The notes beneath the pieces are model-generated. The model was not told where the DNA came from. It worked only from the letters and a program-made list of their open reading frames with translations, and searched no databases. Both the position numbers and the translations under genes were made by a program. A stretch of DNA of 64,000 nt from a virus (taxonomy: Duplodnaviria > Heunggongvirae > Uroviricota > Caudoviricetes), in IMG/VR virus record IMGVR_UViG_3300044799_000708; one strand, written 5' to 3'. Below are positions 1 to 64,000 of this stretch, in pieces (within the stretch, counting starts at the first letter, position 1; every line of letters begins with the position of its first letter).

Positions 1-294
1 GATGGGATTATTCCTATTGGCACTATAGGAAAGATAACAGAGATTGATAATGATTTTAGAAGTTATCGTGGGCTTCATCGTATCGAAGTGATATTTTATG
101 TTAAAAAGGTTGATTTGAACAGAAATAAATGGAAAGATTTTAGGAAAAATCAAGAATTTTTATTTCAAAATATATATAAAATTATTCATTATTTCCAGAA
201 AAAGGAACTGATTCGTGCAAATGAAAAAGAAGCTGAATGGTTCAAAGAAATGGAAGAAAGTTATTTTTCAATAAAATTGGCTGAAAAATTATGA
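1..294 (+). CDS. hypothetical protein, 5' end outside window
   Basis: Reading frame is open from nt 1 into track ORF 88..294 (track start is GTG); TGA overlaps next ATG at 291 (ATGA). Confidence 0.4.
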   Translation, partial: DGIIPIGTIGKITEIDNDFRSYRGLHRIEVIFYVKKVDLNRNKWKDFRKNQEFLFQNIYKIIHYFQKKELIRANEKEAEWFKEMEESYFSIKLAEKL

Positions 295-722
295 AAATTG
301 AAAGGGAACTCTGGGAATATTTCATGGATAAAAAATTTAAAATAGGCGATATAGTAAAGGTAAACAAAAAAATTGAATACGATGACAACTTTTTTTATTC
401 ATTTAAATATGCTATTTATCCACCATATTTTAATGGAAAGATTGGAAGGATTATAAAAATAATCACAGAACAACCAAAATATGATGAAAAAATGTATTCA
501 ATACCGATAAATCGTATAATAGAAGAGAGGCTATCATCTTTTGAAAACAAATTATATATGGTATCGATGATTATGCCCTTGCCGAAGACAAAAGATTTCC
601 TTATGGAAGTTATAGGCTTTTTGACAGAGGAAGAAATCGTTTTCGCCAATGAAAAGGAAAGGGAAATCTATCCCCATACAGAAGAAAATTTCATTTCGCA
701 GACAATAGCGGAGGAAATATGA
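291..722 (+). CDS. hypothetical protein (143 aa)
   Basis: ATGA-type overlaps with both neighbours; no recognisable motif. Confidence 0.5.
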   Translation: MKIERELWEYFMDKKFKIGDIVKVNKKIEYDDNFFYSFKYAIYPPYFNGKIGRIIKIITEQPKYDEKMYSIPINRIIEERLSSFENKLYMVSMIMPLPKTKDFLMEVIGFLTEEEIVFANEKEREIYPHTEENFISQTIAEEI

Positions 723-991
723 CTTGGAAAACATCAGAAGTCATATTGCTTGATGGCACTAAAATGAAATATGAATGGAAACACCACAAAAAGAAGAATG
801 CCATAGAAATCTTGGTGGAAAACAAGGGAAAAGTATCGCATATCCTAATCAATGCAGGATTGAAGGAAATAACCTTTTTTGGCGAGATAGACTGGTCGGT
901 GGCTAAAATCACGACCAACAAGAATGGCTTTAAATTCGAAAAATTGAGGACAGAAGACGAATTCGCAAAGAAAATGGCAGATACTTTGTAA
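719..991 (+). CDS. hypothetical protein (90 aa)
   Basis: Start overlaps stop of previous ORF (ATATGA); lysine-rich; no motif. Confidence 0.45.
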   Translation: MTWKTSEVILLDGTKMKYEWKHHKKKNAIEILVENKGKVSHILINAGLKEITFFGEIDWSVAKITTNKNGFKFEKLRTEDEFAKKMADTL

Positions 992-1188
992 AATTGTAAG
1001 GCATGGGAAGCCCGAACCAATTAAGCAATATATCATACAAACGGATTATGCCCTATCACCTATTAGGAATAATATGCACATTCCTAACATCAAGGCATAA
1101 CCTCCATTTAGTTATAATATTGGACTTGCCCAATTGCCTTGTCTCTATGTTATTCAAGAATTGTTTTTCTAACTATATAAATGCATAA

Positions 1189-2412
1189 ATGATAGAATTT
1201 AATAATATGAAAGCCAAAAAATCATACAAATACAGGCTTTATCCGAAAAGGGAAGCTTTATACAAGATGGAAAACACTCTGGAAATATGCAGACAAGTTT
1301 ATAATGAAATGCTATCGATAAGGCAGGCTACATACGAAATCACTTGTGAAGGTTTGAGCAAATTCGACATGAATAGTTGCATAAGATATGGCATTGATGC
1401 TGACATTTCGCAAGTCCATTCGCAGGTTTTGCAAAATATCAATGATAGGATAGACAAGGCATATGTCAACTTCTTCCGAAGGCTCAAAGAAAAACAAGCA
1501 GGGAAGAAAATCAAACTTGGCTACCCACGCTTCAAAAATAAATACAAATCGTTCACATATCCGCAGAGTGGATTCACGCTTGACGGAAACAAACTGCATC
1601 TATCGAAAATAGGAAAGGTCAATGTCTGCATAGGAAAAAAACAGAATAGGGTCTCTGGGAAAATGAAGACATTGACGATAAAAAGAGAGCCTTCTGGCAA
1701 ATGGTTCGCCATATTCAGTTGCATTGATGTTCCTGTCAAGAAATTGAAACCGAACAAAAGGGAAATAGGTATAGATGTCGGTTTGGAATACTTTGCTACA
1801 TTGTCGAATGACAAAAAGATAGACAATCCGAGATTCTTATTTCATTCTGAACAAAAGTTGAATGTATTGCAACGAAGGCTATCACGCAAGAAACTTCACG
1901 GAAAAAATTGGCAGAAAGCAAGCCATAAGGTCGCATTGTTACATGAGCATATAGCGAACCAGAGATATGATTTTCATCACCAACTAACGCATAAACTGAT
2001 AATCGAATATGGAACAATCTGCTATGAGGATTTAAATATAAAGGGAATGGTAAAGCATCCATATTTGGCAAAACATATTCACGATGCATCATGGGGTCAA
2101 TTCACAAGGTTGCTAAAATGTAAGGCTGAAAGTGCTGGCAGGATAGCAAAAGCAATAGACCCAAGAGGGACATCACAGACTTGTTCGCAATGCAGGAACA
2201 AAGTCCCAAAGACATTGGCTCAACGATGGCATAGATGTCCTCATTGTGGAATCAAATTGCATAGAGATTTGAATTCGGCTAAAGAAATACTTACCAGAGG
2301 AACTCTGGAAAAATACGCCTGCGGAGATAGGAGTTCTGCTCTTTTTGCACAAAGCAATTTTGAGCATAGCCTATCAAGGAAGCAGGAAATCCCTCAACTC
2401 ATTGGGGGATAG
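1189..2412 (+). CDS. tnpB: TnpB-like RNA-guided endonuclease (IS200/IS605 OrfB family), stand-alone IS1341-like
   Basis: 407 aa; C-terminal half has RuvC-like layout followed by zinc ribbon CSQCRNKV..x..CPHCG typical of OrfB_IS605/OrfB_Zn_ribbon; no Y1 TnpA nearby. Confidence 0.85.
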   Translation: MIEFNNMKAKKSYKYRLYPKREALYKMENTLEICRQVYNEMLSIRQATYEITCEGLSKFDMNSCIRYGIDADISQVHSQVLQNINDRIDKAYVNFFRRLKEKQAGKKIKLGYPRFKNKYKSFTYPQSGFTLDGNKLHLSKIGKVNVCIGKKQNRVSGKMKTLTIKREPSGKWFAIFSCIDVPVKKLKPNKREIGIDVGLEYFATLSNDKKIDNPRFLFHSEQKLNVLQRRLSRKKLHGKNWQKASHKVALLHEHIANQRYDFHHQLTHKLIIEYGTICYEDLNIKGMVKHPYLAKHIHDASWGQFTRLLKCKAESAGRIAKAIDPRGTSQTCSQCRNKVPKTLAQRWHRCPHCGIKLHRDLNSAKEILTRGTLEKYACGDRSSALFAQSNFEHSLSRKQEIPQLIGG

Positions 2413-2620
2413 TTCACAAAGATTTTTCAACTGTTTTTTCACTACCAGCTCACGATAGTTGCATTTTTTTCAATAGCGTATAAATGGCTACGTTACCTTT
2501 AGTTGCAGAAATGGAATATGAGCCTCCTTTATTCTTCCATTATATTAGTGGATTCCCCTGAAAAGAATAAGAAATGCAAATGCCACACAGAGTATCAATT
2601 CTGATAACATATTTTTTCAC
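2413..2620 (+). ncRNA. candidate omegaRNA / IS right-end region of TnpB element
   Basis: Non-coding gap of about 210 nt immediately 3' of tnpB before a convergent gene, where TnpB guide RNA and the transposon right end are normally encoded. Position-based inference only. Confidence 0.2.
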
Positions 2621-2623
2621 CCT

Positions 2624-3046
2624 TTAAAATGGCAATGCTTGTGCTATTGCCTGTAATACGCCTATCAATGCCTTTACAATTTCTATTATTATCGGAACTA
2701 ACAACACTATCGACACTATACCTGCTGGAATGAATAGTATGAAGCCGAGCCACCATAGAGTAGAAGATGTCATAAAGAATATGAATATAGCCCAAAGGTA
2801 TGTCACTATCTGTGCTGGAATTAACAAAGCTGCGGTTATTTGACCCATAATTTTTGTAGCATTACAAAATGTATCTTCGGAAGGGCAGGTATTCGTAAGT
2901 TCTAATGATGTTGCAGTAAATGGATTTGTCGGGAAGGCAGAGCCGAATACGGACTGACCTGTTAATGTTACGACTACCAGAAGGAAACCTATCAATATGA
3001 GATACGAAAACATTATTTCTGTCGCAGTGTCTGTCATATTAACCAT
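2624..3046 (-). CDS. polytopic membrane protein (140 aa)
   Basis: Several long hydrophobic segments; last gene of a three-gene surface-protein operon (overlaps 3039..4601 by 8 nt). Confidence 0.5.
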   Translation of the reverse strand: MVNMTDTATEIMFSYLILIGFLLVVVTLTGQSVFGSAFPTNPFTATSLELTNTCPSEDTFCNATKIMGQITAALLIPAQIVTYLWAIFIFFMTSSTLWWLGFILFIPAGIVSIVLLVPIIIEIVKALIGVLQAIAQALPF

Positions 3047-4601
3047 ACCTCGTAAGTATGAATTTCCTAACGAAATATACCACTATCATACCGCTTAACA
3101 CAAGCATTATCCATATCAGTAATGGTTCTATATATCCTATCCTTATGAATACGGTGAAGCCATAGATGAATGTCCCTATTCCTGCTATAATGTCGGCATT
3201 TATTATGAGTATCACAGTCATAGCCAAAAGGAAAAATATAGCCATGAACATAAGACCGCCTTGAGGACTGGTTTGGAAGGCACTCGCCCAATATGTAGAA
3301 AGCATTGGCATAAGGTAACTCATATTTATTGGATATGGGAAAGTCGGGTATCCTGTTACGTTTGCTGGCGATATTCCTATTATATACCATAGGTCGTAGT
3401 CTGGCGTGACATAACTGCTTCCATTTGGGCATGAAAGAGTCCAGTTGTAAACAAGATGTATAGATATGAAAGGTTTGCCAAAAACATTATAATATGTTGT
3501 ATTTTTTGAGTTTGGATTTATGACAAGACCGCAGTTCCAATAGTCAAAGGAATTGTTCGTTATTCCGCCAATCTCACAGTCTCCTTTCTGGCTTGTGTTG
3601 GCATAGTTATAAAATCTAAAAGTGAGATTTGCATTTCCGCAGGTGTTGTTAAGGTAAGAGTGAAAATTAATCACTTGGTTATGATATGCCTTCTTGTCTT
3701 GGCACATATTCTGTATGCTTACCCAACTTGCATTGTATAGGAAAAGGGTATATTCGCAGTAAACTGCCTCATCTCTTGGATATATGTGAGAGAACTGCGT
3801 GTTTATGAAATAATTATATTTCTGGTAGCCAGTATCTGCAACAAGGTTAGCTCCGTCTACTTCTCCTTCTAAAATTCGCATTTTAGCTTTCCAGTATTTC
3901 GGGTTATATGAAGGCAATTCCTCATAGTTCGTTATAAAACTGTCATACATATAGTTTTCGCAGCCTATTCTATGAATTCCAGAAGAGAGCGGATTTTCCG
4001 AACTGGCATCCAATTTTATGACGCATATAGTTCTTTCAGATGAGGATAATGGCGTTCCAGAGTATGAGCTATATCCGTAGAAATACACATATCTCGGAGA
4101 ATGTATTTCAGATGGAAAGTAAACGTCAACAGTGTAATTGACCATGAAGTTCGTGTAGTCGCCAGTAACATTCTCGCCATTTATGGGATATACAGGTATA
4201 AGGACAAATTTTGTCAGTATTATGTTCCAGTTCCTTTGATTCGAAAAATATACTGTGCTGTCGTTGTGTGTATAGTTTGCCCTCCAGTAAAAAGAGCCTG
4301 TGGTGTAATTGTAAAAATAAGGTGTGAAATAGACATCTATACCAGCAATGTTTACTCCTTCAACTGGACTACCACATATTCCAGCATTTGTAGAAGTATC
4401 CCAAGTCAGACATATAGTTCCATTTATAAGGTCGCTTCCATTTGCCTCTATGACTGCAGAGAAATTTATGATAGTTCCATTTTCAATGCTGAAACCTTCT
4501 GGCGGACTGAAAAAGTTGTAACTCCAATATATATCGGCTGATACATTTGCTGCTATCAAAAACACGAATGCTATTATCATGGGTAGTATTTTTTTCATCA
4601 T
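3039..4601 (-). CDS. secreted surface (glyco)protein with C-terminal membrane anchor (520 aa)
   Basis: N-terminal signal peptide MMKKILPMIIAFVFLIAANVSA, more than 20 N-x-S/T sequons, C-terminal hydrophobic helices ending in basic tail RKFILTRYG. Confidence 0.65.
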   Translation of the reverse strand: MMKKILPMIIAFVFLIAANVSADIYWSYNFFSPPEGFSIENGTIINFSAVIEANGSDLINGTICLTWDTSTNAGICGSPVEGVNIAGIDVYFTPYFYNYTTGSFYWRANYTHNDSTVYFSNQRNWNIILTKFVLIPVYPINGENVTGDYTNFMVNYTVDVYFPSEIHSPRYVYFYGYSSYSGTPLSSSERTICVIKLDASSENPLSSGIHRIGCENYMYDSFITNYEELPSYNPKYWKAKMRILEGEVDGANLVADTGYQKYNYFINTQFSHIYPRDEAVYCEYTLFLYNASWVSIQNMCQDKKAYHNQVINFHSYLNNTCGNANLTFRFYNYANTSQKGDCEIGGITNNSFDYWNCGLVINPNSKNTTYYNVFGKPFISIHLVYNWTLSCPNGSSYVTPDYDLWYIIGISPANVTGYPTFPYPINMSYLMPMLSTYWASAFQTSPQGGLMFMAIFFLLAMTVILIINADIIAGIGTFIYGFTVFIRIGYIEPLLIWIMLVLSGMIVVYFVRKFILTRYG

Positions 4602-6238
4602 TTTTCTGCTCTCCTTTTATATGCCATAAGGAATGCTATTACCATAAAGAATGATACTATGCCAGTAAGCATATCTGTCATTCCTATGGCTGTAAATGCT
4701 ATTATCATAATCATTATGATAGCCCCACTTATCATGTCCTTGTCTGGTATTTTCACTTCATTTTCTTTATATTCATGCTCAATATATTTGAAAATCCAGC
4801 CTACGGCACTTAATACAACGGCAAGTATGAAAAGAGATGCCACCAAGCAGCCACCTTCATAAGTAGAGCCAGTCAGCCAAACACCTGAACCGCACATCAT
4901 CCCCTTGAAGTCGGCAGAGTAAGGGGAAGTTGGAATGTTAGGGGGCGCAGGAGGTGAAGGTGGTGATATTCCGACATATGTTAGGCTTGTTCCTTCATAT
5001 AGGAAATAAGCTTCATTTGAGCCTTCATTTATATAATAAGCCATTATGCCAGAACCATAGATTGCGAAATCCCTTGTCCTATGTTCTGTTATCATGCTCG
5101 TAATCCTGTCGAAAATCCATCTGCTCTTTGAATTGTTTTGGAATAGGTGGACTAATGAATTATCGTTAGCCGAATATAGAAGGTGAAGATTTCCAAGTGT
5201 ATCTATCTTCATTGGTATGTGCGTATATCTTCCTCCAGCACCTTCGAATGTTCCTGTTGCGGTTTGAAGTGAAAATGACGTTGATGTATTAGGCATATAA
5301 TTTCCGCATGAATACCAGTTAGTTCCAGCCGTTACTGAACAACTGACTCCGAGAGTATCTGATGTATCAAAAACGTAGTAAAGCTGGTATTTGCTTCCGT
5401 AAGCAGAATTACACAAGATTCCGACAGTATCCGTGCAATTCATCGTAGCATAATAAATAGCATCTATTTCTTTGAAACCTATGGCAGACCCCCTCAAATA
5501 CCTCTGCTCATTAATCGTGTTTAAAACGCCTGTTTTTATGCTTGCAGGAGAGGTTATTTCATCAAGGTTCTTGTCAGCCCTTCCAGCAAAACCGATACCA
5601 TCGTGGTATGTAAAAAATCTATTATCCGTCTTTACAGACTGTGAAAGATATATTGTCCTTGTTTCTCCATAAACGTCTTTTGTAGTGAAATTCCATATAT
5701 TACTTATTTTTTCAGCATATTTTGTCCTTGTCATAGGAAAGGGGAATTGATAATAATTCTGATAAACTCCATATATGTCAATATTGTTTTTGTCAAACAG
5801 AAATACTGCATCTCCGTATATGCAATCGCTAACATCTTCAACGAAACTCCATATGTGGTCTCCCTTCTTTGCATAATAATGTTTCATCACCGTTCCATTG
5901 CAGTAGAATGCATGAATGTCGCTGCTGTTCTGTATAAGGCTTATACCATTTTCTGAAGTTACTATCTGCGAGGAAACTGTGTAAATATTTCCTGACCAGC
6001 TTCCGCCTGATTCCGTTATTACAACATTTTTTATCCCAGAAGGAGATGCATATACAACTTCCACTTGATTGTCATGCGTTATCATATCGCTTATGCCATA
6101 AACTCCAGAAAGGCTGTAAACATTATTATACGTCAAATTTATTGGATTTACCTCGTCAAATATTCCAGCATTTGTATTAACAGGAAATACTAAAAAAAAT
6201 AAAAATAATATTGCTAAAATTGTTAATTTGTTCTTCAT
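4598..6238 (-). CDS. secreted surface (glyco)protein with Pro-rich linker and C-terminal membrane anchor (546 aa)
   Basis: Signal peptide MKNKLTILAILFLFFLVFPVNTNA, many N-x-S/T sequons, linker PPSPPAPPNIPTSP, two C-terminal TM helices, tail YKRRAEK; overlaps next gene ATGA-style. Confidence 0.65.
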   Translation of the reverse strand: MKNKLTILAILFLFFLVFPVNTNAGIFDEVNPINLTYNNVYSLSGVYGISDMITHDNQVEVVYASPSGIKNVVITESGGSWSGNIYTVSSQIVTSENGISLIQNSSDIHAFYCNGTVMKHYYAKKGDHIWSFVEDVSDCIYGDAVFLFDKNNIDIYGVYQNYYQFPFPMTRTKYAEKISNIWNFTTKDVYGETRTIYLSQSVKTDNRFFTYHDGIGFAGRADKNLDEITSPASIKTGVLNTINEQRYLRGSAIGFKEIDAIYYATMNCTDTVGILCNSAYGSKYQLYYVFDTSDTLGVSCSVTAGTNWYSCGNYMPNTSTSFSLQTATGTFEGAGGRYTHIPMKIDTLGNLHLLYSANDNSLVHLFQNNSKSRWIFDRITSMITEHRTRDFAIYGSGIMAYYINEGSNEAYFLYEGTSLTYVGISPPSPPAPPNIPTSPYSADFKGMMCGSGVWLTGSTYEGGCLVASLFILAVVLSAVGWIFKYIEHEYKENEVKIPDKDMISGAIIMIMIIAFTAIGMTDMLTGIVSFFMVIAFLMAYKRRAEK

Positions 6239-6260
6239 ACATACTACTTGTCCTTATCAT

Positions 6261-6647
6261 TTAAATAATTTTTTTCAGTTTTACAGTGACTCTTTCGGCA
6301 TGTTCTCTTTCCAGTTGCTGTAGTTTTTTTACTGCGCCTGCGCTTTCGAGCCATCCCATTAATGCGCCACCGATACCTGCACCCCATACAACATGGGGAG
6401 GTGCAGTCAATCCAGTCATGGATTCTGCGAGCAAAACGAATGCTATCGGTGTCCCTATGCGCAGCATATGTATTTTCAGTTGCAAACGTCTATCCGCTGG
6501 TATCTTTTCTATCAGTTCGTGCAGTTTATCTCTTATGTGGCTATGGTGTATTCCTGTTCTGCTCGAAAGGGTCTTGGATATGTCTTCAAGGTTTTTCTGG
6601 TGTCTTTTCTCAAGATGTTCCAGTTCCTTTGTCGTCAAGTTCCTCAA
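6261..6647 (-). CDS. small protein with glycine-zipper hydrophobic segment (128 aa)
   Basis: Track start is TTG preceded by GGTGG; motif GLTAPPHVVWGAGIGGALMGWLESAGA. Confidence 0.45.
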   Translation of the reverse strand: MRNLTTKELEHLEKRHQKNLEDISKTLSSRTGIHHSHIRDKLHELIEKIPADRRLQLKIHMLRIGTPIAFVLLAESMTGLTAPPHVVWGAGIGGALMGWLESAGAVKKLQQLEREHAERVTVKLKKII

Positions 6648-6850
6648 TCAAACCACCTTTCTTGCTTTGGTATACATTCTCCTTTTGAGGCTTTCAGCCC
6701 AGTCCGTCAAAGATAGCGGTCTTCCCATATCCTCATCTTTGATTGTTTCTTCTGGGGCTAAAAGCTCGTCTTCATAACGCTTACCGACTATCCGTTCCAA
6801 TCTGCGTTCTTCCATTTGTAATCACCTGATTAAACATTAGCAAATGACAC

Positions 6851-7117
6851 TTATAATATTTTTTTGAGTTTTTCCTTTTCTTTCATCTTCTTTATATTTT
6901 GGGCAATCTGCCTTTCTATTGCTCTCCTTTGCTGTTTTTGGATACTTTCTGCCATCTTTTCATATTTTTTTTCTTCTTTTTCTTCCCATACATATGCTTT
7001 TTTGCCAATGTCTATGATGCTCTGGAAAAAGCCCTTCGGCTTTCCCTTTTCAGCCCTTTTTATTTTCAGCGTTGGCTTTTCAACATAAAATACCCATCCT
7101 TCACGTCTTATTTTCAT
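6851..7117 (-). CDS. hypothetical small protein (88 aa)
   Basis: Minus-strand array; C-terminus LKKIL; K/E-rich. Confidence 0.5.
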   Translation of the reverse strand: MKIRREGWVFYVEKPTLKIKRAEKGKPKGFFQSIIDIGKKAYVWEEKEEKKYEKMAESIQKQQRRAIERQIAQNIKKMKEKEKLKKIL

Positions 7118-7118
7118 A

Positions 7119-7379
7119 TTATGTCACCTTTTTTAGCCTTTGTTTCAATTTCGGCAATCTTATATTTTCGTAATATTTTATTTTCTTTCTTATTCTTTCT
7201 TTCTCTGGAAACAAATAAATTGTGCCTTCAATAGGTCTGTATACTATTGTCTTTTCTTTGCCTAAATCCTTTAGCAGTGTTTTTAGACTTTTAACTTTTT
7301 TTTCTCCGATTTCTATATTCTTTTTCAACAACCATTTTGTTCCTAATATTGGAAATTGTCTGGATATGTCAATTTTCAT
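7119..7379 (-). CDS. hypothetical small protein (86 aa)
   Basis: Array member; stop 1 nt from next start. Confidence 0.5.
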   Translation of the reverse strand: MKIDISRQFPILGTKWLLKKNIEIGEKKVKSLKTLLKDLGKEKTIVYRPIEGTIYLFPEKERIRKKIKYYENIRLPKLKQRLKKVT

Positions 7380-7380
7380 A

Positions 7381-7605
7381 TCATATCACCTCTTTCAGTT
7401 TTTCCCTCTGTTTATAACCGACAATAGGATAACCCAGACCTTTCATCAACTGTAAATATTCTATAATATTTTTGTCGGAGGGGGGGACATCATCTGTTTT
7501 TTTGTATCCTTTTCTTTCCCATTCGTCAAGTATTTTTCTCACCTTGTCTATTGCCTGTTGTTTGGTATAAAATTGATGCAGGACATATACTCCTTCGCTC
7601 ATCAT
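7381..7605 (-). CDS. hypothetical small protein (74 aa)
   Basis: Starts ATGATG inside GGTGATATGATG junction; ends LKEVI. Confidence 0.5.
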   Translation of the reverse strand: MMSEGVYVLHQFYTKQQAIDKVRKILDEWERKGYKKTDDVPPSDKNIIEYLQLMKGLGYPIVGYKQREKLKEVI

Positions 7606-7763
7606 ATCACCTTTCTGATTCTCAAATCTTCAAATGGTTTTTTTTGAGGGTTGGTTATGCTATGCAATGGACAGGTCGCATAAACTGAAAAATATCCTTT
7701 TGATATTTTCCAACCCTTGCCACCATGATATACTTTGCCACACTCGCTACATTTGACCATCAT
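7602..7763 (-). CDS. zinc-ribbon protein (53 aa, below track cut-off)
   Basis: Hand translation MMVKCSECGKVYHGGKGW..ATCPLH..RKVI; stop TGA overlaps next ATG within GGTGATATGATG. Confidence 0.4.
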   Translation of the reverse strand: MMVKCSECGKVYHGGKGWKISKGYFSVYATCPLHSITNPQKKPFEDLRIRKVI

Positions 7764-7891
7764 ATCACCCTTCCTATTTTTGCATGTAATTCCATTAATT
7801 TATTTCGGCATCTGAATAAATCTTGATTAAGATTTTCAATTTCTTTTTTTAGTAATATATTTTCTGTTTCTAATGTCTGTATTTTATTCAT

Positions 7892-8191
7892 TTATATCAC
7901 CCTTCCTATTTTTCTCTGGAAATTTTCAATTTGGTTTGCTATCATATGCGCCTTTCCATATCCCATTCCATGTTTCATCAGGTCTCTTTCGGCAAATTCG
8001 TGCATAAGGATATGCTTTCTCTCCTTTACAGGTATGGATTTTTCTATCCAAATCTGGTTCTTGGGTATGTAATCATAAGCCTTGTCGTGACCTCCAAAAA
8101 CGAAGCCGACATCGAGCAGGTTTCGTATCCTTGTTCCATCAACTATTTTAATTACCAGCTTTCCTATTTTGTTGAACTTTTTTCCTTTCAT
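7892..8191 (-). CDS. hypothetical protein (99 aa)
   Basis: Array member; ends IGRVI with junction motif. Confidence 0.5.
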   Translation of the reverse strand: MKGKKFNKIGKLVIKIVDGTRIRNLLDVGFVFGGHDKAYDYIPKNQIWIEKSIPVKERKHILMHEFAERDLMKHGMGYGKAHMIANQIENFQRKIGRVI

Positions 8192-8382
8192 ATCACATCT
8201 TTCAATTCTTTCAATTTCTTCCTGCTTAATGTCACTTTGAATCCTCTTTCTATAAAATCTGCACTTCGTTCTTCACTTTCCCTTAATGAATCTGCGTGTA
8301 ACAGCATCAATGGAACTCCTTCCGATGAGGATATGAATATCTCATATTTTCCTTCCTTTCCTTTCTTCTTTTCTTTTTCCAT
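8188..8382 (-). CDS. hypothetical small protein (64 aa)
   Basis: Array member; ends LKDVI. Confidence 0.5.
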   Translation of the reverse strand: MEKEKKKGKEGKYEIFISSSEGVPLMLLHADSLRESEERSADFIERGFKVTLSRKKLKELKDVI

Positions 8383-8383
8383 A

Positions 8384-8569
8384 TTACATTACCTTTTTCA
8401 GTCTTTCAAAAAATATTTCATATGGGTATCCTTCTACCCTATCAGTTCTTTTCACTATTGCTATTTCTCCTTTTTTTAATGTCCTCTGAAACTTTCCTGC
8501 CGTTTCTAATGCCTCTTCTTTAAATTTGTATGCTTCTTTCATAGTAATTCCTTTTTTATGAAACATCAT
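8384..8569 (-). CDS. hypothetical small protein (61 aa)
   Basis: Array member; ends LKKVM. Confidence 0.5.
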   Translation of the reverse strand: MMFHKKGITMKEAYKFKEEALETAGKFQRTLKKGEIAIVKRTDRVEGYPYEIFFERLKKVM

Positions 8570-8799
8570 ATCACATCCTTTAAGTGAACGAATTCCTTTT
8601 TCTTTCTGTCAAAACCAAGAACACCGATGGTTATTCCAGTTTCCCCTATCAGACGGAATTTTGCTTGTGAATTTATTATCAGATGTTTCCGTATGTCTGG
8701 ATTCATTACGAAATAATCCCACATTTTTTCAGAAGTTCCACTTTTTATTGTCTGAAAATGCTTTCCATCTGGTGCGAATTCCACTCTTGCTTTTGTCAT
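8566..8799 (-). CDS. hypothetical small protein (77 aa)
   Basis: Array member; ends LKDVI. Confidence 0.5.
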   Translation of the reverse strand: MTKARVEFAPDGKHFQTIKSGTSEKMWDYFVMNPDIRKHLIINSQAKFRLIGETGITIGVLGFDRKKKEFVHLKDVI

Positions 8800-8800
8800 A

Positions 8801-9046
8801 TCATATTACCTTCTTTAATCCCTTTTTGTGTCTAAAATATCTCTTTTCTTTGACATACGCTGTTTCTAATATTTTATCTCCACGCATTTCATCTGGAAGC
8901 AATTGCCAAGATTTCGTTCCATCAGATTCTTTTATAAAATATACTAAAACATCTCGTTCATTATTTGTTACTATTGCTTCCCCCAAATCTCCAACCCATA
9001 ATTTTTTACCTCTTCTAAAGGTAAAATATGGTTTTCCTTTTGGCAT
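8801..9046 (-). CDS. hypothetical small protein (81 aa)
   Basis: Array member; ends LKKVI. Confidence 0.5.
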   Translation of the reverse strand: MPKGKPYFTFRRGKKLWVGDLGEAIVTNNERDVLVYFIKESDGTKSWQLLPDEMRGDKILETAYVKEKRYFRHKKGLKKVI

Positions 9047-9201
9047 TTTATATCACCCTTTCATATCTTCTTTTATATGCATCGATTACAATTTCTGCTA
9101 ATTTTTGGTAATCACGCAATCTGGCTTCTTTTATGGTATGATTATGTATTATATCTATCATTTTTTCCTCTTCATTTTGGGTAAATTTTAGATTCGCCAT
9201 A

Positions 9202-9429
9202 TCATATCACCATTCCAGCCTTTTTTTTGTCTAACAATAAATCTCTTCTATACTTTTCATATTCTAAATCTGTCATGCCAACTCTGTATCCACAATTCAT
9301 GCAAATCATTTTACCTGCAAAAATTCCAGATGTGTGTTTGAAAAGCCCGAACATCGCACCGCATTTTGGGCATTTTTTTGGATTATATGGTGTCAAGTAA
9401 AATCTCACTTTTTGTTCTTCGGACATCAT
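9202..9429 (-). CDS. zinc-ribbon protein (75 aa)
   Basis: CPKCG..x..CMNCG; MM start. Confidence 0.5.
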   Translation of the reverse strand: MMSEEQKVRFYLTPYNPKKCPKCGAMFGLFKHTSGIFAGKMICMNCGYRVGMTDLEYEKYRRDLLLDKKKAGMVI

Positions 9430-9603
9430 TTCACCTTTTTCATTTTAGCCCTGCTATGAAGCGACTGCGTTCTTGTAGCCATATCCCATAGCGATTTCCT
9501 TTTTCCTTTCGGCTTTTGGAACATTATGTCAGTCGCTTTGAGCAGAAGACCGCCTGCTATCACAGTTCCACCGAGACCAATCAAATTATCGAGCATTGAC
9601 ATT

Positions 9604-9801
9604 TCATATCACCTTTTTTAAACCATAGACTACTATTGATTTTTTTATGATATTGGGGTCTTTCATTAATTCTTTTGTTCTTCTTTTAACTTCATTTGTA
9701 TCGAAAGTATATTCATCTATTTGAGGTGGGAGATTTCGAGAAATCTGAAATGAACGCTTATATTTATATATAATCATCTTTAATTTTCTTTTTTCTACCA
9801 T
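9604..9801 (-). CDS. hypothetical small protein (65 aa)
   Basis: Array member; ends LKKVI. Confidence 0.5.
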   Translation of the reverse strand: MVEKRKLKMIIYKYKRSFQISRNLPPQIDEYTFDTNEVKRRTKELMKDPNIIKKSIVVYGLKKVI

Positions 9802-10170
9802 CTATATCACCTTCTTTAATTTCTCCAATCCCTTTATTTTTCCAGTTTTTTCATCAACTTTCAAATTTATGAATTTCTTTCCTGTCGGTTGCCAGCTTGA
9901 AGCACCGAAAATGGGGTCAGGCTCGTATTCTATTTCCTGCCCTATGACATTTTCGTATATCTTTTTGCTTGAAACATATGGGAATTCTTTGGAGGAAATA
10001 TCGAAAGCTGAATCAAGCCCATCTCTCATGGGTCTCCAGTCGCCTCGTATTATTGTTATTCTGCCTTTCGGCTTTCCTTTGACAAATCTATCTGCTACAT
10101 TTATTTGCCATATAGTTCCCAAATCATGGACTTCGACTATTACGCCTTTCTTTTTAATATGATATGGCAT
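9802..10170 (-). CDS. hypothetical protein (122 aa)
   Basis: Array member; ends LKKVI. Confidence 0.5.
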   Translation of the reverse strand: MPYHIKKKGVIVEVHDLGTIWQINVADRFVKGKPKGRITIIRGDWRPMRDGLDSAFDISSKEFPYVSSKKIYENVIGQEIEYEPDPIFGASSWQPTGKKFINLKVDEKTGKIKGLEKLKKVI

Positions 10171-10185
10171 ATTATCACATCTCCT

Positions 10186-10371
10186 TTATATCACCCTTTT
10201 GAGTTTTTTCTGACCCCATTTTGTATTTTTAAGATTCTCAAATATGCTATCAACCTCTTTAGTTGTCATATGTTTTCTCATATCTATTGCAAAATCCTTT
10301 GAGGTTAATCCATATCTTTCCATCTTTCTTATCAAATATTCTTTCTGTGACATTCTTTTGAGTTTTTTCAT
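10186..10371 (-). CDS. hypothetical small protein (61 aa)
   Basis: Array member; ends LKRVI; three further ORFs under 60 aa (including a CHKC..CPLCG zinc ribbon) fill 10372..10838. Confidence 0.5.
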   Translation of the reverse strand: MKKLKRMSQKEYLIRKMERYGLTSKDFAIDMRKHMTTKEVDSIFENLKNTKWGQKKLKRVI

Positions 10372-10827
10372 CAGACCACCATACCCATTTTTTTAGCCTT
10401 TTTGCGGAATTGCCTGCGTAACAATTTTATTTCATAAACATTTTTTTTGCTAATACAGAAATCTAATGCCGAAAGGAATCCCCTCAAATATATTTTATCA
10501 TATTGTGTAACTTTTCTCATATTATATCACTCTTCCTAATTTTTTGACCCTATATATTTCGAAAGCGTGTGCCTTGTCGAGTTTCCTTGTAATTTTTTCC
10601 GCCTTTGTTTTGGATGAATGCCGTGATAATGTTTCCCAGTGTGGCTCATCCCATCGGTTAAGGATTTGAACTGCATATTTTTTCTTCATCTTTCTTTTCA
10701 TTATATCACCTTCAACATCTTCAACATCTCAATCTCGGTGTTCCGCAAAGGGGGCAGTATGTTGAAGTATTTATTCCTCCTTTTGCTTTTACTTCGTATT
10801 CTTTTTTGCATTTGTGGCATTTGGTCA

Positions 10828-11235
10828 TCATATTACTCTCTCCAGTCCTCTTGTCGATAACGGCAGTTGTATGGGTTTTGCGATATATGGTTCTACGAAA
10901 TCGACATCTCTGATGATGTCCTGCTCTATCATCACTGACTTTTGGTCTAACTTTGTTGCTGTTTCCTTTGCCAAATCATGCATGAATTCCCAGTCTGTCT
11001 TGAAAATCAAGCGATGGTCTTGTCCTGCTCTGACATCCCTTGCAGATACCAGCAGAAAATTGTCGTCATAGACCGCTTGCTTTGTTTTCGGATTCTTCCA
11101 GTATCCCCTTATCATTGGGAATATAGTTACTCCTTCAAAGTGACTCACCATTTTATCGGCTACCTTTTCCATTTCCTCCCTTTTCGATATTGGTATTATG
11201 ATTTTGAATGTCCTCTCGTTTGGTGCATAGCCCAT
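10828..11235 (-). CDS. hypothetical protein (135 aa)
   Basis: Array member; ends LERVI. Confidence 0.5.
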   Translation of the reverse strand: MGYAPNERTFKIIIPISKREEMEKVADKMVSHFEGVTIFPMIRGYWKNPKTKQAVYDDNFLLVSARDVRAGQDHRLIFKTDWEFMHDLAKETATKLDQKSVMIEQDIIRDVDFVEPYIAKPIQLPLSTRGLERVI

Positions 11236-11420
11236 TCATATCACCCTTTTGAGTTTCTTTATTCTCTTCAGATGTTCAGCCTGAACTTGAATAAAAGCCC
11301 TTTCCATATCATTAAGCTTTTCCTTTCTGAAAAATTTTTCTTTTATATTCTCAAGCATAGCATTCTGCCATTTAAGTGAACCGAATTTATATTTTTTGGG
11401 GTCTTCCATTCATATCACCT

Positions 11421-11687
11421 TTATATTATATGCGCCAACTGGTATGCTCTCACATCATCCAGTTTCTTTGCATGTTTTTCCATCAGCTTTCTTTTCTTCC
11501 ATGACCAGTCAACCATTCCGTCTATGATTTTTGTTCCCTGTATCACGAAATTCTCTATGAATCTCATATCCTTTTCTGGTATTTTTTGCCCAAATTTAAT
11601 TCTGAAATTAATGTCTTCCCATATTGAAGGAGGGCGATATAGTTTTGCATATCTTTCTGGATGCTTTTTTGCCTTCTTTTTTGCCAT
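11421..11687 (-). CDS. hypothetical small protein (88 aa)
   Basis: Array member. Confidence 0.5.
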   Translation of the reverse strand: MAKKKAKKHPERYAKLYRPPSIWEDINFRIKFGQKIPEKDMRFIENFVIQGTKIIDGMVDWSWKKRKLMEKHAKKLDDVRAYQLAHII

Positions 11688-11870
11688 TTAAATCACAGAC
11701 ATTATTTTATTTCGGATTCTCTCCCATTTTTCTATCGCTTGAAGATTAACCAAGCCTTCCCTGTTTATCGCTACCATATCTTTTTCCACATTTCGCACAG
11801 GAAAGCGCAGGGCATCGATTTTTAGTTCCCTTAAGGCATCTGTCAGCAAATGCTGTTCAACTATGTCCAT
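11688..11870 (-). CDS. hypothetical small protein (60 aa)
   Basis: Array member. Confidence 0.45.
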   Translation of the reverse strand: MDIVEQHLLTDALRELKIDALRFPVRNVEKDMVAINREGLVNLQAIEKWERIRNKIMSVI

Positions 11871-12160
11871 TATACAACACCTCTTAATTTTTTCAGTAGG
11901 TTTCTTCCTTTCGTGCTTGTAAACGGTATGAATTCTATCGTAAAGTTTCCATCATGTCTGCCAACCTTTCTGAATTGCCTTAATCTTTCATCAATCGTAT
12001 ATCCTTCGAAGCTCGATAATTCTCTCATCATATCACCTTTTTTAATTTCTTGTATCTTTTTTCTTTTTTCAGTAAACGCATATGACAGACTGCGTGTTCT
12101 GGTTGAAGGTGTTCTTCGCACCAAAGTATAACTCCTTCTATGCTTTTGCAAACACCGCAT
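11870..12160 (-). CDS. hypothetical small protein (96 aa)
   Basis: Array member; ends LRGVV. Confidence 0.5.
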   Translation of the reverse strand: MRCLQKHRRSYTLVRRTPSTRTRSLSYAFTEKRKKIQEIKKGDMMRELSSFEGYTIDERLRQFRKVGRHDGNFTIEFIPFTSTKGRNLLKKLRGVV

Positions 12161-12183
12161 CTTGTTGGTATCATCATATCACC

Positions 12184-12438
12184 TTACATAGCGAATGCCT
12201 TATGGAATTTTTCCATTTCCCTTTCTTTTTTAATCTGTTCTATCTGCATCTGGTGATTGAGCATGATGTCATATGCCTTGTCGAAATCTTTATCGCAGTT
12301 GGCAAGATTTTGTTTAATTTTTTTACATCCTGCCTTTTTTGTTAGTTCTCCCATAGTTTTCTTTCTGTCATCAACGCTGGCGACAAATATTTTATCGCCA
12401 CCTATTATGCTCATGTCATTTTTAATTCCAAGCATCAT
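12184..12438 (-). CDS. hypothetical small protein (84 aa)
   Basis: Array member; MM start. Confidence 0.5.
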   Translation of the reverse strand: MMLGIKNDMSIIGGDKIFVASVDDRKKTMGELTKKAGCKKIKQNLANCDKDFDKAYDIMLNHQMQIEQIKKEREMEKFHKAFAM

Positions 12439-12674
12439 ATCACCTTTTTTATTTTTCCCCTTTGTCTTTCTACATAGTCATGTATGGCTTGAATTTCTCC
12501 TTTGGTCATGGCTATCGCACCGCCACCGATTACTGACATTGGCAATGCTTCTCCGATAAGAGAAGATGGTATAGATGCACCAAGACCAATTGCCCCTAAA
12601 CCCATCAAATATGTGGTTAAATTTGGATGTTTTTTGACGAATTTTAACAATTTTCCTTTTTCATTTATTTTCAT
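12435..12674 (-). CDS. small glycine-zipper membrane protein (79 aa)
   Basis: GLGAIGLGASIPSSLIGEALPMSVIGGGAIAM; ends IKKVI. Confidence 0.5.
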   Translation of the reverse strand: MKINEKGKLLKFVKKHPNLTTYLMGLGAIGLGASIPSSLIGEALPMSVIGGGAIAMTKGEIQAIHDYVERQRGKIKKVI

Positions 12675-12866
12675 TTATATCACCTTTGCCATTTTCCTTT
12701 TCGCCATATTTATGAAATCCTTCGGATGTTTTTTGAAGACTTCCAGTTTTCCTTTCAGACAGTCGTATCTGTCAGGCATTTCCTTGTAATTCAGGCAGTC
12801 CTCGAATATCCACTCGATTACTATCTGGATGTCCTCTTTGGTTATCATTACATCACCTCTTGCCAC
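12675..12866 (-). CDS. hypothetical small protein (63 aa)
   Basis: Array member; ends MAKVI. Confidence 0.45.
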   Translation of the reverse strand: MARGDVMITKEDIQIVIEWIFEDCLNYKEMPDRYDCLKGKLEVFKKHPKDFINMAKRKMAKVI

Positions 12867-12981
12867 AACTTCGTCAATAATGAAAGTCTTTCTGGTCTTG
12901 CTTCTACCTTTATTTTTTTCATTCCTTTCATTCTGGCATAGTCCAATAGACCGTGCCTTATGACCAGTCTTGTTCTTTCCA

Positions 12982-13215
12982 TTATATCACTTTTTTTATT
13001 TTTTGCACAGTTATCTCCATGCTCATTGGTATGGTTTCTGCATATGACGACATCGTAATTAGGTCAAGTTTTACTTTATGCAATGTCGATTCAATATCAT
13101 TAAGAATCGTGCTTACTGTTCCCATAGAAGTGATATTTTTAACTTTGAATTGCATGTATTCCTTGTATTTCTTATGTTCTTTTTCTCTTTTTATTTCAAG
13201 TTTTGTTTTTATCAT
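12982..13215 (-). CDS. hypothetical small protein (77 aa)
   Basis: Array member; ends IKKVI. Confidence 0.5.
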   Translation of the reverse strand: MIKTKLEIKREKEHKKYKEYMQFKVKNITSMGTVSTILNDIESTLHKVKLDLITMSSYAETIPMSMEITVQKIKKVI

Positions 13216-13562
13216 ATTATTTTCGCCAATTTTATCTTCATATCTGGAATCTCTATGAAATTATTATAATCCTTTACAATCTGACTGCTTATTTCCTTGA
13301 ATTCCTTTTTGGCTATGTCATAGAGACCGCTTTTGTCATAATCGCCAACAACTACAATCCTATCGCCTGCCCATCTTCCTGCTGATGGATAAGGTTTCAT
13401 TATGTCTCCACCGCCACCTTCGCTGCTTTTCCTCAAAAGCAAGGGGAAAAGTCTTGTGGGATTGTTTGCTGATATTTCCCAAAGTTTTGCACCGCAGCCA
13501 AGTCTATGTGGATGAATATATTCCTTTTTGTCAAGATTTACAATTAGAAAATATTGTCCCAT
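13212..13562 (-). CDS. hypothetical protein (116 aa)
   Basis: Array member; ends LAKII. Confidence 0.5.
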   Translation of the reverse strand: MGQYFLIVNLDKKEYIHPHRLGCGAKLWEISANNPTRLFPLLLRKSSEGGGGDIMKPYPSAGRWAGDRIVVVGDYDKSGLYDIAKKEFKEISSQIVKDYNNFIEIPDMKIKLAKII

Positions 13563-14015
13563 TCATATCACCTTCTTTAATTTATCCTTTGAACGAATTG
13601 TTTCCCATTTTCCAATATCCGTTGTGGATTTCCATGAGCCTGTTCTGCTTCTTACCTTTATTTCTCCAGTTTTTGTATTAATGTCATACTCGTATTCAGC
13701 CCAGTCATCATAATGCGAAATGTCACTAATATCATAATCTTCAGCAGAAACTACAAAACCACGCCTTATTCCTTTTTTTATTTTTTCTATTGGAAGTTTG
13801 TGTTTCTTTACAAGGTATTCCTCACGTTCTTTTTGCAGTTCTTTCAGAACGATTTTGTCAGCAAAATCTATTATATGTTTTTTGGCAACGCTCATTATGG
13901 ATTTAATCGTTGGTCTTGCTTTTTTCAGGTCTTCACCAAGACCTTCTGGATTACCATCCCAGTGCGTTGCAAATATCGGCTTTCCATCAATCTTAATCAT
14001 CGCTCTTGTTCCCAT
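13563..14015 (-). CDS. hypothetical protein (150 aa)
   Basis: Array member; ends LKKVI. Confidence 0.5.
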   Translation of the reverse strand: MGTRAMIKIDGKPIFATHWDGNPEGLGEDLKKARPTIKSIMSVAKKHIIDFADKIVLKELQKEREEYLVKKHKLPIEKIKKGIRRGFVVSAEDYDISDISHYDDWAEYEYDINTKTGEIKVRSRTGSWKSTTDIGKWETIRSKDKLKKVI

Positions 14016-14222
14016 TTACATCACCTTCTTTAGTTCATTTTTTACGTCTTTCAAAAACCTTATCATCTGATTTATGCCCTTTATGTCCAGATATAATCTT
14101 TCTGGTTCTTTTGGATAACCTATTGAAACTATTGCTTCTTTTGTGGTTTCAAAATCGTGGATTCTGAATGAAACTGGTGTTCCAACTTCACCGATTTCCA
14201 CTTTTTCATTTTGTTTTACCAC
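14016..14222 (-). CDS. hypothetical small protein (68 aa)
   Basis: Array member; ends LKKVM. Confidence 0.5.
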   Translation of the reverse strand: MVKQNEKVEIGEVGTPVSFRIHDFETTKEAIVSIGYPKEPERLYLDIKGINQMIRFLKDVKNELKKVM

Positions 14223-14375
14223 TCATACCACCTTCTTCAGCTTTTTCAGTTCCCTGATGGATTTTTTGTCCCTCTTTATTCCCATTTTTGCTTCTGAAAT
14301 GTCTTCTTTCAGATGGGCGATTAGGTTTCTGATTATCGCTTTCTCTATCGCCTTCTTCATTTAACCACCTTTATT

Positions 14376-14642
14376 CTATAATATTTTCTTCAGTCCAGTA
14401 GGAACTTTTGCTCTCGGATGCCTGTAAAGTATTCCGTGAACAAATTTCCTTACATGAGGGTCTCCAACCGCTATGTCCTTTTTGCTGACGAGGAAAGCCT
14501 GCGTTTTCCATTTTCCGCTTTTCTTCAGGCACGCTATCCTCTTGCTGTGACCTTTTCTTCCTATATCATGTGTTCTACAGGTCACAGTTCCCTTTGGCGA
14601 AGACACTCTTATGTGGACATACTTGCTTCTCGATTTTATCAT
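14376..14642 (-). CDS. highly basic small protein (88 aa)
   Basis: K/R/H-rich: SKYVHIRVSSPKG..RKGHSKR..; ends LKKIL. Confidence 0.5.
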   Translation of the reverse strand: MIKSRSKYVHIRVSSPKGTVTCRTHDIGRKGHSKRIACLKKSGKWKTQAFLVSKKDIAVGDPHVRKFVHGILYRHPRAKVPTGLKKIL

Positions 14643-14655
14643 CTATATCACCTTT

Positions 14656-14853
14656 TTACCAAACACTTTTGAGTTTCTTTTTTGATATTGTCTTGCCCAT
14701 GTCTGCCAGCGACTTCATTTTCTTTTTCTTGCCGTATTTTGTATACATCTGCGATAGGGATTTTCCTTCGAATTTTCCTTTTTTCCCACGCTTTGCTCTG
14801 TCAAGCACGCTTGGCATTCTTACAGCCTGTTCCATTAAACTTATTCTTTTCAT
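14656..14853 (-). CDS. highly basic small protein (65 aa)
   Basis: RAKRGKKGKFEGK..KYGKKKKMK; Lys-rich. Confidence 0.45.
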   Translation of the reverse strand: MKRISLMEQAVRMPSVLDRAKRGKKGKFEGKSLSQMYTKYGKKKKMKSLADMGKTISKKKLKSVW

Positions 14854-14865
14854 ATTTTACCTCCA

Positions 14866-15360
14866 TTATATTATTTTCTTTAGTTTCATCAATTGCTTTT
14901 TTCTTATTGCTTCGACAGGTATCAGTTCCCCTTTTCTTTCCTTCTTCAAGACCTTTATGGCTTTCTGGAAAGCCCTTTTTGCCTCTGCCCTCTTTGGTTC
15001 TTTTGCGTATTTCCTTCTTGCAACCTGCGTTGCCAGCATTCCAAGCCAAGACCTTCCTGTTATCCCCGACTTTTCGAAGACACTTCTCCATTCGGCTTCG
15101 GTTAATGCGGATGGGTGCTTCTCATAGCCGAGTGCCTTGAAGACCGCATATTTCATTCTGCCCTTTTTCAGGTCTGGCATTCCTCTCGGTCTTAAAGACC
15201 TGCCGACTGCGCCTATGTCCTTTATGTAGAATTTTGTTCTGGAAACACAGAATGGCTTTATTTTTGTCGCAGGGACTTTTACTCCGCCCTTTCTTTTATA
15301 TGCCTTTCTTGCATATCCTCTTTTGCAATATGCTTTCCTATGCACCAATAATCTTTTCAT
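14866..15360 (-). CDS. highly basic protein (164 aa), possible nucleic-acid-binding
   Basis: HRKAYCKRGYARKAYKRKGGVKVPATKIKPF...; about 30% K+R; ends LKKII. Confidence 0.5.
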   Translation of the reverse strand: MKRLLVHRKAYCKRGYARKAYKRKGGVKVPATKIKPFCVSRTKFYIKDIGAVGRSLRPRGMPDLKKGRMKYAVFKALGYEKHPSALTEAEWRSVFEKSGITGRSWLGMLATQVARRKYAKEPKRAEAKRAFQKAIKVLKKERKGELIPVEAIRKKQLMKLKKII

Positions 15361-15597
15361 TTACATCACCTTCTTTATTCTCTTTTTCCAGATTTCTCCT
15401 AATTTTTTCTTTAATTCCTTTTCATCTATAAGACTTGACCCAACTATACCTCCAGCCGTTGCTAATGACAAAGGAACACCAATAGCAGGTTCTGTTAAAA
15501 GTAATGCTAATGGCACTCCTCCTAAACCAGCACCAGCCAGTTCTGGATAATACCTTTTTAACATTTTTTTTATTTCTGGTTTTTTCATATGTTCCAC
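15361..15597 (-). CDS. small glycine-zipper membrane protein (78 aa)
   Basis: AGAGLGGVPLALLLTEPAIGVPLSLATAGGIVG; ends IKKVM. Confidence 0.5.
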   Translation of the reverse strand: MEHMKKPEIKKMLKRYYPELAGAGLGGVPLALLLTEPAIGVPLSLATAGGIVGSSLIDEKELKKKLGEIWKKRIKKVM

Positions 15598-15954
15598 CTA
15601 TTCTATATACGTCAATTTCTCCTTTGATTTTGCAGTTATTTGTTTTTCGGGCAACTGCTCACTGGCTTCTTGCATAGCCTCCATCACCATTCCGATTTTT
15701 TTCTCCGCTTCCTTTAGCATCAAATCAATTTCGCAAAGGGAATATCCTATTGCGAATTCATTTACGCCCCTTTTCTGCATAAGCTTTATGAATTCTGTTT
15801 TTTTCTCTCCACCGCTTTTCTTTAGCAAATCAAACATTTCACTCACATTCAGCCCGACAACATCATGCGGTGAGAATTCCCCCTTTTTATCAACTGTTTC
15901 CACGAAATCCTTGCTCGTCATTCCAAGTTTTTTTTCTATTTTTTTCTTTTCCAT
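15598..15954 (-). CDS. hypothetical protein (118 aa), paralog of 18391..18756
   Basis: Alignable with the 18391 ORF; both end K-L-T/S-Y-I-E. Confidence 0.5.
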   Translation of the reverse strand: MEKKKIEKKLGMTSKDFVETVDKKGEFSPHDVVGLNVSEMFDLLKKSGGEKKTEFIKLMQKRGVNEFAIGYSLCEIDLMLKEAEKKIGMVMEAMQEASEQLPEKQITAKSKEKLTYIE

Positions 15955-16098
15955 ATCATATCACCAGTCCCATTTTGCGTTTAAGGTATCTTTCACGCTC
16001 TCGTTCTTCTAATGTTAATTCTCTTTTAGGAAGAGCGAGCAAGTCTACCAGTTCCAGTTTTTCCTTTTGTGTCAGCCCCTTTCTTTTTGACCCTTTCA

Positions 16099-16284
16099 TT
16101 ATATCACCTTTTTTATTTTTTTCTTCCATTCTTTGGCAAGTTTTTCTGCTTCACGTTTACTTGGAAGAACATCTGCATCAAAGACGACAAGACTTCCATC
16201 TTTCTCCTTGTAATATCTTCTCGTCACCCATGCAGGTGGAGAAAGTTCATCATCATAGTATACATCGACATATGTTTTCTTCAT
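16099..16284 (-). CDS. hypothetical small protein (61 aa), copy 1 of exact duplicate
   Basis: Identical protein and DNA to 19976..20161. Confidence 0.55.
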   Translation of the reverse strand: MKKTYVDVYYDDELSPPAWVTRRYYKEKDGSLVVFDADVLPSKREAEKLAKEWKKKIKKVI

Positions 16285-16298
16285 TTTATATCACCTTT
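16101..16298. repeat. 198-bp segment duplicated exactly at 19978..20175
   Basis: Nucleotide-identical; contains a whole 61-aa gene; both ends lie in the tatatcacc junction motif. Confidence 0.8.
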
Positions 16299-16454
16299 CT
16301 TATTTTTCCTATAATTCTATTCAAATTTCCTATTGTTGTTTCAAAATCTTTCTTGAAATAAGCTGAACGCTCATCGATGTCGCTTCTTTTTATTTCATTT
16401 AAAATTTCAATTAAATCATTTGCTTCTGTTTTTGTTAAATGAATTACTTTCATA

Positions 16455-17147
16455 TCAAATCACCTTTTCCAATTTTTTGACGAAATGTGCCTTTTCCCAT
16501 GTCTTTATTTTTTCAAGTTCACCATGAACGAAATCCTCGAATTTGTGTATGTCTTTTTCGATTTCTGCCTGCAGTTTCTTGTTTCTTATGAGTTTTTCTG
16601 CGACCACGCCTGCGACAATGGGTGAGGAAGCAATTGCCCAAGCAAGCGGTGGGTTTACTGCTTCGAGTTCTTCAACCAATGGCATAAGGAACTGCGTGCC
16701 TACCACTGTTGACCCCACGAAAGCATATGGATAGTCTTTTGCCTTAATCCTTTGGACATAAAGAGGATAATGGATTATTGGAATCATGCCGAAAATAGGC
16801 ATTTTTGCCTGCTTCTGGACATGGAGAATTTGCCCTTTTACCGCTTTGTCTATTCCTATGAACAGGTTCTTTTCTTTGTCGTGGGCATATCTGTCACCCT
16901 TAATATTGGCATAGATGTCAAAACCCTTCACCCTTTCTTTTACCTTTTTGAAGAATGGAATTCTTGTATCTATGTCCATTTCCTTTGTTACTTTCAACCT
17001 TTTGTGCCAGTTCTCTTCGCCCATGCCAATAAGTTCCCCTGTCTCTTCATCGAGGACATAAGGCAGTTTTTTCTTTGTGTCCAAGAATCTTATACCTGCT
17101 TCATCTGATATACCTGCAAGTTCGTATCTGAATTCCTTTCCCTTCAT
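16455..17147 (-). CDS. hypothetical protein (230 aa)
   Basis: Array member; ends LEKVI. Confidence 0.55.
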   Translation of the reverse strand: MKGKEFRYELAGISDEAGIRFLDTKKKLPYVLDEETGELIGMGEENWHKRLKVTKEMDIDTRIPFFKKVKERVKGFDIYANIKGDRYAHDKEKNLFIGIDKAVKGQILHVQKQAKMPIFGMIPIIHYPLYVQRIKAKDYPYAFVGSTVVGTQFLMPLVEELEAVNPPLAWAIASSPIVAGVVAEKLIRNKKLQAEIEKDIHKFEDFVHGELEKIKTWEKAHFVKKLEKVI

Positions 17148-17443
17148 ATAACTTCCTCAAGTCTTTCTTTTCCTTTCATGCCAGCCTGCCAAAAAGAGCC
17201 TCCGTATAATTTCTTTTCTTTAAGACTCCATTTGGTCATCAATGCACCTAATCCGACAGCACCAGCACCTATGACTATTTCTGGGTTCAGACCTGCAAGG
17301 AAAACGGAAGATAGCCCTCCTTCCATGACTGCCATATCGATTAGGTCATTGTGTTTTCTGTAGAATTCCCTTATTTTTGCTGGCTCATGCTTTATTTTTC
17401 CGAATTCTCTGTTCAGGAATTCTATGATTTTTCTTTTGTCCAT
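17144..17443 (-). CDS. small glycine-zipper membrane protein (99 aa)
   Basis: EGGLSSVFLAGLNPEIVIGAGAVGLGALM; ends LEEVI. Confidence 0.5.
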   Translation of the reverse strand: MDKRKIIEFLNREFGKIKHEPAKIREFYRKHNDLIDMAVMEGGLSSVFLAGLNPEIVIGAGAVGLGALMTKWSLKEKKLYGGSFWQAGMKGKERLEEVI

Positions 17444-17594
17444 TAGATTACCTTTTTCAATTTTTCTATAGTTATTTTTACATCTTCAATGGTCTTTTCT
17501 TCCCATTTATTCCATTTTATATTATCATGCGGAAAATCCATTATATCTTCAATTTCTGTTCCCTTTTTGAATATTTTTGATATTTTTTGGGGCA

Positions 17595-18014
17595 TCATAT
17601 CACCCTCTTCAATTTATTATCTTTGTAACTGATGCGAATATTATTGAAAACTGCATCCCTTGCCCTTTTAATTAATGTTGGTGTGAGAAATTCTTTTGGT
17701 TGTTCCTCTGTCCCTGTTTCAAAACTCGTAATAAATGGTGCTTTTCCGAATACTATTTTATAGTCGTGGGCGAGTCCGTTATAATCTGCAACAAGACTTC
17801 CGATTTTTTCAAGGATGTATCCGTGTCTTATCAGTGGCTCTAAATCGCCTTTCCATTTGGCAACCTCCATTATTATTCCATTTGCCCTGTTCACCATAGA
17901 TGTCGAAATGGCTATGCTTTCATTTATGGCAGGAACATTGGGGATTCTATTTGCGTGTTCCGATAGTTTTTCGAATTTGATATTTGCGGATTCAATGTCG
18001 TTTTTGGTTATCAT
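17595..18014 (-). CDS. hypothetical protein (139 aa)
   Basis: Array member; ends LKRVI. Confidence 0.5.
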   Translation of the reverse strand: MITKNDIESANIKFEKLSEHANRIPNVPAINESIAISTSMVNRANGIIMEVAKWKGDLEPLIRHGYILEKIGSLVADYNGLAHDYKIVFGKAPFITSFETGTEEQPKEFLTPTLIKRARDAVFNNIRISYKDNKLKRVI

Positions 18015-18133
18015 ATTAAACCACCTTTCCGATTTTCTTGCTTATCTTTAGCTTTTCATTAAGGTTTGCCTGTTTGAAAGGCAAATTCCATAGCTTTAAG
18101 CTTTTGATAAATTCCGAATGCCATCCTGCCATA

Positions 18134-18385
18134 TCAAATCACCCTTCTTAATTTTTTTCTATCCAGTCTTTCTATTTCTTTAAGCGTATCTGCCATTTCC
18201 TTGCTGCAAAAATCAAGTTCTGTTTTTAACTGGTTTCTCACCTTTCTGAAAGGTTCTGCTCTGATACCTACTCTTTTTGAAAGTGAATCGAAATGCTCAT
18301 ATTCGCTGGCTGTTTTGTTTTTCATTCCAAGCACTTCTCCAAAATACTGAACCAACCTTTCCCTTTTATCTGATTTTTTCATCAT
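18134..18385 (-). CDS. hypothetical small protein (83 aa)
   Basis: MM start; ends LRRVI. Confidence 0.5.
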   Translation of the reverse strand: MMKKSDKRERLVQYFGEVLGMKNKTASEYEHFDSLSKRVGIRAEPFRKVRNQLKTELDFCSKEMADTLKEIERLDRKKLRRVI

Positions 18386-18390
18386 ATCAC

Positions 18391-18756
18391 CTATTCTATA
18401 TATGATAATTTTGCTTTATCTCTGTCAATTTTTTGTTTTTCAGTTGTGCCTGCACCCATCATGGTTTCTGCGAGTTTTCTTAACATTGGGTCTGATTTCA
18501 TTTGTTCAAGCATTTTCTGTTTTTCTTCTATTTCCAAAACAGTTTGGGTAGCCATTCTCGAACTCCATCCCCATGAAAAATCAGTCATTCCCATTGCCTT
18601 GAAATCTTGGACAACATCGCTCAAAGTATTATGTTTTTTCAATACGTCAATAAATTGCATTTTATCTATTCCAATAACTCGGCTATCATCCAAAGGTTCT
18701 TTCTTTTTTAATTTGTTTATGAATTGTTCACCAGTAATACCTATTTTTTCTTTCAT
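18391..18756 (-). CDS. hypothetical protein (121 aa), paralog of 15598..15954
   Basis: Shared ..F..LKK.. core and C-terminal KLSYIE. Confidence 0.5.
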   Translation of the reverse strand: MKEKIGITGEQFINKLKKKEPLDDSRVIGIDKMQFIDVLKKHNTLSDVVQDFKAMGMTDFSWGWSSRMATQTVLEIEEKQKMLEQMKSDPMLRKLAETMMGAGTTEKQKIDRDKAKLSYIE

Positions 18757-18972
18757 TCAAATCACCTTCTCCAAAGCACTACGAATTCTTGGATTGTTCA
18801 TCGCCTGTTCATGGGGCGAAAATCCATACCTATCAAGTTCATCCTGCGTTATCGTGAAGGTTATTGGAATCTGCATTCTTACAGTTCCATGAGGCTCTAA
18901 CATTCCAGTTTTTGGGATATGCCTTTCTTCCTTTCGTTTCTTCAATATATTTTTTATGAATCCCAATGCCAT
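18757..18972 (-). CDS. hypothetical small protein (71 aa)
   Basis: Array member; ends LEKVI. Confidence 0.5.
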   Translation of the reverse strand: MALGFIKNILKKRKEERHIPKTGMLEPHGTVRMQIPITFTITQDELDRYGFSPHEQAMNNPRIRSALEKVI

Positions 18973-19221
18973 TTAGACCACTTTTTTTAATTTCTTTCTT
19001 GCAGAGAGTTTTCTATCCAGTTCTTTAATCAATTCAGGTCTCTTTTTTAGTTGTGGATAATCCCCTCTATGCGCTAACACGGCAACCCAATAGTCATGTA
19101 TATCATGCTTCAGCCCTTTGATATTCATCGCATGAAAACAGGTATTGCAAGGATAACCTGTATGTTGTATTTCACAACCAGTCTTTGCGACCAATTTCTT
19201 TCTGAAAATTTCTTTATCCAT
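18973..19221 (-). CDS. hypothetical small protein (82 aa), Cys/His-rich
   Basis: CEIQHTGYPCNTCFH..; ends LKKVV. Confidence 0.5.
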   Translation of the reverse strand: MDKEIFRKKLVAKTGCEIQHTGYPCNTCFHAMNIKGLKHDIHDYWVAVLAHRGDYPQLKKRPELIKELDRKLSARKKLKKVV

Positions 19222-19451
19222 TACACCACTGCCTCCAATTTCCTTGCCTTCACCTTTTTTATTTTGTATGCCATCTCTCCCAACCGTATTGCTGGCATAT
19301 CTCTAAATATACTGCCCTTTGGTTGGCTTTTTGCCCATTTTTGATATTTTGCCTCATATCTTTTCTTTGCCTCTTCAGCCTGTTCTTTGGTTGGATAAAT
19401 TTTTTTGGGATACCATTCAAATTCATCCATTTCTTCAAGAACAAATGCCAT
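19221..19451 (-). CDS. hypothetical small protein (76 aa)
   Basis: Ends LEAVV. Confidence 0.5.
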   Translation of the reverse strand: MAFVLEEMDEFEWYPKKIYPTKEQAEEAKKRYEAKYQKWAKSQPKGSIFRDMPAIRLGEMAYKIKKVKARKLEAVV

Positions 19452-19476
19452 ATCAAATCACCTTTTTTCCTTTCAT

Positions 19477-19974
19477 CTATACCACCGCCTCAAGTTTTCT
19501 TGCCTTTCTGCATACAAGAATCTCTTCCGAAGGCAGAACGCTTGTAGGCACTTCTGCCCTTTCGACTTCTTCTGTTGGCACTACCGCTTCAGGTGATGGA
19601 ACGCCACCAAATTCCCATTTCTTTCTTTTTGCGCCTTCCACAATCCCTTCGCCGATAGCACGAAATCCATGTTCGATGTGCGTTTCCATACTTGCTATCC
19701 TTTCGGCTGGCGTTAAGCCTTCAATGCTCATCTTGTGGCGCAGACCTTCTGCCATAGCATGAAGAAATTTATGCTCTTCTGGACTTTCAGTTGCCCAGTG
19801 AATAATGCCACTTTTTGTGCGGTGCAGTATTCCACGATGCTTCGGCTTTTCTTCCAGTTCTATTTCCTTTTCTGGAAGCCCTTCCGCAGATAGCTCAACA
19901 TACTCGTCTTTTCTGACTCTTGACCTGTCCATAATGCTTTTCGCTTTCGACCTCTTCAATAGACTTTCTGCCAT
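19477..19974 (-). CDS. hypothetical protein (165 aa)
   Basis: Ends LEAVV. Confidence 0.5.
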   Translation of the reverse strand: MAESLLKRSKAKSIMDRSRVRKDEYVELSAEGLPEKEIELEEKPKHRGILHRTKSGIIHWATESPEEHKFLHAMAEGLRHKMSIEGLTPAERIASMETHIEHGFRAIGEGIVEGAKRKKWEFGGVPSPEAVVPTEEVERAEVPTSVLPSEEILVCRKARKLEAVV

Positions 19975-19975
19975 A

Positions 19976-20161
19976 TCATATCACCTTTTTTATTTTTTTC
20001 TTCCATTCTTTGGCAAGTTTTTCTGCTTCACGTTTACTTGGAAGAACATCTGCATCAAAGACGACAAGACTTCCATCTTTCTCCTTGTAATATCTTCTCG
20101 TCACCCATGCAGGTGGAGAAAGTTCATCATCATAGTATACATCGACATATGTTTTCTTCAT
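19976..20161 (-). CDS. hypothetical small protein (61 aa), copy 2 of exact duplicate
   Basis: Identical to 16099..16284. Confidence 0.55.
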   Translation of the reverse strand: MKKTYVDVYYDDELSPPAWVTRRYYKEKDGSLVVFDADVLPSKREAEKLAKEWKKKIKKVI

Positions 20162-20175
20162 TTTATATCACCTTT
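19978..20175. repeat. second copy of the 198-bp duplication
   Basis: See 16101..16298. Confidence 0.8.
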
Positions 20176-20399
20176 TCCAATTTTTTTATTGCGAACATTC
20201 CTGTTCCATTTTTTCTCGGAAATGCTCTATAATAATATCCTTTTTCTGGTTTTCTCACATAGATTGCTCCATTCTTCAAAATAACAGAAACTCCTGCTCT
20301 TCTAAAATCTTGTATCATTGCATTCCAAATACCTTTGGGTCTGATATAGATTTTATTTCTGAATCGAATTCTTTCAGGCGTAGGTTTCCATTTCTCCAT
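20163..20399 (-). CDS. hypothetical small protein (78 aa)
   Basis: Ends LEKVI. Confidence 0.5.
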   Translation of the reverse strand: MEKWKPTPERIRFRNKIYIRPKGIWNAMIQDFRRAGVSVILKNGAIYVRKPEKGYYYRAFPRKNGTGMFAIKKLEKVI

Positions 20400-20744
20400 T
20401 CATATCACCTTTTTTATTTTTCTTTTGGCGAGATAATCACTAATTTTTTGACCTAAAATATCTCCAAGTCCCCACGCACCGAATGGTAATGCCACCACGC
20501 CAAGTTCGGGATGACCAAGAACTATTCCTATTACTGTCTCTCCAGTTGCAATCCCTGCAGTCAATTTAGCCCAATCTTTAGCACCAATTATTTTTTTTGC
20601 CATCATATCACCTTTCCTATCTTTTTGCACGCACAGAATTTGACCGCTTTCTTGAATTCTTTTTGCCAAGCCTTTTTGCCAGAATAACGCTTTTTTGAGA
20701 GTTTTGTCTTCATGCATCTTTGGAATTTCATAAATTTTCTCCAA
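20400..20744 (-). CDS. small glycine-zipper membrane protein (114 aa in track, probably 105 aa)
   Basis: Track start is TTG; in-frame ATG at 20717 is more likely and sits near the AT-rich promoter. Motif GIATGETVIGIVLGHPELGVVALPFGAWGLGDILG; ends IKKVI. Confidence 0.5.
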   Translation of the reverse strand: MEKIYEIPKMHEDKTLKKALFWQKGLAKRIQESGQILCVQKDRKGDMMAKKIIGAKDWAKLTAGIATGETVIGIVLGHPELGVVALPFGAWGLGDILGQKISDYLAKRKIKKVI

Positions 20745-20870
20745 ATATATTAATTAATAATATAATGTTGATTTTACCACTATTTACCTGTATGTAATAC
20801 CTTTTTGAGTATTTTGGTAAAAAATTCGTTTGTAATACATCTTTTTAAATGATAGAAACAAAAAATATTT
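20745..20870. promoter_or_regulatory. divergent promoter region
   Basis: AT-rich 126-nt spacer between divergent genes; CTTTTTAAAT at 20841..20850 lies exactly 20 nt upstream of ATG 20871 (leaderless spacing); TTATATTATTAATTAATATATTT on the other strand upstream of 20744. Confidence 0.45.
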
Positions 20871-21122
20871 ATGCCAAAACATTTCGAAAAGACAATAATT
20901 TTTCGTGTGGATGAGCATCTCGATAAGACCATAACTCTTTTTGCACAGGAAAAGGGTTATAAATATAAGTCGGATTTAATAAGGGATATACTCACTTTAC
21001 ACTTTATGTCTATTATGCTTGGTTACCTTCCCACAATGACATTCGAAGATATGCAGAAGGAGTTCCTACAGAAGTTCAGCACGAAGAAAAAGAAAAGGGC
21101 AAGAGCTAAAGTGCATTTATAA
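20871..21122 (+). CDS. ribbon-helix-helix (CopG/Arc-like) DNA-binding protein (83 aa)
   Basis: N-terminal beta strand KTIIFRVDEHL followed by two helices (DKTITLFAQEKGY, KSDLIRDILTLHF); basic C-tail. Confidence 0.5.
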   Translation: MPKHFEKTIIFRVDEHLDKTITLFAQEKGYKYKSDLIRDILTLHFMSIMLGYLPTMTFEDMQKEFLQKFSTKKKKRARAKVHL

Positions 21123-21211
21123 ATATGAAATGTGTAAAGGAATGTTATGTCGAATGAAAAATACTCCAATATCCTGTCATTCTAACGAATGGCGTGGTAT
21201 TGGTGTAGAAA

Positions 21212-21430
21212 ATGCGAAAAGGCAAAGAAAAAGGTAAAAGACAGCGAAAAGAAAGCCTGACAAAAGGCGTGATTGGTAAATTCTCTATTGCAAAAAAACC
21301 CAGTAGATTTGATATTGCAAGGGGATTGGAAATGAAGCTGAATCACCCAGAAGGCAGGGGGACAAACAGAAGTCTGGGAAGTAATAAGGCTTTACAGAAC
21401 AAAATCGAACAATTGAGGTCTAAACGGTAG
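21212..21430 (+). CDS. hypothetical basic protein (72 aa)
   Basis: MRKGKEKGKRQRKESLTKG...; uncertain, overlaps convergent ORF by 11 nt. Confidence 0.3.
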   Translation: MRKGKEKGKRQRKESLTKGVIGKFSIAKKPSRFDIARGLEMKLNHPEGRGTNRSLGSNKALQNKIEQLRSKR

Positions 21431-21641
21431 ACTGGAGTTTTTGCTGGTCGATAGAATGTTTCATGTTGTTTAGCTCTTGTATTCTTCTGCGTATTTCCCT
21501 GACCCTTTCGGCAAGTGCGAGAAGTTCCTCCCTGTTGGCATCTGGGTTTGTAGATGCTTCCTCTTCAAGATAACCTTCAAGACCCAGAGAATGCTTTTGA
21601 CCAACCAATTTTATTGGTTGTTTGTCATGCACTCTGGACAA
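21420..21641 (-). CDS. hypothetical small protein (73 aa)
   Basis: Coiled-coil-like (LALAERVREIRRRIQELNN); overlaps downstream gene start. Confidence 0.4.
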   Translation of the reverse strand: MSRVHDKQPIKLVGQKHSLGLEGYLEEEASTNPDANREELLALAERVREIRRRIQELNNMKHSIDQQKLQSTV

Positions 21642-22738
21642 TTTTGACCTCGAAGATGGTCTTCCAAAGCTATTCCATTTTTAATCGCCTGTTCCTTATG
21701 CCAATTGGAATGGTCTGTATGTTCATCCATATTATTCTCCTCCATAAAATTTTTAATTTTTTCTAATATTTTATTTTTGTCCTCATAAATTTCATTTTCC
21801 CATAAAACAAGCATTTTATACCCATATTTTTCATAAATTTTTCTTCGACCATATTCCGTCTGTCTAAATTTTGTAGCACCTTCTCTATGCCAATAATTTC
21901 CGAAAACTTCAATAATTAATTTTTTTCCATTACATTCTATAAAATCTGGATTTATTCCTCCGATAATAAAAGACCCATTACCAACATATTTATATGGTAA
22001 ATTATTTTTTTCAATTAAATTTTTTATTTCTATTTCTGGTTTTGTTGGTCTTTTCAATAATGATTTGAGCATTTTTTCTCTATTTAAGTCAGTTATTTTT
22101 CGTATATTTTTAAGATAAATCAACCAACATTCCCAACTACAAAATTTTCTTCTTGCCATCTTTGATGGATAAATAAGAAATGGTTTCTTACAGGTTTCGC
22201 ATATTTTTCTAACCTTTTCTTTATAATTTGGGTTATTTTCGCCCAATCTATTTTTAGAGAAAAATTTATTTGAACATTCCTGACTACAAAATTTTCTTTT
22301 ACCAGAATTACATTTTTTTGAATGAAACAATTTTATTTCTCCGCAATTTTGGCATTTTATTTTATATTCTTTGTAATTTGGATTATTTTTTCCACGATTA
22401 TAATCACTTTTTCTTTGCCATTCACTATAACATTTTTTATTACAAAATTTACCTATTTTGGACTGTATTTGCGATGGCAATTCTTCTAACCGATTTTTGC
22501 AATTTGGGCAAAAAAGGACAACTCTTTTTTTTCTTCGTTGTGGTTGTGATTCATGTCGTTTTGGGTCTTGCCTATAATATGCATATTGACATTTTTCAGA
22601 ACAAAATTTTATGTTATGAAAACCATCACTTTTATACAACTTTCCACAAAAAATGCAATTTCTATCATGCATTTTTACTCGTTCCCATGCCATGAATATA
22701 TTTAAATAACCCAAATATATAAATAAATATGGCTTCAA
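21611..22738 (-). CDS. homing-endonuclease-like protein: tandem zinc ribbons + C-terminal Vsr/DUF559-like PD-(D/E)xK domain (375 aa)
   Basis: Four CxxC..FCSxxC repeats with recurring G(K/E)NNPNYKE; C-terminal NLPYKYVGNGSFIIGGINPDFIECNGKKLIIEVFGNYWH matches the DUF559/Vsr-like nuclease signature; paralog of 41710..42657. Confidence 0.55.
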   Translation of the reverse strand: MKPYLFIYLGYLNIFMAWERVKMHDRNCIFCGKLYKSDGFHNIKFCSEKCQYAYYRQDPKRHESQPQRRKKRVVLFCPNCKNRLEELPSQIQSKIGKFCNKKCYSEWQRKSDYNRGKNNPNYKEYKIKCQNCGEIKLFHSKKCNSGKRKFCSQECSNKFFSKNRLGENNPNYKEKVRKICETCKKPFLIYPSKMARRKFCSWECWLIYLKNIRKITDLNREKMLKSLLKRPTKPEIEIKNLIEKNNLPYKYVGNGSFIIGGINPDFIECNGKKLIIEVFGNYWHREGATKFRQTEYGRRKIYEKYGYKMLVLWENEIYEDKNKILEKIKNFMEENNMDEHTDHSNWHKEQAIKNGIALEDHLRGQNCPECMTNNQ

Positions 22739-22962
22739 AAGCTATAATCGGGGCTTTTCTCATTCTTATTATTCTCTCGTATATAATGGTCATAAATTCC
22801 CTGAATTTCGATATGGCATACAAGGTTCTGCTTTATATCCCTGCGCTTTTGCTGTTCCTTGTCTTTATGTATATGGGTTTCGGTAACAAGTCTCCTACCG
22901 AAGATGTCGGTGGCTTTCCATATTTAGAATATGCTTATTTCTCCAGTCTCGGCACTTCTTGA
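22729..22962 (+). CDS. small membrane protein (77 aa), uncertain
   Basis: Two hydrophobic helices; only plus-strand ORF in the region and may be spurious. Confidence 0.25.
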   Translation: MASKAIIGAFLILIILSYIMVINSLNFDMAYKVLLYIPALLLFLVFMYMGFGNKSPTEDVGGFPYLEYAYFSSLGTS

Positions 22963-25509
22963 AAAATACAGATAGAGTATGAAGACCGCTATCAAACCGA
23001 TGAAGACATATATCCATATCTGATACGCAGGCAGCACGCAGGCATTCTTCACGCAGCCATATGTGCATATCTGCTCATCTGTCTCTATATATGTCTTGTT
23101 CAGCGAGCCTCTGATATATTTCGTGGTATATTTCACAAGCGTTACGTTATCTTTGCAAGACCATAGTGCATTTTCTTCACCAAGACCCCCGAATGGAAGG
23201 AAGCCCATATAGGCGTAGCCTTTTGACGCTATTTTATCGCCTCCGAAGGCTACAAGCATACCTATTACCTCGTCTTGGCTTGTGGTTATGTTGATGGTAA
23301 GGTTGCTGACATTCATCAATCCGTTTATTATGCTGTTATTCAGTGATGTTATTTCATCCTGTATCATAAACAGTTTGTTCATTATTGTGGTGTTTACCAT
23401 CCCGATTAGATTGTAGATGAGCGTGAGATTATTATTTATGTCTTGAAGTTCTCCCTGAATGGTAAATAATTTTCCCCAGATGCTCTGGTTAACGGCGAAA
23501 ATAGTTGCATTTATTTCGTCTATTTTATTTGACAAGGAAAGATTAGTTGCAGAAATGAGACTGTAAAGGCTGTTATAATGGAGGTTCTGCGTGTAATTCA
23601 TGTCCCAGAGATATGTGAATATTCCGCTTTGGTTGTAGTCGGTGAGAGTCCTGTTCGGGTGAGACCATATTTGCGAAGGCATGGAAAGGATTGTGTTCGT
23701 GATTCCATTTTCGCCGAGAAGCAGTGTTGTTTTTATTGTTGATTCCCTGTAAAATCTCAACTCATCCCAGTTTTGCAGATTTTCTCCTGCCGTATTTATC
23801 GCCAGCGAGGAGTTGTAGTAAAGTTCCGACCAGTAGAAATCATCATATAGGTGATGGCAAGTGGATAAGTATGGGTCGTTGCTGACTATTGTGCTGTTTG
23901 TTATCGGGGAGACATATGTGTAATTGGATATATTTGCAATCGAATCGCAGTAGGGAACTATCAAATTTTTGATGTTTATGATTTGGACATAGCTCCAGTC
24001 TATTTCCCATTTTACATAATTGTCCATTTTTATGCGGTATTCGTATGTATTACCCCTGACCAAATCGATAGGCACGAATATATTGCAACTGCTATCTGCT
24101 TCCGTGAATGTCAATAATGTTTCCAAATCAATATCTGTCCAGCCAGTCCCATTATATTCCTTTAACCAGTATAATGCATCGCAACTGACGCTTGGGGGTG
24201 TTCTGTATTTCCAGTATTGACCATCTTTTGTTTCTAATGCAATTATCGTTATGTTATCTTCAAGTTCGCCTTCTGGCATATTGAATTCTCCTGTATTGGT
24301 GAAAACAGCACAAGCCGATTCCAGAGTTACACTCGTTACTTCAGTTGTTTCACCGCATAGGGTTGTCATGGTATATGGAAGGTCTTTTGACGAAGAGACA
24401 TGGATTTCGCCTGAACCTATTATCTGCTGGTATTGCGATGAAAATTGTGCGATGACATCGACATGGACATAATCGCTTTTGAAAAGATTTAGTGATGCAT
24501 CTGTTATGTTGGTATCGTTGAATAAAATGGACACTATTCCGTTATTTACCAGACCGCTTGCCGTTGCATTAGTTGTTAGTATTGTATTCGTAACCGTGAC
24601 CACGCTTCCTCCTGTGTCTGTAATTTTGTTCGGCAGTTCAATCCAATTTCCGCTTGTGAAATTCTTTATGTGAATGGTGATGCTATCTCCTGATGGTGCG
24701 GAATTCCATATACCTGCCCAAGATATGCCTAATCCTGTTTGCAGTGCTGGCTGTGTCACATTTGTGAAGTTCATTCTTATTTGGATTTGCCGTGTCACAT
24801 TGGTTAATATTTCTCTCACAACCCAGTATACAGAATCCAGAATCCAAGTTGATATATAGTCCCCCGATGTCGTAGTTCCTATGTCCACGATACCAGATGT
24901 GGCATTATTTTGCACAGTTGTCGTTACATAGTAGCAATTCACTATGCTTGGGTATACTCCAACTTCGTTTGGAACTAAAAAATTATAATAATATATCCCT
25001 TCTTCAATAAACGACATCAAAGCTTTTTCAAACAGATGACCACTACCATTTGCTGGTCTGTAAATATCTACATAGCACGTTGCATTATCAACTGGTAGTT
25101 TATTCGCATCCAGAACTTGAACCCATATCTTTCCACATTCTCCGATTGTATATTCTGTCCCATGAACCGTAATCGAAGGTGAATTCTGGTAAACCTGCTG
25201 TTTCATTATCTTCAGTTCATCATATATTTTTTCAAGTGCAGTGGAAGTGTCATTCTTCGGGAGTTCGTTGCATGATGGTGTTTCGAATATTTTTGTGTCA
25301 TCTATCCTGCAACCATATCTGCAATCTTCATGGTAAGTATATGTGCATATTTTTAGTTTCGTATCAAGAATTCCTTTCGTGTATAGGGTAGAATTCGTGC
25401 ATATGTCTGGGCAAGTGCCATTGATAGGCTGTATTTGTATCTGCGCCTTTGCGTTAATTGCTAAAAGAAGAAAGAATATTATCGGAAATATAAAGGCTAT
25501 TTTTTTCAT
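22924..25509 (-). CDS. giant secreted surface (glyco)protein with C-terminal membrane anchor (861 aa)
   Basis: Signal peptide MKKIAFIFPIIFFLLLAINAKA; more than 40 N-x-S/T sequons; C-terminal TM IWIYVFIGLIAVFILYLYF + tail SRSAETGEISIF. Confidence 0.65.
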   Translation of the reverse strand: MKKIAFIFPIIFFLLLAINAKAQIQIQPINGTCPDICTNSTLYTKGILDTKLKICTYTYHEDCRYGCRIDDTKIFETPSCNELPKNDTSTALEKIYDELKIMKQQVYQNSPSITVHGTEYTIGECGKIWVQVLDANKLPVDNATCYVDIYRPANGSGHLFEKALMSFIEEGIYYYNFLVPNEVGVYPSIVNCYYVTTTVQNNATSGIVDIGTTTSGDYISTWILDSVYWVVREILTNVTRQIQIRMNFTNVTQPALQTGLGISWAGIWNSAPSGDSITIHIKNFTSGNWIELPNKITDTGGSVVTVTNTILTTNATASGLVNNGIVSILFNDTNITDASLNLFKSDYVHVDVIAQFSSQYQQIIGSGEIHVSSSKDLPYTMTTLCGETTEVTSVTLESACAVFTNTGEFNMPEGELEDNITIIALETKDGQYWKYRTPPSVSCDALYWLKEYNGTGWTDIDLETLLTFTEADSSCNIFVPIDLVRGNTYEYRIKMDNYVKWEIDWSYVQIINIKNLIVPYCDSIANISNYTYVSPITNSTIVSNDPYLSTCHHLYDDFYWSELYYNSSLAINTAGENLQNWDELRFYRESTIKTTLLLGENGITNTILSMPSQIWSHPNRTLTDYNQSGIFTYLWDMNYTQNLHYNSLYSLISATNLSLSNKIDEINATIFAVNQSIWGKLFTIQGELQDINNNLTLIYNLIGMVNTTIMNKLFMIQDEITSLNNSIINGLMNVSNLTINITTSQDEVIGMLVAFGGDKIASKGYAYMGFLPFGGLGEENALWSCKDNVTLVKYTTKYIRGSLNKTYIETDEQICTYGCVKNACVLPAYQIWIYVFIGLIAVFILYLYFSRSAETGEISIF

Positions 25510-25539
25510 ACATATTACTTACTTGTTTTATTTAAATCT

Positions 25540-28167
25540 TCACAGCACAAGCCCTTGCCATACTGCGACAATCATCAGTATGATAATCGTTATGCCTATC
25601 ATCACCTTCGCTATCATTTCTGGGTCTCTCCAAGAGTATCCGAAATATAAAAGCGTCATAACGGAGAACAGACCCATTATACCGAAGCCAATCGTAAGGA
25701 CAAGTTGACCTGTTATTGAAGGCATCTGGTCTATTATAGGAACTGATGCAAGTATTACATTGAATTCTCTACTGGTATCCATAGTTAATGATGTCATGTT
25801 CGCTACATATCCGCTCTTCGTGGCTGTTATGTTGTGCGGAGTCGAGTTTGTCCTGCTGTTTAATTTTGTTACATAGTAGTCAAGAAGCCACACATCTTCC
25901 GAATCGGAGAATGATGAGACCTCATCGCCTGTTGAGTTGTAGATTTTCACGCTGGCTGAAAGCGGATTCCTGACCGAAAGATTCCAGTAGACGTTGAGCC
26001 TTGAGTAGTTGATATAATAGTCGGTAAGAGTAGTGTTATACAGGCTGTAGGTGTTGTTGTTCCAACATGGAGGATTAATGCAATATGTGTAAATAGCACC
26101 GAAACTGCTGTTTGTTGAGCCTCTTTCTATTCTGCTGTTATAAATGTCAATATGACCATATCTACTGTTGTCTATGGAAAATGCTATGTTGTTTCCATAA
26201 ATATACGAATTGATAATGGTAATATTTAGTTTATCTGTAGGGGAAACTAAAGTATCGAAAGTGCCACTCACAAATGGACTTGCTGCATTATTTATGTTGT
26301 AAAAAGTGGAATTTATTATATCAATTTGTCCTGAACCAGAAATAAACATAGTAATATTATATTCATTGCTGATTTTATCCATTCTGAAGACTGAATTTTT
26401 AAGCGTAATATTGTTTCCGCCTATGGCATTCCCAAAACTGGGAATGGTTGTATTATATACACTGACATTGTCAAGAACAGAGTCATTCACTGAAGACAGC
26501 AGACTGAAAGCCCCCCTCTCCCTTATGAAAATGTTTGAAATTTCAAGATTCTTGCTTCTATAAGCAAATATTCCATCCTCGCCGTCAAATATTCCATTCT
26601 TTATTTTCGAACCAGTGGAATTGCAGAGATATATACCACTTATATTGTCTGGAACTGGGTTTATGTCAACGGTGTCATTCGTGAATAACGGCACTTTGCC
26701 GTCAGTTGCAGTAAGGTTAATGAATGACCTTAACGAGTGGCAGGCACTTCCAGTTGCAGCAAGAATTCTATAATCAAGAACTATGTTGTCATGCGAACTT
26801 ATGTTTTCAAGAGTAGTGTTGTAAATAATTGATAAATCCATCCCAACATAATTGTCATACAATTCAGAGTTTACTATGGTTATATTGTTACTACCAGCAA
26901 CATTCAAGCCTTCTACAATTGGTATACCAATTCTTGTAACATTATGAATAACAAGTTTTTCTGCATATGTATTGTTAGAACCTGAAATCCTTATGCCATA
27001 ACCAAATGAAGATGTTGAATTTATGTTATACACCTCTATATCGCTCAAAATGACGTTATTGCATCTATCAACAAAAAGACCATAGGGGCTGCTATAATTC
27101 ATGTCATAAATCGTAGTATTTTCAATAGTTTCGTTGTTGCAGGGAACTGAAATATATATTCCCCTTTGACCACTTTTCTCGGATATGGAATTGTTTATGA
27201 CAGTATTGTTTACATTCGATAATTGAATGCCATATCTCGAATTGTTCGATACAACCACATTATCGAAAATAGCGAGGTTTACTGAATTCAAAGAAATGCC
27301 ATCTTGGTAATTGGATATGTTTACGTTCCTTGCCGTGAAATTGTAGCTGTTGGAAGAAATGTCTATACCTCTCACATTGGCACTATTTCCGTAAGCGGTG
27401 AAATTCTCGACTATGTTGTTCTTGCCATCAGTGAGGCGCAATGCGGTGCTGTTCGACAGACATCTTATGTTGGTGAAAACAGAATCATTAATCGGCTTGT
27501 CAGCATAAAGGCATCGGTTAGCAGATGTTATGTTTATGTTATTAATTATGTAATTGTTTCCCCCACCTAAGTCAATTCCATTATAGCCATAGATAATGCC
27601 GTTAGAAAATGTCATGTTAAAACCGTAATTAAGTCCAAAAATTGTGGCTTGGCTGCCAGCAGAAACATTAATCATAAAATCATTGAGCGTAAAATTCATT
27701 ATGTTCCCATTGAGCTGAATCCCTTGTGTTGTGACATTGGTAATGGATATGTCGTTCATTGTAATGTTAATGTTGCTGGCATTACTCAAGTATCTCATCC
27801 CATAGCTACCGCCACTAAAGTTAATGTTTGACAAAAGCAAGTTTGTTATTCCGCCCTGAAACTGTATACCCTGATTGGCTGTTGAGTTTATGCTACAATT
27901 TTCAATAGTTGCTAAATTAATTAAGGTTGTAGTATATACTAAACTTTGTAAACCATTTAAGTATGAGCCATTGCAATCCAATGTGATATTGCTGGCAGTA
28001 ATATAAAAGCACCATCCAAGAGGTGAATTTATCGAGGCGTTCATCACATAGGTTTCATTCTCGGTGGAAAGAGTCTGGCAGGTGTCGATGTATGTCAGGG
28101 CAGAGACACTATTACAAAAAATAAATAAAAATAAGAATACAATTGTCAAAATGCCTATCTTCTTCAT
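25540..28167 (-). CDS. giant surface protein with right-handed parallel beta-helix repeats and C-terminal membrane anchor (875 aa)
   Basis: Signal peptide MKKIGILTIVFLFLFIFCNSVSA; repeated N-N-x-I/V-x-N pectin-lyase-like turns (NNTVINNSISEKSGQRGIYIS.., NNVILSDIEVYN..); very many sequons; two C-terminal TM helices. Confidence 0.65.
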   Translation of the reverse strand: MKKIGILTIVFLFLFIFCNSVSALTYIDTCQTLSTENETYVMNASINSPLGWCFYITASNITLDCNGSYLNGLQSLVYTTTLINLATIENCSINSTANQGIQFQGGITNLLLSNINFSGGSYGMRYLSNASNINITMNDISITNVTTQGIQLNGNIMNFTLNDFMINVSAGSQATIFGLNYGFNMTFSNGIIYGYNGIDLGGGNNYIINNINITSANRCLYADKPINDSVFTNIRCLSNSTALRLTDGKNNIVENFTAYGNSANVRGIDISSNSYNFTARNVNISNYQDGISLNSVNLAIFDNVVVSNNSRYGIQLSNVNNTVINNSISEKSGQRGIYISVPCNNETIENTTIYDMNYSSPYGLFVDRCNNVILSDIEVYNINSTSSFGYGIRISGSNNTYAEKLVIHNVTRIGIPIVEGLNVAGSNNITIVNSELYDNYVGMDLSIIYNTTLENISSHDNIVLDYRILAATGSACHSLRSFINLTATDGKVPLFTNDTVDINPVPDNISGIYLCNSTGSKIKNGIFDGEDGIFAYRSKNLEISNIFIRERGAFSLLSSVNDSVLDNVSVYNTTIPSFGNAIGGNNITLKNSVFRMDKISNEYNITMFISGSGQIDIINSTFYNINNAASPFVSGTFDTLVSPTDKLNITIINSYIYGNNIAFSIDNSRYGHIDIYNSRIERGSTNSSFGAIYTYCINPPCWNNNTYSLYNTTLTDYYINYSRLNVYWNLSVRNPLSASVKIYNSTGDEVSSFSDSEDVWLLDYYVTKLNSRTNSTPHNITATKSGYVANMTSLTMDTSREFNVILASVPIIDQMPSITGQLVLTIGFGIMGLFSVMTLLYFGYSWRDPEMIAKVMIGITIIILMIVAVWQGLVL

Positions 28168-28255
28168 TGTCCCACTTTATACTTTACACTAAAAAGGAAA
28201 AGAGAAAGGAGGTTATAGGTATAACTATGCGCATCCAAGATACGGTTTCCTGTCT

Positions 28256-28606
28256 TTACAGGAAGACCGTAAGGATGAACATCAGCACACCAGCACCAAC
28301 TACCAGACCAACTACAGTCGCAGAAAGCAACGGTATTCCAGTCACCTGATTGACTGCGCTGATAAGGGTCGGAATAAGGTATACTGCAATAGTTACGCCA
28401 ATGATACCTTCCACGAATCCCTTCGTGTATTCTCTCACATCGAACTTTGCGTATTCAGCCATATTTCTCACTGAAAAATAGTTCTTCGAGATTGCTAATA
28501 AAGAGGGCTTACCAAAAAAGTGGAGGGATGTCCCCTCAAAAAAATATAGGAATCCTATAAAAAATGTGAACCACCACACAAAAAATTTTATATATGTTAA
28601 GAACAA
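28256..28606 (-). CDS. membrane protein (116 aa)
   Basis: Three hydrophobic helices; divergent from the plus-strand island. Confidence 0.45.
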   Translation of the reverse strand: MFLTYIKFFVWWFTFFIGFLYFFEGTSLHFFGKPSLLAISKNYFSVRNMAEYAKFDVREYTKGFVEGIIGVTIAVYLIPTLISAVNQVTGIPLLSATVVGLVVGAGVLMFILTVFL

Positions 28607-28617
28607 TAAGGTAATTA

Positions 28618-29100
28618 ATGGTAGACATAAATTTTAATTTAACAGAAAGAGAAAAAGGATGGTTAGAAGGTATCATAGATGGCGAAGGTTATCTTGCAAT
28701 TTTAAAAAATAAGAACAAGAATAGTAAAAATGGATATGTATGGTCAATGTATCTATCTGTTACCAGCACAAGAAGGGAAATATGTGAAAAATTATTAAAA
28801 TTGTTTAGTAATGAAAAATATGTTGGCGGTAATATAATTAAAAAACCTGCAAAAAATAAAAATTGCAAGGATGCTTATTATTTTATGGCTAAAAGATATT
28901 CTGCCAAAAGGATTTTGCCTCAATTAAATTTTGTAATAAAAGAAAGGCATAGAGAATTACTAATTAAGGCACTCGACCTTGTAGAAAAATATAGAATAGG
29001 TGAATATTTTATGGGCGGAAATGGAAGACCGCCAGAAGTAGAAAATGAAATTATTAAATTATATGAGGAAATGAAAATATTAAATAAGAGAGGTAATTAA
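28618..29100 (+). CDS. LAGLIDADG homing endonuclease, single-motif type (160 aa)
   Basis: Motif KGWLEGIIDGEGYLAI near N-terminus; size and K-rich C-terminal half fit I-CreI-like homodimeric enzymes; TTTTATATAT 22 nt upstream of ATG. Confidence 0.7.
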   Translation: MVDINFNLTEREKGWLEGIIDGEGYLAILKNKNKNSKNGYVWSMYLSVTSTRREICEKLLKLFSNEKYVGGNIIKKPAKNKNCKDAYYFMAKRYSAKRILPQLNFVIKERHRELLIKALDLVEKYRIGEYFMGGNGRPPEVENEIIKLYEEMKILNKRGN

Positions 29101-29101
29101 C

Positions 29102-29401
29102 TTGCAACTGACTCAAAAAGTTATAGATTTTCTTGTGGAAATGCGAAAAAATAATAATGAAATCACAAAAAGAGACCAGAAAATGTTTGATGATGTGCGT
29201 TTCTATGTTATGACAGGCTATTTGTCCAATATTGGTCTAATATATTGTAATGGTGTCAATAAATACAATCAGAAAAGATGGAAACTTTCTGAAAGAGGGG
29301 AAAAGATAGCCGAATTACTGGAAGGGGTAATGAATATTTATTATGAAAAAGGAGGCAAGGAGAATGGCAAAAAGAAGGGCAAAGGGAATTCTGCTCGATA
29401 G
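29102..29401 (+). CDS. hypothetical protein (99 aa)
   Basis: Plus-island ORF; K/G-rich tail. Confidence 0.45.
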   Translation: MQLTQKVIDFLVEMRKNNNEITKRDQKMFDDVRFYVMTGYLSNIGLIYCNGVNKYNQKRWKLSERGEKIAELLEGVMNIYYEKGGKENGKKKGKGNSAR

Positions 29402-29969
29402 TGACTTTAGCGGAAGGGAAGTTACGGTCTCGATAGACTCTGGCTTTACGAAGATTGATGTTGATAAGAATTTGAAATTTGATTTTTTCACGGATAGGAC
29501 AAAGCCCATTAAGATTTTCCGTGATGGTCTTCTCCAGAAAGATGTAAGCGATTTCTATATCTTCAGTTGGAAGTCGCTGATACCTTTGGAGTTTGAATTG
29601 AGGCAGGAACTATGGAAAAGGGATGAAATATATGAAAGAATGAGGAGCAACAATTTTACCGAAGAGGAAATTGAAAGATTCCAGAAGGATGTGGAGAAGA
29701 AGGAAAAGGAAGGCTACAACATGGATTATTTTGTTTTCAAGGCTTTAGAGCCAGTCGAAATAACGAAACAGCACTGGGCAAAGACGGAATTGCCTTCAAT
29801 CATCAGGGATACTGTTGATATGAGGTTTTTGAAAGCCCTGAAGACCTATACTGAAGGCACGAAAGGCGGAATAGGCAGGGGGGCGATAATAATTTTCATC
29901 GTAATATTTATGGTTTTAGTTCTGGTATATGCATATATGTCGGGAGGGGTATTCAAATTACCAACATAA
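29343..29969 (+). CDS. hypothetical protein with C-terminal TM helix (208 aa)
   Basis: C-terminal GAIIIFIVIFMVLVLVYAYM. Confidence 0.45.
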   Translation: MKKEARRMAKRRAKGILLDSDFSGREVTVSIDSGFTKIDVDKNLKFDFFTDRTKPIKIFRDGLLQKDVSDFYIFSWKSLIPLEFELRQELWKRDEIYERMRSNNFTEEEIERFQKDVEKKEKEGYNMDYFVFKALEPVEITKQHWAKTELPSIIRDTVDMRFLKALKTYTEGTKGGIGRGAIIIFIVIFMVLVLVYAYMSGGVFKLPT

Positions 29970-29972
29970 ACT

Positions 29973-30332
29973 ATGGCTAATATACGAGATAGATTACAGA
30001 AGACCGAAGGCGGTGAGCTTTTCGGTCTCGAAGAAGCTTTGGCAAAAATAAATATGGAACTGCTGAACCCTTCGGGTGAAAAGCTGTATACTGTTTCTGA
30101 TGTGACTGCAACGGAAATCTTTCCTCTTGCATATCTGCTTACGCTTTCAAAAAAACTGGATTCGAAGCTTATGGAAAAATGGGCTGAAAAATTCCTGCTA
30201 TTGAGGATTTCAAGGTTCAGGCTTGGAAGGCGTGAATTTGTTTTTATTTCAGGGGGTCTGCGAGAAGTAAGTGAAGCAAGGAAAGGCGGACAGAAGGGAG
30301 GCTTGGCAAATCTTTTTTCGGGCTTTAAATGA
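29973..30332 (+). CDS. hypothetical protein (119 aa)
   Basis: Plus-island ORF. Confidence 0.45.
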   Translation: MANIRDRLQKTEGGELFGLEEALAKINMELLNPSGEKLYTVSDVTATEIFPLAYLLTLSKKLDSKLMEKWAEKFLLLRISRFRLGRREFVFISGGLREVSEARKGGQKGGLANLFSGFK

Positions 30333-30426
30333 CCCTATTGATAAGTGATAACTATGTATGAAAATATGAATATGTGGGATAGAGTAGATAAAATTTTATT
30401 TCATAAAATATAAAAGGGTGATATAA

Positions 30427-30597
30427 ATGGCAGACGAGCAGCAAAGGCAACTTGATAAGGTGGTTGATGTCGATTCTATGTATGGCTATGAGCCAGAAGA
30501 AGAACAAAAAAAGGAAGACAGAAAAGCGGAAATTCTCAAAGCATTCCTTCACCATTTGAATGAAAGGAAAAAATTATATTTGAGGAAAGTCGAGTGA
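30427..30597 (+). CDS. hypothetical acidic small protein (56 aa, below track cut-off)
   Basis: GGTGATATAAATG RBS; MADEQQRQLDKVVDVDSMYGYEPEEEQ..; stop TGA one nt before next ATG. Confidence 0.45.
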   Translation: MADEQQRQLDKVVDVDSMYGYEPEEEQKKEDRKAEILKAFLHHLNERKKLYLRKVE

Positions 30598-30598
30598 T

Positions 30599-30997
30599 AT
30601 GAGAATAGAAATCACGGAAATAAATGGCAAGGGTCTTAACCTTAAGAATATAGACCAGTCGCTTGATGAATTTACAGAAGCTGCCGAAAAGGAATATGAT
30701 GAAAGCAAGGAAAGGGCTTTGAAAAGTTTTAAGGCAAGGGCATTCGGTTTGACTGGTGCTATACGCAACAAGATGCCAGAATTTATGGTTCATTTGCATT
30801 TTATAGAGGATAACAGGGTCATTTTGAGGAATTCTCTTCCCTTCAGCAAAATTGCGGAGAAGACAGGTTCGTATAAGAAAATGGAAGAGGGTCTGAAGGG
30901 TTATCTGAAGGCAAAGGGATTCGAGTGCGATGTCAAGATTATGAAAGACAAGGAGGAGAGAGATAAAATGGGTGTCTATGAAAGGAGAGTGGAATAG
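30599..30997 (+). CDS. hypothetical protein (132 aa)
   Basis: Coupled to the preceding ORF. Confidence 0.5.
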   Translation: MRIEITEINGKGLNLKNIDQSLDEFTEAAEKEYDESKERALKSFKARAFGLTGAIRNKMPEFMVHLHFIEDNRVILRNSLPFSKIAEKTGSYKKMEEGLKGYLKAKGFECDVKIMKDKEERDKMGVYERRVE

Positions 30998-31038
30998 ATG
31001 GTTCTATTCGGCATCATAGGGGAAAACTGAAATCTATT

Positions 31039-31107
31039 ATGGATTTTAGTCCCAATTTAGGTGCTGGTAAGACCTTAACTCTGGCATATTTGTCTTGGTT
31101 AGTATGA
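31039..31107 (+). pseudogene. orphan Walker-A (P-loop) fragment of the downstream Zot-like ATPase
   Basis: MDFSPNLGAGKTLTLAYLSWLV then stop; different reading frame (phase 1) from the Walker-B-containing ORF 31208 (phase 2). Confidence 0.4.
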
Positions 31108-31207
31108 AAGGAAAGAAAATTCCTATTATGCCCAAAAAAATTGGTTCAGAAAAAGGTCAAAATTATATTGTAATTTCCATCTATATAAAATACCATATAT
31201 CCATATT

Positions 31208-31732
31208 GTGGCTATTGACCAGATTACACAGATGCACGATGGTCACGTTTCACTCGATGAACTTTGGACAATATTAGATGCAAGGGCATCTGCCTCTACG
31301 AGAAATAGGTTTGTTGCGGATATAATGCTGAAATCGAGGAAAAGAGACCTTACCATTATGTTCACGACACAGCTTCTGGATATGCTTGATAAAAGGGTGA
31401 GGAAAATAATGGATTTTACAGCATACACATTACTAAACAGAGTTGAGACATTGGGGAAATGTTTCATCTTTCGTGGTGGTTATCCAAAAGACCATATGCT
31501 TCTCAAGAGTTTCATGTTCTACACACAGCCTGTATTTGGTATGTTCAATACGAACCAAGAAATCCAAATGGAGGAATCAAGCGATAATGCGCCTATGAAA
31601 ATTGTGTTCCAAGAAAGCCCAGAAAAGCCACCGAAATATTTTGATACATGGGAAGATTGTGACCATTATGCTGAAAAGTGGTGGGAAAAAAATGGCAAGG
31701 AACTTTTATCTTTTCTTATAACAGGTCAGTGA
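31208..31732 (+). CDS. Zot-like (inovirus pI-type) P-loop ATPase, C-terminal portion lacking in-frame Walker A
   Basis: HVSLDELW (Walker B hhhhDE) followed by RKRDLTIMFTTQLLDMLDKRVR matching the Zot family R-x-x-D..TQ motif; track start is GTG. Confidence 0.45.
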   Translation: MAIDQITQMHDGHVSLDELWTILDARASASTRNRFVADIMLKSRKRDLTIMFTTQLLDMLDKRVRKIMDFTAYTLLNRVETLGKCFIFRGGYPKDHMLLKSFMFYTQPVFGMFNTNQEIQMEESSDNAPMKIVFQESPEKPPKYFDTWEDCDHYAEKWWEKNGKELLSFLITGQ

Positions 31733-31733
31733 T

Positions 31734-32006
31734 ATGGAAAACGGAAAATATGAAAAATGGTATAGGTATACGGTGAATCATTTTAATAATATGATTCTGG
31801 ACAGGGATGGCTTCGATATTTATGAAAAATACTTGTTCAAAGGAATAGATAAGATGAGACCCTATGCCCCAGACTTATGCAATACTCTGGAACATATGGC
31901 AAAACTTATGAAAAAGAAGAGAAATAACTTGCTTCTTTCTCTCACATTCATGTTTCTTTTCTACCAGTTTCCATTTATTTTCAAATTGAAGAGGATGGCT
32001 TTCTAA
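31734..32006 (+). CDS. hypothetical protein (90 aa)
   Basis: Plus-island ORF. Confidence 0.4.
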   Translation: MENGKYEKWYRYTVNHFNNMILDRDGFDIYEKYLFKGIDKMRPYAPDLCNTLEHMAKLMKKKRNNLLLSLTFMFLFYQFPFIFKLKRMAF

Positions 32007-32251
32007 TGGGCTTGCTTCGTGACCATCTGATTAAAGACCCTGTAATGAAGAGAAAGGTCACTATGGCTATGACAATTGTTATGATGTTGGGTTTGGTCAT
32101 ATCATTATTCATACCGCAGATTATGGGCATACCGTATCAGCAGGGAAGGGACTGGGCAAAGGAGATATGTCTGGTCACTGAAGACGACCTGAAGAATATG
32201 AATATGAGCGAAGGTTTTCTTTATGGAATGGACTTGGAGAAGAGTTCTTAA
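32006..32251 (+). CDS. small single-TM protein (81 aa)
   Basis: TMAMTIVMMLGLVISLFIPQIMGI. Confidence 0.45.
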   Translation: MGLLRDHLIKDPVMKRKVTMAMTIVMMLGLVISLFIPQIMGIPYQQGRDWAKEICLVTEDDLKNMNMSEGFLYGMDLEKSS

Positions 32252-32534
32252 CTATGACGGAAGCAGGGAAGCGAAGATTAGCATAATTTTAGATGTAATA
32301 TTGATTATAACATTTATTTTATGGGGATTTTATGTCACGAATAATGTTTTCGGAAAAGGTCTTGATGACGGTCTTACGGAGATTAGATGCGTGCTTACCA
32401 ATCCGCAGTATCACGATATGATGTGGAACAATAGCGGTTCTGTTTTTTCGGCTGGTTACAATTCAAGTAGATTTGTGGTAGACAAGATGGAACTGCTCAA
32501 GAGCATAAGAAATGGTAGCTTCCAAATCAAATAA
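32223..32534 (+). CDS. small single-TM protein (103 aa)
   Basis: ISIILDVILIITFILWGFYV; last gene of plus island, convergent with minus array. Confidence 0.45.
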   Translation: MEWTWRRVLNYDGSREAKISIILDVILIITFILWGFYVTNNVFGKGLDDGLTEIRCVLTNPQYHDMMWNNSGSVFSAGYNSSRFVVDKMELLKSIRNGSFQIK

Positions 32535-32587
32535 TTCCACTATTTCTCATTCCGAATTCGACTTTGTATACAAAATTAGTTGCATTT

Positions 32588-33076
32588 TTATGGGTTATGG
32601 GCTTCCTTTCTGAAGTATTTTAGTGGTAGAAAAAGTTGCGTTTCAAAGCAACCGAGACTGTCTTCTATTGCATATTTTTTCCAAGTTTTGACATCGCTGT
32701 AATATACTTCTTGTGTTCCGTCTACCTTCGTGTAGATTATGAGTATTTCAGTTACCTTGTTTGATATTAGGTTGAAAACTTCCTTTGTTATGCCGAATGA
32801 GACATATTTCCTTACGAAATGGGTCTTGTCCCTGAAGGAAATATACTTTAGACCCCTCATCAAGCCGACTTTCCTGTTGCCGTAGAAAACTTCCTCATTC
32901 TTCTCTGGTTCAAATAATGGCTTAATATTTTTTGCCTTTATTCCCCTTCTTCTTCTTGGAAATTTGTTTTGGCAGTCACCACATAGGACAGAAAATTTGT
33001 TTTTGTAAATCAGGTTCGTAGAACCGCATTTTGGGCAGGTCTTTTGGTTTCTTGCCTGTTCTATGAATTCGACCAT
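32588..33076 (-). CDS. zinc-ribbon protein (162 aa)
   Basis: CPKCGSTNL..x..CGDCQNKF at N-terminus. Confidence 0.5.
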   Translation of the reverse strand: MVEFIEQARNQKTCPKCGSTNLIYKNKFSVLCGDCQNKFPRRRRGIKAKNIKPLFEPEKNEEVFYGNRKVGLMRGLKYISFRDKTHFVRKYVSFGITKEVFNLISNKVTEILIIYTKVDGTQEVYYSDVKTWKKYAIEDSLGCFETQLFLPLKYFRKEAHNP

Positions 33077-33212
33077 ATATTATTCTTCCATTTTTCTTAT
33101 TATAAGCATCCCTAAAAGGAAAATTAATATGCATATCATACTGACTATTTGTAGCAAGTCCTTTGTAAATGCGAAAGTTAATGCGGATATGAGAAGACCG
33201 AAGAAAAAAACA

Positions 33213-33581
33213 TCACTTTTTTTCACTTCCACCACCCAATTGTTCTTCAATGGTCTTTTTTATCTCATCCATTTTGCTTTTTTCAAGCGGTTTGTTGGCT
33301 TTGTTTTTCATATGGAAAACCTTGTCCTCAAGAGCAGTCTGCCATGCAGTAAAGCTTGATGTCAGTTGCTTTTCTGCGAGTAGGCGAAGATATTCTGGGT
33401 TTTTGTTGTAGTCCACACCCTTTCCCTTAAGGAAATTCATTATCCTGTCGAGTTCGCCAAAGTTGTTCTCAAGAAGTTCATTTTGCATTTTTTCCTGTTC
33501 CTCTTTCGTGAGTTCTACCCTATGATATTGGTATCTTATCTGGGTTGTTCTTCCTAATAATGCCATTTTCAACACCTCCAT
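33213..33581 (-). CDS. hypothetical protein (122 aa)
   Basis: Minus array ORF. Confidence 0.5.
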   Translation of the reverse strand: MEVLKMALLGRTTQIRYQYHRVELTKEEQEKMQNELLENNFGELDRIMNFLKGKGVDYNKNPEYLRLLAEKQLTSSFTAWQTALEDKVFHMKNKANKPLEKSKMDEIKKTIEEQLGGGSEKK

Positions 33582-33617
33582 ATTTTTCTTCTTTCCATAC
33601 TTGATAATCGAGGATTC

Positions 33618-33920
33618 TTATTTTTTTACAAGTTCCTTTCTGCACATTTTCGTCATTCTTTTTTTAAAGCATTCGAAATGGCTGAAATAAAATTGTTTCG
33701 TAGCCCCGATTGTGATAAACACTATATTCTTGTCATTTTCTTCTATCATTTTGGGGCAGAAACAACAGGCAAAACCTATCTTCTTGCCTTTCAAAAATTC
33801 TTTCCTGCCTTTTGGCGTGTTTATGTATATCTCATGTGTGGTTAACTTTCTTCTCATATTTCGCTCTCCAGTAGCACAATCGGTTTTTTGCCGACAAATC
33901 TCCTGTGGCATTTTGGGCAT
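33618..33920 (-). CDS. Cys-rich small protein (track 100 aa; probable start at internal MRRKL, about 79 aa)
   Basis: A 54-aa zinc-ribbon ORF (MKPIPTIKIKKMMCGYETCNH..CPKCH..) ends with TGA overlapping ATGAGAAGA inside this ORF. Confidence 0.45.
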   Translation of the reverse strand: MPKMPQEICRQKTDCATGERNMRRKLTTHEIYINTPKGRKEFLKGKKIGFACCFCPKMIEENDKNIVFITIGATKQFYFSHFECFKKRMTKMCRKELVKK

Positions 33921-34014
33921 CCTGTCGGAAGTCCATCTTTTTGCCTCAACCAGATGTGATTACAAGTTTCATAACCGCACATCATTTTCTTTATTTTTAT
34001 TGTTGGTATCGGTT

Positions 34015-34278
34015 TCATTTGTTCCTCTCATTCACCTTTTCATGTTCTATGACATCTTCATAATAACATATTTCGCTATCTTTTGGCAATAGGTAAATAA
34101 TAAAGCAAGATAAGACAAATGCCAATATGGATGTTGAGATTATTTCACCAGTATTTATTATCCAAATGTAAGCAGCTCCCAAATTGAAAAACTCAAAAAG
34201 TATCAATGCGATGACAAATGTCCCCCAATGATATTTCTTTATTCTTCTTTCTACATGCCTGACTGCAAGTTCTTTCAT
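34015..34278 (-). CDS. small membrane protein (87 aa)
   Basis: Two TM helices. Confidence 0.45.
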   Translation of the reverse strand: MKELAVRHVERRIKKYHWGTFVIALILFEFFNLGAAYIWIINTGEIISTSILAFVLSCFIIYLLPKDSEICYYEDVIEHEKVNERNK

Positions 34279-34282
34279 CCTT

Positions 34283-34546
34283 TCACCTCAATCCCTTTCG
34301 GTTTTCCGTTAAGACAGTCAATATTAGTGCCTTGTTCTTTTTCAGGTTCTGGAAAAGCCCCCATCTGACATTGCCCTTTTCATTTGTTGGAAGTCTTATC
34401 ATTCCTCCGCTTCCTTGCGAAGCCTGCAGCATCTGACCTGCTCGGAATCTCATCAGCATTTTGTCTATCTCCGACATCATTTTCAGCAGTTCATCTTCCT
34501 TGAGTTTTCGCAGTTCCTTTGCCTTCAGCCGTTTGTTCAAATCCAT
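34283..34546 (-). CDS. hypothetical small protein (87 aa; may start at internal MMSEI)
   Basis: Overlaps the preceding ORF by 56 nt in another frame. Confidence 0.4.
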   Translation of the reverse strand: MDLNKRLKAKELRKLKEDELLKMMSEIDKMLMRFRAGQMLQASQGSGGMIRLPTNEKGNVRWGLFQNLKKNKALILTVLTENRKGLR

Positions 34547-34754
34547 ATTTCTTCTCCAGATTTTCCAACCTTTTCTTGAGTTTTCCTATGTCCGAATAAC
34601 TCGGATATATGAAAACTACCATCAGATAAAGCAAAAAGAAATATATCATAGCAACCAATCTGATTGTCACATCGGGAAAAAACCAAAGAAATATGACCCC
34701 AATAACTATCAAAATTTCATAAAATGTATCAAATTTATCGCCCATACAAATCAC
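34491..34754 (-). CDS. small membrane protein (87 aa)
   Basis: Two TM helices and K-rich tail. Confidence 0.45.
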   Translation of the reverse strand: MICMGDKFDTFYEILIVIGVIFLWFFPDVTIRLVAMIYFFLLYLMVVFIYPSYSDIGKLKKRLENLEKKYGFEQTAEGKGTAKTQGR

Positions 34755-34791
34755 TAATACTTATTTATTTGTATCAAACATATATAAAGAT

Positions 34792-35112
34792 TTATTGAAC
34801 CTTCTTTTTCTCTGTAATATTGCCCAGAAAATCATATTCATAGACATAGACTTCCTTTTCTTTGAAAAGCACTTGAAATGGTTTTTTTGGGCAGGTCAAA
34901 TCAAGGGCAATACGCTTTACGTCATCGCCAAGTTTTAATCTGTATCTACAGCATTCTTCTTTACTCAAATCTAAAAACCGCCAGCCATAATGCCAACCAC
35001 GTTTTGTCTTTCTTATGAGATATGGAAATCTGCCAAAGATTACCGTTCCTTTGAATAGGTAATATAATAATTTCATTGCATCATGGTCGTCTTGGTCGCA
35101 TAGGACTCTCAT
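34792..35112 (-). CDS. hypothetical protein (106 aa)
   Basis: Minus array ORF. Confidence 0.5.
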   Translation of the reverse strand: MRVLCDQDDHDAMKLLYYLFKGTVIFGRFPYLIRKTKRGWHYGWRFLDLSKEECCRYRLKLGDDVKRIALDLTCPKKPFQVLFKEKEVYVYEYDFLGNITEKKKVQ

Positions 35113-35345
35113 TTTATCATCTCTTCGATTTCACGAACTGGGCAATCCACCATTTTCCCATTCATATAGCAGGTTTGATTTATTATTATCGTTTCATTTC
35201 GTAATGTCGTTGAAAAAATGCAATTGCCTAAAATATCGCATTCAACCTTGTCCGCATTAAAGTAAAGGACATAGACTTCTACAAGTGTGCCTACTAAAAT
35301 TATGCAAAGAATTATTACAAAAACGATTTCTATAGTTTTATCCAT
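35109..35345 (-). CDS. small protein with N-terminal TM (78 aa)
   Basis: IVFVIILCIILVGTLVEVYVLYF then 4 Cys. Confidence 0.45.
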   Translation of the reverse strand: MDKTIEIVFVIILCIILVGTLVEVYVLYFNADKVECDILGNCIFSTTLRNETIIINQTCYMNGKMVDCPVREIEEMIK

Positions 35346-35349
35346 ATTA

Positions 35350-35679
35350 TCATCCTTTATCCAAAGCCTTTTTTCTGTATTTTTCCTTTATTCTCGAAAT
35401 ATTTTTCATGTATATCATATAGAAAAAAATCATTGGCACAACAAGTATCATCTTGATTATGCTATTCCAGAATAAAATGAGATATATCATACCTTCAAAA
35501 CCAAATGCTAACATAGAAATTGACCACATCAAAAGAATGAATTTTTCTTTTTTGCTGTAGTATTTATTAGACCAAGTATAACTCACTTTAAAAGATTTTG
35601 TTTCACTTATGGTTTCCTCTGTTTTTGATTTCGGTATTGAAAAAATGAATCTCAATGTATATTTTAATCTTTCAAGCAT
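35350..35679 (-). CDS. membrane protein (109 aa)
   Basis: Two or three TM helices. Confidence 0.45.
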   Translation of the reverse strand: MLERLKYTLRFIFSIPKSKTEETISETKSFKVSYTWSNKYYSKKEKFILLMWSISMLAFGFEGMIYLILFWNSIIKMILVVPMIFFYMIYMKNISRIKEKYRKKALDKG

Positions 35680-35693
35680 TTTTGACCGCCTTT

Positions 35694-35882
35694 TTAATTT
35701 TTGCTGTCATCAGTTTCTTCCTTATTCCATATTCCATGCCAACTTCTTGTATGGAGTTTCAAATCCCTTTCATCGTGATAGGTCATAGGGCAACGAGTGC
35801 ATTTATGTGACTTGTTAAGACCCCTTTGCCCACCTATCCTTTTTGTTTTATCTTTTGCCCTGTCCTGTTTCTTTTTCTGCAT
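35694..35882 (-). CDS. C2H2-type zinc-finger protein (62 aa)
   Basis: HKCTRCPMTYHDERDLKLHTRSWH = C-x2-C-x12-H-x4-H; basic N-tail. Confidence 0.45.
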   Translation of the reverse strand: MQKKKQDRAKDKTKRIGGQRGLNKSHKCTRCPMTYHDERDLKLHTRSWHGIWNKEETDDSKN

Positions 35883-35894
35883 ATTGTCTCACGC

Positions 35895-36086
35895 TCAAGT
35901 TCTTTTTATTATTCTGATGTCGGAATGATGATACCTATCCAAAAGCAATTTGAAAATGTCATCCTCGAAATCTTCAAGTTTGCTTTTAACTATTTCCGAT
36001 TCGTAGTTTGCATCCATTTCCTGCCTTATGATTATTTCTATTTTTCGGCTTCCATCATCCGCAAATATATGTTTGGTTCGCTTCAT
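35895..36086 (-). CDS. hypothetical small protein (63 aa)
   Basis: Minus array ORF. Confidence 0.45.
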   Translation of the reverse strand: MKRTKHIFADDGSRKIEIIIRQEMDANYESEIVKSKLEDFEDDIFKLLLDRYHHSDIRIIKRT

Positions 36087-36091
36087 CTATT

Positions 36092-36361
36092 TCACCTCCT
36101 TCGAATTCCTTTCATCCTTGTATCATTATCCTCATCCCATCTATATCTTGTTTTTTCTCTTAACCTTCGCAATTCTGGTATGCCAACCTGCTTTTCCAGT
36201 TCTGCAATCCTTTCATCGATTGCTTTTGTCCATTTGTTATCGGCATTTTGACGACCTTCATTAAACTGATAAGTAGTCGCTTCGGTAAACTCTTCTTCCG
36301 TGAGATGCCTCGTTTTCTTTTCGGTCATACTTTCACATCTTTCATTTTGGCTTTTCCACAT
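36092..36361 (-). CDS. hypothetical small protein (89 aa)
   Basis: Minus array ORF. Confidence 0.45.
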   Translation of the reverse strand: MWKSQNERCESMTEKKTRHLTEEEFTEATTYQFNEGRQNADNKWTKAIDERIAELEKQVGIPELRRLREKTRYRWDEDNDTRMKGIRRR

Positions 36362-36522
36362 TTCGGGCAGATGACATTATAGTATACGCCTTTTTTATGT
36401 TTTGTTTTATGCTTGAGTCTGAATTTTATTTCGCATTTTTTGCATATTCCAAAGGCTTTGCCTTCATGCAGTTTGGTCTTTGGCACTATTTTTTTGCCCT
36501 TTCTTTCCTTTTCCTCTTTCAT
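36325..36522 (-). CDS. zinc-ribbon protein (65 aa)
   Basis: CKKCEIKF..x..CPKCGKAK. Confidence 0.45.
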   Translation of the reverse strand: MKEEKERKGKKIVPKTKLHEGKAFGICKKCEIKFRLKHKTKHKKGVYYNVICPKCGKAKMKDVKV

Positions 36523-37079
36523 ATTTGCATATCCTCATTTGAAGCCAAATGTTCTTTCTTATAGATAAACATCTTCTTTTTCATTCCCTTCGCATATCTT
36601 ATCGTCTGGGAAGTCCCTCCCTTTACACCTTTATGGTTGAATGCGATAAGAATATCGGAGATTTCAGCGATTATTTTGTTCCTTTCATAGAACCTCTCTG
36701 GTGAAGGTTTTTTCGGGTCTGGGTAGATGATTAGAAATGGAATTCCGTTTTTCTTTGCATATATCTGGGCAAAAGTGTCCACTCCGATTGCGCCACCAGA
36801 TACGATTATGTCCTTTTGCGTGATGTCCAGCCATTCCTTGTTCAGTTTGTCAAGTTTTTCAAGGACTTCCATAAGCCCCCATCCATATCTGTTGCCAACG
36901 ATTCCAATAATCCGAATATTATTTCCTGTTGGTATTCCGATTTTTTTAATAGTTTTCTTCCATGCCTTTACCTTTATATCCCTTGACAGCCTTTCAATCT
37001 GCTTTCTGCTCTCTTGTGTGAAACTCCCAACCGCTAAAGCGTGTGGGCTTCTATTGGACTTTGCCATAGTTGCCTCCAA
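36519..37079 (-). CDS. DprA/Smf-like (SLOG superfamily) Rossmann-fold protein (186 aa)
   Basis: IIGIVGNRYGWG ... IIVSGGAIGVDTFAQIYAKKNGIPFLIIYPD resembles the DprA GxxxGID motif region; overlaps the TnpB 3' end by 29 nt. Confidence 0.35.
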   Translation of the reverse strand: MEATMAKSNRSPHALAVGSFTQESRKQIERLSRDIKVKAWKKTIKKIGIPTGNNIRIIGIVGNRYGWGLMEVLEKLDKLNKEWLDITQKDIIVSGGAIGVDTFAQIYAKKNGIPFLIIYPDPKKPSPERFYERNKIIAEISDILIAFNHKGVKGGTSQTIRYAKGMKKKMFIYKKEHLASNEDMQI

Positions 37080-38169
37080 TAGTTCTGGGCATAATCACAG
37101 ATGCCCCTGAACTTGACATTTCGCCAAGTCCTCGTTTGGCTATGTTTATAGCCCCATTCCTGTCTGCATTGTCCTCGTATCCGCATTTGCATTTGAATAA
37201 TCCTTTATTCCTCTTTCCTGTTTGACCACATTTTGAACAAGTCTTTGATGTATATGCCTCGTTTACCTTTATGACATGTATGCCCTCCCAATTCGCCTTG
37301 TATTCGATATAATTTGATAACTCGGCAAAAGGCATCGTATTGAGTCTGCGATTGAATTTCCTTCCTTTATCACTATTTTTCGTTATTCCTTTTAAGTTTC
37401 CGATTGCAATCACTGAATTGGTCTCTTTTGCCTTATTCACTATTTTTCGGCTAATTTTGTGTAGCTGGTCTTTCACTTTGCGTTTTTCCGTGTTTCCTAT
37501 CCTTTTGATTGTCTTGTTTGCTTTCTTCTCTCCCAATTTCTTCCGCAGATGGAAATAGTGTCCTCTTATTTGTCGAATCTCCCTGCCATAGTATCTGGTC
37601 ATGCCATCGGATAATTGCACCACAGATGCGATTCTCCTGATGCCCAAGTCTATGCCAAGAACATCTTTGTATTCGGTTATCATTTTGATTTCCTTTTCTA
37701 TGGTTATGTGTGCATACCATTCATTGTTTCTTTTTACTATCTTGCTATCACAGAATGTGAAATCCTTCATTTTGTTTTCATAATGTTTGGGTATGTTAAC
37801 TGCGACCCAGAATTGTCTCCTTTGTTTTGTCGGGACTTTGAGCCAGTATTTGAATTTCTTTGTGGGTTGTTTCTCCAATCTTGATACATCATTGCGTAAA
37901 TATAATGGTTGCTCGGTAAGGTTTCTGAATGGTTCTGTTATCATTCGGATAGCCGATGTGACCTGCTGACAATATGTGCTTCCATTCTTGAACCAAGAAT
38001 ATTGTGGCTCTATGTCGTTATTTCTACACTCCTGAACCTGCTGGCATATATTGTTGAAACTATCATATTCCTGTTGGAGTATGGCTTCCTTTATGTTGGT
38101 TAAGCCGACTACTTTTCCCATTAATGATATTTGCTGGTTGGGCTTGGTTCTATTGATGCAAAAGGTCAT
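37051..38169 (-). CDS. tnpB: TnpB-like RNA-guided endonuclease, second and unrelated copy (372 aa)
   Basis: C-terminal zinc ribbon CSKCGQTGKRNKGLFKCKCGYEDNADRNGAINIAKRG (OrfB_Zn_ribbon + RuvC-III); no TnpA. Confidence 0.8.
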   Translation of the reverse strand: MTFCINRTKPNQQISLMGKVVGLTNIKEAILQQEYDSFNNICQQVQECRNNDIEPQYSWFKNGSTYCQQVTSAIRMITEPFRNLTEQPLYLRNDVSRLEKQPTKKFKYWLKVPTKQRRQFWVAVNIPKHYENKMKDFTFCDSKIVKRNNEWYAHITIEKEIKMITEYKDVLGIDLGIRRIASVVQLSDGMTRYYGREIRQIRGHYFHLRKKLGEKKANKTIKRIGNTEKRKVKDQLHKISRKIVNKAKETNSVIAIGNLKGITKNSDKGRKFNRRLNTMPFAELSNYIEYKANWEGIHVIKVNEAYTSKTCSKCGQTGKRNKGLFKCKCGYEDNADRNGAINIAKRGLGEMSSSGASVIMPRTIGGNYGKVQ

Positions 38170-38173
38170 ATTA

Positions 38174-38470
38174 TCATCCTGCCTTATTTTCCATTTTTCT
38201 CCTTTCTTTTTCTGCTTCTATCATTATTTTAGCTATTTCCTTTAGTGTCTTTTTGGGAAGACCAGTTCTTTTTTTGATTTCATCAGTGATTTCTATCGTA
38301 TATGGTTTTTTGATTTCAAGGAAACAGTTGCCACATATGGGTTTTATACCTTTCTTTCTGCCTATTCCATCAGAAAGAAATACGCTTCCTCCACATTTTA
38401 TGCATTTCTTCTCATATTCATTTTCTAAAAATTGTGCTTCTGGAGAACCGACAACATACATTTTTTTCAA
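38174..38470 (-). CDS. zinc-ribbon protein (98 aa)
   Basis: CIKCGG..x..CGNCF; no HuH motif, so not TnpA. Confidence 0.45.
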   Translation of the reverse strand: MKKMYVVGSPEAQFLENEYEKKCIKCGGSVFLSDGIGRKKGIKPICGNCFLEIKKPYTIEITDEIKKRTGLPKKTLKEIAKIMIEAEKERRKMENKAG

Positions 38471-38796
38471 CTAAACCACCTCTTCGCTTCAGACATTAGT
38501 TGCACCTTTTTCATTAACATATTTGACCACCAGTCGTAGTTAGTTGCAAAATTTGTAAATAACCCCCCAAATTTAGTTGCACAATCAGTGAAAAGCCCTC
38601 CGAAATATCTGTCTGTTTCTTCTGATGCACTACCTCCAGACTTTCTTCTCCTTAATATTCTCAACAAGATTCTGATGGCTATGTAGAGTATGAAAAGTGC
38701 GATTGCCAAAGGCAGAATCCATTTTACATTCAAAAAAAAATAGGTGAATATTAGGAATGAGATTATCGCCCCTGCTATGAATAATTTTCCAATCAT
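38467..38796 (-). CDS. membrane protein (109 aa)
   Basis: Two N-terminal TM helices. Confidence 0.45.
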   Translation of the reverse strand: MIGKLFIAGAIISFLIFTYFFLNVKWILPLAIALFILYIAIRILLRILRRRKSGGSASEETDRYFGGLFTDCATKFGGLFTNFATNYDWWSNMLMKKVQLMSEAKRWFS

Positions 38797-38993
38797 AATG
38801 TTCCCAATATTCTATATGTCCGATTCGCTCTCCTTTCCTTTTCTAATGTCCTTCCGCAAATGGGGCAAATGGTATCTCCCATAGACGAATGGTATTCTAT
38901 GTTGCAGACATGACAATATCCTGCTATCATATTCTCACGGCACTTGTCGTTGTAAGCGTATTCGCTCAATTGAACGGCAGTCGTCTTCATCAT
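38793..38993 (-). CDS. zinc-ribbon protein (66 aa)
   Basis: CHVCN..x..CPICG; MM start. Confidence 0.45.
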   Translation of the reverse strand: MMKTTAVQLSEYAYNDKCRENMIAGYCHVCNIEYHSSMGDTICPICGRTLEKERRANRTYRILGTL

Positions 38994-39477
38994 ACTCGAA
39001 GCTCAAAGTCCCATCCGCATCTGCGAAAGCGCAGTATCTGTAGATTTCGAAATATTTCAGTTTATCCTCGCTTCTGAAGTATTTCATTACCTCGTCTTCA
39101 TCTATACTTTCCACTTCCTTTCCTTCTATTACCATTTTCGCTCTTGGGGTCACAGGAAATATGGTTCTGACATCCTTTTCGATAAGCGCATCTTCAGATT
39201 CGACAGCCCCAGATTCTTTGGCATCATATATGGACTGAAAAAGGGTTTCAGTATAGTTTACAGCCTGTTCCAGACCCTTGTCCAAAGTTTTCAGTTCTAA
39301 TATTGTCGGCTTGTTTGGCAGGAAAATAAAAGCCCTCAATTCGCAGAAAGGTGCTGGTGTTTTGCCCTTTAAGTGATATTGCTCGGCTGAATATTGTCGC
39401 ACAAAACTTACACGAAAAATTGTTTGTTTAACTGCCATTCTCGTTGCCCCCCACCTGCTTTTATTGCAGGTCTTCAT
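38935..39477 (-). CDS. hypothetical protein (180 aa)
   Basis: Minus array ORF. Confidence 0.45.
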   Translation of the reverse strand: MKTCNKSRWGATRMAVKQTIFRVSFVRQYSAEQYHLKGKTPAPFCELRAFIFLPNKPTILELKTLDKGLEQAVNYTETLFQSIYDAKESGAVESEDALIEKDVRTIFPVTPRAKMVIEGKEVESIDEDEVMKYFRSEDKLKYFEIYRYCAFADADGTLSFEYDEDDCRSIERIRLQRQVP

Positions 39478-39817
39478 CCTTTATGTCGATTTTTTTATCT
39501 TTCGTATCGATTTTTTCCATATCCTCTTCGGTGATTTCCGTGTTTGCCTGTTCCTTCATTTTAATTTTTATCTGCGGAACTCTTGCCTTCAATTCTTCTA
39601 TGCCTGCATTCTTAATAAATTCACGCACCCTGTAGACCGCATTCCAGCAGTTGTTTTTTTTGAGTCTTTTTATGGTCTCCAGTATTTTCCGTATTTCATT
39701 CGTGTTCTTCTTCTTCATTATTTCCTTTATCTTTCCATCTATTTCCATGAATGCAATACCGAATTCTTCGAGTGTGAACAATTCGCCCTGTTCTACTTTT
39801 TTGCTTCTTCTGAACAT
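39461..39817 (-). CDS. hypothetical K/E-rich protein (118 aa)
   Basis: Minus array ORF. Confidence 0.45.
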   Translation of the reverse strand: MFRRSKKVEQGELFTLEEFGIAFMEIDGKIKEIMKKKNTNEIRKILETIKRLKKNNCWNAVYRVREFIKNAGIEELKARVPQIKIKMKEQANTEITEEDMEKIDTKDKKIDIKDEDLQ

Positions 39818-40089
39818 ACGTTGTCCTCCTCGTTAATAATTATATCAATTTGCTTAAAAAGAATGGACAATTTCTTGCCCCTGTCGGTAAGTTTCACAAG
39901 ATTTTGCCTTCCGCTCTTTTCTATGGTCAAAAGTCCCATTTTTCCAAAGTCATATATGTTTTTTCGGACTGTGACATATGTCATATTCCATTTATGCGAA
40001 TAGTTTTGTATGTTTCCTTGTTCGGATATGTCCCTGAACATTTTCAACACAGTTCCGAACTGCAGACCATTAATAATGCTTTTTGTCAT
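39793..40089 (-). CDS. winged-helix DNA-binding protein (98 aa)
   Basis: NMTYVTVRKNIYDFGKMGLLTIEKSGRQNLVKLTDRG has HTH + wing pattern. Confidence 0.4.
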   Translation of the reverse strand: MTKSIINGLQFGTVLKMFRDISEQGNIQNYSHKWNMTYVTVRKNIYDFGKMGLLTIEKSGRQNLVKLTDRGKKLSILFKQIDIIINEEDNVCSEEAKK

Positions 40090-40348
40090 ATTTGTCCTCT
40101 TTATCTTTATTCGGTATTAAATTTACGCAGGAAATCATAAATAACAAAAATCCTGCAAGGAATTTATCGAAATCCATCATACTTGAATGACAGTCTTCGC
40201 TTTTTAGGGTATACCCGAAGAATGTCGCAACCGAATCTTTTGTGCAGTCCTTCTGCTTGATTTCGATTGAACTTGCCATTACCAGTAGGCTGAATATTAT
40301 CATAATGGCGAAAAGAACTCCATACCAGAATCTATTTTCTTCAGTCAT
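40070..40348 (-). CDS. membrane protein (92 aa)
   Basis: Two TM helices. Confidence 0.45.
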   Translation of the reverse strand: MTEENRFWYGVLFAIMIIFSLLVMASSIEIKQKDCTKDSVATFFGYTLKSEDCHSSMMDFDKFLAGFLLFMISCVNLIPNKDKEDKYDKKHY

Positions 40349-40554
40349 AGTGCATTCGCAACCTCCTTTGATACCAAATCCTCATAAAATTGCTCTATGT
40401 TGTCCAGCATTCTTTTTATAGCTTTGCGTGACATTTTCGTTTTATTTTGTAGATATGCTATCAGTATTTCTTCATTTACGCCATTCTTTTTCAGGGCTTC
40501 GAAGGTTTCCTTTATTTCCTTCAGCCTTCTTTCCAGCAATGTTACTTTTTCCAT
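40345..40554 (-). CDS. hypothetical small protein (69 aa)
   Basis: Minus array ORF. Confidence 0.45.
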   Translation of the reverse strand: MEKVTLLERRLKEIKETFEALKKNGVNEEILIAYLQNKTKMSRKAIKRMLDNIEQFYEDLVSKEVANAL

Positions 40555-40557
40555 AGT

Positions 40558-40893
40558 CTACCACTTCCAATCAAATACCTTCCATATCAAAAAAATCCCA
40601 AACCAGATTGGAAATGAACTAATCATTAATTTGATTAGAGATTCATAAGGGCTTTCTTGTGGCTGTTCTTGAGTAATATTGGTATCATTTATCTTTATTT
40701 TTGGTTGTTGATTGAGTTCTTCCATAGGCACTATAGGTGCTTCTGACTGTGTTTCTGGTTGTGCATTCATCGAAAAATTATACAATAATATCATTGCCAA
40801 TAGAAAACCTAATGTTAATATTATCATAAATATAATTAGACCTTTGTATTCCTTGAGGTCTTTTACATTTACCTTTGTCTTCAATTTTACCAT
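40558..40893 (-). CDS. membrane protein (111 aa)
   Basis: Two TM helices flanking a Q/E/P-rich loop. Confidence 0.45.
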   Translation of the reverse strand: MVKLKTKVNVKDLKEYKGLIIFMIILTLGFLLAMILLYNFSMNAQPETQSEAPIVPMEELNQQPKIKINDTNITQEQPQESPYESLIKLMISSFPIWFGIFLIWKVFDWKW

Positions 40894-40896
40894 ATT

Positions 40897-41097
40897 TTAT
40901 ATCATTACCTTTTTTTCATATTTCCATATCATGTGGTCGAGAATTATTGAAAAGACAAATAGCGCAAGTGCAAAGTAAAAATTGAAGTTTAACCTGCCTT
41001 CGCTTATGAATATCAGCACAAGGCTTGCACCAAGTAAAAACCTTATTGCAATCCTCGCAAGTATTATCCTTTTCGATTTTTCAAAATAGAAAGGCAT
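40897..41097 (-). CDS. small membrane protein (66 aa)
   Basis: Two TM helices. Confidence 0.4.
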   Translation of the reverse strand: MPFYFEKSKRIILARIAIRFLLGASLVLIFISEGRLNFNFYFALALFVFSIILDHMIWKYEKKVMI

Positions 41098-41242
41098 ATT
41101 CTATCACCTATCACAAAGCCTCTATATACATAACTATGTTAAGTGCCAACATTCCAAGACAAATTGTTGCCACATCTTTCAAAAATTCTACTCTTTTCAT
41201 ATTACCACTCTCCTATGAAAATGCTCTATTCTTTTTTTCATA

Positions 41243-41455
41243 TTAATAGCAATCTGTATCACTATATAAGACCCAACATGCTAAACCGCCTTCAACTAAC
41301 ATTACAATGCCATTCCAGAAAATCAGGTTTTTGATATTACCTATTGGTAAAAAAATAAGTAGTATTGCAATATGGACTTGTATAAGTGCTATTAAAAACC
41401 ATATAACTAATACCATATCCTTTCTTGAAAATCTTTTCTTTTTTTCTTCAGTCAT
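41243..41455 (-). CDS. small membrane protein (70 aa)
   Basis: Two TM helices. Confidence 0.4.
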   Translation of the reverse strand: MTEEKKKRFSRKDMVLVIWFLIALIQVHIAILLIFLPIGNIKNLIFWNGIVMLVEGGLACWVLYSDTDCY

Positions 41456-41462
41456 ATTCTTT

Positions 41463-41717
41463 TTACCTCCCTTCTGTTTTCACATATTTTTTGATGGTTT
41501 TTTTGCTTTCATATATGAACATACAACCGCATATCAGAACTATAAAGCACATCGCACCGACAACCATAGAAATTAGAATTGGAACTACACATGGCTGTAG
41601 GATATTTATTACAAAACCAATACCTATTGAACAAAATATGATAAATATTCCTATTATTATCTCCCACCAGTCATATTCTTCTATTTCTATATATTGTCTT
41701 GCCATGATTTTATCCAA
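41463..41717 (-). CDS. small membrane protein (84 aa)
   Basis: Two TM helices. Confidence 0.4.
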   Translation of the reverse strand: MDKIMARQYIEIEEYDWWEIIIGIFIIFCSIGIGFVINILQPCVVPILISMVVGAMCFIVLICGCMFIYESKKTIKKYVKTEGR

Positions 41718-42657
41718 CCTTTATTTTTTCTAATATCATATTTTCATTATCAAAATCTTCTTCCCATACAACAATACAATTCCAGCCAAATTTAGAATAA
41801 TGTTCCTTTCGTCTTTTTTCATACTCATCTGGGGAACAACTATTCCATATAGGACACATTTTTTTGGGTCTAGTTTCAATACAAATTTTTTCTCCATTGA
41901 TATTTACAAAATCTGGACTCCTGTAACCTATCAGAAATGAACCATTACCAACATATTTATATGGTAAATTATTTTTTTCAATAATTTCTATCATTTTTCT
42001 TTCGAGTGAAGTTGGTCGTTTAAAACGACCTTTTAATGAATTTCTAATAACTTTTTCCCTATATTCAGATTTTGTCCACAACTCCTTTATTTCTTTGCAT
42101 CTTTTTTCTCTAAATTCTGGATTTGACCATCTTTTTTTTATATTTGCAATCATTTTTTCTCTTTGTTTCGGGTCTGCCCATTTTTTTTCTATAATTTTCA
42201 TTCTTTTTGCTCGGTATTCTGGGTCTTTCCATTTTTCTTGCATGGATTTTATTATTTTTTCCTTAAATCTTATGTCTGACCATCGCTCTTTTGTAAATTC
42301 ATTTTTGGAATGTTTTCCAATATTATAATGATGCCCCCCTTTGAATTCTGTCTCTGGGGAATAATGTTTACCAGAATGAAATTTGGATATTTTTTCTTTT
42401 GCCTCTTTACTCATTGTTCTACCTAACATTGGATGCTTTTTTCCTTCCCATTGTTTAATGCCTTTATTCCATATCTTTATTTCACCGTTTTTAAATTTTT
42501 CTTTATAATTTTCTAATTTAGTCCAATGAATTATTTTTCCTTCTGCGTATAATTTTTTTTTCGTTTTACTTCCCCTTTTACCTGATAATTTGAGTCTATT
42601 ATCTATTTCTTTTGTTAAACCTTTATTCCATGCCTTATGTCTTTTTTGGAATCTCAT
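41710..42657 (-). CDS. homing-endonuclease-like protein: NUMOD-type DNA-binding repeats + Vsr/DUF559-like nuclease domain (315 aa)
   Basis: GRTMSKEAKEKISKFHSGKHYSPE (NUMOD3-like G..HS.E.K.KIS) and repeated W(K/A)DPEYR/KQREK modules; C-terminal NNLPYKYVGNGSFLIGYRSPDFVNINGEKICIE is paralogous to 21611..22738. Confidence 0.55.
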   Translation of the reverse strand: MRFQKRHKAWNKGLTKEIDNRLKLSGKRGSKTKKKLYAEGKIIHWTKLENYKEKFKNGEIKIWNKGIKQWEGKKHPMLGRTMSKEAKEKISKFHSGKHYSPETEFKGGHHYNIGKHSKNEFTKERWSDIRFKEKIIKSMQEKWKDPEYRAKRMKIIEKKWADPKQREKMIANIKKRWSNPEFREKRCKEIKELWTKSEYREKVIRNSLKGRFKRPTSLERKMIEIIEKNNLPYKYVGNGSFLIGYRSPDFVNINGEKICIETRPKKMCPIWNSCSPDEYEKRRKEHYSKFGWNCIVVWEEDFDNENMILEKIKVG

Positions 42658-42691
42658 TTATTCACTTTAGATAATGTTAGGGAGAAAAAAA

Positions 42692-43525
42692 TTAACCTCC
42701 CTGTGAAAGATTCAATGGTAATTGAACAAATGGCACTGCATTAGCGTTTCCCGAAAAAAATTGTGGAAGCACGCCATTCCATTTTTGTATTGCCAGCCAT
42801 TTTATGTAATCAGGGCTGTTTCGTAGTTGTGCATTTATTATTTCTATGGATTTCGCCTGACCTTCTGCCTGTGCGATAGCCTGTTGTGCCACTGCTTGAA
42901 TTTCCTTTACCTTATTTTCGGCTTCGAGTGCCTTTTGGACTTGCGTTTGCTTTGATGTTATTGCATTGTTGAAGTCAGGTGGGAACTCGAAATTGGTAAT
43001 GGAAATTGTTTCTACAATTATGCTTCTATTAAGCATCCTTTCTGTCAGTAATGTGTCTATATTCTGCTTTACATTCTCTCTCTTTTGTATCAGTCCTTGT
43101 GCGTCATATTTTGCCGTTACTGATTTTACGACTTCTTGAACCTGCGGTGCAATGACTCTTTCTTGATAGTTTTCGCTCAATTTCTGGTATATTGTATTTA
43201 CATTTGCAGGGTCTATGTGATAGTTGACCGCCACAGTTGTTCTTACATCAAGAAGGTCTAATGATGCTGACTCGCAGGCGACCTCGTATTTTTGTGTTCT
43301 TACTTCCATTGGTCTATAGCTTTCTACGAATGGGGTTATGAAATAAAGACCTTCGTTGAGAATCCTGTCTTCGACAGCACCGAATCGCAATACAACGCCC
43401 CTGTAACCTGCTGGAATTATCGCTATTGTGCTTGCAAGGGTAATTATTATGAACATCAGTAAAATGAACCCTCCTACAAGTCTTGGCAGCGAAAGGTTTC
43501 CTTCTTTGTCAATTAATATTCCCAT
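42692..43525 (-). CDS. SPFH/band-7 (prohibitin/HflC-like) membrane protein (277 aa)
   Basis: N-terminal TM then IPAGYRGVVLRFGAV..ILNEGLYFITPFVESY..MEVRTQKYEV and a long A/Q-rich coiled coil. Confidence 0.8.
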   Translation of the reverse strand: MGILIDKEGNLSLPRLVGGFILLMFIIITLASTIAIIPAGYRGVVLRFGAVEDRILNEGLYFITPFVESYRPMEVRTQKYEVACESASLDLLDVRTTVAVNYHIDPANVNTIYQKLSENYQERVIAPQVQEVVKSVTAKYDAQGLIQKRENVKQNIDTLLTERMLNRSIIVETISITNFEFPPDFNNAITSKQTQVQKALEAENKVKEIQAVAQQAIAQAEGQAKSIEIINAQLRNSPDYIKWLAIQKWNGVLPQFFSGNANAVPFVQLPLNLSQGG

Positions 43526-43529
43526 ATTT

Positions 43530-43733
43530 TTACCTCCCTTTTATATTTTCAGCATTTTTTCGTTTTTCGTATATGAAACTTGCATATAAAAATGAACTCG
43601 CACCTATTATTGGTATAAGTGATACCAGATAAAATAGGTTTCCATTGAGTATGACGTATCTGAAAAAATCCATTGAAAACCATCCTATTGCAAAAGCACC
43701 ACATAGCTGCAAACAAAATAATAATTTACTCAT
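43530..43733 (-). CDS. small membrane protein upstream of SPFH gene (67 aa)
   Basis: Two TM helices; occupies the NfeD-partner position but lacks the OB domain. Confidence 0.4.
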   Translation of the reverse strand: MSKLLFCLQLCGAFAIGWFSMDFFRYVILNGNLFYLVSLIPIIGASSFLYASFIYEKRKNAENIKGR

Positions 43734-44035
43734 TTTATCTCCTCTCTTATAAATCTACCATGAGAATCTCTTGGTTGTTCCTTTCTGCTTGTTTTCTTTT
43801 TAGGAAATCCACCCAAGTCACCAGTAATTTGCATAGTCTGTTCGAAATCCATTTTTCTCTTTCTTTTTGTTGAAAGTTTGTTCTCATATTCCTTATATTC
43901 CGTTTCAAGCCAACTGACCATTCCGATAATAAAAAGTGCTATTGCAAGATATATTAAGGGTCTTCCTGCCCTTTCTATGAAAGCGATTACAAACATTATT
44001 AGGGAGACAAAAATCCAATATTTGAATTCTTTCAT
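43730..44035 (-). CDS. membrane protein (101 aa)
   Basis: Two TM helices and basic tail. Confidence 0.45.
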   Translation of the reverse strand: MKEFKYWIFVSLIMFVIAFIERAGRPLIYLAIALFIIGMVSWLETEYKEYENKLSTKRKRKMDFEQTMQITGDLGGFPKKKTSRKEQPRDSHGRFIREEIK

Positions 44036-44076
44036 TATTGATTATGGAATATTAATCTTTAAATATGTTTATTGTC

Positions 44077-44409
44077 CTATAATTTCTTCTCTTTCACTAT
44101 ATAGAAGTAGTATTTTCCATCACGCTGGTCATAGTCATATCTGAAATAACTTGCGACCCTGACATTTTCTGATTCTTGCGTATAGCAATACATATTGTAT
44201 ACCGTGTCTGATATGTCTTCTACCTTGTATTTCTGGAAGCCGAGATTCGTGCAAAATCTGTCAATGAATATGCCCCTTTCCTTATCGAAATTCTGTTCCT
44301 GCAGTGTCTTTTGATTGAATGGTATGATGACAAAAACATAGAAAAGCCCAAAACATAAGGCTATCACCAGTCCGATTATTACCCAATTATATAGAGTTTC
44401 TCTTTCCAT
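44077..44409 (-). CDS. single-TM protein (110 aa)
   Basis: N-terminal TM helix. Confidence 0.45.
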   Translation of the reverse strand: MERETLYNWVIIGLVIALCFGLFYVFVIIPFNQKTLQEQNFDKERGIFIDRFCTNLGFQKYKVEDISDTVYNMYCYTQESENVRVASYFRYDYDQRDGKYYFYIVKEKKL

Positions 44410-44715
44410 ATCAATCGCATTTTCTTTTTTTGAAATCTTCGCATACTTTGTTTCTTGGCTCGAAATAATGCCTATGTGCGCAGTGGTCTATCTGGATGCA
44501 ATCTTCACATCTTTTCATATTTTATCACCGACAGCCTCTCCAGAATTTATATTTGGGGATGATTGGTGGTTAATAGGGGAAGTGTCTTAAGGGTAGGTTC
44601 TTTTTCTGGGGCTATCGCATGATTATGATTTTTTTAAGGTCTTTCATTTTTGACCTGTGGAAGCACGATGTGCATATGACAGAGCGTTTTTTTGATGTTT
44701 TCTTGCCATTTGTCC

Positions 44716-45087
44716 TTACTTTGATTGGGGCATGGCAGTAGCAGCATTCAAGTCCTCTGATTTGCCTTCCGCACATATTTTTTCTCCCCTTTTCTTTTCA
44801 AACCATTTTTTATATGCTTCCTTCATCTTTGCTCGGAATTCTGGGTCATTTTTATATTTTTCCTTCATCTTTTCATTGTATTCCTTCATCTTGTCTGGAT
44901 GCTTTTCACGCCATATTTTATTGTATTCGACTACCTTTTCCTTATTTTTGTCATAATAGTCTTTCCTCTGTTTTTTAATTTTTTCCTTGTTGTCTTCACG
45001 CCATTTTTTTTGCCATTCCTTGATTTTTATTTGGTTTTCTGGTCTTTTGCGCCATTCAAGGCTTTCTGCAGAATTATCTTTTTCCAT
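44716..45087 (-). CDS. K/E-rich repeat protein with NUMOD-like modules (123 aa)
   Basis: Repeats DYYDKNKEKVVEYNKIW / KYKNDPEFRAKMKEAYKKW resemble the modules of 41710..42657. Confidence 0.45.
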   Translation of the reverse strand: MEKDNSAESLEWRKRPENQIKIKEWQKKWREDNKEKIKKQRKDYYDKNKEKVVEYNKIWREKHPDKMKEYNEKMKEKYKNDPEFRAKMKEAYKKWFEKKRGEKICAEGKSEDLNAATAMPQSK

Positions 45088-45092
45088 TTATT

Positions 45093-45416
45093 TCACCCCT
45101 TTTCCTTTATATTTACATTTAATTCATATAAAAGTTTTTTCCTTAATTCAGGTGAAAGTTTCTTGAAATAGCATTTTGCTGAAGCATAAATGAATTTTTG
45201 AGGGTATTTTTTCATATATTCTTTATTTTTTCTCTGGAAGAACTTTGGGTCTTCTACCATCTTTTTTGCTCGGTATATCTGCCAGTATTCTCTTCCATAC
45301 GCTTTTCTTTTTTCCCTGTATTTTTCATCTGTGTGGTATCGTAAACTCGAATAATGGGAACGGCATAATCCTTTTATCTTCGCTTCCTTTTCACAGCCTT
45401 GTTTTGAGCATTTCAT
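45093..45416 (-). CDS. endonuclease-associated zinc-loop protein (107 aa)
   Basis: MKCSKQGCEKEAKIKGLCRSHYSSL = C-x4-C..GLC-x2-HY signature of the His-Me-finger endonuclease zinc-binding loop. Confidence 0.45.
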   Translation of the reverse strand: MKCSKQGCEKEAKIKGLCRSHYSSLRYHTDEKYREKRKAYGREYWQIYRAKKMVEDPKFFQRKNKEYMKKYPQKFIYASAKCYFKKLSPELRKKLLYELNVNIKEKG

Positions 45417-45694
45417 AAGAGCAACTGCCTTATCCTGTCTTTGGCATCTTCCTTCGTAGCAAATCTTTTTACATCTTCAAATAGATTTCCTTTCAGACAA
45501 TAGATTTCCCACTGAATGGCATTAGTTCCCGAAATATAGTCCTTGAGTTCTATTAGGCTTATCATACCCTTTCTTGACGAAAATATATACTGGTATTTGC
45601 CCAGTCCTAAAGGTCTGTATTTCCATGTATATTTATTTTTCTTTGATATTTCTTCAAGTTTTTTCTTTTCTTCATCTGTAAAATGGAACTTCAT
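45413..45694 (-). CDS. hypothetical protein (93 aa)
   Basis: Minus array ORF. Confidence 0.45.
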   Translation of the reverse strand: MKFHFTDEEKKKLEEISKKNKYTWKYRPLGLGKYQYIFSSRKGMISLIELKDYISGTNAIQWEIYCLKGNLFEDVKRFATKEDAKDRIRQLLL

Positions 45695-46002
45695 TTTTTA
45701 GCCCTCCATTTCATTGCGCTTTGTATTTGATAATGAATTTTTATCAGTTCCTGCCTTTCCTTCTGTTTTCTGCGGACTTTTTTTGGCACAAGCCCGAATC
45801 TTCTTTTATATTCGAGTATTCTTTCAGTGGTATCGAATTCTGTCCGCAGTTGTTTGTTTGTGAAGGTTTTGTGGATGAGTTTGTGGCACTCTTTGCATAC
45901 TGGTATAGTCTTATCGCTATACTTTTTGGTTTTCAGATGATGTTTTTGTATAGCCTCCATTTCTCCACATATTTCACACAACCTTTCTGTTATTATCACC
46001 AA
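45691..46002 (-). CDS. HNH endonuclease (103 aa)
   Basis: CEICG..x..HHL..x..VCKECHKLIH. Confidence 0.7.
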   Translation of the reverse strand: MVIITERLCEICGEMEAIQKHHLKTKKYSDKTIPVCKECHKLIHKTFTNKQLRTEFDTTERILEYKRRFGLVPKKVRRKQKERQELIKIHYQIQSAMKWRAKK

Positions 46003-46037
46003 TTAATCTATGTAAATAAGTTTTAAATGCTTGATTT

Positions 46038-46448
46038 TCATAGTATCCTTCTTACCTTATCGCCAATAACTATAGTTGCCTTCACCCTATGCCCCTTTCT
46101 TTTGAGTTTTTTCAATTCCTTGATGAAGTCCGTTCTTCTTTGTTCATCCTTTGACATAGAGCCGATTCTTCCGATGCGTGGTGGGTCTTTATTGAATATC
46201 TCCCACATACCGTATCCTCTTTCCTTTCGGATAAAAAATGATAGTTCTCCGTTTTTTTTCTTAAGATACCATTTCCTTTTTTCGGCATCTTGGGCTGATT
46301 TCTTTCTGTCTATTTTTGGTTTGGAAAGAAGGCTATAACCGCATTTGGGACAAAAAATAGTCTCCTCATGGTAATTTGTTTGCATTTCATATATCGCATC
46401 TCGGAATTTGCACTGCGGACATTTTATTGGGGACTGCACCGAACCCAT
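46038..46448 (-). CDS. zinc-ribbon protein (136 aa)
   Basis: CPQCK..x..CPKCG. Confidence 0.5.
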   Translation of the reverse strand: MGSVQSPIKCPQCKFRDAIYEMQTNYHEETIFCPKCGYSLLSKPKIDRKKSAQDAEKRKWYLKKKNGELSFFIRKERGYGMWEIFNKDPPRIGRIGSMSKDEQRRTDFIKELKKLKRKGHRVKATIVIGDKVRRIL

Positions 46449-46452
46449 TTTT

Positions 46453-46932
46453 TTACTCCTCCATTCCCTCTATTTCGATTTCTATTTCCTTTCCGACCAG
46501 ACCTTGATAATAAACAAATTTTTTGGGCGTATGTCTGCGTATGGTAGTCCACAATTTTCTGTTTATGTTCTTGTCATCTTTTTGCCAAGAGAAGATGAAA
46601 ATAACTATCGCTTTTTTGAAATCGATGGGGTAATGTTTGGTTTGCCCTGCCTTTTTGTCCCAATATGCCGTATCATAATCCAAAAAATGTTCAGAGAGTT
46701 CCTTTGTATTGAAAAATTCTACTCCGATTATATAATGTGTCCATCCAATTTCTCCAAACAGGGAAGATGGCATTTTGTAATATTTGTGGCTAAATCGTAT
46801 TTTCGGCTTCATATTTCCTCCTTTTTTTCGGCTTCGATGAAATCGAAATAGGCGGAATTTTTCCACCATTCCTTTTTGGTTTTGGCAGTGAGTTCTTTGA
46901 TTTCCCGAACAGTTTTTCCACAATCTCTGCAT
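46453..46932 (-). CDS. hypothetical protein (159 aa; may start at internal MKPKIRF)
   Basis: Overlaps upstream ORF by 124 nt. Confidence 0.4.
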   Translation of the reverse strand: MQRLWKNCSGNQRTHCQNQKGMVEKFRLFRFHRSRKKGGNMKPKIRFSHKYYKMPSSLFGEIGWTHYIIGVEFFNTKELSEHFLDYDTAYWDKKAGQTKHYPIDFKKAIVIFIFSWQKDDKNINRKLWTTIRRHTPKKFVYYQGLVGKEIEIEIEGMEE

Positions 46933-47402
46933 TTTGTTTCATCTTTCAAATCTGGAAAATCATGCAAAGATATGTTGCTACACGGTTTTATCTTCTTGAG
47001 GTCGATGCTTTTGCGATTCTCCTCGAATCTGTCACGGAGAAAACACACAATAGCCAGACCATCTGTCATTTCCCTAACCAAGTCATTCCACTCATCTCTT
47101 ATTTTGTCGCCTTCTTTTGAGCGAAGAAAATCAATCCATATCTTTTCGCACTTTTTGGTGAGTTTGGTGTCTTTCTCCATTAATCTTTTGATTATTTCCC
47201 TCGCCTCATCCGCCGTGATGCACTTGGCTCTGGTTTTCTTAATGGCTTTCAAAAAAGGTTCTTTGAGAAAATCTGTTTCGAATTTATAGACCAGACCAGC
47301 CTCTAATCCGCCAGCCTCCAGTTGTTTCGCCCTAAAACTTTCTGGAAGTTTCTTTTTTACATTTTTAAGATATTCCTCAAGAAAATTTTCAAATAGTTTC
47401 AT
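46809..47402 (-). CDS. hypothetical protein (197 aa)
   Basis: C-terminal CxxC pair. Confidence 0.5.
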   Translation of the reverse strand: MKLFENFLEEYLKNVKKKLPESFRAKQLEAGGLEAGLVYKFETDFLKEPFLKAIKKTRAKCITADEAREIIKRLMEKDTKLTKKCEKIWIDFLRSKEGDKIRDEWNDLVREMTDGLAIVCFLRDRFEENRKSIDLKKIKPCSNISLHDFPDLKDETKCRDCGKTVREIKELTAKTKKEWWKNSAYFDFIEAEKKEEI

Positions 47403-48018
47403 ATTTATCTCCTCCTATCTGTAAATATGATGTTTTTGTATATTTTTTTTGATAATTGCTTGCAAGTGAATATGCGGTATTTCTTATGACGACAAAGGGC
47501 ATCCTTTTTTTTATTTTTGGGTCATAATCATAGATAAATGACCATTTATTTTTAGGCATACATTTTCTTTTCTCCATTTCTACCAAGTCCGTTCTGCACG
47601 CATCGCATAGGTGTATGCTTATTTCTTTTTTTACTATCTTTTCCCTTATGTCCATTCCGCATCTCAAGCATTCAAAATTTAGCTCCCTTTTTATTATTGT
47701 CTCGAAAAGCAGGACATTATCAATGAATTTTTCATGTTCTTGGTCGATTATTTTTATGATATTAGGATTGAAGGGTTTGAAAACTCGTAGTTCTTCTTCC
47801 TCATAATGTATCATCCGTAAGTCTTCTCTTTTTACTGTTTCCAGAATATCTTCTTTGATTTCTTCTATATCGCTCTCTCGATTCATTCCAAGAGAAATTA
47901 TCTCGATAAAATTGCATCTGGGGCAGGCATGGAATTGAAGCCAACCTTGAGAGCCAGTTCTTAAGATTGCCCTTTTGTATTTGCATTTTGGGCAGTCTTC
48001 ATAACCTTCGCTTTGCAT
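47389..48018 (-). CDS. multi-zinc-ribbon protein (209 aa)
   Basis: CPKCK..CPRCN, CLRCG..CDAC. Confidence 0.5.
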   Translation of the reverse strand: MQSEGYEDCPKCKYKRAILRTGSQGWLQFHACPRCNFIEIISLGMNRESDIEEIKEDILETVKREDLRMIHYEEEELRVFKPFNPNIIKIIDQEHEKFIDNVLLFETIIKRELNFECLRCGMDIREKIVKKEISIHLCDACRTDLVEMEKRKCMPKNKWSFIYDYDPKIKKRMPFVVIRNTAYSLASNYQKKYTKTSYLQIGGDKYETI

Positions 48019-48215
48019 TTTCGCACCAGCCTATTATATTTATTCCATCTGTTTTTTGACTTTATGCATTTTTTCGCAAATTCTATGCGGTCTTTTATCT
48101 GGTTGTCCAGAAATTTCTTGGCATCTTCTATGTTGTCAAATGACTGGAAACAATTTCCACCGACATATTCGGCTTCCTTTGGGTCGAACCATGCTGTAAC
48201 CACGATTTTTACCAT
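47961..48215 (-). CDS. hypothetical small protein (84 aa)
   Basis: Minus array ORF. Confidence 0.4.
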   Translation of the reverse strand: MVKIVVTAWFDPKEAEYVGGNCFQSFDNIEDAKKFLDNQIKDRIEFAKKCIKSKNRWNKYNRLVRKCKAKVMKTAQNANTKGQS

Positions 48216-48217
48216 AT

Positions 48218-48514
48218 CTAAATCGACCTCTCATTTCTTTTTCGTATTAATTCCTTTATTTTTTCGGCAATCTCTGTATTTTTTTCCAAGATTCGTATAG
48301 CATTGGCTATCTGATGACATCGAAAGCAAAGGAAAATCGTATTATGGAATGCGAGTTCTGGTCTCTTCCTGACTTCATCGACACTATACTCGTATTTGGT
48401 ATGGTGATATTGCATACCTCTCGGCTTTCCTTCCCTTCCACAGCATTCGCAAATCTTTGGTTTTGTTCCTTCATACTTCACTATTGCATTTTTGTATTTT
48501 ATTTTTATCATCAT
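48218..48514 (-). CDS. HNH endonuclease (98 aa)
   Basis: CECCG..x..YHHT..x..LCFRCHQ. Confidence 0.65.
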   Translation of the reverse strand: MMIKIKYKNAIVKYEGTKPKICECCGREGKPRGMQYHHTKYEYSVDEVRKRPELAFHNTIFLCFRCHQIANAIRILEKNTEIAEKIKELIRKRNERSI

Positions 48515-48539
48515 TGAATTTTTCTTTCCCAGTCTTGGT

Positions 48540-48737
48540 TCATTTTATTACCTTTATGACTTTGCATATTGCTAAATTTTCTATCTTTTCTTTCACAAGT
48601 TTTCTGCTTTTATCATCAGAAGTGAACCATTCGATAGCATTCTTTATTGAAGGGAATGTCTGCCACCAGAATGCTTCATCGGCTATTTTGTCTTTTTCTT
48701 GCCATACTGCCACGATTTGACCTTTTTCCATAGGCAT
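48540..48737 (-). CDS. hypothetical small protein (65 aa)
   Basis: Minus array ORF. Confidence 0.45.
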   Translation of the reverse strand: MPMEKGQIVAVWQEKDKIADEAFWWQTFPSIKNAIEWFTSDDKSRKLVKEKIENLAICKVIKVIK

Positions 48738-49475
48738 TTACATCAGCCTCCCAAGATTATGCTTCTTTCTGATTTCAGTGAATTCCTTTAGCTTTTCTAT
48801 AAGTTCCAGAACCTTTTCCTTGCTCGGCTCTGGTAATTTATGTCCTTTGCTGTCTGCGCCTATATTGACCCATTTTGGTTTTGCTGTCTTTATTATTTCC
48901 ACCATATCTTTGACATCAAAATCCATTATCGGCTCTACTGTGAGCATAGTTTCGAATCCTGCCTTTCCTATTTTTGCAAGTGACCAAGCCCTTTCAATAA
49001 CATAAGGTGCTTTGCTGATTTTATAGTCCCTGTTGGTTTCGATTGTTGTCCCTATGACTGAATTTTTAGGTAGAAGGTCTTTTACTGCTAATATTCCATT
49101 GGGGTTTTTGCTCTGGAAAAGGTATTTGTTGTCGAATTTCCTGCAGTGTTCCAAAGCTATTTCAATCCATTTTCTGGGTATTTCTTTTGCAAACATATCG
49201 CATGAGCTTCCGACAAAAATGAAATTGCCTTTGCCTAAATCCGTTTTCAGTTCCTGCTCATCAAATTTCAATTCGCCGAGAGGGAATATCTTCATATAGC
49301 AATATTCACAGTCATGTGGGCATCGCCCCTTGATAAAATTCAGCGTGTGCGTTACGAAATCATACATATTGCCTTTCGATTCTCTCATCATATAAATCCT
49401 CCGAATGTTTTTTTGTAGCATTCCTTCTGGAATTTGCATTCTATTCCTTGTCCTCCGACCTCTTTTGGTGAACAC
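48738..49475 (-). CDS. radical SAM enzyme, family unassigned (track 245 aa; probable start at MM 49391, about 217 aa)
   Basis: GRCPHDCEYCY = CxxxCxxC(Y) cluster near N-terminus; GGAGGATTTATATGATG RBS at 49391; the track start is GTG. Confidence 0.6.
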   Translation of the reverse strand: MFTKRGRRTRNRMQIPEGMLQKNIRRIYMMRESKGNMYDFVTHTLNFIKGRCPHDCEYCYMKIFPLGELKFDEQELKTDLGKGNFIFVGSSCDMFAKEIPRKWIEIALEHCRKFDNKYLFQSKNPNGILAVKDLLPKNSVIGTTIETNRDYKISKAPYVIERAWSLAKIGKAGFETMLTVEPIMDFDVKDMVEIIKTAKPKWVNIGADSKGHKLPEPSKEKVLELIEKLKEFTEIRKKHNLGRLM

Positions 49476-49668
49476 GGTATTATTATTTCATCCTGTCTGC
49501 CAAAACATTTTGGTTTATTAATCATCCGAATACGACCTTAACCTTTTGTATTTCATTGTGAAAAAGCCAATTGAATGCTGTATGGCAGTCTTCACATACG
49601 AACTTTTTGTTGGGTAATATGAATTTTGGTGGCTTTTCTTCCTTGCACCATAGACATTTTCCAGCCAT

Positions 49669-49932
49669 TTATTTCACCTGTTCCATTCTTTTCAATCTTT
49701 CCTTTATTGTTGTGCAACCCAATTCTCTACCCATGAGGTATCCATATATATCCCAAAAAAGTATTGTTCTCAAATTCTTAACATCAACAAACTTTTTGTG
49801 GTCAGCATAGCCTTTGCCATCATCTTGTAATAAATTATATAGTCTACTAAATTGTGCATTATTTACTATGTTTTTAATAAATTTCCATAATGCCTTATTT
49901 TCACTTTGCAGAGGATGAACTTTAATTTTCAT
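49669..49932 (-). CDS. hypothetical small protein (87 aa)
   Basis: A 48-aa zinc-ribbon ORF lies just downstream (49525..49668). Confidence 0.45.
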   Translation of the reverse strand: MKIKVHPLQSENKALWKFIKNIVNNAQFSRLYNLLQDDGKGYADHKKFVDVKNLRTILFWDIYGYLMGRELGCTTIKERLKRMEQVK

Positions 49933-50201
49933 ATATATTGCCTTTTGCCTTTCGCATCATATACGCCCCCATCGTGAATAATCTGCAAAATTTCATTGAG
50001 CGCATTAATTTTAGCTTTGTATCTGTCTGCCCTTCTGCACCATGTTTTCAGAACTCCCTTGCATGGCATATTAAGTTCCCTTTGCCTTCTGCGGTATTTT
50101 CTTATTTTTTCATCCGCATATTCTTTGTCGTGCCTATATCCTTTTATCAGGCGTTTTATTTGATTTTTTATCTGCTCTTCTTTCATTTCGCTCATATGCA
50201 T
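49929..50201 (-). CDS. hypothetical small protein (90 aa)
   Basis: Minus array ORF. Confidence 0.45.
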   Translation of the reverse strand: MHMSEMKEEQIKNQIKRLIKGYRHDKEYADEKIRKYRRRQRELNMPCKGVLKTWCRRADRYKAKINALNEILQIIHDGGVYDAKGKRQYI

Positions 50202-50204
50202 GAC

Positions 50205-50522
50205 CTATAATTTTTTTGCAACATCCTTGCACCAGTCTTCATCGGTTTTTAATATTTGTTCTGTAAAACCATCCAAATCTTCGGAAATTACCTTCCATTC
50301 TGCATTCTTTTTTATTAAAATTGTCTTATTCTCTCTATCTATGTCTATTACAGTGCCATTTTTCTCTTCACCATGTAATTTGCCCAATAAATAGAGTATC
50401 AAATAATCATTTGTCGTGCTTATTTGCGAAACTTTATGACCTGTTCCTGCTGATATATATGTCCTTGTTATTATGCTTTTTCGTTTCCAACTGACTTTCT
50501 TGTTTTTTTCTATTATACCCAT
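50205..50522 (-). CDS. hypothetical protein (105 aa)
   Basis: Minus array ORF. Confidence 0.45.
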   Translation of the reverse strand: MGIIEKNKKVSWKRKSIITRTYISAGTGHKVSQISTTNDYLILYLLGKLHGEEKNGTVIDIDRENKTILIKKNAEWKVISEDLDGFTEQILKTDEDWCKDVAKKL

Positions 50523-50565
50523 CTTTATGCCTTGTAAACAAGCTTTAAATCCTTATTTGCATACC

Positions 50566-50802
50566 TTAAATAGGATGACAAATCATTCTTCTTGGCTCTG
50601 GTTTGAGGAATCTGAACTTTTTCATTATTTCGGTCAAGCATTTCTTGGAACATACTTCCTTGCTGAAAATGCCACGACCCATATTCTTGTCATATTGCCA
50701 TATTTCTATGTTGAACCAGTGTGAGATATGTCCAGAACTCTCTCTTTCTTCCTCTTTGCCACAGTTATCGCACTTGTGTATTTCTTTTTGTGTTATTGAC
50801 AT
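50566..50802 (-). CDS. zinc-ribbon protein (78 aa)
   Basis: CDNCG..x..C..C. Confidence 0.45.
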   Translation of the reverse strand: MSITQKEIHKCDNCGKEEERESSGHISHWFNIEIWQYDKNMGRGIFSKEVCSKKCLTEIMKKFRFLKPEPRRMICHPI

Positions 50803-51142
50803 GGAAATCCTCCTCCTTCAACTCGAATCTTTCCATCAAAAGTTTTATTGTGGGACACATTGAACAAAGATTACCATCATCCTCAATAGAACACCCAAAG
50901 GGTTTCCCATCTTTCCAGTGAATATCATTTTTATTCTTTTCACAGTCTTTAAATTTATGGTGTTCCTTTATCAGTTTTTTGACAATCATTTTCATCCACA
51001 GTTTCAAAACATGATATGGTATAGCACCCCATTCGCTATCAGTTGCTTTGAAACATGGCTCTCCTATACAGTCTCCTTCTGTTCTTTTCGCTGGTAAAAA
51101 TCTTGCCAGTTCGCTAATTTTTAATTCGTGCATCTTTTTCAT
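50765..51142 (-). CDS. Cys-rich protein (125 aa)
   Basis: Eight Cys; overlaps neighbours. Confidence 0.45.
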   Translation of the reverse strand: MKKMHELKISELARFLPAKRTEGDCIGEPCFKATDSEWGAIPYHVLKLWMKMIVKKLIKEHHKFKDCEKNKNDIHWKDGKPFGCSIEDDGNLCSMCPTIKLLMERFELKEEDFHVNNTKRNTQVR

Positions 51143-51750
51143 TTTAAACTACTTCCTTCCTTTTTCGCAAACCAAGTTCGATATAATACATACCACACAA
51201 GACTACAAAATATAATGATTATGATAAACATCACAATAGTCCATGAACTATCAATATCAGTATTTTCACCATCCATTTTCGCAGGTGTTTCCATTTCCAC
51301 AGGTGTTAAATTTTCCTTTATTTTGTCTATAGTGCATTTGTATCCATCGAAATATTTTTGTTTTGAAAAATTGGTTTCAATGCATTCCCTTGCTATGTCG
51401 CCAACTTTGGCATCATTTAAGTCCCCTTCCAGACCATAGCCCACTTCTATTCTATATTTATGCTCGGAAGGAACTTGCAGAATCAATATCCCATTATCTT
51501 TGCCTTGTTTGCCTATTCCCCATTCCTTAAACAATTCAACGGTATACATTTCTATGCTTTCGCCCTGCAAATTATTTGTAATGACGATGGCTATTTCATC
51601 AGTGGTATTTTGTTCTATACCTAATAAAATATTGTTTAAAGAGTTTTCCTCGCTTTCCGTCAAAATATTGGCATAGTCATTGACCAAACCTATAGGTTTT
51701 GGAAATGTTAAAGAATAAACAAAGGTTGGAGTGCATGAAATTAAAATCAC
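51139..51750 (-). CDS. TPM-domain (YgcG/TLP18.3-like) protein with C-terminal TM (203 aa)
   Basis: VNDYANILTESEENSLNNIL..TTDEIAIVIT..EWGIGKQGKDNGILILQ..RIEVGYGLEGDL; C-terminal TM IVMFIIIIIFCSLVWYVLY. Confidence 0.7.
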   Translation of the reverse strand: MILISCTPTFVYSLTFPKPIGLVNDYANILTESEENSLNNILLGIEQNTTDEIAIVITNNLQGESIEMYTVELFKEWGIGKQGKDNGILILQVPSEHKYRIEVGYGLEGDLNDAKVGDIARECIETNFSKQKYFDGYKCTIDKIKENLTPVEMETPAKMDGENTDIDSSWTIVMFIIIIIFCSLVWYVLYRTWFAKKEGSSLK

Positions 51751-51770
51751 TCCAACTATTATGAAAGATT

Positions 51771-52358
51771 TTATAATTCCACCTTTGGTGCTATTTCAGC
51801 CCCTTGTCCAGATTCAAAGTATTTTTTGGCATGATAGTCATATATATTCGCTACTATATTTGCTGGAAATACCTGAATCGCAGTATTGAATGGTTTGACC
51901 ACATCATTGTATCTCATTCTTTCAACGGCTATTCTATTTTCTGTTCCTGCCAGTTCATCCATTAGTTTTTGGACTTGGGTATCGGCTTTGAGTTGTGGGT
52001 AATTTTCCATCACAACAATCAGTTTGGATAGAACACTTTCGAGACCATTTGAAGCCTCGACTTTTTCATCAGGTGTTTTTGCATTTCCCCACTGGCTTCT
52101 ATAAAATGTTACATTTTCCAGTAGAGCCTTTTCATATGCCATATATCCCTTTACTGATGCTACGAGATTCGGTATTAGGTCATATCTTCGCTGGTATTGT
52201 GATTCCACTTGCCCCCATTGGTTGTTCACGTTCTGGTCTAATTTTATGAAGTTGTTGTATGTGCCTATGAACCAACTTACCGTTCCCAAGCCGATTATTG
52301 CTATGATAACCACAGCCCAGAACCACTTCTTCAAAAAGAATGGTTGTTCTTCTGCCAT
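51771..52358 (-). CDS. lemA: LemA-family protein (195 aa)
   Basis: N-terminal TM then NNFIKLDQNVNNQWGQVESQYQRRYDLIPNLV...NYPQLKADTQVQKLMDELAGTENRIAVERMRYN..FPANIVA. Confidence 0.8.
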   Translation of the reverse strand: MAEEQPFFLKKWFWAVVIIAIIGLGTVSWFIGTYNNFIKLDQNVNNQWGQVESQYQRRYDLIPNLVASVKGYMAYEKALLENVTFYRSQWGNAKTPDEKVEASNGLESVLSKLIVVMENYPQLKADTQVQKLMDELAGTENRIAVERMRYNDVVKPFNTAIQVFPANIVANIYDYHAKKYFESGQGAEIAPKVEL

Positions 52359-53809
52359 TTTATACCTCCTATTTTTTCAATGTCAATTTGAGAAAGTTTA
52401 TTCTTCGGTGAACAACCTGCTGCCCCCGAACCTGCACAGGCACAAGCGCAGGCGCAAGCTGCTACACATGCACAACTTACACAGGATGGACTTGAATCAT
52501 AACCTCCGCTTTTTCCTGCCCCTCCCGATTCTCCACCACCGAATTTAAATGCCTGAACTGATAAAGCCCCAGTAGCGCATATGTGCGGATAGAATAGCCA
52601 CCAGTAAATTGGAAACCATTCGCCACCCTCATCCCTTTTCTTTTTTTGTTCATCTTCCTGTTCGTTTCGTATCTTTTTTATTTTATCGAACTGTCCTCTG
52701 TCCAGCCATATTCCACTGCAATCATCACAGACTAAAATGCTGGTCGAATCGCCCTTGTATATTTTCGTTACTTTGCTCATAGCCCCTTCGCATCTTGGAC
52801 ATACTCCTCTTCTATATGGTTTAGGTTCTCCAGTCGGTTTTCCAGTAGTGAACATTGATTCGGAAGCATCGTTTTTTATTAGCTTTTCTATTTCTCCCTT
52901 GTCGAAGAATCCACCACCGCATTTATTGCAGATGTCTATCGTAACTTCCTTTACATCTTTTTTTTCCAGCTTTTCATCATCGTTGATGCAATTCATGCTC
53001 AAATGCCTTGTGAAATTGGAATTCCCTCCGATATGGAATGAAGGACTTTCATAATCTCCTCCAGACCCAAGAACTTTAAAGAGAAAAAAGACAATAAACA
53101 TTGCAATAAAGATAAATGGCAAAGCTGATAAAATAGAAAAATAACCCAAATTCTGGCTTATTGGTGATGATGGAACTCCTAACCCTGAATTCGATTGTGC
53201 ATTTTCCATATTAGTAAAAACATTGAGAGGCATTATGACCCCAACAGTTTTCTTTACGCCTCTTCCGACATTATCCCATTCCCAGACCACGCTGTTGTTT
53301 TCATATCTTGTCGGTTCAGAATCGGTCTTCACATCTTTGATTTCTGGAGGCATCCAGACGGCAATGGTCAATTTTTCTGTTTGGGCATTATCCCACCAAG
53401 TCGGTGTAAATTGTATGCTGGCATTCTCTCCGTATTTGTTTACGAAATTTTTCTGGTTTACCTTGAAATTAAACGTGAAGGAATCGCCACTGAAATATGT
53501 TTTGTCCAGTTCGATATAAACCCCCGACCAGCCATAACTGTTTTTCGGGCTTGCTGATATAGCCGACCCTCCATAATTTATTACCTCAAAATCGGAAGTG
53601 GGAAGACCAATCGTGACATAAGGTATGTTCCCTCCAGTGACCCTGAATTTTACATTATATTCTATATAGACATCCCTGTTTGTCTGAACTGTAAGGTCTG
53701 TCCTCTGGCTTTCTATGACATAAGTTCCAGTATCTGCCAAAACTGGTTTTATCAATATGGATATTGCTAAAATGAATATTATGAATAAATATGGAATATT
53801 TGTTTTCAT
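52331..53809 (-). CDS. DUF2207-like secreted/membrane protein with C-terminal zinc-ribbon and Cys/Ala-rich extension (492 aa)
   Basis: Signal peptide, beta-rich ectodomain, central TM (FSILSALPFIFIAMFIVFFLF), then CNKCGGGFFDKGEIEKL and CPRCEGAM..x..CDDCSGIWLDRGQFDKIKKI (zf-TFIIB-like), Gly-rich linker and CVSCACVAACACACACAGS tail. Confidence 0.5.
   Translation of the reverse strand: MKTNIPYLFIIFILAISILIKPVLADTGTYVIESQRTDLTVQTNRDVYIEYNVKFRVTGGNIPYVTIGLPTSDFEVINYGGSAISASPKNSYGWSGVYIELDKTYFSGDSFTFNFKVNQKNFVNKYGENASIQFTPTWWDNAQTEKLTIAVWMPPEIKDVKTDSEPTRYENNSVVWEWDNVGRGVKKTVGVIMPLNVFTNMENAQSNSGLGVPSSPISQNLGYFSILSALPFIFIAMFIVFFLFKVLGSGGDYESPSFHIGGNSNFTRHLSMNCINDDEKLEKKDVKEVTIDICNKCGGGFFDKGEIEKLIKNDASESMFTTGKPTGEPKPYRRGVCPRCEGAMSKVTKIYKGDSTSILVCDDCSGIWLDRGQFDKIKKIRNEQEDEQKKKRDEGGEWFPIYWWLFYPHICATGALSVQAFKFGGGESGGAGKSGGYDSSPSCVSCACVAACACACACAGSGAAGCSPKNKLSQIDIEKIGGIKWQKNNHSF
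52431..52490. repeat. GC-rich (TGY/GCA)n-like microsatellite encoding the Cys-Ala tail
   Basis: cctgcacaggcacaagcgcaggcgcaagctgctacacatgcacaac stands out in an otherwise AT-rich window. Confidence 0.5.
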
Positions 53810-53982
53810 AATTTTTTCACCTTATTACCTTTTCTGAATAATATTCTATTACTGATATTATTCCGAATGTGTAAAGTGTCGAAATCCCAAAAATCATTAG
53901 TGACCAGTTCCACAAAAGTCCTATGAATCCTATTACACCTCCAGTTAATGCCATTATCGCAAACCATATTGATTTATTCATG

Positions 53983-55383
53983 TTATATCACCTTTTTGCA
54001 CATTCTGTTTTCCCTGTCTAAAGGGCAACCACCTTTGCACATATTGAAAAATTCGCATTTCATGCATTCCTCGTTGGCATATTTGTTGTTTCTTATTTTC
54101 TTTGCGATTTTGCCATTCCATATGCTATTCCATGAATCCTCCAATATGTTGCCCAGTTTTTCATGTGTCCATGATTGGCATGGAATGACATCGCCATTCG
54201 GTTCTATCATCATATTTATTTGACAAGCCGAACAGCATCTTTGACCGAACCCCAATTCAATGGGGTTTAATCTTTTGTAACAGCTTGGAAGAAACCAGTT
54301 GAATGTTACTCCTCTTTTTTCTGCATAGCTTTTTCCGTCTGTGAGGGTTTCTTTCAGGATTTCTTCTGACAATCCATCAGTTATTTTTTTCTCTTTGCCT
54401 CTGCCTGAATTGATTATGGCATTGGTAGAAACTATGTTTACGCCGAGTTCCTTTGCCAAATCTATCAAACATCTCAAGTCCTTATAGTTTTTTTTCGTCA
54501 GAGTAGCATTGATGGAAACTACCAAGCCAGCATCAATACAATGATTTATTCCTCTTAATGTTTCCATAAACGCACCTTCTCTGCCTTGCATTTCGTCATG
54601 GACTTTTGATTTGTTTGATTCCAATGTGATTTGTATCCAGTCCAGTTCGGCATCAACGAAATCTTTTGCCATTTTTGCGTTTATCAGCGTTCCATTCGAA
54701 ATTACGCCAGTTACGAATTGTTTTGAATAGGAAATGAGGTCAATCAAATCGCTTCTCATCGTGCATTCCCCACCAGTGAAAACGAGTTGTGGAACGCCCA
54801 CGCTCCATAATTTGTCTATGATTTTTTTCCATTCTGTTTTCGGCAACCTTCCATTTTCATCGGCATTTTTCGGGAGATAGCAATGAGGGCATTTGTTGTC
54901 ACATTCATATGTTAAGGATAAATCCATCCTGTTCGGTGCTTTGACATCATTATCCTTTATTTTTTTCATTCCGACTAAATGGGTCGGGATTTCATTTCTT
55001 GCAAAGCTGTTTATCACTCCGATGATTTGATTCAGGTCTTTTTCCAGTATTTCCACTTTTATTTTTCTATATTTCTTTTTCAATTTGGAAATGGTTTGCT
55101 CAAAGATTTTATTTTGCGGAACTTCATAGCACGAATCGATAAAGGATGATAAGATAAAATTGCTTGTTTTATTCAGATGCAGAACGTAATAACCATTAAT
55201 CCATAGTTTATTTTCATCTGTTTTCAGGTGTATTCTGACCCCATCTAAAGTAACGTGCTTCAAAATATTTCCCTTTTCGCTTATTCCCTTTAATATTTTC
55301 ATACTAATCCCCAATATAATGCCAATCCAATGACAGTTAATGTTGTCATAATACCAGTCACAAATCCATGACCAAACCACCAC
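53983..55383 (-). CDS. radical SAM / SPASM-domain enzyme with N-terminal extension (RiPP-maturase-like); probable start 55302
   Basis: CDNKCPHCY (CxxxCxxC) about 130 aa from the probable start; C-terminal Cys clusters CYKRLNPIELGFGQRCCSACQ..x..ECMKCEFFNMCKGGCP fit a SPASM/twitch domain. Track start is GTG; ATG at 55302 overlaps the stop of the upstream peptide ORF (TATGA). Confidence 0.75.
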   Translation of the reverse strand: MVVWSWICDWYYDNINCHWIGIILGISMKILKGISEKGNILKHVTLDGVRIHLKTDENKLWINGYYVLHLNKTSNFILSSFIDSCYEVPQNKIFEQTISKLKKKYRKIKVEILEKDLNQIIGVINSFARNEIPTHLVGMKKIKDNDVKAPNRMDLSLTYECDNKCPHCYLPKNADENGRLPKTEWKKIIDKLWSVGVPQLVFTGGECTMRSDLIDLISYSKQFVTGVISNGTLINAKMAKDFVDAELDWIQITLESNKSKVHDEMQGREGAFMETLRGINHCIDAGLVVSINATLTKKNYKDLRCLIDLAKELGVNIVSTNAIINSGRGKEKKITDGLSEEILKETLTDGKSYAEKRGVTFNWFLPSCYKRLNPIELGFGQRCCSACQINMMIEPNGDVIPCQSWTHEKLGNILEDSWNSIWNGKIAKKIRNNKYANEECMKCEFFNMCKGGCPLDRENRMCKKVI

Positions 55384-55412
55384 ATTCTTTCGTTGTTTTC
55401 TAACAAAGCCAT
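55299..55412 (-). CDS. 37-aa aromatic/hydrophobic peptide coupled to the rSAM-SPASM gene (candidate precursor or small TM peptide)
   Basis: GGTGAAATC-ATG RBS; MALLENNERMWWFGHGFVTGIMTTLTVIGLALYWGLV; stop TGA overlaps rSAM ATG. Below the track cut-off, translated by hand. Confidence 0.4.
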   Translation of the reverse strand: MALLENNERMWWFGHGFVTGIMTTLTVIGLALYWGLV

Positions 55413-55424
55413 GATTTCACCTTT

Positions 55425-55586
55425 CTATGGAGTTGAAGTATGGGGTTTGATTAGTGGATAAGTCGGAGGATAACCGATTTTTGGTTTAAAATAATCGTAT
55501 TTATCCATATTATTTTTGCATTCACTGCACTTTATTCCCCTTGATTTGCATTTGTTCCTATAGACACAATTCGGTTCATTCATCAT
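55425..55586 (-). CDS. 53-aa Cys-rich peptide (candidate precursor or zinc ribbon)
   Basis: catcatttcacc RBS/MM start; MMNEPNCVYRNKCKSRGIKCSECKNN..; TAG immediately followed by the RBS of the 37-aa ORF. Confidence 0.4.
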   Translation of the reverse strand: MMNEPNCVYRNKCKSRGIKCSECKNNMDKYDYFKPKIGYPPTYPLIKPHTSTP

Positions 55587-55642
55587 TTCACCTTATTTTT
55601 CACATTTATATTTGATGAAATCTTCCTTTTCTCTCAATTTTA

Positions 55643-56032
55643 CTATTTTTCATTTTTTTCAACCTCCATTTTCTTTCCGCACATAGCGCAATATTCATCT
55701 ATTTGTATTTTCCTGCGCCTATCCAGTTTTTTGATTAGCGAACCTATGACATTCATTTTTGTCATATAGCCAAAACCAGAATAGGTATTGTATAGATGAC
55801 CATATTGTTTTTCAAGCATTTTTGCATAGTCTTTTAGCAAAAAGATAGCGTTCTTTATCTCATTTTTTCTGAAAGGTATGCATTCTCCTCTTTTTATCAG
55901 CATCTCATTCTCAAAGCAACTTTTGCATATTGCCTTTTCTACCCCATTTATTTTCTTTAGGGCAAGCCATTTCGTTTCTCCGCATATTTCGCATTTGTCA
56001 ATTGACTTTTTCAACTTCCTTTTTCTTTTCAT
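55643..56032 (-). CDS. zinc-ribbon protein (129 aa)
   Basis: CEICG..x..CKSCF and CAMCG. Confidence 0.5.
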   Translation of the reverse strand: MKRKRKLKKSIDKCEICGETKWLALKKINGVEKAICKSCFENEMLIKRGECIPFRKNEIKNAIFLLKDYAKMLEKQYGHLYNTYSGFGYMTKMNVIGSLIKKLDRRRKIQIDEYCAMCGKKMEVEKNEK

Positions 56033-56035
56033 TTT

Positions 56036-56605
56036 CTACCTTCCTCCTATGTTCTTTTCCCATTTTTTAAATTTCTCCTTCCAATGTTTTTCGCCTGCCT
56101 TCCTCTTCCTTTCTAATTCTCTGTATAATTTTATATTTTGATATTTGTTACCTAATATTTCATTTGTTTCTGGTGACATTCTTTCCTTTTTCCCTGTATT
56201 AATATTTGTTCCGAAATCATGCATAGGGGCGTATGCATAGAGGCTGAATTCTGGTGAACCCCCACCTTCTCTTGTAACTTCCCAAGATGCAAACTTTTTA
56301 TTCCAATACACAACCCCAGTATTTGAAAAATACGCTGTTCCGCAAGAACCACTATCTTGCCATGCTCTTCTTATATTTTTAACTATGTCTCCTTCGAAAA
56401 TCTCCTTGCCATTCTTGTCTTTGAGACCTGCGGATTGCATTAAAATACACTCATCAAAATCTACACCACTTATTGTTGCATGTATTTGCCCATTAATTTT
56501 TTGAAAATTATTTGTTATTCCCAAACAGTTATCTGTCCACCTAATTTCAATAACATCATACATCTTTTTCCATTTCTTATGCCATGCCCTAAATTTTGGT
56601 ATCAT
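56036..56605 (-). CDS. YopX-family phage protein (189 aa)
   Basis: MIPKFRAWHKKWKKMY and ILMQSAGLKDKNGKEIFEGDIV are the two YopX signature blocks. Confidence 0.75.
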   Translation of the reverse strand: MIPKFRAWHKKWKKMYDVIEIRWTDNCLGITNNFQKINGQIHATISGVDFDECILMQSAGLKDKNGKEIFEGDIVKNIRRAWQDSGSCGTAYFSNTGVVYWNKKFASWEVTREGGGSPEFSLYAYAPMHDFGTNINTGKKERMSPETNEILGNKYQNIKLYRELERKRKAGEKHWKEKFKKWEKNIGGR

Positions 56606-57120
56606 TTAATCACATCCTCTTTTAAAATCTTTTTACAACTTTTATATTTTCTTTTACCCCTTCCGTCATACCTTGTCATAGTTCCGTCATCATTCATGCC
56701 GATTACGCAAACTGGTTTCGGTTTTCTCTTTTCTTTTTTTGCATCTTTCTTTTCCATCTCCGAGAACATTATGCCCATAAGGGCAGTCCTTATGTATTGA
56801 TACATGACATAATCTCCGAGTTCCGCTTGGTTTTTTGGCTTGATTTCCCCCTCATCAGTGTTTTTCCAGCTTTCACTAAAACCGAATTTCGTAGGTATGG
56901 TCTTCGTTTTCCAGTGTCTATCTATAAGTTCGATGAAAATCTTCTTTATTTCATCGATTTCCTTTTTGTTAGTTCCATATTTTATGTTAAAGGCTTTCTG
57001 CCAACATTTGTTTGCTATTTCATATTTCGAGCCATCTTTCATTATGCATTCAAATATTTTGGTCATATTTTGCACCATTTCAAAAATTTGATTGTATTTC
57101 CTTCCTCTTCCACCCAACAT
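56602..57120 (-). CDS. hypothetical protein (172 aa)
   Basis: Minus array ORF. Confidence 0.45.
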   Translation of the reverse strand: MLGGRGRKYNQIFEMVQNMTKIFECIMKDGSKYEIANKCWQKAFNIKYGTNKKEIDEIKKIFIELIDRHWKTKTIPTKFGFSESWKNTDEGEIKPKNQAELGDYVMYQYIRTALMGIMFSEMEKKDAKKEKRKPKPVCVIGMNDDGTMTRYDGRGKRKYKSCKKILKEDVIK

Positions 57121-57335
57121 GGTTTGCCTTCGAGTTCCTTGACATCATAGACTTCTGAATTTTGTATAATCTGCAATGCTCTCTTCCCTTCAAATATTTG
57201 TAGACTTCCGACAGATTCATTTATATAAACTGAAAAGAAAAGGCATGGTCTTCCTATGTCACGATTGCCAAATCCAATATCCTTTACTATAGCCATTTTT
57301 TCAGTCATAATTCTTTCACCTCTACGAACATTCAC
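57063..57335 (-). CDS. hypothetical protein (90 aa)
   Basis: Overlaps neighbour by 58 nt. Confidence 0.35.
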   Translation of the reverse strand: MNVRRGERIMTEKMAIVKDIGFGNRDIGRPCLFFSVYINESVGSLQIFEGKRALQIIQNSEVYDVKELEGKPCWVEEEGNTIKFLKWCKI

Positions 57336-57356
57336 ACTGGCATTCTTTTTTTTGTT

Positions 57357-57554
57357 CTAAACATTTTTATCACCTTCAACCATTTTCCTTTTGGTTATTT
57401 CCTGTGCCATATCATTTAACAGCTTATTTTTCGCTTGGAAATCGGCATCTAACCCCCATTCTGTCTCGTCACGCAGTTTGAAATATGCCTTCAAAAAATC
57501 ATTATCTTTTAATTTTTTCAGTTCCTCGAAGGTCTTTTCCGTCATTTTAACCAT
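57357..57554 (-). CDS. hypothetical small protein (65 aa)
   Basis: Minus array ORF. Confidence 0.45.
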   Translation of the reverse strand: MVKMTEKTFEELKKLKDNDFLKAYFKLRDETEWGLDADFQAKNKLLNDMAQEITKRKMVEGDKNV

Positions 57555-57880
57555 TTCCCCATGTAAAAATCTTCTAAAGTCTTTTTATATTTAGGATGTT
57601 CCTTGAATACATCATCTATTACTTTTGCATATATGATTCCAGCAACTATCAAGGCGACCTCATTTATTTTTTTGTTATTGATGTCAATCAAACCACCACA
57701 TTTAGGACAGACCAAAATATAACCCAAATCCTTTCTGTATTTTTCCTTGCCTTTTATTCTGCAACTTATACAAGTTTTCCATCTATATTTACCTTTCATA
57801 TCAATTCCTAAACTGGGCAATACCAATCCCCTCCTGCATCTTTGCAGCGATAGCAAACTATGGTCTGGTTTCCACCACAT
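57542..57880 (-). CDS. zinc-ribbon protein (112 aa)
   Basis: CISCR..x..CPKCGG. Confidence 0.45.
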   Translation of the reverse strand: MWWKPDHSLLSLQRCRRGLVLPSLGIDMKGKYRWKTCISCRIKGKEKYRKDLGYILVCPKCGGLIDINNKKINEVALIVAGIIYAKVIDDVFKEHPKYKKTLEDFYMGKWLK

Positions 57881-58161
57881 TTGCCAAAATCCTCTATTAT
57901 TATTTTTATTTCGATTTCACAGAATGGTTCTCCTCTGAAATCTGGATATATGACGCTTGAATTTGTTGTATAATTTTGAGTCCATCCTGTTGTATTTGGC
58001 ATCCAAGTGGAATTTTTATAAAAATCACATCTATAACACTGCGTGCTTACACATGGTAAGTCTTTATCTACATGACAATATTGCGAACTATAGCCGTAAA
58101 TCGCTCCAAAAACAAATATTATGACTGCTATTGTTATCGGGAATATGTGGTTAATGCTCAT
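57808..58161 (-). CDS. secreted Cys-rich small glycoprotein-like protein (117 aa)
   Basis: Signal-anchor, 10 Cys, sequons NSTWMPNTTGWTQNYTTNSS. Confidence 0.45.
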   Translation of the reverse strand: MSINHIFPITIAVIIFVFGAIYGYSSQYCHVDKDLPCVSTQCYRCDFYKNSTWMPNTTGWTQNYTTNSSVIYPDFRGEPFCEIEIKIIIEDFGKCGGNQTIVCYRCKDAGGDWYCPV

Positions 58162-58176
58162 CTTTTCACCTCGCCT

Positions 58177-58371
58177 TTAACATTTACGCCTTTTTCCCCG
58201 TTCCTCTTCGGCTTTAGTGAGTTTGGCTTCGAGGCTTTGGCGGTCGGCGAACCACGCTTTCAAAACAATTAGTCTTGCCTTCTCTATATGATACTCCTCT
58301 TCTGACATAAAATTTGGTCGCTTTAATTCTTTTTCAAGTCGTTCTATCTCCTTCTCTATCGTGCCTGTCAT
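58177..58371 (-). CDS. coiled-coil small protein starting MTGT (64 aa)
   Basis: Begins with conserved ATGACAGGCACG.. motif. Confidence 0.45.
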   Translation of the reverse strand: MTGTIEKEIERLEKELKRPNFMSEEEYHIEKARLIVLKAWFADRQSLEAKLTKAEEERGKRRKC

Positions 58372-58646
58372 TACTTCAACTCCTTTCCCTTCGGAAATAA
58401 CTTATCGAGTAGTTCCTTTTCATGAAACCTGAATAGATGTTTTTGAATATCCTCACCTTTCATCTCTGGTCTGCTATCGAGTATCTTGCCGCAAAACGGA
58501 CAAGGTTCTCCATTCCCCACAGCTAAATAGTTCATTTCGTAATCTCCTTCCCTACCGTGCCTGTCATCTCTTACCGCCTCCGAGGGCTTTGATTTGACTT
58601 TTGATGTGAGCAATACAACGCCAACCATCAGTCTTACAATTCTCAT
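58371..58646 (-). CDS. composite ORF: 11-aa MTGT upstream ORF (58532..58567) + 54-aa zinc-finger protein (58371..58535)
   Basis: Track ORF reads through; by hand MTGTVGKEITK-stop overlaps ATGAAC start of MNYLAVGNGEPCPFCG..HLFRFH. Confidence 0.35.
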   Translation of the reverse strand: MRIVRLMVGVVLLTSKVKSKPSEAVRDDRHGREGDYEMNYLAVGNGEPCPFCGKILDSRPEMKGEDIQKHLFRFHEKELLDKLFPKGKELK

Positions 58647-58803
58647 GATATTTCAAGAACGCCTCGACTTCTTTCAGGGTTTCGGAGATGGCGATGTCGA
58701 TTTGAGTGCTTATATTGCCTTTCTTGTCTTTGACCCACTCATACAAAATCCTCTCATTCAAAGTCATGTCTTCCAGTTTCTCCTTCCCTGCCGTGCCTGT
58801 CAT
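58564..58803 (-). CDS. hypothetical small protein starting MTGT (79 aa)
   Basis: Same 25-nt 5' motif. Confidence 0.45.
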   Translation of the reverse strand: MTGTAGKEKLEDMTLNERILYEWVKDKKGNISTQIDIAISETLKEVEAFLKYHENCKTDGWRCIAHIKSQIKALGGGKR

Positions 58804-58921
58804 GGTTTCACAATTCCATTAATCGCTTTTTCATAGCAAATTCGATGAGATGGATATAAACGCCTATCTCCATTATATATCGTCTGTATGAACGATACGT
58901 CTTTTCTACAAATTTGACATT

Positions 58922-59716
58922 TCATGCTACTTCACACTCCTTTCCCTTCACTTCAACTTCCATGCGTAAGCCGTCTATGTTCTTGTTCACCCATTTCGTT
59001 TTCTGTTCCTTCAAGTCAACGCCCCTCTTGGCGAAGAAGTCGATTTCTTCCAATAGTTTTCGTCTCACGTTCTCGACTATCTCGAAACAATGTCGATTGA
59101 ACCGCCCTCTACAGAAGTCCAGCTTTTCCTTGTTAGTCCAGATAAAAATGTCTTTCGGATAAGGGTTTTCGTAACTTTCGATTATCCCCCTCGCATCGGC
59201 GGGGGTGAGGGACTTGGCGAGGGCTTCTTTTAACTTCTTTGCCTCTTTTCTATGAAATTCTTTGCAATTAAACAGACGTTCACCTGCATTATATAGTTTT
59301 TTGTTTTTGGCTTCGAGCTTGGAGATTTTACCTAATAATTCCTTTTTCGCTCCTGCACAACCTTCAAAGAAGCCTGAAGCATTTGCCTGTTCACATTTCC
59401 TTTTTGTTTCACCTTCCAGTTGCTTGATTTCACCTTGCATTTCTAATCCGTTTCGCCGAAAATAGTCATTTTCCTCCTTTAATACATTTTTATCATGCTT
59501 GATTTCCTCAATCTGGTCGGCAAGTCCAGTTACTTTCATAAATTCCTCATTATTCATATTGAAAAGCTTGGAGTGGACAGTTTCATTTGAATATCCTTGA
59601 GCCAAAATCCAATTGCATAATCTCTGTCCAAGTCTCAATTTATTTTTAATGTCTTCCTTTGGTGTCATTTTCCCCACAACTCCTTCATCTTTCGTAAAGC
59701 ATCTGGGTCTGACCAT
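58922..59716 (-). CDS. coiled-coil protein (264 aa; probable start at MTPKED)
   Basis: Heptad-rich K/E sequence; a 27-aa ORF ends ATGA-overlapped at MTPKED. Confidence 0.5.
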   Translation of the reverse strand: MVRPRCFTKDEGVVGKMTPKEDIKNKLRLGQRLCNWILAQGYSNETVHSKLFNMNNEEFMKVTGLADQIEEIKHDKNVLKEENDYFRRNGLEMQGEIKQLEGETKRKCEQANASGFFEGCAGAKKELLGKISKLEAKNKKLYNAGERLFNCKEFHRKEAKKLKEALAKSLTPADARGIIESYENPYPKDIFIWTNKEKLDFCRGRFNRHCFEIVENVRRKLLEEIDFFAKRGVDLKEQKTKWVNKNIDGLRMEVEVKGKECEVA

Positions 59717-60045
59717 ATCTCTTTGAGTTTTTTGATGTTTTCAGTCATAAATTCACACCTATTAGCGTTCCTATGAAAGTTCCAATTACTAAAGCACCTA
59801 CTGTAATAAGCCCCCACTTTACTCCCCATTTTACTGTGTCCATAAAACTCTCTTCTTTATTCATTTTTTTGATGTCTTCCTTCATACTTTCACCAACTTT
59901 CTCCTTCCGTTTATTCCGCATTTTCTACAACCCCATCCAAATTCTGGCATTGGCTCATTATTTATGTCGGTTAAATCACCTATTTTCTCTTTGGTTATAT
60001 CTCCGCAATTATCACATTTCCACTTTTTGATGTTTTCCTTTCCTT

Positions 60046-60351
60046 TCATGCTCCACTCCTGTCTTTTCCATTTTCGATTGCAAGTCTATATGCTTCACCT
60101 TTGTCTAAACCCATTCTTGAAAGATGTTTCACCCTGAAATCCAAATTATTATTGAACTTGTCCCAGAATCTCTTGCTATCTAAAGATTCATCTTTGGCTT
60201 CGAGATGCGGATACTTTCTTGATACCCACTTGAAATATAATTTTGCCATCCAGTAAAAAGGAAAGGATATTTCGCTTAATGCCTTCCCTCTGTCTATTAC
60301 CTTTACTTCCCACTTCCAAGTTGTAAAGTCCCAATAAAATAATGTTATCAT
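60046..60351 (-). CDS. hypothetical protein (101 aa)
   Basis: W/F-rich. Confidence 0.45.
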   Translation of the reverse strand: MITLFYWDFTTWKWEVKVIDRGKALSEISFPFYWMAKLYFKWVSRKYPHLEAKDESLDSKRFWDKFNNNLDFRVKHLSRMGLDKGEAYRLAIENGKDRSGA

Positions 60352-60508
60352 CAGCCTTCCCTCCTATCTTTCAGTTCTTTGGCTTCAACTTTCTTCCATA
60401 ATCCGCATTCGCAAGCAAAATATAATGAAGATATGTGCTGTTGTGCAAGGTCATCATAGCGTTCTTCTACGAATTGCCATTTATGTTTATGTTTCATTTC
60501 AAATCACC

Positions 60509-60742
60509 TTAATGATAATAAATCTCGCTATCTTTGAACAACTTTGATACTATGGTTATGTTTTTACATTTTTTACAGGCATATGCCACTCTTATTACTC
60601 TTTTAAAGATTATCCCCTCTTTTTCAATCATTATATTCTCATTAAAATATGTCATTTTCTTTTTACAATGTTTACATTTTATGTCCAGCCACCATGCTTC
60701 ATCAAGCCATTTTTTTCTTGTTTCAAATGAAATATTTATCAT
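60509..60742 (-). CDS. zinc-ribbon protein (77 aa)
   Basis: CKHCKKK..x..CKKCK. Confidence 0.45.
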   Translation of the reverse strand: MINISFETRKKWLDEAWWLDIKCKHCKKKMTYFNENIMIEKEGIIFKRVIRVAYACKKCKNITIVSKLFKDSEIYYH

Positions 60743-60757
60743 TCCTTCCTCCTCCCT

Positions 60758-61171
60758 TCACGGCAAATCACCCAATATAGCCCTTATCCGATTTATTCTA
60801 ATCATTGTATGTTCTTCTGGTCTTTTTTGTTTCTGCTTGCCGTTTGCACCCACATAAAACCAGAGCGCATTTCCAATTATGTTCCAATCTTCTTGCGTAA
60901 GATATTGTGATTTATTTCCATCTGTCATGTTCTCCTCCTCTTCTTCTTCCTTTAGACTTCTCGCAGGAAGGCTTGCGGATTTATTCACAAGAGTTTCGAG
61001 TTTCTTTAATATAGCATATTCCCCATCCGTATCTCTAACTATTACCTTGACCGCCTCCAGCGTTTCGGTTCTTGCATCTTGTTTTCCTGCTTCATATCCG
61101 TTTGAATATCCTTCTGAATAACTGCCTTCCTCTCCTGTCGCATATCTCGGCTCTTTAAGCATTCCAGTCAT
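60758..61171 (-). CDS. hypothetical acidic protein (137 aa)
   Basis: EEEEEEN stretch. Confidence 0.45.
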   Translation of the reverse strand: MTGMLKEPRYATGEEGSYSEGYSNGYEAGKQDARTETLEAVKVIVRDTDGEYAILKKLETLVNKSASLPARSLKEEEEEENMTDGNKSQYLTQEDWNIIGNALWFYVGANGKQKQKRPEEHTMIRINRIRAILGDLP

Positions 61172-61206
61172 ATTAATTTTATCCTCCTACTATATTTTCA
61201 TTTTCA

Positions 61207-61647
61207 TCATAATATATTTGGATATTTTCCATCGATTTCAAGGCAGTGAACTGTCAATAGGAACATTCGAAGGTTCGGGGGGCAGTAAATCACTCGGCTT
61301 CTCTTGCTTTTTGGGTAAATGATAAAACTTTTATTGCAACCGACACATTTTTTCGATATGCAGGTGTGCGTTGGCTGTCTTCTTCCGCAGTTGGGGCATT
61401 CCACTATCACGCTGTTTCCAAGTCTGTTCCAGTATTTTTTTATGGTCTCATGTATTCCCTTTTCCTGTTTTATATTTTTATTATAAAGGTGTTCATCATA
61501 ATTTTTTGCGGTCACGAATTCCTTCTTTTTATTTTTTTCAAGTTCCCTCTCTTCCGCTTTCGCTTCTTCCATCACTTTGTCGAGTTCATCATTCATATTT
61601 ATCATCACTTTTGAAATTGTCGTATTCCTTATATTTTTCATTTCCAA
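61207..61647 (-). CDS. zinc-ribbon protein (146 aa)
   Basis: CPNCG..x..CISKKCVGCN. Confidence 0.45.
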   Translation of the reverse strand: MEMKNIRNTTISKVMINMNDELDKVMEEAKAEERELEKNKKKEFVTAKNYDEHLYNKNIKQEKGIHETIKKYWNRLGNSVIVECPNCGRRQPTHTCISKKCVGCNKSFIIYPKSKRSRVIYCPPNLRMFLLTVHCLEIDGKYPNIL

Positions 61648-61870
61648 TTTCTATATCCAATTTTTTAAGGACATTTTCTGTTGCTTTCAGCCATTCATTT
61701 ATTTCCTCTTCGCAAATTAGTTTCATCTTATAGCTCCTCTCTCTGTATAATCTATAATTTATCCTTTTCAGCATAATGAAGAAAATTTCTCGTAATTCTT
61801 GATACCTAAAATAATTTTCCTTAATCATATCTTTTGTCATTTCCATACTAATCACCCTTATTTTTTTCAA
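61589..61870 (-). CDS. hypothetical protein (93 aa)
   Basis: Overlaps neighbours. Confidence 0.4.
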   Translation of the reverse strand: MKKIRVISMEMTKDMIKENYFRYQELREIFFIMLKRINYRLYRERSYKMKLICEEEINEWLKATENVLKKLDIEIGNEKYKEYDNFKSDDKYE

Positions 61871-62399
61871 TGAATGATATTAGTTTTGAATTTTTATCAT
61901 GTTTTTTCATAGTTTCCTCAATTTTTTTTATACAACAGTCTCGATGTTCTTTGATATGTTCTTTTATGATACTATTGATTATGGGTTCACCACTTGTGTC
62001 TAATTTTAGACCATATGAATTATAGAAACCGCAGTTCTCTCTTTCAAGTATACCAAATTTATACATTTTTTCTAACATATTGTTTGCCCACTGTCTGGAT
62101 ATACCCAAAAAAGAGGCAACATCTTTAGTTTTTATTTTTCTTTTTGCAAAAAACAGAACCCATATACCAAAAAATGTCTTAAAAAATGCGTGTCTTCTCA
62201 AAAAAATCGATATGCCATCACTATTTGATTTTTTAAATGCATCTTTATTCCCAATTTTTTTTGCAATTTCATATAAGTTATTGTAAAGTAGTTCATCTTC
62301 CTTTGTCGTTTTTTCGTTTTCTGTCATTTTCGACACCAGTTCAACTATTTTTAGCTTCCATGACTGGAATTTGTTGCAATTCTTGCATCTTTTCCTCAT
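61848..62399 (-). CDS. putative HTH DNA-binding protein with N-terminal CxxC (183 aa)
   Basis: KTKDVASFLGISRQWANNMLEKMYKFGILERE looks like an HTH. Confidence 0.4.
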   Translation of the reverse strand: MRKRCKNCNKFQSWKLKIVELVSKMTENEKTTKEDELLYNNLYEIAKKIGNKDAFKKSNSDGISIFLRRHAFFKTFFGIWVLFFAKRKIKTKDVASFLGISRQWANNMLEKMYKFGILERENCGFYNSYGLKLDTSGEPIINSIIKEHIKEHRDCCIKKIEETMKKHDKNSKLISFIEKNKGD

Positions 62400-62622
62400 A
62401 CCAGACTAAAATATAGTTGCCGAGCCTTTCGGTCTTGATATTTTCAACAGTTTTAGCCATTTTCTTTACTTTTTGGTAAAAAAGAGGGTGGCAAAAGTTC
62501 AGTTCTGGGTATCTTTTTCTCAAAAGGTGATAAAGACCATAGATGGTAAATTTTTTTCCTTTGTTTTCTTTTAGGAACTGTATGGTTAGTGGGTCGATAA
62601 GAAGAAACTCCTTTTTGGGCAT
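62341..62622 (-). CDS. putative winged-helix protein (93 aa)
   Basis: FTIYGLYHLLRKRYPE..ILVWYEE pattern. Confidence 0.35.
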   Translation of the reverse strand: MPKKEFLLIDPLTIQFLKENKGKKFTIYGLYHLLRKRYPELNFCHPLFYQKVKKMAKTVENIKTERLGNYILVWYEEKMQELQQIPVMEAKNS

Positions 62623-62726
62623 ACTTATAATTGGCTTTGATATTTAAATACTTTAGTTACTCCTTTTATTTTTGGTCTTCACTACCAAGAAGAAAAGAAT
62701 TTAATTTAAAAAACATTAGTCGATGT

Positions 62727-63152
62727 TTATCGGTTTGTCTCATATTTCTGTTCTTTGGAAGTGAGTGGAAGATTTTTCTGCTCGGTATGGTTTATGAAGC
62801 CCTTATTTATCATAACCTTGATTACATAGCCTGTTTCTGCCCTTCGCAGGATTTCTTCTGTAGTTCCAAGTATAACACGCATCAATTGGTCGCCATTTAA
62901 TAAACTTACTTGCCTTTTTTCCAGTTCCTCCTTTGTCTTGAATGAAAGACCGACAAGCATATACCTTCTTATGCTATCTATAGCCATAAAATTTTCTTGT
63001 GTCTGTTCAATCATTTTTTGTTTTTCTTCTTTGAGGTCGCCTAATACCGTTTTATCGCCTTCCAACATACCAGCTTTTGCTCGTTGCTGATATTCCCAGT
63101 TTTTTTCCTTTTTTTCCTTTTCCTTTTCTTCCGCTTTGTCAAAGTGTCCCAT
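62727..63152 (-). CDS. hypothetical protein, first gene of the long minus-strand array (141 aa)
   Basis: ATG lies 20 nt downstream of CTTTTTAAAT (minus strand, 63173..63182). Confidence 0.5.
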   Translation of the reverse strand: MGHFDKAEEKEKEKKEKNWEYQQRAKAGMLEGDKTVLGDLKEEKQKMIEQTQENFMAIDSIRRYMLVGLSFKTKEELEKRQVSLLNGDQLMRVILGTTEEILRRAETGYVIKVMINKGFINHTEQKNLPLTSKEQKYETNR

Positions 63153-63200
63153 AATCTTTTCTTATTTTCAGAATTTAAAAAGACTATAGGCACAATATCT
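63153..63200 (-). promoter_or_regulatory. archaeal-type promoter of the 62727..63152-led operon
   Basis: Minus-strand CTTTTTAAAT-N20-ATG, identical motif and spacing to 20841..20871. Confidence 0.4.
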
Positions 63201-63644
63201 TGGGCTATTGATAAATAAAAACCACAATCCATTGTGCTTCAGTTTTTTGGTAAGCGGTCTTTATTATACCAGTTAACTATATATTAATAGCATCATCGAA
63301 AGTAGCTTGGCTGTGAAATTGGTGATTGCGAAAGACCCGAAAACAGAACCAAATCGGAAAATGGGGGTGCGGATTTCAAGTCCTGTCAAAACCTAAAACC
63401 GAAGAGGTTTTCACCGAAAGTGATATGAAAATAGTCGGGCTTGGTATTTACTCCTCAATCATCAAGAAAAAAAAAGAAAAGTGGTGATAGAGGTAGTATA
63501 AAGTGCTATCAAATTTTATATATATTATAAAAAATATAGTTTATAAGATAGTTATTACAACTACAAGTAGAAGAACAAATAGAAGATAGTGTGGTGTTTT
63601 CTATTTGTGTTCGGTGTGAATGCTACACACTGGTAAAGTAAAGC

Positions 63645-63920
63645 AACGATTCTTGTCAACGATTTCTCCAACAATTGTATGTCAACCGATGCTTGTTCCA
63701 CTGGAAATCCTGTAAACGATTCTTGTCATCTAAACGTGTAAAGTGTTTTGATGAAATCGTGGTGTCAACCGATGTCGTTCATTAATCATATTGTGTCAAG
63801 TGTTAATAATACTTAAGAGTGACAAGTAATCTTGTCAAGTGTTCTTGTAAACAAAACTTGTCAACAAATCATGTAAACATTTCTTGTCAACAGTTCTTGT
63901 AAAGTATTCTTGTCATGTGA
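63645..63920. repeat. iteron-like array of about 15 degenerate TTCTTGTCAAC / CTTGTAAAC / CTTGTCAAG units
   Basis: Read directly: ..attcttgtcaacg..gtcaaccgatg..attcttgtcatc..tcttgtcaagtgttcttgtaaacaaaacttgtcaacaaatcatgtaaacatttcttgtcaacagttcttgtaaagtattcttgtcatg. Confidence 0.6.
63695..63708. promoter_or_regulatory. ORB-like dyad (candidate Orc1/Cdc6 origin recognition box)
   Basis: GTTCCACTGGAAAT is the reverse complement of ATTTCCAGTGGAAC, which contains the archaeal ORB core TCCAGTGGAAA. Confidence 0.35.
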
Positions 63921-64000
63921 TATGATATGTGAATGATGAATGGTTTATTTCCGTTTTTATTTTTTATTTTTCTTATTATATTTTTTTCGTTTTTTCTGTA

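Follow-up and report, generated by a model that had tools for sequence, protein, structure and literature searches.

It has long been asked by what means phages acquire, lose and rearrange their many small accessory genes, and two main views exist: homology at short boundary sequences, or random illegitimate exchange followed by selection. The window analysed here, a whole stretch of 64,000 nucleotides from an uncultured, large, phage-like element, poses this question in a concrete form: one complete small gene stands in it twice, at two different gene borders, in identical form.

A duplicated cassette in an array with a shared gene end

The two copies of the repeat, termed R (Table 1), match at 198 of 198 positions upon self-comparison of the window, in direct orientation and with an offset of 3,877 bp. 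Identity ends at once on both sides, the only exception being two matching bases past a single mismatch (16100/19977). R is the sole long exact repeat of the window, the next longest being a 150-nt repeat with 75% identity between two endonuclease paralogues; the chance of a 198-nt exact match in 64 kb at 36% GC is far below plausible. Each copy extends from 14 nt 5' of the ATG (AAAGGTGATATAAA) through the whole ORF and ends with the first base of the stop codon, which is TAA in copy 1 and TGA in copy 2. Both ends of identity sit in a stop/SD/start junction motif, ATATCACC on the plus strand or GGTGATAT on the minus strand. An earlier note on this DNA had described an exact 198-bp duplication of a complete 61-aa gene with its RBS context, diverging right outside the repeat, with break points inside the junction motif, which would make the duplicated unit a gene cassette bordered by junctions; the self-comparison bears out all of these points. 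With 0 differences in 198 bp, R has been copied very recently to the second junction.

Both R ORFs encode the same 61-aa protein (MKKTYVDV...KKIKKVI), whose fold comprises three strands and a helix. No significant match to this fold was found in the PDB, and neither R nor any of the genes of block B, located between the two copies, has a Pfam or PHROG match. The block B genes encode products of 165, 76, 82, 71, 121, 82, 38, 139, 50, 99, 230 and 55 amino acids. One TnpB has its best relative in an archaeal MAG.

Table 1. Coordinates in the window of the array, the two copies of R, their junctions and the neighbouring cassettes.
Feature	Position	Strand	Description
Array	6244..20731	-	~59 tightly packed ORFan genes on a single strand, 14.5 kb, operon-like
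R copy 1	16101..16298	-	Exact 198-bp repeat: SD and 61-aa ORF 16099..16284, stop TAA
R copy 2	19978..20175	-	Exact 198-bp repeat: SD and 61-aa ORF 19976..20161, stop TGA
Junction 55aa/R1	16285..16301	-	…AAGAAAGGTGATATAAAATG; upstream end of identity
Junction 78aa/R2	20162..20178	-	…GGAAAAGGTGATATAAAATG; upstream end of identity
Junction R1/47aa	16097..16122	-	AAAAAATAAAAAAGGTGATATAATG; downstream end of identity
Junction R2/165aa	19972..19999	-	AAAAAATAAAAAAGGTGATATGATATG; downstream end of identity
Block B	16299..19977	-	Between the R copies; 11-12 ORFan genes
55-aa cassette	16286..16453	-	Downstream of B in the window; upstream of B in L023; third context in L025
67-aa cassette	20400..20603	-	Upstream of B in the window; downstream of B, directly before the 47-aa gene, in L012-14
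Divergent intergenic region	20732..20870	.	Upstream of the array

R and block B belong to a long array in which the gap from stop to next start measures -4 to +1 nt at 44 of the 58 junctions. The array products share a C-terminal tail, found in 49 of 59 with the pattern [LIMV]-x-x-[VI]-[IVML], also described as K-[LIM]-x-[KR]-V-I-stop; it is present in 43/53 array genes versus 1/110 genes elsewhere in the window. Likewise, 27 of the 28 minus-strand GGTGATAT sites fall within the array. The tail consensus, AAA-YTR-AAR-AAG-GTG-ATA-TRA, encodes K-L-K-K-V-I-stop, and its last codons form the SD (GGTGAT) for the gene that follows; the ATG of that gene overlaps the stop or starts at most 1 nt after it. 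The junction is an element of ~20 nt (8-23 nt common to gene borders) whose SD is translated in frame, forming the final codons of the upstream gene, and hence nearly every array protein ends in K-[LIM]-x-[KR]-V-I. Unrelated ORFans with this ending number ~59 in the array and well over 100 across related contigs. It is at the amino-acid level that the tail is conserved. The earlier view of the junctions as ~14 nt of RBS homology is right in that they contain the SD, but the shared element is larger, being a coding one with a tail conserved as protein.

The best sigma-70-like match (TTGGCA-17-TATCAT, 20877-20849, minus strand) lies in the intergenic region upstream of the array and is a candidate array promoter. 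Promoter-like matches modestly exceed those of shuffled controls, at positions away from the junctions, and terminator-like sites are not enriched (7 found, 10.6 expected). No hairpins were found at the array junctions and no inverted repeats at the cassette borders in 15800-20500, the junction being a direct repeat.

The junctions around R have long stretches in common with those of other cassettes. The tails of the 78-aa and 230-aa genes have 20 nt in common, exactly, and the R1/47aa junction has 20 exact nucleotides in common with the tail of the 67-aa cassette, the gene that occupies this position in the related contig L012.

A second assembly, a single-copy variant and relatives

A second, independent assembly of the locus is provided by the Logan k=31 unitigs of run SRR35360741. 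Three of them (L002, L003 and L004) match the window at 100% identity. Their breaks fall at 20146, 20007 and 16130, in each case exactly k-1 = 30 nt into R, so that in this assembly R forms a repeat node which two paths leave and at which two or more arrive. R is entered from the side of the 78-aa gene and left towards both the 165-aa and the 47-aa genes. The unitig of block B stops at 16346 and not at the R1 boundary; the joint between the 55-aa gene and R1 is seen directly only in the window, and is implied by the branch at 20146. With A and C designating the flanking genes, the assembly graph is identical for a linear A-R-B-R-C molecule and for A-R-C accompanied by a circular or concatemeric R-B.

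The A-R-C structure itself exists in a JGI contig, L001, which carries one R without the 3.9 kb between the copies and joins window positions 22585-19975 directly to 16307-12942. Only two real SNPs separate it from the window, both on the C side, the A and R side being 100% identical. Identical direct repeats around 3.7 kb, together with a natural variant holding one repeat and no interval, form the pattern of repeat-mediated deletion, and the existence of this variant counts in favour of the earlier interpretation.

More distant relatives tell where B and R lie. The B genes are collinear between a homologue of gene 20603-20731 and the C-side genes in L005 (50-70% amino-acid identity), L012-14 (85-98% nucleotide identity) and L023 (80-93% nucleotide identity), and R is absent beside B in all of them; B is hence ancestral at this site. 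R has three other sets of neighbours, in L015/16 (~90% nucleotide identity), L011 (77% amino-acid identity) and L005 (66% amino-acid identity), and in each the homology around R ends in junction motifs on both sides. R moves as one unit. Other cassettes do likewise. A 73-aa ORF of L012 sits precisely between TAA and ATG as an insertion with a junction at either end, the 67-aa and the 55-aa cassette each change from one side of B to the other depending on the strain, and L023 has the order of two neighbouring cassettes exchanged. At least six cassette-level differences were counted between strains whose shared backbone is 90-97% identical over ~5 kb. The absence of other junction-bounded rearrangements in related genomes had been named beforehand as what would speak against cassette shuffling; many gains, losses, replacements and permutations of this kind were found.

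A gene start lies no more than 25 nt away from 61 of the 81 homology-block ends, versus 21% expected (binomial P ~1e-25); at least two breakpoints, at window 18722 and 15748, interrupt genes. Short conserved gene-end sequences thus coincide with mosaic breakpoints, as in the boundary-sequence model of phage mosaicism. Exact homology between junction pairs has a median of 6 nt (control median 3 nt), and reaches 20-23 nt between the junctions flanking R and those of the cassettes replacing R in relatives.

Possible routes of duplication and rival explanations

The favoured explanation, considered rather probable, is recombination at junction homologies within a hyperplastic ORFan array, with R duplicated at junctions. 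Each array gene would be a standardised cassette, running from the ATG to the shared tail, and since the tail of every cassette is the next SD, the same 8-23 nt recur at every gene boundary. R would have been copied to a second junction by recombination or template switching between junctions. The duplication may have taken one of three routes: an unequal crossover between sister or co-infecting genomes, a tandem duplication of R, B and the 55-aa gene followed by a junction-to-junction deletion, or the excision and re-integration of a small circle. Once in place, the identical copies bracketing B would be substrates for ordinary homologous recombination looping B out, and the product would match the structure of L001 exactly. 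The direction of change is presumably from the window type to the L001 type; L001 could also be the parent rather than the product.

It is less likely that selection alone has shaped the array: illegitimate recombination would occur at random, only joints at gene borders would survive, and the motif would have no mechanistic part, as in the Hendrix/Hatfull view of phage mosaicism. A median exact homology of ~6 nt is indeed little for a homology-driven process, some breakpoints fall inside genes, and purifying selection acting on random illegitimate recombination would likewise leave breakpoints at gene borders. In mycobacteriophages, conserved boundary sequences are usually absent, and illegitimate exchange is favoured (PMC3029335). 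However, the array has almost no intergenic space, so that a random joint must land in register, with single-nucleotide precision, at both ends, and still the cassette-level differences between close strains have accumulated. Moreover, the junctions involved around R have far more than the typical homology in common, and the 73-aa cassette of L012 has the junction on both sides. The earlier proposal that the junctions serve as microhomology for shuffling stands as regards junction-bounded events in relatives; that the crossovers are guided by junction homology, and not left to selection alone, is what we infer.

The window might instead be a recombinant of two co-infecting strains with one R each, for example A-67-78-R-B... 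and ...55aa-R-C, with L001 as the parental or sister form. This is improbable as a separate account. One junction crossover would be enough, the A and R side of L001 is free of differences while both SNPs lie on the C side, and the position of the 55-aa cassette upstream of B in L023 means that alternative orders circulate. Yet two strains with an identical R are needed, neither proposed parent is observed, and every outgroup has B flanked by the A and C genes, which makes the A-R-C form most simply a deletion; furthermore, this account is a variant of junction-homology recombination, as a junction crossover is still needed. It is very improbable that the duplication was invented by an assembler, each genome having one R with B threaded into the repeat or two strains joined. 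Such an artefact would fit the existence of L001, and A-R-C plus a circular R-B molecule would satisfy the assembly graph, but the Logan assembly branches exactly at the repeat limits with two exits from R, 198 bp is less than the insert of ordinary paired-end libraries, so that the repeat is resolvable, and every relative has B between the same A and C genes, where it therefore belongs. Least credible of all is a long-standing pair of paralogues whose identity gene conversion maintains, or R as a selfish element (transposon, MITE or homing gene). R does occur in several different contexts, and old paralogues exist in the array, for instance the genes of 118 and 121 aa with 25% identity; but the relatives, with no R beside B, offer nothing on which conversion between old copies could act, R was found to have neither terminal inverted repeats nor target-site duplications, its 61-aa protein has no nuclease or transposase signature, and cassettes unrelated to R behave alike.

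Known systems and the meaning of the array

The closest analogy to the favoured junction-homology recombination is found in T4-type phages, in which recombination between repeated regulatory cassettes, the PeSLs, shuffles ORFans and makes mini-circles (PMC2839356). Exchange in the array may be regarded as analogous to this shuffling (Arbiol et al. 2010, PMC2839356; Comeau et al. 2014, PMC4122927): in both, a short motif recurs at many ORFan borders of a plastic region and marks the limits of what close relatives have inserted, deleted or replaced, recombination between motifs is proposed to proceed by circle excision and re-insertion or by unequal exchange, and each module has its own expression signal. 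Whereas the PeSL is intergenic, measures ~100 bp and comprises a sigma-70 early promoter and a stem-loop terminator, the array motif is ~20 nt long, coding, and serves translation; no enrichment of promoters or terminators was found at it. PeSL phages form mini-circles, while the array is known from sequence, with a graph compatible with a circular R-B form.

Homologous recombination at short shared gene-end sequences has also been proposed for the boundary (linker) sequences of lambdoid phages and for gp67/gp68 of mycobacteriophage Island3 (PMC3029335). The inserted gene of Island3 repeats, in its C-terminal 18 residues, those of the upstream gene (PMC3029335), which is directly comparable to the shared tails flanking inserted cassettes in the array. 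Those examples stand alone or concern motifs that separate functional modules, whereas nearly all ~59 consecutive array genes have the same end, which, unlike these boundary sequences, doubles as SD and conserved peptide tail.

Integrons resemble the array in their promoterless one-ORF cassettes in the same orientation (here ~59 minus-strand ORFs), in the variation of cassette content and order between strains, and in the recombination-prone element at the 3' end of each cassette. They rely, however, on an IntI integrase and an attI site, neither of which is present in the window, and on attC, an imperfect inverted repeat of 57-141 nt that folds as single-stranded DNA and has no counterpart in the array. 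A Pfam scan of the 97 window ORFs of at least 75 aa identified no integrase or recombinase family, and no recombinase was identified in the window except one DprA-like domain (36519-37067); no attC-like inverted repeat was found in 15800-20500. Integron exchange is site-specific, while that of the array would be driven by homology or microhomology, so the integron-like modularity once suggested for this locus is reduced to an analogy. As a direct-repeat mediated deletion, the two-repeat/one-repeat pattern of the window and L001 has nothing unusual; its interest lies in the origin of the repeat and in the surrounding array.

A broader reading, put forward tentatively, is that the array may be a recombinase-free, self-standardising cassette system, in which the amino-acid-level tail would act as a protein signal and the SD/stop would ensure translational coupling, allowing cassettes to be exchanged in register with expression kept. 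With the same sequence at every border, any cassette could be duplicated, deleted, permuted or imported and still be expressed, and the duplication of R and the variant L001 would show such exchange in progress. Members of the R family outside this phage group are without the tail, which suggests that genes acquire it on recruitment into the array. As a signal, the tail might be a turnover, docking or targeting tag. The ClpX C-terminal recognition tag of MuA is RRKKAI (PMC8138137, table 1), and it resembles K-L-K-K-V-I-COOH at the level of sequence, with two basic residues, a small hydrophobic one and Ile at the extreme C terminus; a conserved hydrophobic residue, at position -5, sets the array tail apart from the MuA tag.

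This locus is an unusually clean natural test between the two views of phage gene exchange, combining dozens of consecutive genes with one standard end, a cassette freshly duplicated with zero divergence, a near-isogenic variant without the interval, and permuted strains. Existing sequencing runs would allow a direct reading of how often junctions exchange with one another. That unrelated ORFans should have a C-terminal tail in common, conserved as protein sequence, is unexpected in itself. If this tail is a common signal, it would reveal how the phage handles a whole class of accessory proteins, and would offer a practical rule for recognising the members of such arrays in metagenomes.

Exact duplication of a one-gene cassette

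The two copies of the 61-aa cassette, R1 and R2 (Table), lie 3,877 bp apart in direct orientation. They are identical at all 198 positions and diverge immediately beyond both ends, which confirms the exact duplication of a complete gene described in the earlier note; they also form the sole long exact repeat within the window. The minus-strand ORFs 16099..16284 and 19976..20161 have an identical 61-aa product, R, and the entire ORF, together with the 14 nt 5' of its ATG (AAAGGTGATATAAA), is contained in each copy. The copies first differ at the second base of the stop codon, R1 having TAA and R2 TGA. The 'tatatcacc' motif previously placed at the break points reads GGTGATAT(A) on the gene strand, that is, a Shine-Dalgarno sequence (SD) in front of one gene's stop codon and the next gene's start codon.

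Three Logan unitigs (k=31, run SRR35360741), each 100% identical to the window, cover the A side beyond R2 (L003, ending at 20146), the ORFan block B of 11-12 genes between the copies (L002, starting at 20007) and the C side beyond R1 (L004, starting at 16130). Each of these ends is located exactly 30 nt (k-1) inside R, so that R is a node branching exactly at the repeat limits in an independent assembly. This assembly graph fits the order A-R-B-R-C and, equally, A-R-C accompanied by a circular R-B form. A JGI contig of 5.8 kb, Ga0480573_011681 (L001), fuses window 22585-19975 directly to 16307-12942: it possesses a single R, lacks block B, and exhibits just two real SNPs relative to the window (13161 and 13000). 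To note, unitig L002 terminates at 16346, 48 nt short of R1, within a 55-aa gene and not at the repeat border, which implies a further branch there, reflecting variation either between strains or in structure; the 55-aa protein does occur in variant forms (P0013, P0034, P0035).

Features of the window and their coordinates
Feature	Position	Strand	Remark
ORFan array	6244-20731	-	about 59 genes
R1 (copy 1)	16101-16298	-
R2 (copy 2)	19978-20175	-
Block B	16299-19977		between the R copies
Mini-ORF spacer	19452-19476	-	25 nt, between the 165-aa and 76-aa genes
Old paralogues, 118 and 121 aa	15598-15954 and 18391-18756	-	flanking R1; 25% identity
DNA repeat of these paralogues	15595-15648 / 18388-18441
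TnpB, IS605-type (OrfB/Cas12f-like TNB)	1189-2412	+
TnpB, IS605-type (OrfB/Cas12f-like TNB)	37051-38169	-
DUF559/HNH-type endonuclease paralogues	21611-22738 and 41710-42657	-	45% aa identity over the C-terminal 110 residues
Endonuclease paralogue repeat	21908-22057 / 41875-42024		150 nt, 75% identity
SPFH/Band-7 protein	42692-43525
Cellular-type gene cluster	51139-55383	-	within a phage-like context
TPM domain	51139-51750	-
LemA	51771-52358	-
492-aa protein	52331-53809	-	two TFIIB-type zinc ribbons
Radical-SAM/SPASM enzyme	53983-55383	-
Three 31-nt direct repeats	58346-58808		77-100% identical, spacing 196 and 236 nt

The array and its shared gene end

The duplication belongs to a single-strand array at 6.2-20.7 kb that is essentially devoid of intergenic DNA: at 44 of the 58 array junctions, a stop is separated from the following start by -4 to +1 nt. 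The array proteins, which are unrelated ORFans, share a C-terminus of the form [LIMV]-x-x-[VI]-[IVML], present in 49 of 59, most of the other ten being near-matches. Its consensus is K-L-K-K-V-I-stop, encoded by AAA YTR AAR AAG GTG ATA TRA (or, more loosely, K-[LIM]-x-[KR]-V-I). The tail is found in only one of the 110 called genes of the window outside the array, and 27 of the 28 minus-strand GGTGATAT sites fall within the array. The reading frame across the SD is constant and yields Val-Ile, and the tail codons double as the SD of the next gene; the stop codon stands at a set distance from the SD, and the following ATG varies in position by 0-2 nt. The earlier proposal that the junctions are ribosome-binding sites thus holds as far as the SD is concerned, but not for a binding site alone, since the junction comprises a coding tail plus the SD.

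At position -5, where a hydrophobic residue is conserved, the codons are varied (TTA 11, ATA 9, TTG 9, CTC 4, CTG 4, ATG 4, CTA 3 and ATC 2), and 53 orthologue pairs display 21 synonymous against 10 amino-acid changes there, those inspected being mostly hydrophobic-for-hydrophobic. Where the SD is a separate element further downstream, the tails (LAHII, LKKII, LKKIL) conform to the pattern as well. The same tails occur in related contigs (35 in L005, 30 in L015, and 14 each in L011 and L012) and are missing from R-family members outside this phage group. The synonymous excess, the retention of the pattern without an overlapping SD, and the near-absence of the tail outside the array make it look constrained as protein as well as RNA.

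Two other features of the array deserve description. Between the 165-aa and 76-aa genes, a 25-nt spacer holds an orphan mini-ORF, ATG AAA GGA AAA AAG GTG ATT TGA (MKGKKVI*), in which a start codon is joined straight to the tail; contig L012 has a spacer of equal length at this place. The mini-ORF may have been left behind when a cassette was deleted, or may act in coupling. The old paralogues of 118 and 121 aa belong to the small group of array genes that lack the standard tail; both terminate in ...YIE, with a TAG stop overlapping the SD (TAGGTGAT).

Cassette exchange in relatives and the origin of the duplication

Comparison with related contigs establishes that the cassette behaviour and junction-bounded rearrangements envisaged in the earlier note are real, as gains, replacements and permutations are all observed. 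Contig L005 (50-70% aa identity) shares the frame of the window, in which a large protein and the array are followed by 540-, 515- and 139-aa proteins. Its B genes are collinear with no R adjoining, and its sole R is found elsewhere, between homologues of 12675-12848 and 11688-11870. Contigs L012-14 (85-98% nt identity) lack R and exhibit the order g20603 homologue, a 70-aa gene, a 59-aa gene, B, the 67-aa homologue of 20400-20603, and 47-aa and 114-aa genes. R is also absent from L023 (80-93% nt identity), ordered as g20603 homologue, a 55-aa gene, B, and then the homologues of 15361-15588 and 15598-15954 in swapped positions (L023 5181-5775 versus window 15361-15954). Inside its block B, L023 carries a 42-aa gene (1651-1779) that matches only the 3' end of the window 78-aa gene upstream of R2 (20159-20244). 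R of L015/16 is ~90% identical at the nucleotide level but its flanks are unrelated, the homology covering window 16094-16308, the cassette alone. L011 provides another distinct context for R; its 168-aa gene following R was considered a homologue of the window 165-aa gene, which the comparison showed not to be the case. In L012, a 73-aa ORF is inserted exactly between TAA and ATG, with a junction on both sides.

Over eight contigs, 61 of 81 homology-block ends lie no more than 25 nt from a gene start, where 21% would be expected (P ~1e-25); the exceptions include block ends inside genes, at window 18722 and 15748. Exact homology between paired junctions has a median of 6 nt versus 3 nt in the control and reaches 20-23 nt at the junctions around R. 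Such a stretch of 20-23 nt is common to the tails of R, of the 67-aa gene and of gene 12435-12674, and 20 nt are common to the 78-aa and 230-aa tails.

At this site block B represents the ancestral state, and R came to both sides of B only recently. The alternative, that the R copies are an old paralogous pair, is rejected in view of L012-14 and L023, which have no R beside B. With no difference over 198 bp, the duplication is much more recent than the split from L012 and L023, which differ by 3-15%. For this recent arrival, every route that can be constructed needs crossovers or template switches within junctions. R could have been inserted by a double crossover or a template switch; a 3,877-bp unit (R-B-55aa) could have been duplicated in tandem, followed by a junction-to-junction deletion; a circle could have re-integrated; or one unequal crossover between two strains could have produced the arrangement. 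The 55-aa cassette precedes B in L023 but follows it in the window, and the 67-aa cassette precedes B in the window but follows it in L012; these cyclic permutations fit duplication-then-deletion or the circle route. Several routes, of one or two junction-crossover steps, agree with the data, and no unique order of events emerges. L001 is most simply the product of homologous recombination between the two R copies, or of a junction-to-junction deletion in a single-R ancestor, and it could also be a parent. Junction homology may be what directs the exchange, as opposed to selection acting as a filter; this inference draws mainly on the lack of intergenic space, on how many events separate backbones that are nearly identical, and on the joints concerned, which share 20-23 nt.

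Genomic surroundings and known systems

Among 50,697 cultured-phage records, megablast of the 15-21 kb region and tblastn of the 861-aa and 520-aa proteins returned no match; the only cultured-phage match is the YopX-domain protein, below 40% identity and mostly to Firmicutes phages. The exact 45-nt R pattern was not found in viral, metagenome or genome contig sets, and the R protein pattern retrieved nothing from viral contigs. The 230-aa profile likewise retrieved nothing from viral contigs, and only already-known loci from metagenomes. The AlphaFold model of R is confident (pLDDT 90.5) and consists of three strands and a helix; Foldseek against the PDB gave nothing with E <0.2, the top match, T7 Gp1.2, being not significant. 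To note, the R profile matches two stretches of a single distant R-family protein (P0019, 149 aa), which may be a fused tandem duplicate.

Outside the array, the window harbors phage-like and accessory genes: an 875-aa beta-helix protein, YopX, DUF5131/radical-SAM proteins, HNH/DUF559 and LAGLIDADG endonucleases, two TnpB, LemA-TPM, SPFH, and a DprA-like domain. The best genome relative of the plus-strand TnpB is from a Candidatus Aenigmatarchaeota MAG (56% identity), the next best being from Bipolaricaulia and Bacteroidetes MAGs; contig L025 likewise has a TnpB, which adjoins its array. At the corresponding endonuclease site, L005 has a short fragment only, pointing to a homing endonuclease that is polymorphic for presence or absence. 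The 31-nt repeats run across small minus-strand genes and resemble either a small family of tandem genes or common gene ends of a type other than that in the array.

The closest known system is the PeSL-mediated modular shuffling of T4-type phages (PMC2839356), which the array resembles in that a motif recurs at the borders of ORFans and delimits indels, and in that circles may form. The PeSL motif is a promoter-terminator of about 100 bp (PMC2839356), whereas this element is absent at the array junctions. The locus also fits the 'short conserved boundary sequence' idea and the Island3 gp67/68 case (PMC3029335). A transposon is rejected, as there are no inverted repeats at the cassette borders in 15800-20500 and the R and B genes have no Pfam or PHROG matches. 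With no attC at these borders and no integrase among the 97 window ORFs of 75 aa or more scanned against Pfam, an integron is rejected as well, and the 'integron-like' modularity of the earlier note stands as an analogy only, its interpretation as a whole being partly supported. The array tail may be likened to the MuA ClpX tag RRKKAI (PMC8138137), as a resemblance only. The interest of the locus lies mainly in its standardised tail and in the natural before-and-after variants.

Follow-up and report, generated by a model that had tools for sequence, protein, structure and literature searches.

Reviews count the Vsr-like "EDxHD" enzymes, defined in PMC3239194 and PMC3384342, as a sixth family of homing endonucleases. 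These enzymes combine an N-terminal NUMOD/HTH DNA-binding region with a C-terminal Vsr-like nuclease, with free-standing phage genes such as Hef included (PMC3239194, PMC3384342, PMC6083498). A hallmark of homing endonucleases is the swapping of long, modular arrays that read sequence (NUMOD3, zinc ribbons, HTH) onto a single nuclease (PMC3239194). The prototype, I-Bth0305I (PDB 3R3P; Dassa et al. 2009; Taylor et al. 2011, PMC3239194), resides in a group I intron in recA of a Bacillus phage, carries two NUMOD2/HTH motifs and uses the catalytic residues E170, D196, N208, H213 and D222. Hef of T4-related phages is a free-standing member of the Vsr-like family (PMC3239194). The E. coli enzyme Vsr (1CW0/1VSR) is a repair nickase of one domain that has a zinc site and His64; its catalytic residues E25, D51 and H69 align with those of A, described below. 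The His is the presumed general base in Vsr and I-Bth0305I, while Lys is the usual general base of PD-(D/E)xK enzymes. As Sandegren and co-workers are said to have described in 2005, Hef lies between phage genes and occurs in some related phages but not in others.

The window, a 64,000-nucleotide stretch of DNA recorded as an IMG/VR virus, contains two genes, here called A and B (Table 1), that are quite probably free-standing Vsr-like (EDxHD-type) homing endonuclease genes in a virus-like, probably archaeal genome. We infer DNA cleavage, a target site and homing by recombination. Like I-Bth0305I, both carry a presumed modular DNA-binding region in front of a C-terminal Vsr-like nuclease; the conserved E, D and H are found in A, and the "IEV" acidic residue also occurs in I-Bth0305I. 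Unlike the intron-borne prototype, A and B are free-standing, their last Asp is replaced by Glu, and they are carried by a virus-like element with links to archaeal lineages, not by a Bacillus phage. A uses four zinc ribbons in place of NUMOD/HTH motifs, at the same position and in the same presumed role, and has Phe instead of Asn at the "x" of the motif. In B the array consists of NUMOD3-like motifs followed by helical W-x-DPEYR repeats, and the catalytic His is missing. Going by its description, Hef resembles both as an intergenic gene whose presence varies among relatives, but its host belongs to a different domain. The fold is also shared with Vsr and with the DUF559 protein 3HRL. A exceeds the DUF559 threshold and B has no match. 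Vsr lacks the long DNA-reading arrays of A and B, which behave as insertions. The "DNA endonuclease (vsr)" proteins of the mycobacteriophage Seagreen gp73 / Malithi gp54 type are built like A, with ribbons followed by a DUF559/Vsr-like domain, but have three CxxC...FCSxxC ribbons rather than four; identity is 21-22% over 71% of A. Their gene overlaps a DNA methyltransferase gene, so these look-alikes may serve another purpose.

Table 1. Coordinates of the two genes, their domains and the associated sites in the window
Feature	Position	Strand	Basis
Gene A, probable free-standing Vsr-like (EDxHD-type) homing endonuclease gene	21611..22672	-	353 aa from M23
A, N-terminal DNA-binding array	22127..22657	-	four CxxC...FC(S/N)xxC zinc ribbons (YacG / zf-FCS-like) and two linkers
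A, Vsr-like nuclease domain	21791..22054	-	KRPTKPE ... NPDF ... IIEVFGNYWH ... QTEYGRR ... LVLWENE
A, C-terminal tail (residues 337-375)	21611..21730	-	captured N-terminus (HxxxH...CPEC) of adjoining 91-aa gene, in frame
Residual two thirds of the split 91-aa gene (coiled-coil part)	21420..21641	-	-1 frame relative to A tail
Gene B, free-standing Vsr-like endonuclease-family gene with His-less active site	41710..42657	-	ORF, 315 aa
B, N-terminal DNA-binding region	42022..42633	-	residues 9-102, WNKGLTKE-type and NUMOD3-like motifs; residues 126-212, five W-x-DPEYR repeats forming helices
B, nuclease domain	41713..42021	-	KRPTSLE ... SPDF ... CIETRPKKMCPIWNSCSPDEYEKRRKEHY ... VVWEED
B codons 60-315 and the 84-aa ORF 41463-41717, replaced by 76 unrelated bp in L053/L054	41462..42480 (1019 bp)	-	blastn junctions
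Site 3, empty in the window, occupied by a third family member in L053	39439..39447	-	blastn junctions, junction sequence

Shared nuclease domain and family context

BLASTP aligns residues 224-329 of A with residues 208-313 of B at 45% identity (E 4e-22), defining a shared domain of about 110 aa, and returns no other alignment between the two proteins. The original prediction of a common C-terminal block in 21611..22738 and 41710..42657 is thereby borne out, with the quoted motifs NLPYKYVGNGSF, PDF and IE all located within it, as is the claim that the N-terminal halves are wholly different, these being two distinct modular DNA-binding arrays. Profile-profile comparison of the two subfamilies with hhalign gives a probability of 100% (E 1.8e-52). 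For both genes the closest PDB match to the predicted fold is I-Bth0305I (3r3p), found by Foldseek with TM 0.77 (E 3.8e-4) for A and TM 0.70 (E 1.4e-3) for B using AF2 models of pLDDT 85 and 83, respectively. Together with the score of A against Pfam DUF559 (PF04480), 28.4 bits against a gathering cut-off of 20.6 bits and with 31.3 bits for the orthologue in L001, this agrees with the proposed assignment of the block to Vsr/DUF559-type PD-(D/E)xK nucleases. The term paralogous applies to the pair at the family level only. The nuclease domains have nearer relatives elsewhere, at 50-58% identity for A and 56-66% for B versus 45% between the two, which points to separate acquisitions and rules out duplication within this genome.

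As the closest solved relative of the shared domain is the EDxHD prototype, the class is already in textbooks, and A and B are most likely new examples within the known Vsr-like "EDxHD" homing endonucleases. The earlier view that this is not a textbook class is not upheld, since the EDxHD build, as in I-Bth0305I, consists of precisely this order of an N-terminal NUMOD/HTH region and a Vsr-like nuclease at the C-terminus, and the fusion itself is not new either, the zinc-ribbon plus Vsr-like architecture being present in Seagreen gp73 and in many BFVD viral proteins. DNA-reading modules have been exchanged freely in the family, whose N-termini vary between NUMOD3, HTH and zinc-ribbon types, and HNH and GIY-YIG proteins have these modules too. 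The family comprises about 8,100 clusters at 50% identity, mostly unannotated, with matches in metagenome-assembled genomes mostly to DPANN archaea and Patescibacteria, and viruses commonly encode related proteins.

Two further selfish nucleases among those proposed for the window are confirmed, an HNH gene at 48218-48514 that scores above the Pfam threshold and a LAGLIDADG gene at 28618-29100 that has a sub-threshold score but is polymorphic. The putative second HNH gene at 45691-46002 has no Pfam match. No match to GenBank phages was obtained in a DNA search with window positions 15000-39000, and none in IMG/VR scans with the neighbour gene 21420-21641 and the SPFH gene; IMG/VR scans with 29973-30332 and a 68-aa anchor gave only two short contigs, which reach neither A nor B. 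A tRNA search of the window was negative, and PHROG searches of ten core genes yielded a Zot/M13-protein-I-like ATPase as the sole match.

Gene A

The mechanical open reading frame of A covers 21611..22738 on the minus strand with a TTG at 22738 as its upstream end, but translation most likely starts at M23 (22672), judging from the 68%-identical orthologue P0002. The predicted combination of four CxxC...FCSxxC-type ribbons with GENNPNYK-type repeats is found as four ribbons of the form CxxC...[F]C(S/N)xxC, which cover residues 28-50, 77-103, 129-155 and 180-204 and are joined by two G(K/E)NNPNYK motifs at residues 116-123 and 166-173. The AF2 model of this array shows paired beta-hairpins followed by helices (pLDDT 87-96), with weak Foldseek matches to YacG, and the PHROG "HNH endonuclease" families match A in the zinc-ribbon region only. 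The PADLOC "homing endonuclease" model matches A at model positions 167-258 of 266. In PDB sequence searches 3r3p is the best match both of A alone (E 1.6e-3) and of the A-type profile (E 9e-7), and Vsr (1cw0) comes next at E 1.3e-4.

The catalytic candidates of A are E235, D265, E277, H284 and E295, and the EDxHD motif maps to E235, D265, F279 (the "x"), H284 and E295. The columns invariant in 69 A-type homologues are E, PDF, E, G, H and W, and thus include the E, D and H of the motif. The dN/dS ratio of A is 0.15 versus L057 and 0.23 versus L001, with 0.11 for the nuclease domain. All catalytic positions (E235, D265, H284 and E295) are thus kept in A, and the gene is under purifying selection.

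Downstream of the nuclease domain, A has no stop codon of its own and has taken over the zinc-binding N-terminus of the adjoining 91-aa gene, which is split by 26 nt, based on alignment with L001 (10661-10936) and L047 (17000-17275). The product of the remaining part shares 71% identity with the C-terminal portion of its L001 counterpart, which is intact, and in L047, which lacks A, an intact 91-aa gene directly occupies the equivalent position. L057 has the same fusion with the same 26 extra nt, so the arrangement is common to two lineages that are 68% identical and is not an assembly error. Programmed frameshifting between the tail and the downstream frame is also ruled out, as L057 has a stop in the -1 frame where the junction would fall, and a separate ATG for the downstream part. 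The fusion could be a route by which a selfish gene destroys its own target site or makes its loss costly.

Gene B

The NUMOD3-like segment and W.DPEYR repeats previously noted in B are located at residues 79-102, which carry GRTMSKEAKEKISKFHSGKHYSPE, and at residues 126-212, where five repeats of 17 residues follow the pattern W-x-(D/N)-P-E-(Y/F)-R. The repeats are modelled by AF2 as five 16-residue helices (129-212) with pLDDT of about 89 or higher and are also found in the GIY-YIG protein P0233. The Pfam NUMOD3 score of B, 18.8 bits, is below the cut-off of 20.4 bits, but many homologues score clearly. In the nuclease domain, hhalign column mapping places retained acidic residues at E219, D249, E261 and E280, while the His column is lost (IETRPKKMCPIWNSC). 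A Pfam search of B returned no nuclease domain, with no match to DUF559 or Vsr, and against PDB sequences the B-type profile had no match at E up to 1 and B alone only chance-level matches.

Filled, empty and decayed sites

The alleles without the genes that the original prediction had suggested looking for in homologous genomes were found for both A and B, and three sites with conserved flanks vary in occupancy. Site 1 is filled by A in the window, L003, L001 and L057 and is empty in the syntenic L047 and L036. Site 2, after the SPFH gene, is filled by B in the window and L004 and empty in L050, L051, L052, L055 and L056; a single sample (3300044798) is the source of both L004, with B, and L055/L056, without it. 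In the near-identical L053 and L054, B is reduced to a 59-codon stump, a remnant ORF corresponding to residues 1-59, with blastn flank identities at the junctions of 97.8% and 90.2% (L053) and 97.5% and 86.5% (L054). At site 3, L053 has a gene of 357 aa (4694-5767 in L053) with NUMOD3, zinc-ribbon and Vsr-like regions (Pfam NUMOD3, 57 bits), which separates the Shine-Dalgarno-like GGTGGGGGG from the ATG of the gene that follows. The left flank is 90% identical across its 2-kb block as a whole, with near identity in the final ~110 nt, and the right flank is 96% identical. Every copy is free-standing and immediately 5' of a gene start. An intron or intein location is ruled out, as A and B lie between intact, separately conserved neighbours and the empty alleles are unbroken intergenic spacers.

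Close homologues of B are found in unrelated genomic contexts, one protein of its His-less clade (P0123) is present in identical copies on 11 contigs, and one Pacearchaeota contig has two copies. That A evolves under purifying selection and keeps its position in two relatives whose identity is only 64-68% partly resembles vertical inheritance of a useful gene. Presence/absence polymorphism is equally expected for ordinary accessory viral genes.

Discussion

In the proposed life cycle, the N-terminal array of small DNA-binding modules, four zinc ribbons in A and NUMOD3-like motifs with five helical repeats in B, would read a long target sequence, and the C-terminal Vsr-like PD-(D/E)xK nuclease would then cut the DNA. 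When related genomes with and without the gene co-infect one cell, the enzyme would cut the gene-less genome near the empty site, and recombinational repair off the gene-carrying genome would fill the break with a copy of the gene along with some adjacent DNA. Lying in the short gap that immediately precedes a gene start, the cassettes would ride on neighbouring transcription and translation signals. Later stages of the cycle would be represented by the B stump in near-identical relatives and by the joining of A with the first third of the adjacent gene.

A and B might instead be accessory viral nucleases that function in host DNA degradation, superinfection exclusion or anti-defence/restriction-like roles and are gained and lost as "moron" genes by ordinary recombination, with no spread through cutting of empty alleles. 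The selection on A and its synteny in diverged relatives are consistent with such a role, as are the occurrence of DUF559 and MTES_1575 domains in restriction-like proteins, the variable naming of BFVD neighbours as "restriction enzyme" or "endonuclease" and the pairing of the mycobacteriophage homologues with a DNA methyltransferase. However, no methyltransferase adjoins A or B, the swapping of long modular arrays onto one nuclease is the homing endonuclease hallmark (PMC3239194), the closest characterised protein, I-Bth0305I, is a proven homing endonuclease, and the three independent insertion sites in one genome lineage are all precisely intergenic spacers, making the accessory role rather improbable. 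A true function in very-short-patch mismatch repair, which would follow the JGI name "very-short-patch-repair endonuclease" on P0001 and several homologues, is hardly credible. The matches of A to the Vsr models are weak, with 23.1 bits for NCBIfam vsr (TIGR00632, cut-off 97.85 bits) and 17.2 bits for Pfam Vsr (PF03852, cut-off 27 bits), and B has none; furthermore, A has Phe in place of Vsr His64 and about 200 residues of sequence-reading modules absent from Vsr, the best structural match is I-Bth0305I rather than Vsr, and both genes behave as insertions of variable presence in a genome that is virus-like. No cytosine methyltransferase gene was found beside A or B among the examined neighbours.

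For B, homing endonuclease activity is in question at the level of the active site. The His is kept in 201 of 228 family members and absent from B and about eight close relatives, and no His is invariant in 71 B-type sequences. This, the lack of a Pfam or PDB sequence match for the domain, and the stump in L053/L054, which indicates that loss is tolerated, would fit a decaying or domesticated DNA-binding protein in which the fold is kept and the nuclease chemistry lost, a reading that deserves consideration but is doubtful. Against it, E219, D249 and E261 are still invariant and Arg283 is at least 90% conserved across the same 71 sequences, and members of the His-less clade conserve a distinct pattern, IE[TV]R...C.I[WF], which along with the copies of P0123 indicates that the clade persists and spreads. 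A sister clade has Lys at the His column, so swapping of the base within this fold seems possible. The B clade may be a Vsr-like nuclease with a replaced His general base, for which the conserved E-x-R, or Lys in the sister clade, are candidates. The combined proposal that the B clade swapped its His base and that the A fusion destroys its own target site or makes loss costly is speculative and unlikely to hold in full.

The assignment of A and B to homing endonucleases of the EDxHD type bears on how this little-studied Vsr-like family is viewed, as it is not confined to a few phages and ocean samples, and on database names to be corrected, namely "very-short-patch-repair endonuclease" and "hypothetical protein". 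Three sites with matched filled, empty and decayed alleles provide ready substrates for finding the target sites of long-recognition nucleases, and the lineage offers a natural series for the cycle of invasion, fixation and decay. If the His base has indeed been replaced, the B clade would represent a shift back toward classical PD-(D/E)xK chemistry in a gene that is still mobile.

Shared nuclease domain of A and B

The two Vsr-like endonuclease-family genes of the window, A and B, share a C-terminal block (A residues 224-329 against B residues 208-313, 45% identity, E 4e-22 by BLASTP), and the rest of the two proteins gives no alignment, which confirms the original prediction of a common C-terminus behind differing N-terminal halves. 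Every motif that it quoted is found, with two G(K/E)NNPNYK linkers in A. M23 (22672) is the probable true start of A, since the 68%-identical orthologue P0002 begins at that residue.

Features of the window, and occupancy of three endonuclease sites in related contigs (L handles)
Feature	Position	Strand	Detail
Gene A	21611..22738	minus	ORF, 375 aa counted from TTG
Zinc ribbons of A, CxxC...FC(S/N)xxC (n=4)	residues 28-50, 77-103, 129-155, 180-204		
Gene B	41710..42657	minus	ORF, 315 aa
NUMOD3-like stretch of B	residues 79-102		
W-x-DPEYR-type repeats of B (n=5)	residues 126-212		17 residues each
Site 1 (A)			filled: window, L003 (identical), L001 (64%, two ribbons only), L057 (68%); empty: L047, L036
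Site 2 (B)			filled: window, L004; empty: L050, L051, L052, L055, L056; 59-codon stump: L053, L054
Site 3	39439..39447		filled: L053; empty: window
LAGLIDADG-like gene	28618-29100	plus	Pfam 21.4 bits, slightly below cut-off
TnpB gene (OrfB_IS605 / Cas12f-like TNB)	37051-38169	minus	
TnpB insertion	37018-38165		1146 bp vs 11 bp in L053; flanks 97% identical
Second TnpB	1189-2412		
68-aa very hydrophobic protein	28259-28462	minus	81-99% identical across relatives
Two very large secreted proteins	22924-25509, 25540-28167	minus	fast-evolving, N-x-S/T sequon-rich
Zot/M13-protein-I-like ATPase	31208-31732	plus	
Motif of ~41 nt at gene starts	16438-16478, 18117-18157, 19436-19476, 19959-19999, 20146-20186	minus	
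Direct repeat, 215 nt	16098-16312, 19975-20189		97% identical

In Pfam, A matches DUF559 at 28.4 bits against a cut-off of 20.6, with weaker matches to Vsr and MTES_1575, and the sole match of B is a sub-threshold NUMOD3. A PDB sequence search with A alone gives 3r3p, the catalytic domain of homing endonuclease I-Bth0305I, as top match (E 1.6e-3), and a profile of 69 A-type homologues retrieves 3r3p at 9e-7, followed by Vsr 1cw0 (1.3e-4) and the DUF559 structure 3hrl (4.6e-3). A also covers positions 167-258 of 266 in the PADLOC 'homing endonuclease' model, the stretch that corresponds to the catalytic domain of I-Bth0305I. AlphaFold2 models made from the alignments of A and B have mean pLDDT values of 85 and 83, respectively, with nuclease domains at 90-98, and Foldseek against the PDB ranks I-Bth0305I first for both (TM 0.77 for A, 0.70 for B), with 3hrl and other PD-(D/E)xK folds next. 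The Pfam assignment of A and the fit of both models thus largely uphold the proposed Vsr/DUF559-like nuclease type. The JGI name 'very-short-patch-repair endonuclease' is unjustified because A, at 23 bits, falls far under the NCBIfam vsr cut-off of 97.85.

Family membership and module exchange

I-Bth0305I is the prototype of the EDxHD family, the sixth family of homing endonucleases in the count of reviews (PMC3384342, PMC6083498), and the original paper assigned free-standing phage genes (Hef) to it (PMC3239194). As A and B match this family in build, fold and genetic behaviour, the view that they fall outside the textbook homing-endonuclease classes is wrong. They differ from known members in their free-standing, archaeal-virus-like setting and in a last Asp replaced by Glu; A differs further in its four ribbons, and B in its NUMOD3-like motifs with helical repeats and in a missing His. 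The zinc-ribbon and Vsr-like fusion was already present in GenBank and so is not new: gp73 of Mycobacteriophage Seagreen, annotated 'DNA endonuclease (vsr)', has an A-like build of three CxxC...FCSxxC ribbons and DUF559, and this kind of build is common to many BFVD viral proteins. The Seagreen gene (46364-47161) overlaps the 3' end of a DNA methyltransferase gene, a layout like that of vsr-dcm and a hint that some members of the family may serve a different role.

Searched against 1.84 billion cluster representatives, the nuclease domain of A matches 8,107 proteins at E <=1e-3 and 4,981 at 1e-10; in the best 150 of the 8,107 the domain is almost always C-terminal and the proteins are mostly 200-350 aa long. 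The N-termini of the family differ (NUMOD3, HTH_23/HTH_38, sigma-70 region 4, zf-FCS). The ribbon array of A matches PHROG 'HNH endonuclease' families and haloarchaeal virus HNH proteins in their DNA-binding parts, and the repeats of B are also found in the GIY-YIG protein P0233. Such exchange of modules is characteristic of homing endonucleases.

Filled and empty sites

Relatives were gathered by two anchors, the 68-aa protein (14 metagenome loci) and SPFH homologues. The proposed mobility of the genes is largely borne out by presence and absence at three sites, and the gene-less alleles that it called for are found for both A and B (table). At site 1, L047 has the large protein gene, two small ORFs and then directly an intact 91-aa gene, and L036 is without A and without the 91-aa gene. 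The five relatives empty at site 2 have SPFH identities of 73-82% and synteny on both flanks, and two of them (L055, L056) were recovered from the sample that also yielded the B-bearing L004. In L053 and L054, whose SPFH is 98% identical to that of the window, an 85-aa ORF opens with B residues 1-59 and continues with 26 unrelated residues; one base differs in the common 177 nt, and 76 unrelated bp take the place of 1019 bp of the window (42480..41462). This stump is a decayed copy of B. The third family member, in L053 (4694-5767, 357 aa, NUMOD3 57 bits, one zinc ribbon, IIELFGDYWH), is placed precisely after a Shine-Dalgarno-like GGTGGGGGG and ahead of the ATG that starts the following gene. 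There the window has an unbroken 8-nt spacer, whose left flank is ~90% identical, with near-identity next to the junction, and whose right flank is 96% identical. Close B homologues P0123 and P0126 lie in virus-like contexts that are unrelated, and one Pacearchaeota contig has two copies.

Other genes also vary among the relatives. The LAGLIDADG-like gene is present in L039 and L049 between the same two neighbours and absent from L036, L037, L038, L040, L001 and L047. Compared with L053, one TnpB gene of the window is a clean insertion, and L055 and L056 carry TnpB genes elsewhere.

Fusion of A with its neighbour

The last 39 residues of A (21611-21730, MDEHTDHSNWHKEQ...CPECMTNNQ*) are the N-terminal third (HxxxH...CPEC) of the 91-aa neighbour gene. 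The endonuclease thereby lacks its own stop codon, and the 68%-identical lineage L057 has the same layout (1450-1728). The 91-aa gene is intact in L047 (17000-17275) and L001 (10661-10936), in the latter 3 nt from the endonuclease stop. In the window and L057, CPEC is followed by 26 extra nt that change the frame, and the other two thirds of the neighbour gene are kept as a separate ORF (window 21420-21641). Target-site immunity, entrenchment and chance are all possible explanations.

Catalytic residues and selection

The EDxHD motif of I-Bth0305I comprises E170, D196, N208, H213 and D222, with Vsr counterparts E25, D51, H64, H69 and D97 (PMC3239194). The corresponding positions in A are E235, D265, F279, H284 and E295, together with the 'IEV' Glu277 that is also found in I-Bth0305I, and the E, PDF, E, G, H and W columns do not vary among 69 A-type sequences. 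A is under purifying selection: dN/dS is 0.15 in comparison with L057, or 0.11 when just the nuclease domain is counted, and 0.23 in comparison with L001. B retains E219, D249, E261 and E280 and lacks His in the aligned column (IETRPKKMCPIWNSC); no invariant His occurs in the alignment of 71 B-type sequences, and B may or may not be catalytically competent. Of the 228 family members in which the motif can be recognised, 201 keep the His; the remaining 27 include the clade of B (IE[TV]R...), where E-x-R stands instead, and a clade (P0119, P0180, P0206, P0209, P0218, P0219, P0225 and others) reading IEVYARYYK rather than IEVFGDYWH, with Lys exactly at the catalytic His. These two clades look like natural experiments in which the general base would be swapped inside one fold.

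Genome setting

The element carrying A and B is virus-like and has relatives in IMG/VR listings. The window has a GC content of 35% and mostly small minus-strand genes, and no tRNA genes were found in it. It encodes two TnpB, an SPFH protein, two radical-SAM-type proteins, a beta-helix protein, a Zot-like ATPase, YopX, an HNH protein and a LAGLIDADG-like protein. MAG homologues of A and B are mostly from DPANN archaea and Patescibacteria, which makes an archaeal host plausible. The conserved core includes the 68-aa protein, the two large secreted proteins beside it, one of which is a beta-helix protein, and the ATPase, a set reminiscent of a module from archaeal spindle-shaped or pleomorphic viruses. 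On the coding strand the ~41-nt motif reads AAAAGGTGATTTGATATG, with a conserved GGTGAT ribosome-binding site and ATG. The direct repeats enclose 3.7 kb with at least five genes, a stretch missing from the near-identical contig L003 through either repeat recombination or assembly collapse.

Both genes are free-standing. A is flanked on one side by the gene of an 861-aa surface-type protein and on the other by a small gene; B begins 35 nt beyond the SPFH stop and shares 8 nt with the ORF that follows it. Their likeliest function, and a fairly probable one, is homing, in which site-specific DNA cleavage by the endonuclease would be followed by recombinational repair.

Follow-up and report, generated by a model that had tools for sequence, protein, structure and literature searches.

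The window, by which we mean the whole 64,000-nucleotide stretch of DNA that was analysed, carries on its minus strand two large open reading frames, A861 and B875, whose positions and lengths (861 and 875 aa) are exactly those given in the initial annotation. Since chance cannot produce open frames of about 860 codons in DNA of 35% G+C and both have homologs, the two ORFs are real. They belong to a gene module, and the genes in and beside it are as follows.

22924..25509, minus strand: A861, 861 aa; predicted secreted, sequon-rich, multi-domain protein that founds an unannotated family; last gene of the module
25540..28167, minus strand: B875, 875 aa; predicted secreted beta-helix protein, rich in sequons and ending in a two-helix hairpin
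28256..28462, minus strand: opens the module; 68-aa protein of two hydrophobic helices, candidate major capsid protein
28618..29100, plus strand: LAGLIDADG homing endonuclease (Pfam and PHROG matches), inserted so as to separate the capsid-like gene from the divergent trio
29141..30332, plus strand: divergently transcribed trio (products of 86/99, 208 and 119 aa), included in the conserved module
30998..31732, plus strand: Zot-like P-loop ATPase of the module (weak Pfam Zot match), with two frameshifts in the window

The order of the module is constant: the 68-aa gene is followed by one to four large secreted proteins, and the A861 homolog comes last. This order was seen in the window, L001, L004, L006, L007, L018 and L019, that is, in every related contig checked. 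Among the relatives, identity reaches 79–97% for the 68-aa protein (L001, L004 and L006), 47–64% for A861 and 28–43% for B875, of which some relatives keep only the C-terminal 200–450 residues, and this fall from the 68-aa protein through A861 to B875 is the order expected for capsid versus receptor-binding proteins. By tblastn, the divergent trio is 40–87% identical in L001, L004 and L006 and matches more weakly in L007. Homologs of the ATPase are intact in L019 and L007, and the L006 copy carries an intein; in the window the Walker A motif GAGKT lies in another frame, and because the gene is frameshifted, this copy could be defective or mis-assembled. L001, L004 and L006 lack the homing endonuclease at this place, and it lies outside the conserved module.

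By their anatomy, A861 and B875 are predicted to be exported, N-glycosylated and C-terminally anchored surface proteins, which agrees with the surface-protein design first proposed for them. Each begins with a Sec-type signal-peptide-like segment, MKKIAFIFPIIFFLLLAINAKA followed by Q in A861 and MKKIGILTIVFLFLFIFCNSVSA followed by L in B875. At the C-terminal end A861 has one hydrophobic helix (aa 828–854) and B875 has two (819–841 and 849–874), so that the signal peptide plus C-terminal anchor reported earlier holds for both proteins, except that the anchor of B875 is a hairpin and not a single helix. N-x-S/T sequons number 51 in B875 against 22.6 +/- 3.9 in shuffles and 33 in A861 against 12.3 +/- 3.1, an enrichment of 2.3- to 2.7-fold that the cytoplasmic proteins of the window do not show in the same comparison; the figure of more than 40 previously given for both is correct for B875 and too high for A861. 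Sequon density is also kept within both families (2.3–4.7 and 3.7–6.2 per 100 aa). An assignment to the PGF-CTERM/archaeosortase type of S-layer protein, defined by Pro-Gly-Phe immediately ahead of the C-terminal TM helix and by a basic tail after it, was rejected, as no PGF motif is present in either C-terminus (...NACVLPAYQIWIYVFIGLIAVFILYLYFSRSAETGEISIF and ...PSITGQLVLTIGFGIMGLF...VAVWQGLVL).

B875 can be divided into the following parts.

28099..28167, minus strand: signal peptide, aa 1–23 (hydrophobic aa 1–27; model helix 4–18; position conserved in homologs)
26938..28098, minus strand: N-cap and predicted right-handed parallel beta-helix body, aa 24–410 (model, Pfam, periodicity and Foldseek)
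25744..26157, minus strand: C-terminal beta domain, aa 671–808, ahead of the anchor (conserved in homologs; beta strands in the model)
25543..25743, minus strand: hairpin cassette, aa 809–875, two hydrophobic helices with a short DP-containing loop (alignment A7)

A right-handed parallel beta-helix of the pectate-lyase fold is supported for B875 by profile, model, structural neighbours and periodicity together, and fold prediction, which had been recommended as a check, thus bears out the earlier proposal. The Pfam family PF13229 (Beta_helix) matches with 48.3 bits (cut-off 25.9, E=1.1e-12) over two stretches, the better being aa 267–379. In the AlphaFold2 model the protein is built of all-beta coils with continuous short strands, with pLDDT of 80–90 over aa 20–380 and about 15 confidently modelled coils of 23–24 residues, and the same 23–24 residue spacing appears as the autocorrelation peak of Asn and hydrophobic residues; the model is poor at aa 411–490 and 572–647. 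When the PDB was searched with Foldseek, all 50 matches listed were pectate-lyase-fold beta-helix proteins, including AlgE4/6, the HK620 tailspike, the Klebsiella K1 lyase and members of GH87, PL6 and GH28, at E-values of 4e-4 to 2e-2 and 10–13% identity; the fold matches of both A861 and B875 are generic, with TM-scores of 0.1–0.3. The "dozens" of N-N-x-I/V-x-N turns described for B875 were an overstatement, since there are 3 copies of the strict motif (0.4 expected) and 8 of a loose version. Overall, the initial annotation was partly supported, and some of its numerical details were wrong.

Conservation in B875 is concentrated outside the coils. The N-cap and the C-terminal beta domain are best conserved among the homologs (0.47–0.49 identical), and the helix body is the least conserved part. 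The N-cap carries the motif C-x-T-L...C-F-x-I-x-A-x-N-I-T-L-D-C-x-G with conserved cysteines, the strands of the C-terminal beta domain are modelled at pLDDT of about 70–84, and in the L001 homolog the match is confined to aa 673–875. A search of 5.8 billion clusters gave only 6 sequence relatives of B875, each of them on a virus-like contig. B875 was also considered as a protein of the NosD copper-chaperone type and this was rejected, because the NosD profile (PF05048) is barely satisfied (24.3 bits, cut-off 23.6) and no nos genes occur among the window ORFs examined.

The last 67 residues of B875 form a cassette that is common to all variable "slot" proteins of the closer relatives, whatever their ectodomain. 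An HMM of this cassette (A7) matches, at their very C-terminal end, over 20 ORFs with lengths of 217–1386 aa in loci L001–L006 and L010–L016, and the heads that bear it include a beta-helix, Big_13 with CarboxypepD_reg, and Big_7 with a Cys-rich domain. The cassette has no match in Pfam and is unique to B875 and its relatives; in the more distant L018, two proteins share a hairpin of different sequence. The initial annotation was silent on both this cassette, shared by many heads, and the adjacent 68-aa gene.

A861 has a different architecture, with three parts.

24019..25179, minus strand: conserved core, aa 111–497, three beta-sandwich/jelly-roll domains (pLDDT 85–97)
23176..24018, minus strand: helical bundle (aa 498–606) and heptad stalk (about aa 607–778), from the model, autocorrelation and alignment A3
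22927..23175, minus strand: Cys-rich mini-domain (C785...C815-x-Y-G-C819...C824), TM helix 828–854 and short tail, from alignment A3 and the TM segment

The homologs of A861 fall into 62 metagenomic clusters that form a family without annotation, and the core is its best-conserved region. Foldseek neighbours of the core in the PDB are macroglobulin-domain arrays, carbohydrate-binding modules and adhesins, bacterial ones included, and those of A861 in BFVD are ConA-like lectins, BIG2 domains and phage receptor-binding, tail-fibre and baseplate proteins, the best being a ConA-like lectin/glucanase-superfamily protein. Behind the core, the model places helices at aa 498–527, 546–569, 574–606 and 639–731, the last of which, the long stalk helix, is modelled as a monomer with pLDDT below 50. 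Hydrophobic residues in the stalk show autocorrelation peaks at 7, 14 and 21, and stalk length differs by up to about 300 aa among homologs (alignment A3). In the same alignment C785, C815, Y817, G818, C819 and C824 are invariant.

The 68-aa protein was compared with the capsid proteins of spindle-shaped archaeal viruses. Its family was found in 11 of 11 related loci tested and comprises only 12 clusters among 1.84 billion representatives, all of 63–71 aa except one 39-aa fragment. The protein has the format of such a capsid protein, namely about 65–95 aa, a short loop joining two hydrophobic helices, and high conservation (alignments A4 and A5), and its motifs L-I-P-T...V-N-x-V-T...V-P-L-L-S parallel SSV1 VP1 and His1 VP21. 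With hhalign, the 68-aa profile matched SSV1 VP1/VP3 plus His1 VP21 at E=3e-4 and 40% probability over 23 columns, and the score of 24.3 was above all of 200 column shuffles (9.5 +/- 1.8, maximum 17.4), with a reversed profile (19.5) and an unrelated hydrophobic hairpin (19.8) coming near it. For scale, His1 VP21 against the fusellovirus VP1 profile gave only E=0.029, and a shallow four-sequence profile of the 68-aa protein against VP21 alone gave E=0.2. Among PHROGs, only phrog_13918, of unknown function, was matched (E=0.003). No capsid protein can be pinned down with confidence in this way; the 68-aa protein weakly resembles those of spindle-shaped viruses, and it is the most likely candidate to form a capsid lattice of the kind known from that group.

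The distribution of the module is narrow. In tblastn searches of 50,697 phage and archaeal-virus records, A861 and B875 had no match, and homologs were found neither in 72,556 plasmid records nor in pattern scans of 185,579 GTDB species genomes. The homologs occur only on virus-like metagenomic contigs, and the restriction to chromosomal adhesins of one genus that would have spoken against a virus was not observed. Their contigs contain dozens of tiny ORFs without Pfam match, homing endonucleases, an intein and a YopX gene, and among those examined no gene for a ribosomal RNA or any other Rfam RNA, for a tRNA or for a housekeeping function was seen; one contig bearing the module, L007, is an IMG/VR viral contig. 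The searches found no hallmark capsid, portal or terminase gene and identified no replication or integration genes able to settle virus versus plasmid. Regarding the host, we count as archaeal signs that the nearest named relatives of TnpB are in Aenigmarchaeota and Methanothrix, that the bin of a Thermoproteota MAG includes one relative, that zinc ribbons of the TFIIB/A2L type occur and that genes use GGTGAT Shine-Dalgarno coupling; one homolog lies in a bacterial 'WOR-3' MAG. The element looks like a large (contig of about 76 kb), uncultured archaeal virus, with a weak host assignment.

The closest known systems include those of spindle-shaped archaeal viruses, where comparison with archaeal virus spike proteins, as proposed in the initial annotation, gave a likeness of design (SSV, His1 and PAV1) and no similarity of sequence: hhalign of A861 and B875 against SSV1 VP4, His1 VP27 and PAV1 ORF676/898 returned probabilities of at most 1.2%. 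Both proteins have the adhesin design of these viruses, that is, a signal peptide, a beta-rich ectodomain with predicted glycosylation, C-terminal helices and a small hairpin capsid-like partner. The cryo-EM structure of SSV19 shows a heavily glycosylated tail in which both the tailspike VP4 and the adaptor B210 terminate in a beta-sandwich with a bundle of hydrophobic helices behind it; VP1, the hydrophobic capsid protein, stacks on this bundle (PMC9351363). A861 and B875 resemble these proteins (VP4, which is C792 in SSV1, and B210), which sit at the virion tip, in being large, beta-rich and, by prediction, heavily glycosylated, in being two different proteins (the fusellovirus pair having one kind of C-terminal docking module), in the presence of a putative carbohydrate-directed domain, and in the C-terminal hydrophobic helices that in fuselloviruses follow a beta-sandwich and dock in a lattice of small alpha-hairpin capsid proteins (PMC9351363). 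They differ from them in several respects. The hhalign probability with VP4 is 0.2%, with no detectable sequence similarity; fuselloviruses use a Z-shaped three-helix bundle, whereas the anchor here is a hairpin of two helices in B875 and one helix in A861; the fusellovirus head has a pseudo-sixfold mannanase-like core, whereas that of B875 is a predicted pectate-lyase-fold beta-helix; and the genome is about five times larger than that of a fusellovirus.

The gene order of His1 (Halspiviridae) is also alike. In its record the two-TM capsid gene ORF21, of about 70 aa, lies upstream of ORF26 and ORF27, whose products both have a signal sequence and are anchored at the C-terminus, which is the same order and design as here; however, VP27 has no sequence similarity to A861 or B875, and ORF26 and ORF27 are much smaller (281 and 505 aa). 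The PAV1 record shows a small 'membrane protein', ORF121, which we take to be the capsid protein, followed by several large ConA-like lectin proteins of jelly-roll type (ORF676, ORF678 and ORF898); these adhesin-like proteins share no profile similarity with ours and fall in different PHROG families. With phage tailspikes and depolymerases (HK620, P22-type, Klebsiella K1 lyase), B875 shares a right-handed parallel beta-helix on a putative receptor-binding protein and a modular build in which the particle-binding end is conserved and the head varies. The phage spikes, however, attach N-terminally and are cytoplasmic and unglycosylated, whereas B875 is predicted to be Sec-exported, is sequon-rich, ends in a hydrophobic hairpin and has no identifiable catalytic residues. 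B875 also passes the Pfam cut-offs of archaeal NosD-like/PbH1 surface proteins (PF05048 and PF13229), and differs from them in having no nos operon context and in having its own hairpin cassette. Finally, the pleolipovirus proteins HRPV VP4/VP5 are glycosylated, carry a signal peptide and are held by a TM segment at the C-terminus, and their genes adjoin a small membrane protein and an NTPase; A861 is about twice as large, with three beta-sandwich domains and a long helical stalk.

Considering these results, A861 and B875 are most likely host-attachment proteins, and we favour, with moderate confidence, the reading that they are the distal part of the structural module, acting as virion adhesins of an uncultured archaeal and probably spindle-shaped virus. 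Both would be exported via Sec and would receive abundant N-glycans at the external side of the host membrane, where their C-terminal hydrophobic helices would hold them until they are built into the virion together with the 68-aa protein of the adjoining upstream gene, which most likely makes the capsid lattice. B875 would occupy a variable "receptor-binding slot", in which its beta-helix ectodomain may bind a host-surface glycan and may or may not cut it, and its hairpin cassette could plug any head into the particle. A861 would be the conserved last component, a string of lectin-/Ig-like beta-sandwiches on a helical-bundle/coiled-coil stalk of adjustable length, probably anchored by the Cys-rich domain and one TM helix and serving as a second adhesin or an entry protein. 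The two can thus be regarded as new protein families in a familiar job. Of this reading, the build and folds of the proteins, the excess of sequons, the synteny and the common cassette are shown; a place in the virion, a capsid function for the 68-aa protein, a spindle-shaped particle and binding of glycans are inferred.

Whether B875 is primarily an enzyme was weighed separately. A virion-borne depolymerase (glycoside hydrolase, lyase or epimerase) that degrades the host S-layer glycan or capsule, like phage beta-helix tailspikes, would fit the fact that every structural neighbour among the Foldseek matches listed is a carbohydrate-active beta-helix, as well as the putative endo-mannanase domain of the SSV19 tailspike (PMC9351363) and the beta-helix protein with a weak Pel9A-like match that lies directly upstream of the A861 homolog in L019. 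We consider such a role unlikely, however, as those neighbours were found at E-values of only 4e-4 to 2e-2, Pfam gives the generic Beta_helix and NosD alone with no match to a specific catalytic family (GH28, GH87, PL1/3/6/9 or similar), and a PDB-sequence profile search finds nothing below E=0.1 (best match E=0.14). In aa 101–410, E254 is the only acidic position kept in at least 3 of 4 diverged homologs (7 sequences, with an unreliable alignment of the repeats), no acidic cluster is seen, and the helix body is where B875 is least conserved. The glycan-degrading activity suggested earlier for B875 is therefore not backed by a GH/PL family, a solved sequence relative or a conserved acidic cluster.

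Two further readings concern the particle itself. In an enveloped or pleomorphic particle (resembling a pleolipovirus or plasmid vesicle), the 68-aa protein would serve as membrane or matrix protein, with B875 as receptor-binding spike and A861 as membrane-fusion protein. The layout of A861 recalls class I-type spikes, with a globular beta-rich head, long helices spanning aa 498–731 that include a helical bundle and a heptad-periodic stalk helix, a membrane-proximal Cys-rich domain and a single C-terminal TM helix (828–854), and its constant presence beside a varying upstream slot fits a conserved entry machine with a swappable receptor binder; a P-loop ATPase beside structural genes is typical of pleolipoviruses, and the capsid-protein homology of the 68-aa protein is weak. 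We nevertheless find this arrangement improbable, because no fusion peptide or cleavage site is evident in A861, its long helix is of low model confidence, a stalk varying by some 300 residues is unusual for a spring-loaded fusion core, known pleolipovirus genomes are far smaller than about 76 kb, and the 68-aa motifs are nearer to spindle-virus capsid proteins than the controls are. Very unlikely, in our view, is a plasmid or integrative element on which A861 and B875 are adhesins displayed by the host (for DPANN-type symbiont attachment, surface remodelling or superinfection exclusion) and not virion parts. The tight and universal linkage to an ultra-conserved 68-aa hairpin protein and an ATPase is hard to explain for adhesins, as is a cassette carried on one to four tandem genes with swapped heads; in addition, plasmid records and GTDB scans lack homologs, one relative is on an IMG/VR viral contig, and the contigs are full of tiny orphan ORFs and homing endonucleases, as in archaeal viruses. 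What speaks for such an element is that signal peptides, sequons and TM anchors are exactly the needs of a cell-surface protein, that NosD-like beta-helix domains, matched in B875, are common in archaeal surface proteins, that DPANN Aenigmarchaeota hold the nearest named TnpB relatives, that relatives are binned in MAGs, and that hallmark capsid, portal and terminase genes were not found.

Elsewhere in the window, another pair of genes has a partly similar build.

3039..6238, minus strand: two further signal-peptide proteins with C-terminal multi-helix segments (520 aa with 20 sequons; 546 aa)

Neither protein carries the A7 cassette, and both are possibly additional virion surface proteins.

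The initial annotation had placed two surface-protein genes at this locus, and both ORFs were recovered with exactly the coordinates and lengths that it gave. They lie on the same strand with a gap of 30 nt, and a short gene for a hydrophobic protein is located directly upstream:

22924..25509 (-): 861-aa ORF, A861
25540..28167 (-): 875-aa ORF, B875
28256..28462 (-): 68-aa protein with two hydrophobic helices, read from an inner ATG of a 116-aa ORF directly upstream of B875

The N-termini of A861 and B875 carry a typical Sec signal, consisting of a Lys-Lys n-region, a hydrophobic core and an AKA/Q or VSA/L cleavage-like site. At the C-terminus, A861 has one hydrophobic helix (aa 828-854) and B875 has two (aa 819-841 and 849-874), so the latter forms a hairpin. 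The proposed combination of signal peptide and C-terminal anchor was thus found in both proteins, with the single anchor of B875 corrected to a two-helix hairpin. Sequons (N-x-S/T) number 51 in B875 versus 22.6 +/- 3.9 in composition shuffles, and 33 in A861 versus 12.3 +/- 3.1; the figure of more than 40 claimed for both therefore applies to B875 and not to A861. The enrichment is genuine: in the window, the sequon counts of five cytoplasmic or inner-membrane proteins lay at the shuffle expectation, and homologs of B875 and A861 keep it (median per 100 aa of 5.3 and 3.6, respectively).

B875 shows a clear periodicity of 23-24 residues and matched Pfam Beta_helix (PF13229) with 48.3 bits (cut-off 25.9) and NosD barely above the cut-off. 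In the AlphaFold2 model, built from a 7-sequence alignment of its family, aa 20-380 form an unbroken stack of short strands (pLDDT 80-90), which is followed by weaker beta structure, a beta domain at about aa 680-805 and the two terminal helices. When the model was compared with the PDB by Foldseek, only pectate-lyase-fold proteins were returned (AlgE4/6 epimerases, HK620 tailspike, Klebsiella K1 lyase, GH87, PL6 and GH28), and because E-values were 4e-4 to 2e-2 and identities 10-13%, the match is one of fold and not of family. Since Pfam, the model and Foldseek agree, the beta-helix is confirmed, although the N-N-x-I/V-x-N turns said to occur by the dozen are found in literal form only three times. 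The family profile detected no solved relative among PDB sequences, only generic or coiled-coil noise with E of about 0.1 or above. The glycan-degrading activity suggested for B875 found no support, because no GH or PL profile of Pfam matched and the diverged homologs keep just a single acidic position within the helix body. The head probably binds glycan, and a depolymerase mechanism, which can coexist with binding, is considered unlikely.

The last 67 residues of B875, VPIIDQMPSITGQLVLTIGFGIMGLFSVMTLLYFGYSWRDPEMIAKVMIGITIIILMIVAVWQGLVL, constitute a hairpin cassette. In closer relatives it is present at the extreme C-terminus of all proteins encoded in the variable slot, that is, the gene position or positions between the 68-aa gene and the A861 homolog. 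More than 20 cassette-bearing ORFs of 217-1386 aa were found, up to four in tandem per genome, and their ectodomains are diverse: a beta-helix, Big_13 with CarboxypepD_reg, Big_7 with a Cys-rich domain, or unrecognisable. The cassette had no match in Pfam and was absent from a scan of IMG/VR, and a scan of JGI metagenomes gave 7 loci only. Its derivation from a duplicated capsid protein was considered and rejected (hhalign probability 5-14%). A conserved particle- or membrane-proximal end combined with swappable distal heads is a standard evolutionary signature of viral receptor-binding proteins, and B875 is probably one interchangeable receptor-binding head on this common hydrophobic hairpin. 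The same design recurs with a different sequence in the distant locus L018, where two slot proteins have a common hairpin, forming a second family of cassettes that follows this principle. These proteins of 278 and 747 aa lie within 6702..9945 of the locus (NCBI QMVV01000008.1), and their hairpin reads IPNGLNVVAS.AIVAGFL.FLI.L...SGLNT...IYGTIG..II.S.L.YLLTG.

A861 had no match in Pfam or PHROGs, and B875 had none in PHROGs either. Homologs of A861 form 62 clusters (520-1354 aa), all labelled 'hypothetical protein' or left blank in their sources, without a functional name for any of them; a JGI contig of 75,859 bp carries one that is 100% identical. A structure model based on a 44-sequence alignment (pLDDT 85-97 for aa 112-600) gave the following arrangement:

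aa 1-22: signal peptide
aa ~30-80 (window 25180..25443): first small Cys-rich beta domain
aa 91-108: helix
aa 112-215, 229-372 and 379-496: three beta-sandwich or jelly-roll domains
aa 498-606: helical bundle
aa 639-731: long helix with heptad periodicity, at low model confidence
aa 781-814: second small Cys-rich beta domain
aa 828-854: TM helix

Conservation is highest in the beta-sandwich core and lowest in the N-terminal tip and the stalk, whose length varies by up to ~300 residues among homologs, and some homologs have the first sandwich domain in an extra copy. C785, C815, C819 and C824, together with the YG of C-x-Y-G-C (C815-C819), are invariant in the 13 closer sequences of the family alignment and cluster around the second Cys-rich domain. 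Structural neighbours in the PDB were macroglobulin-domain arrays, carbohydrate-binding modules and Gram-positive adhesins, and those in BFVD were ConA-like lectins, BIG2 proteins, and phage receptor-binding, tail-fibre and baseplate proteins; the family profile searched against PDB sequences gave only coiled-coil or generic noise (E ~0.1 or above). As modelled, A861 has an adhesin architecture with generic neighbours and no specific family, and it probably serves as the conserved stalked adhesin or entry protein. The Cys-rich domains at its two ends (aa 30-80 and 781-824, the latter at window 22927..23175) resemble copies of each other (C..N.TL......C.YGC; 33% identity over 36 aa, E=0.043 in a single comparison), and in one homolog, P0011, the N-terminal copy is duplicated.

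The two proteins belong to a conserved module. The order is constant wherever the length of a locus permits: a divergent trio of small genes, the 68-aa gene, one to four large signal-peptide proteins, and the gene of the A861 homolog, which closes the series of large genes and is followed by a long run of tiny orphan ORFs; beyond the trio, a Zot-like ATPase is encoded where the locus reaches that far. Every readable related locus (L001, L004, L006, L007, L010, L013, L015, L016, L018 and L019) has a member of the 68-aa family, and in L006 and L019 a NosD/Beta_helix protein is again immediately upstream of the A861 homolog. In three related contigs the 68-aa protein is 97%, 90% and 79% identical, A861 56%, 64% and 47%, and B875 28-43%. 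When 1.84 billion representatives were searched exhaustively by phmmer, only 12 clusters of the 68-aa family were found, all of 63-71 aa save one 39-aa fragment. The gene of this P-loop ATPase in the window (30998..31732, +) has two frameshifts near 31020 and 31100, with the Walker A motif GAGKT in a frame other than that of the start and the Walker B part, and could be a pseudogene or an assembly error; its homologs are intact in L019 (4401..5171) and L007 (2676..3413, -), and that of L006 includes an intein that has a LAGLIDADG domain. The module is flanked or invaded by genes of homing-type endonucleases at 21611..22738 (-), 28618..29100 (+) and 41710..42657 (-). One has a zinc-finger repeat and a DUF559/Vsr-like domain, another is a LAGLIDADG enzyme, and a NUMOD3-like protein has a C-terminal '...EKNNLPYKYVGNGSF.IG...PDF' domain in common with the zinc-finger one. 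In L001, an RRXRR/HNH gene (8825..9994) lies between the two adhesin genes, and in L004 a TnpA-TnpB pair is immediately downstream of the A861 homolog.

Known spindle-shaped viruses offer parallels to this module. In the cryo-EM structure of SSV19, the tailspike VP4 and the adaptor B210 each terminate in a beta-sandwich and a hydrophobic helical bundle, onto which the two-helix hydrophobic capsid protein VP1 packs, and the tail is heavily glycosylated, with a carbohydrate-directed domain in VP4 (PMC9351363). In the His1 record, the two-TM capsid gene ORF21 is followed by ORF26 and ORF27, both with a signal sequence and a C-terminal anchor. In PAV1, ORF121 (annotated only as 'membrane protein'), which we take to be its capsid protein, is followed by large ConA-like lectin proteins. 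The 68-aa protein contains ...L-I-P-T-L...V-N-x-V-T-G-[VI]-P-L-L-S..., a pattern common to spindle-virus capsid proteins (SSV1, LLPVIVSQVNNLT...LVPLFYIL; His1, NLLPTAFDQIFN...LLPLLSVVG). Its 14-sequence profile matched that of SSV1 VP1, SSV1 VP3 and His1 VP21 by hhalign with E=3e-4 and 40% probability; for scale, His1 VP21 matches the fusellovirus VP1 PHROG with only E=0.029. The score of 24.3 exceeded all 200 column shuffles (maximum 17.4), but because the reversed profile (19.5) and the unrelated cassette hairpin (19.8) score close to it, homology to the capsid proteins is only suggestive. Profiles of A861 and B875 had no detectable homology to SSV1 VP4, His1 VP27 or PAV1 ORF676/898, and the 68-aa profile failed the homology test against PAV1 ORF121. 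Papers on Bathyarchaeia and ANME-1 viruses describe spindle viruses with hydrophobic capsid proteins, none linkable to the present group, and capsid-like motifs were absent from the supplements of the ANME-1 virome preprint.

The window has 35% G+C, genes mostly on the minus strand, dozens of tiny ORFs and no tRNA or Rfam match. It encodes LAGLIDADG, HNH/Vsr-like and NUMOD3-like endonucleases, YopX, a DprA-like SLOG protein, SPFH, LemA and TPM proteins, radical-SAM enzymes and two TnpB proteins (OrfB_IS605 / Cas12f-like TNB):

1189..2412 (+): first TnpB gene
37051..38169 (-): second TnpB gene

The first points to an archaeal host, its nearest named relatives being in Candidatus Aenigmarchaeota MAGs (52-56% identity), then in Methanothrix (~47%). 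Further archaeal signs are TFIIB/A2L zinc ribbons, the strong bias towards sequons, the presence of an intein and of LAGLIDADG domains, and Shine-Dalgarno coupling through GGTGAT, which is pervasive. Among the related loci, L018 has been binned into a MAG named 'Thermoproteota archaeon'.

Our favoured reading, of moderate confidence, places B875 and A861 on the virion surface of an uncultured archaeal virus, both being exported and N-glycosylated; the virus is probably spindle-shaped. The alternative that the particle is enveloped or pleomorphic and that A861 is its fusogen is improbable in our view. That the genes are plasmid-borne and their products are adhesins on the cell surface is very unlikely: protein searches of 72,556 plasmid records found nothing, and L007 is an IMG/VR viral contig. 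The 50,697 phage and archaeal-virus records, searched at both the DNA and the protein level, gave no match either, GTDB genomes scanned with A861 and 68-aa patterns contained no relatives, and the IMG/VR scan for A861 gave only the distant L007. A broader proposal, to which we give little credence, would make the cassette a universal plug-in adaptor not described before, the ~67-aa hairpin hanging interchangeable Sec-exported glycosylated heads on a lattice of hydrophobic capsid hairpins, and would assign A861, with its extendable coiled-coil stalk, to a new class of proteins for entry or fusion in archaeal viruses. If true, the two would together define the apparatus by which a new family of large viruses, spindle-shaped or enveloped, attaches and enters, with DPANN or other uncultured sediment archaea as possible hosts.

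Glycosylated, C-terminally anchored adhesins are an established idea for spindle-type archaeal viruses, and the surface-protein role itself is already known for archaeal viruses; the advance therefore lies in new families and a new anchoring variant, not in a new principle. No earlier description appears to exist for either protein family, for a beta-helix head carried by an exported protein or for the common hairpin cassette. To the best of our knowledge, no steps in the biology of archaeal viruses are understood less well than entry and host recognition, and the receptor-binding proteins known are very few. The locus provides a clean, recurring module in which a capsid-like hairpin is combined with exchangeable heads on a common cassette and with a single stalked protein that is conserved; the virus group is all but missing from phage and plasmid records, IMG/VR and GTDB pattern scans. 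An exported, glycosylated beta-helix virion head would carry the phage tailspike principle over to non-tailed archaeal viruses, and the cassette, A861 and 68-aa profiles can be used as handles for finding members and predicting host-range modules in metagenomes.

Several other gene groups of the window were noted. A second envelope-type cluster (2624..6238, -) encodes a 140-aa multi-TM protein and two proteins that have signal peptides, one of 520 aa with 20 sequons and 2-3 helices at the C-terminus and one of 546 aa with ~3 such helices; these are probably additional proteins of the virion surface, and the cassette is absent from them. A membrane-associated cluster (51139..55383, -) encodes a TPM-domain protein, a LemA protein and a membrane protein of 492 aa that has TFIIB-type zinc ribbons and a tail rich in Cys and Ala, and is followed by a radical-SAM/SPASM enzyme gene; PHROGs calls the LemA gene 'virion structural protein', a label that denotes simply the LemA family. 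About 37 consecutive small genes (6261..20717, -, plus 53983..55302, -) encode peptides ending in ...K-[KR]-V-I, with DNA ends AAGGTGATATGA or AAGGTGATATAA and the next ATG 0-4 nt on. Because the GGTGAT Shine-Dalgarno is embedded in their last codons (GTG ATA stop), these ends indicate translational coupling along a very long operon, which also explains '...KKVI', rejected as a sorting signal. The structural genes (those of the 68-aa protein, B875, A861 and the 520- and 546-aa proteins) do not have this ending. Two paralogous proteins of ~120 aa (15598..15954, -, and 18391..18756, -) end in ...KL[TS]YIE rather than ...KVI, and the stretch 16099..16453 is repeated at 19976..20399, with identical C-terminal peptides (EWKKKIKKVI) and downstream sequence.
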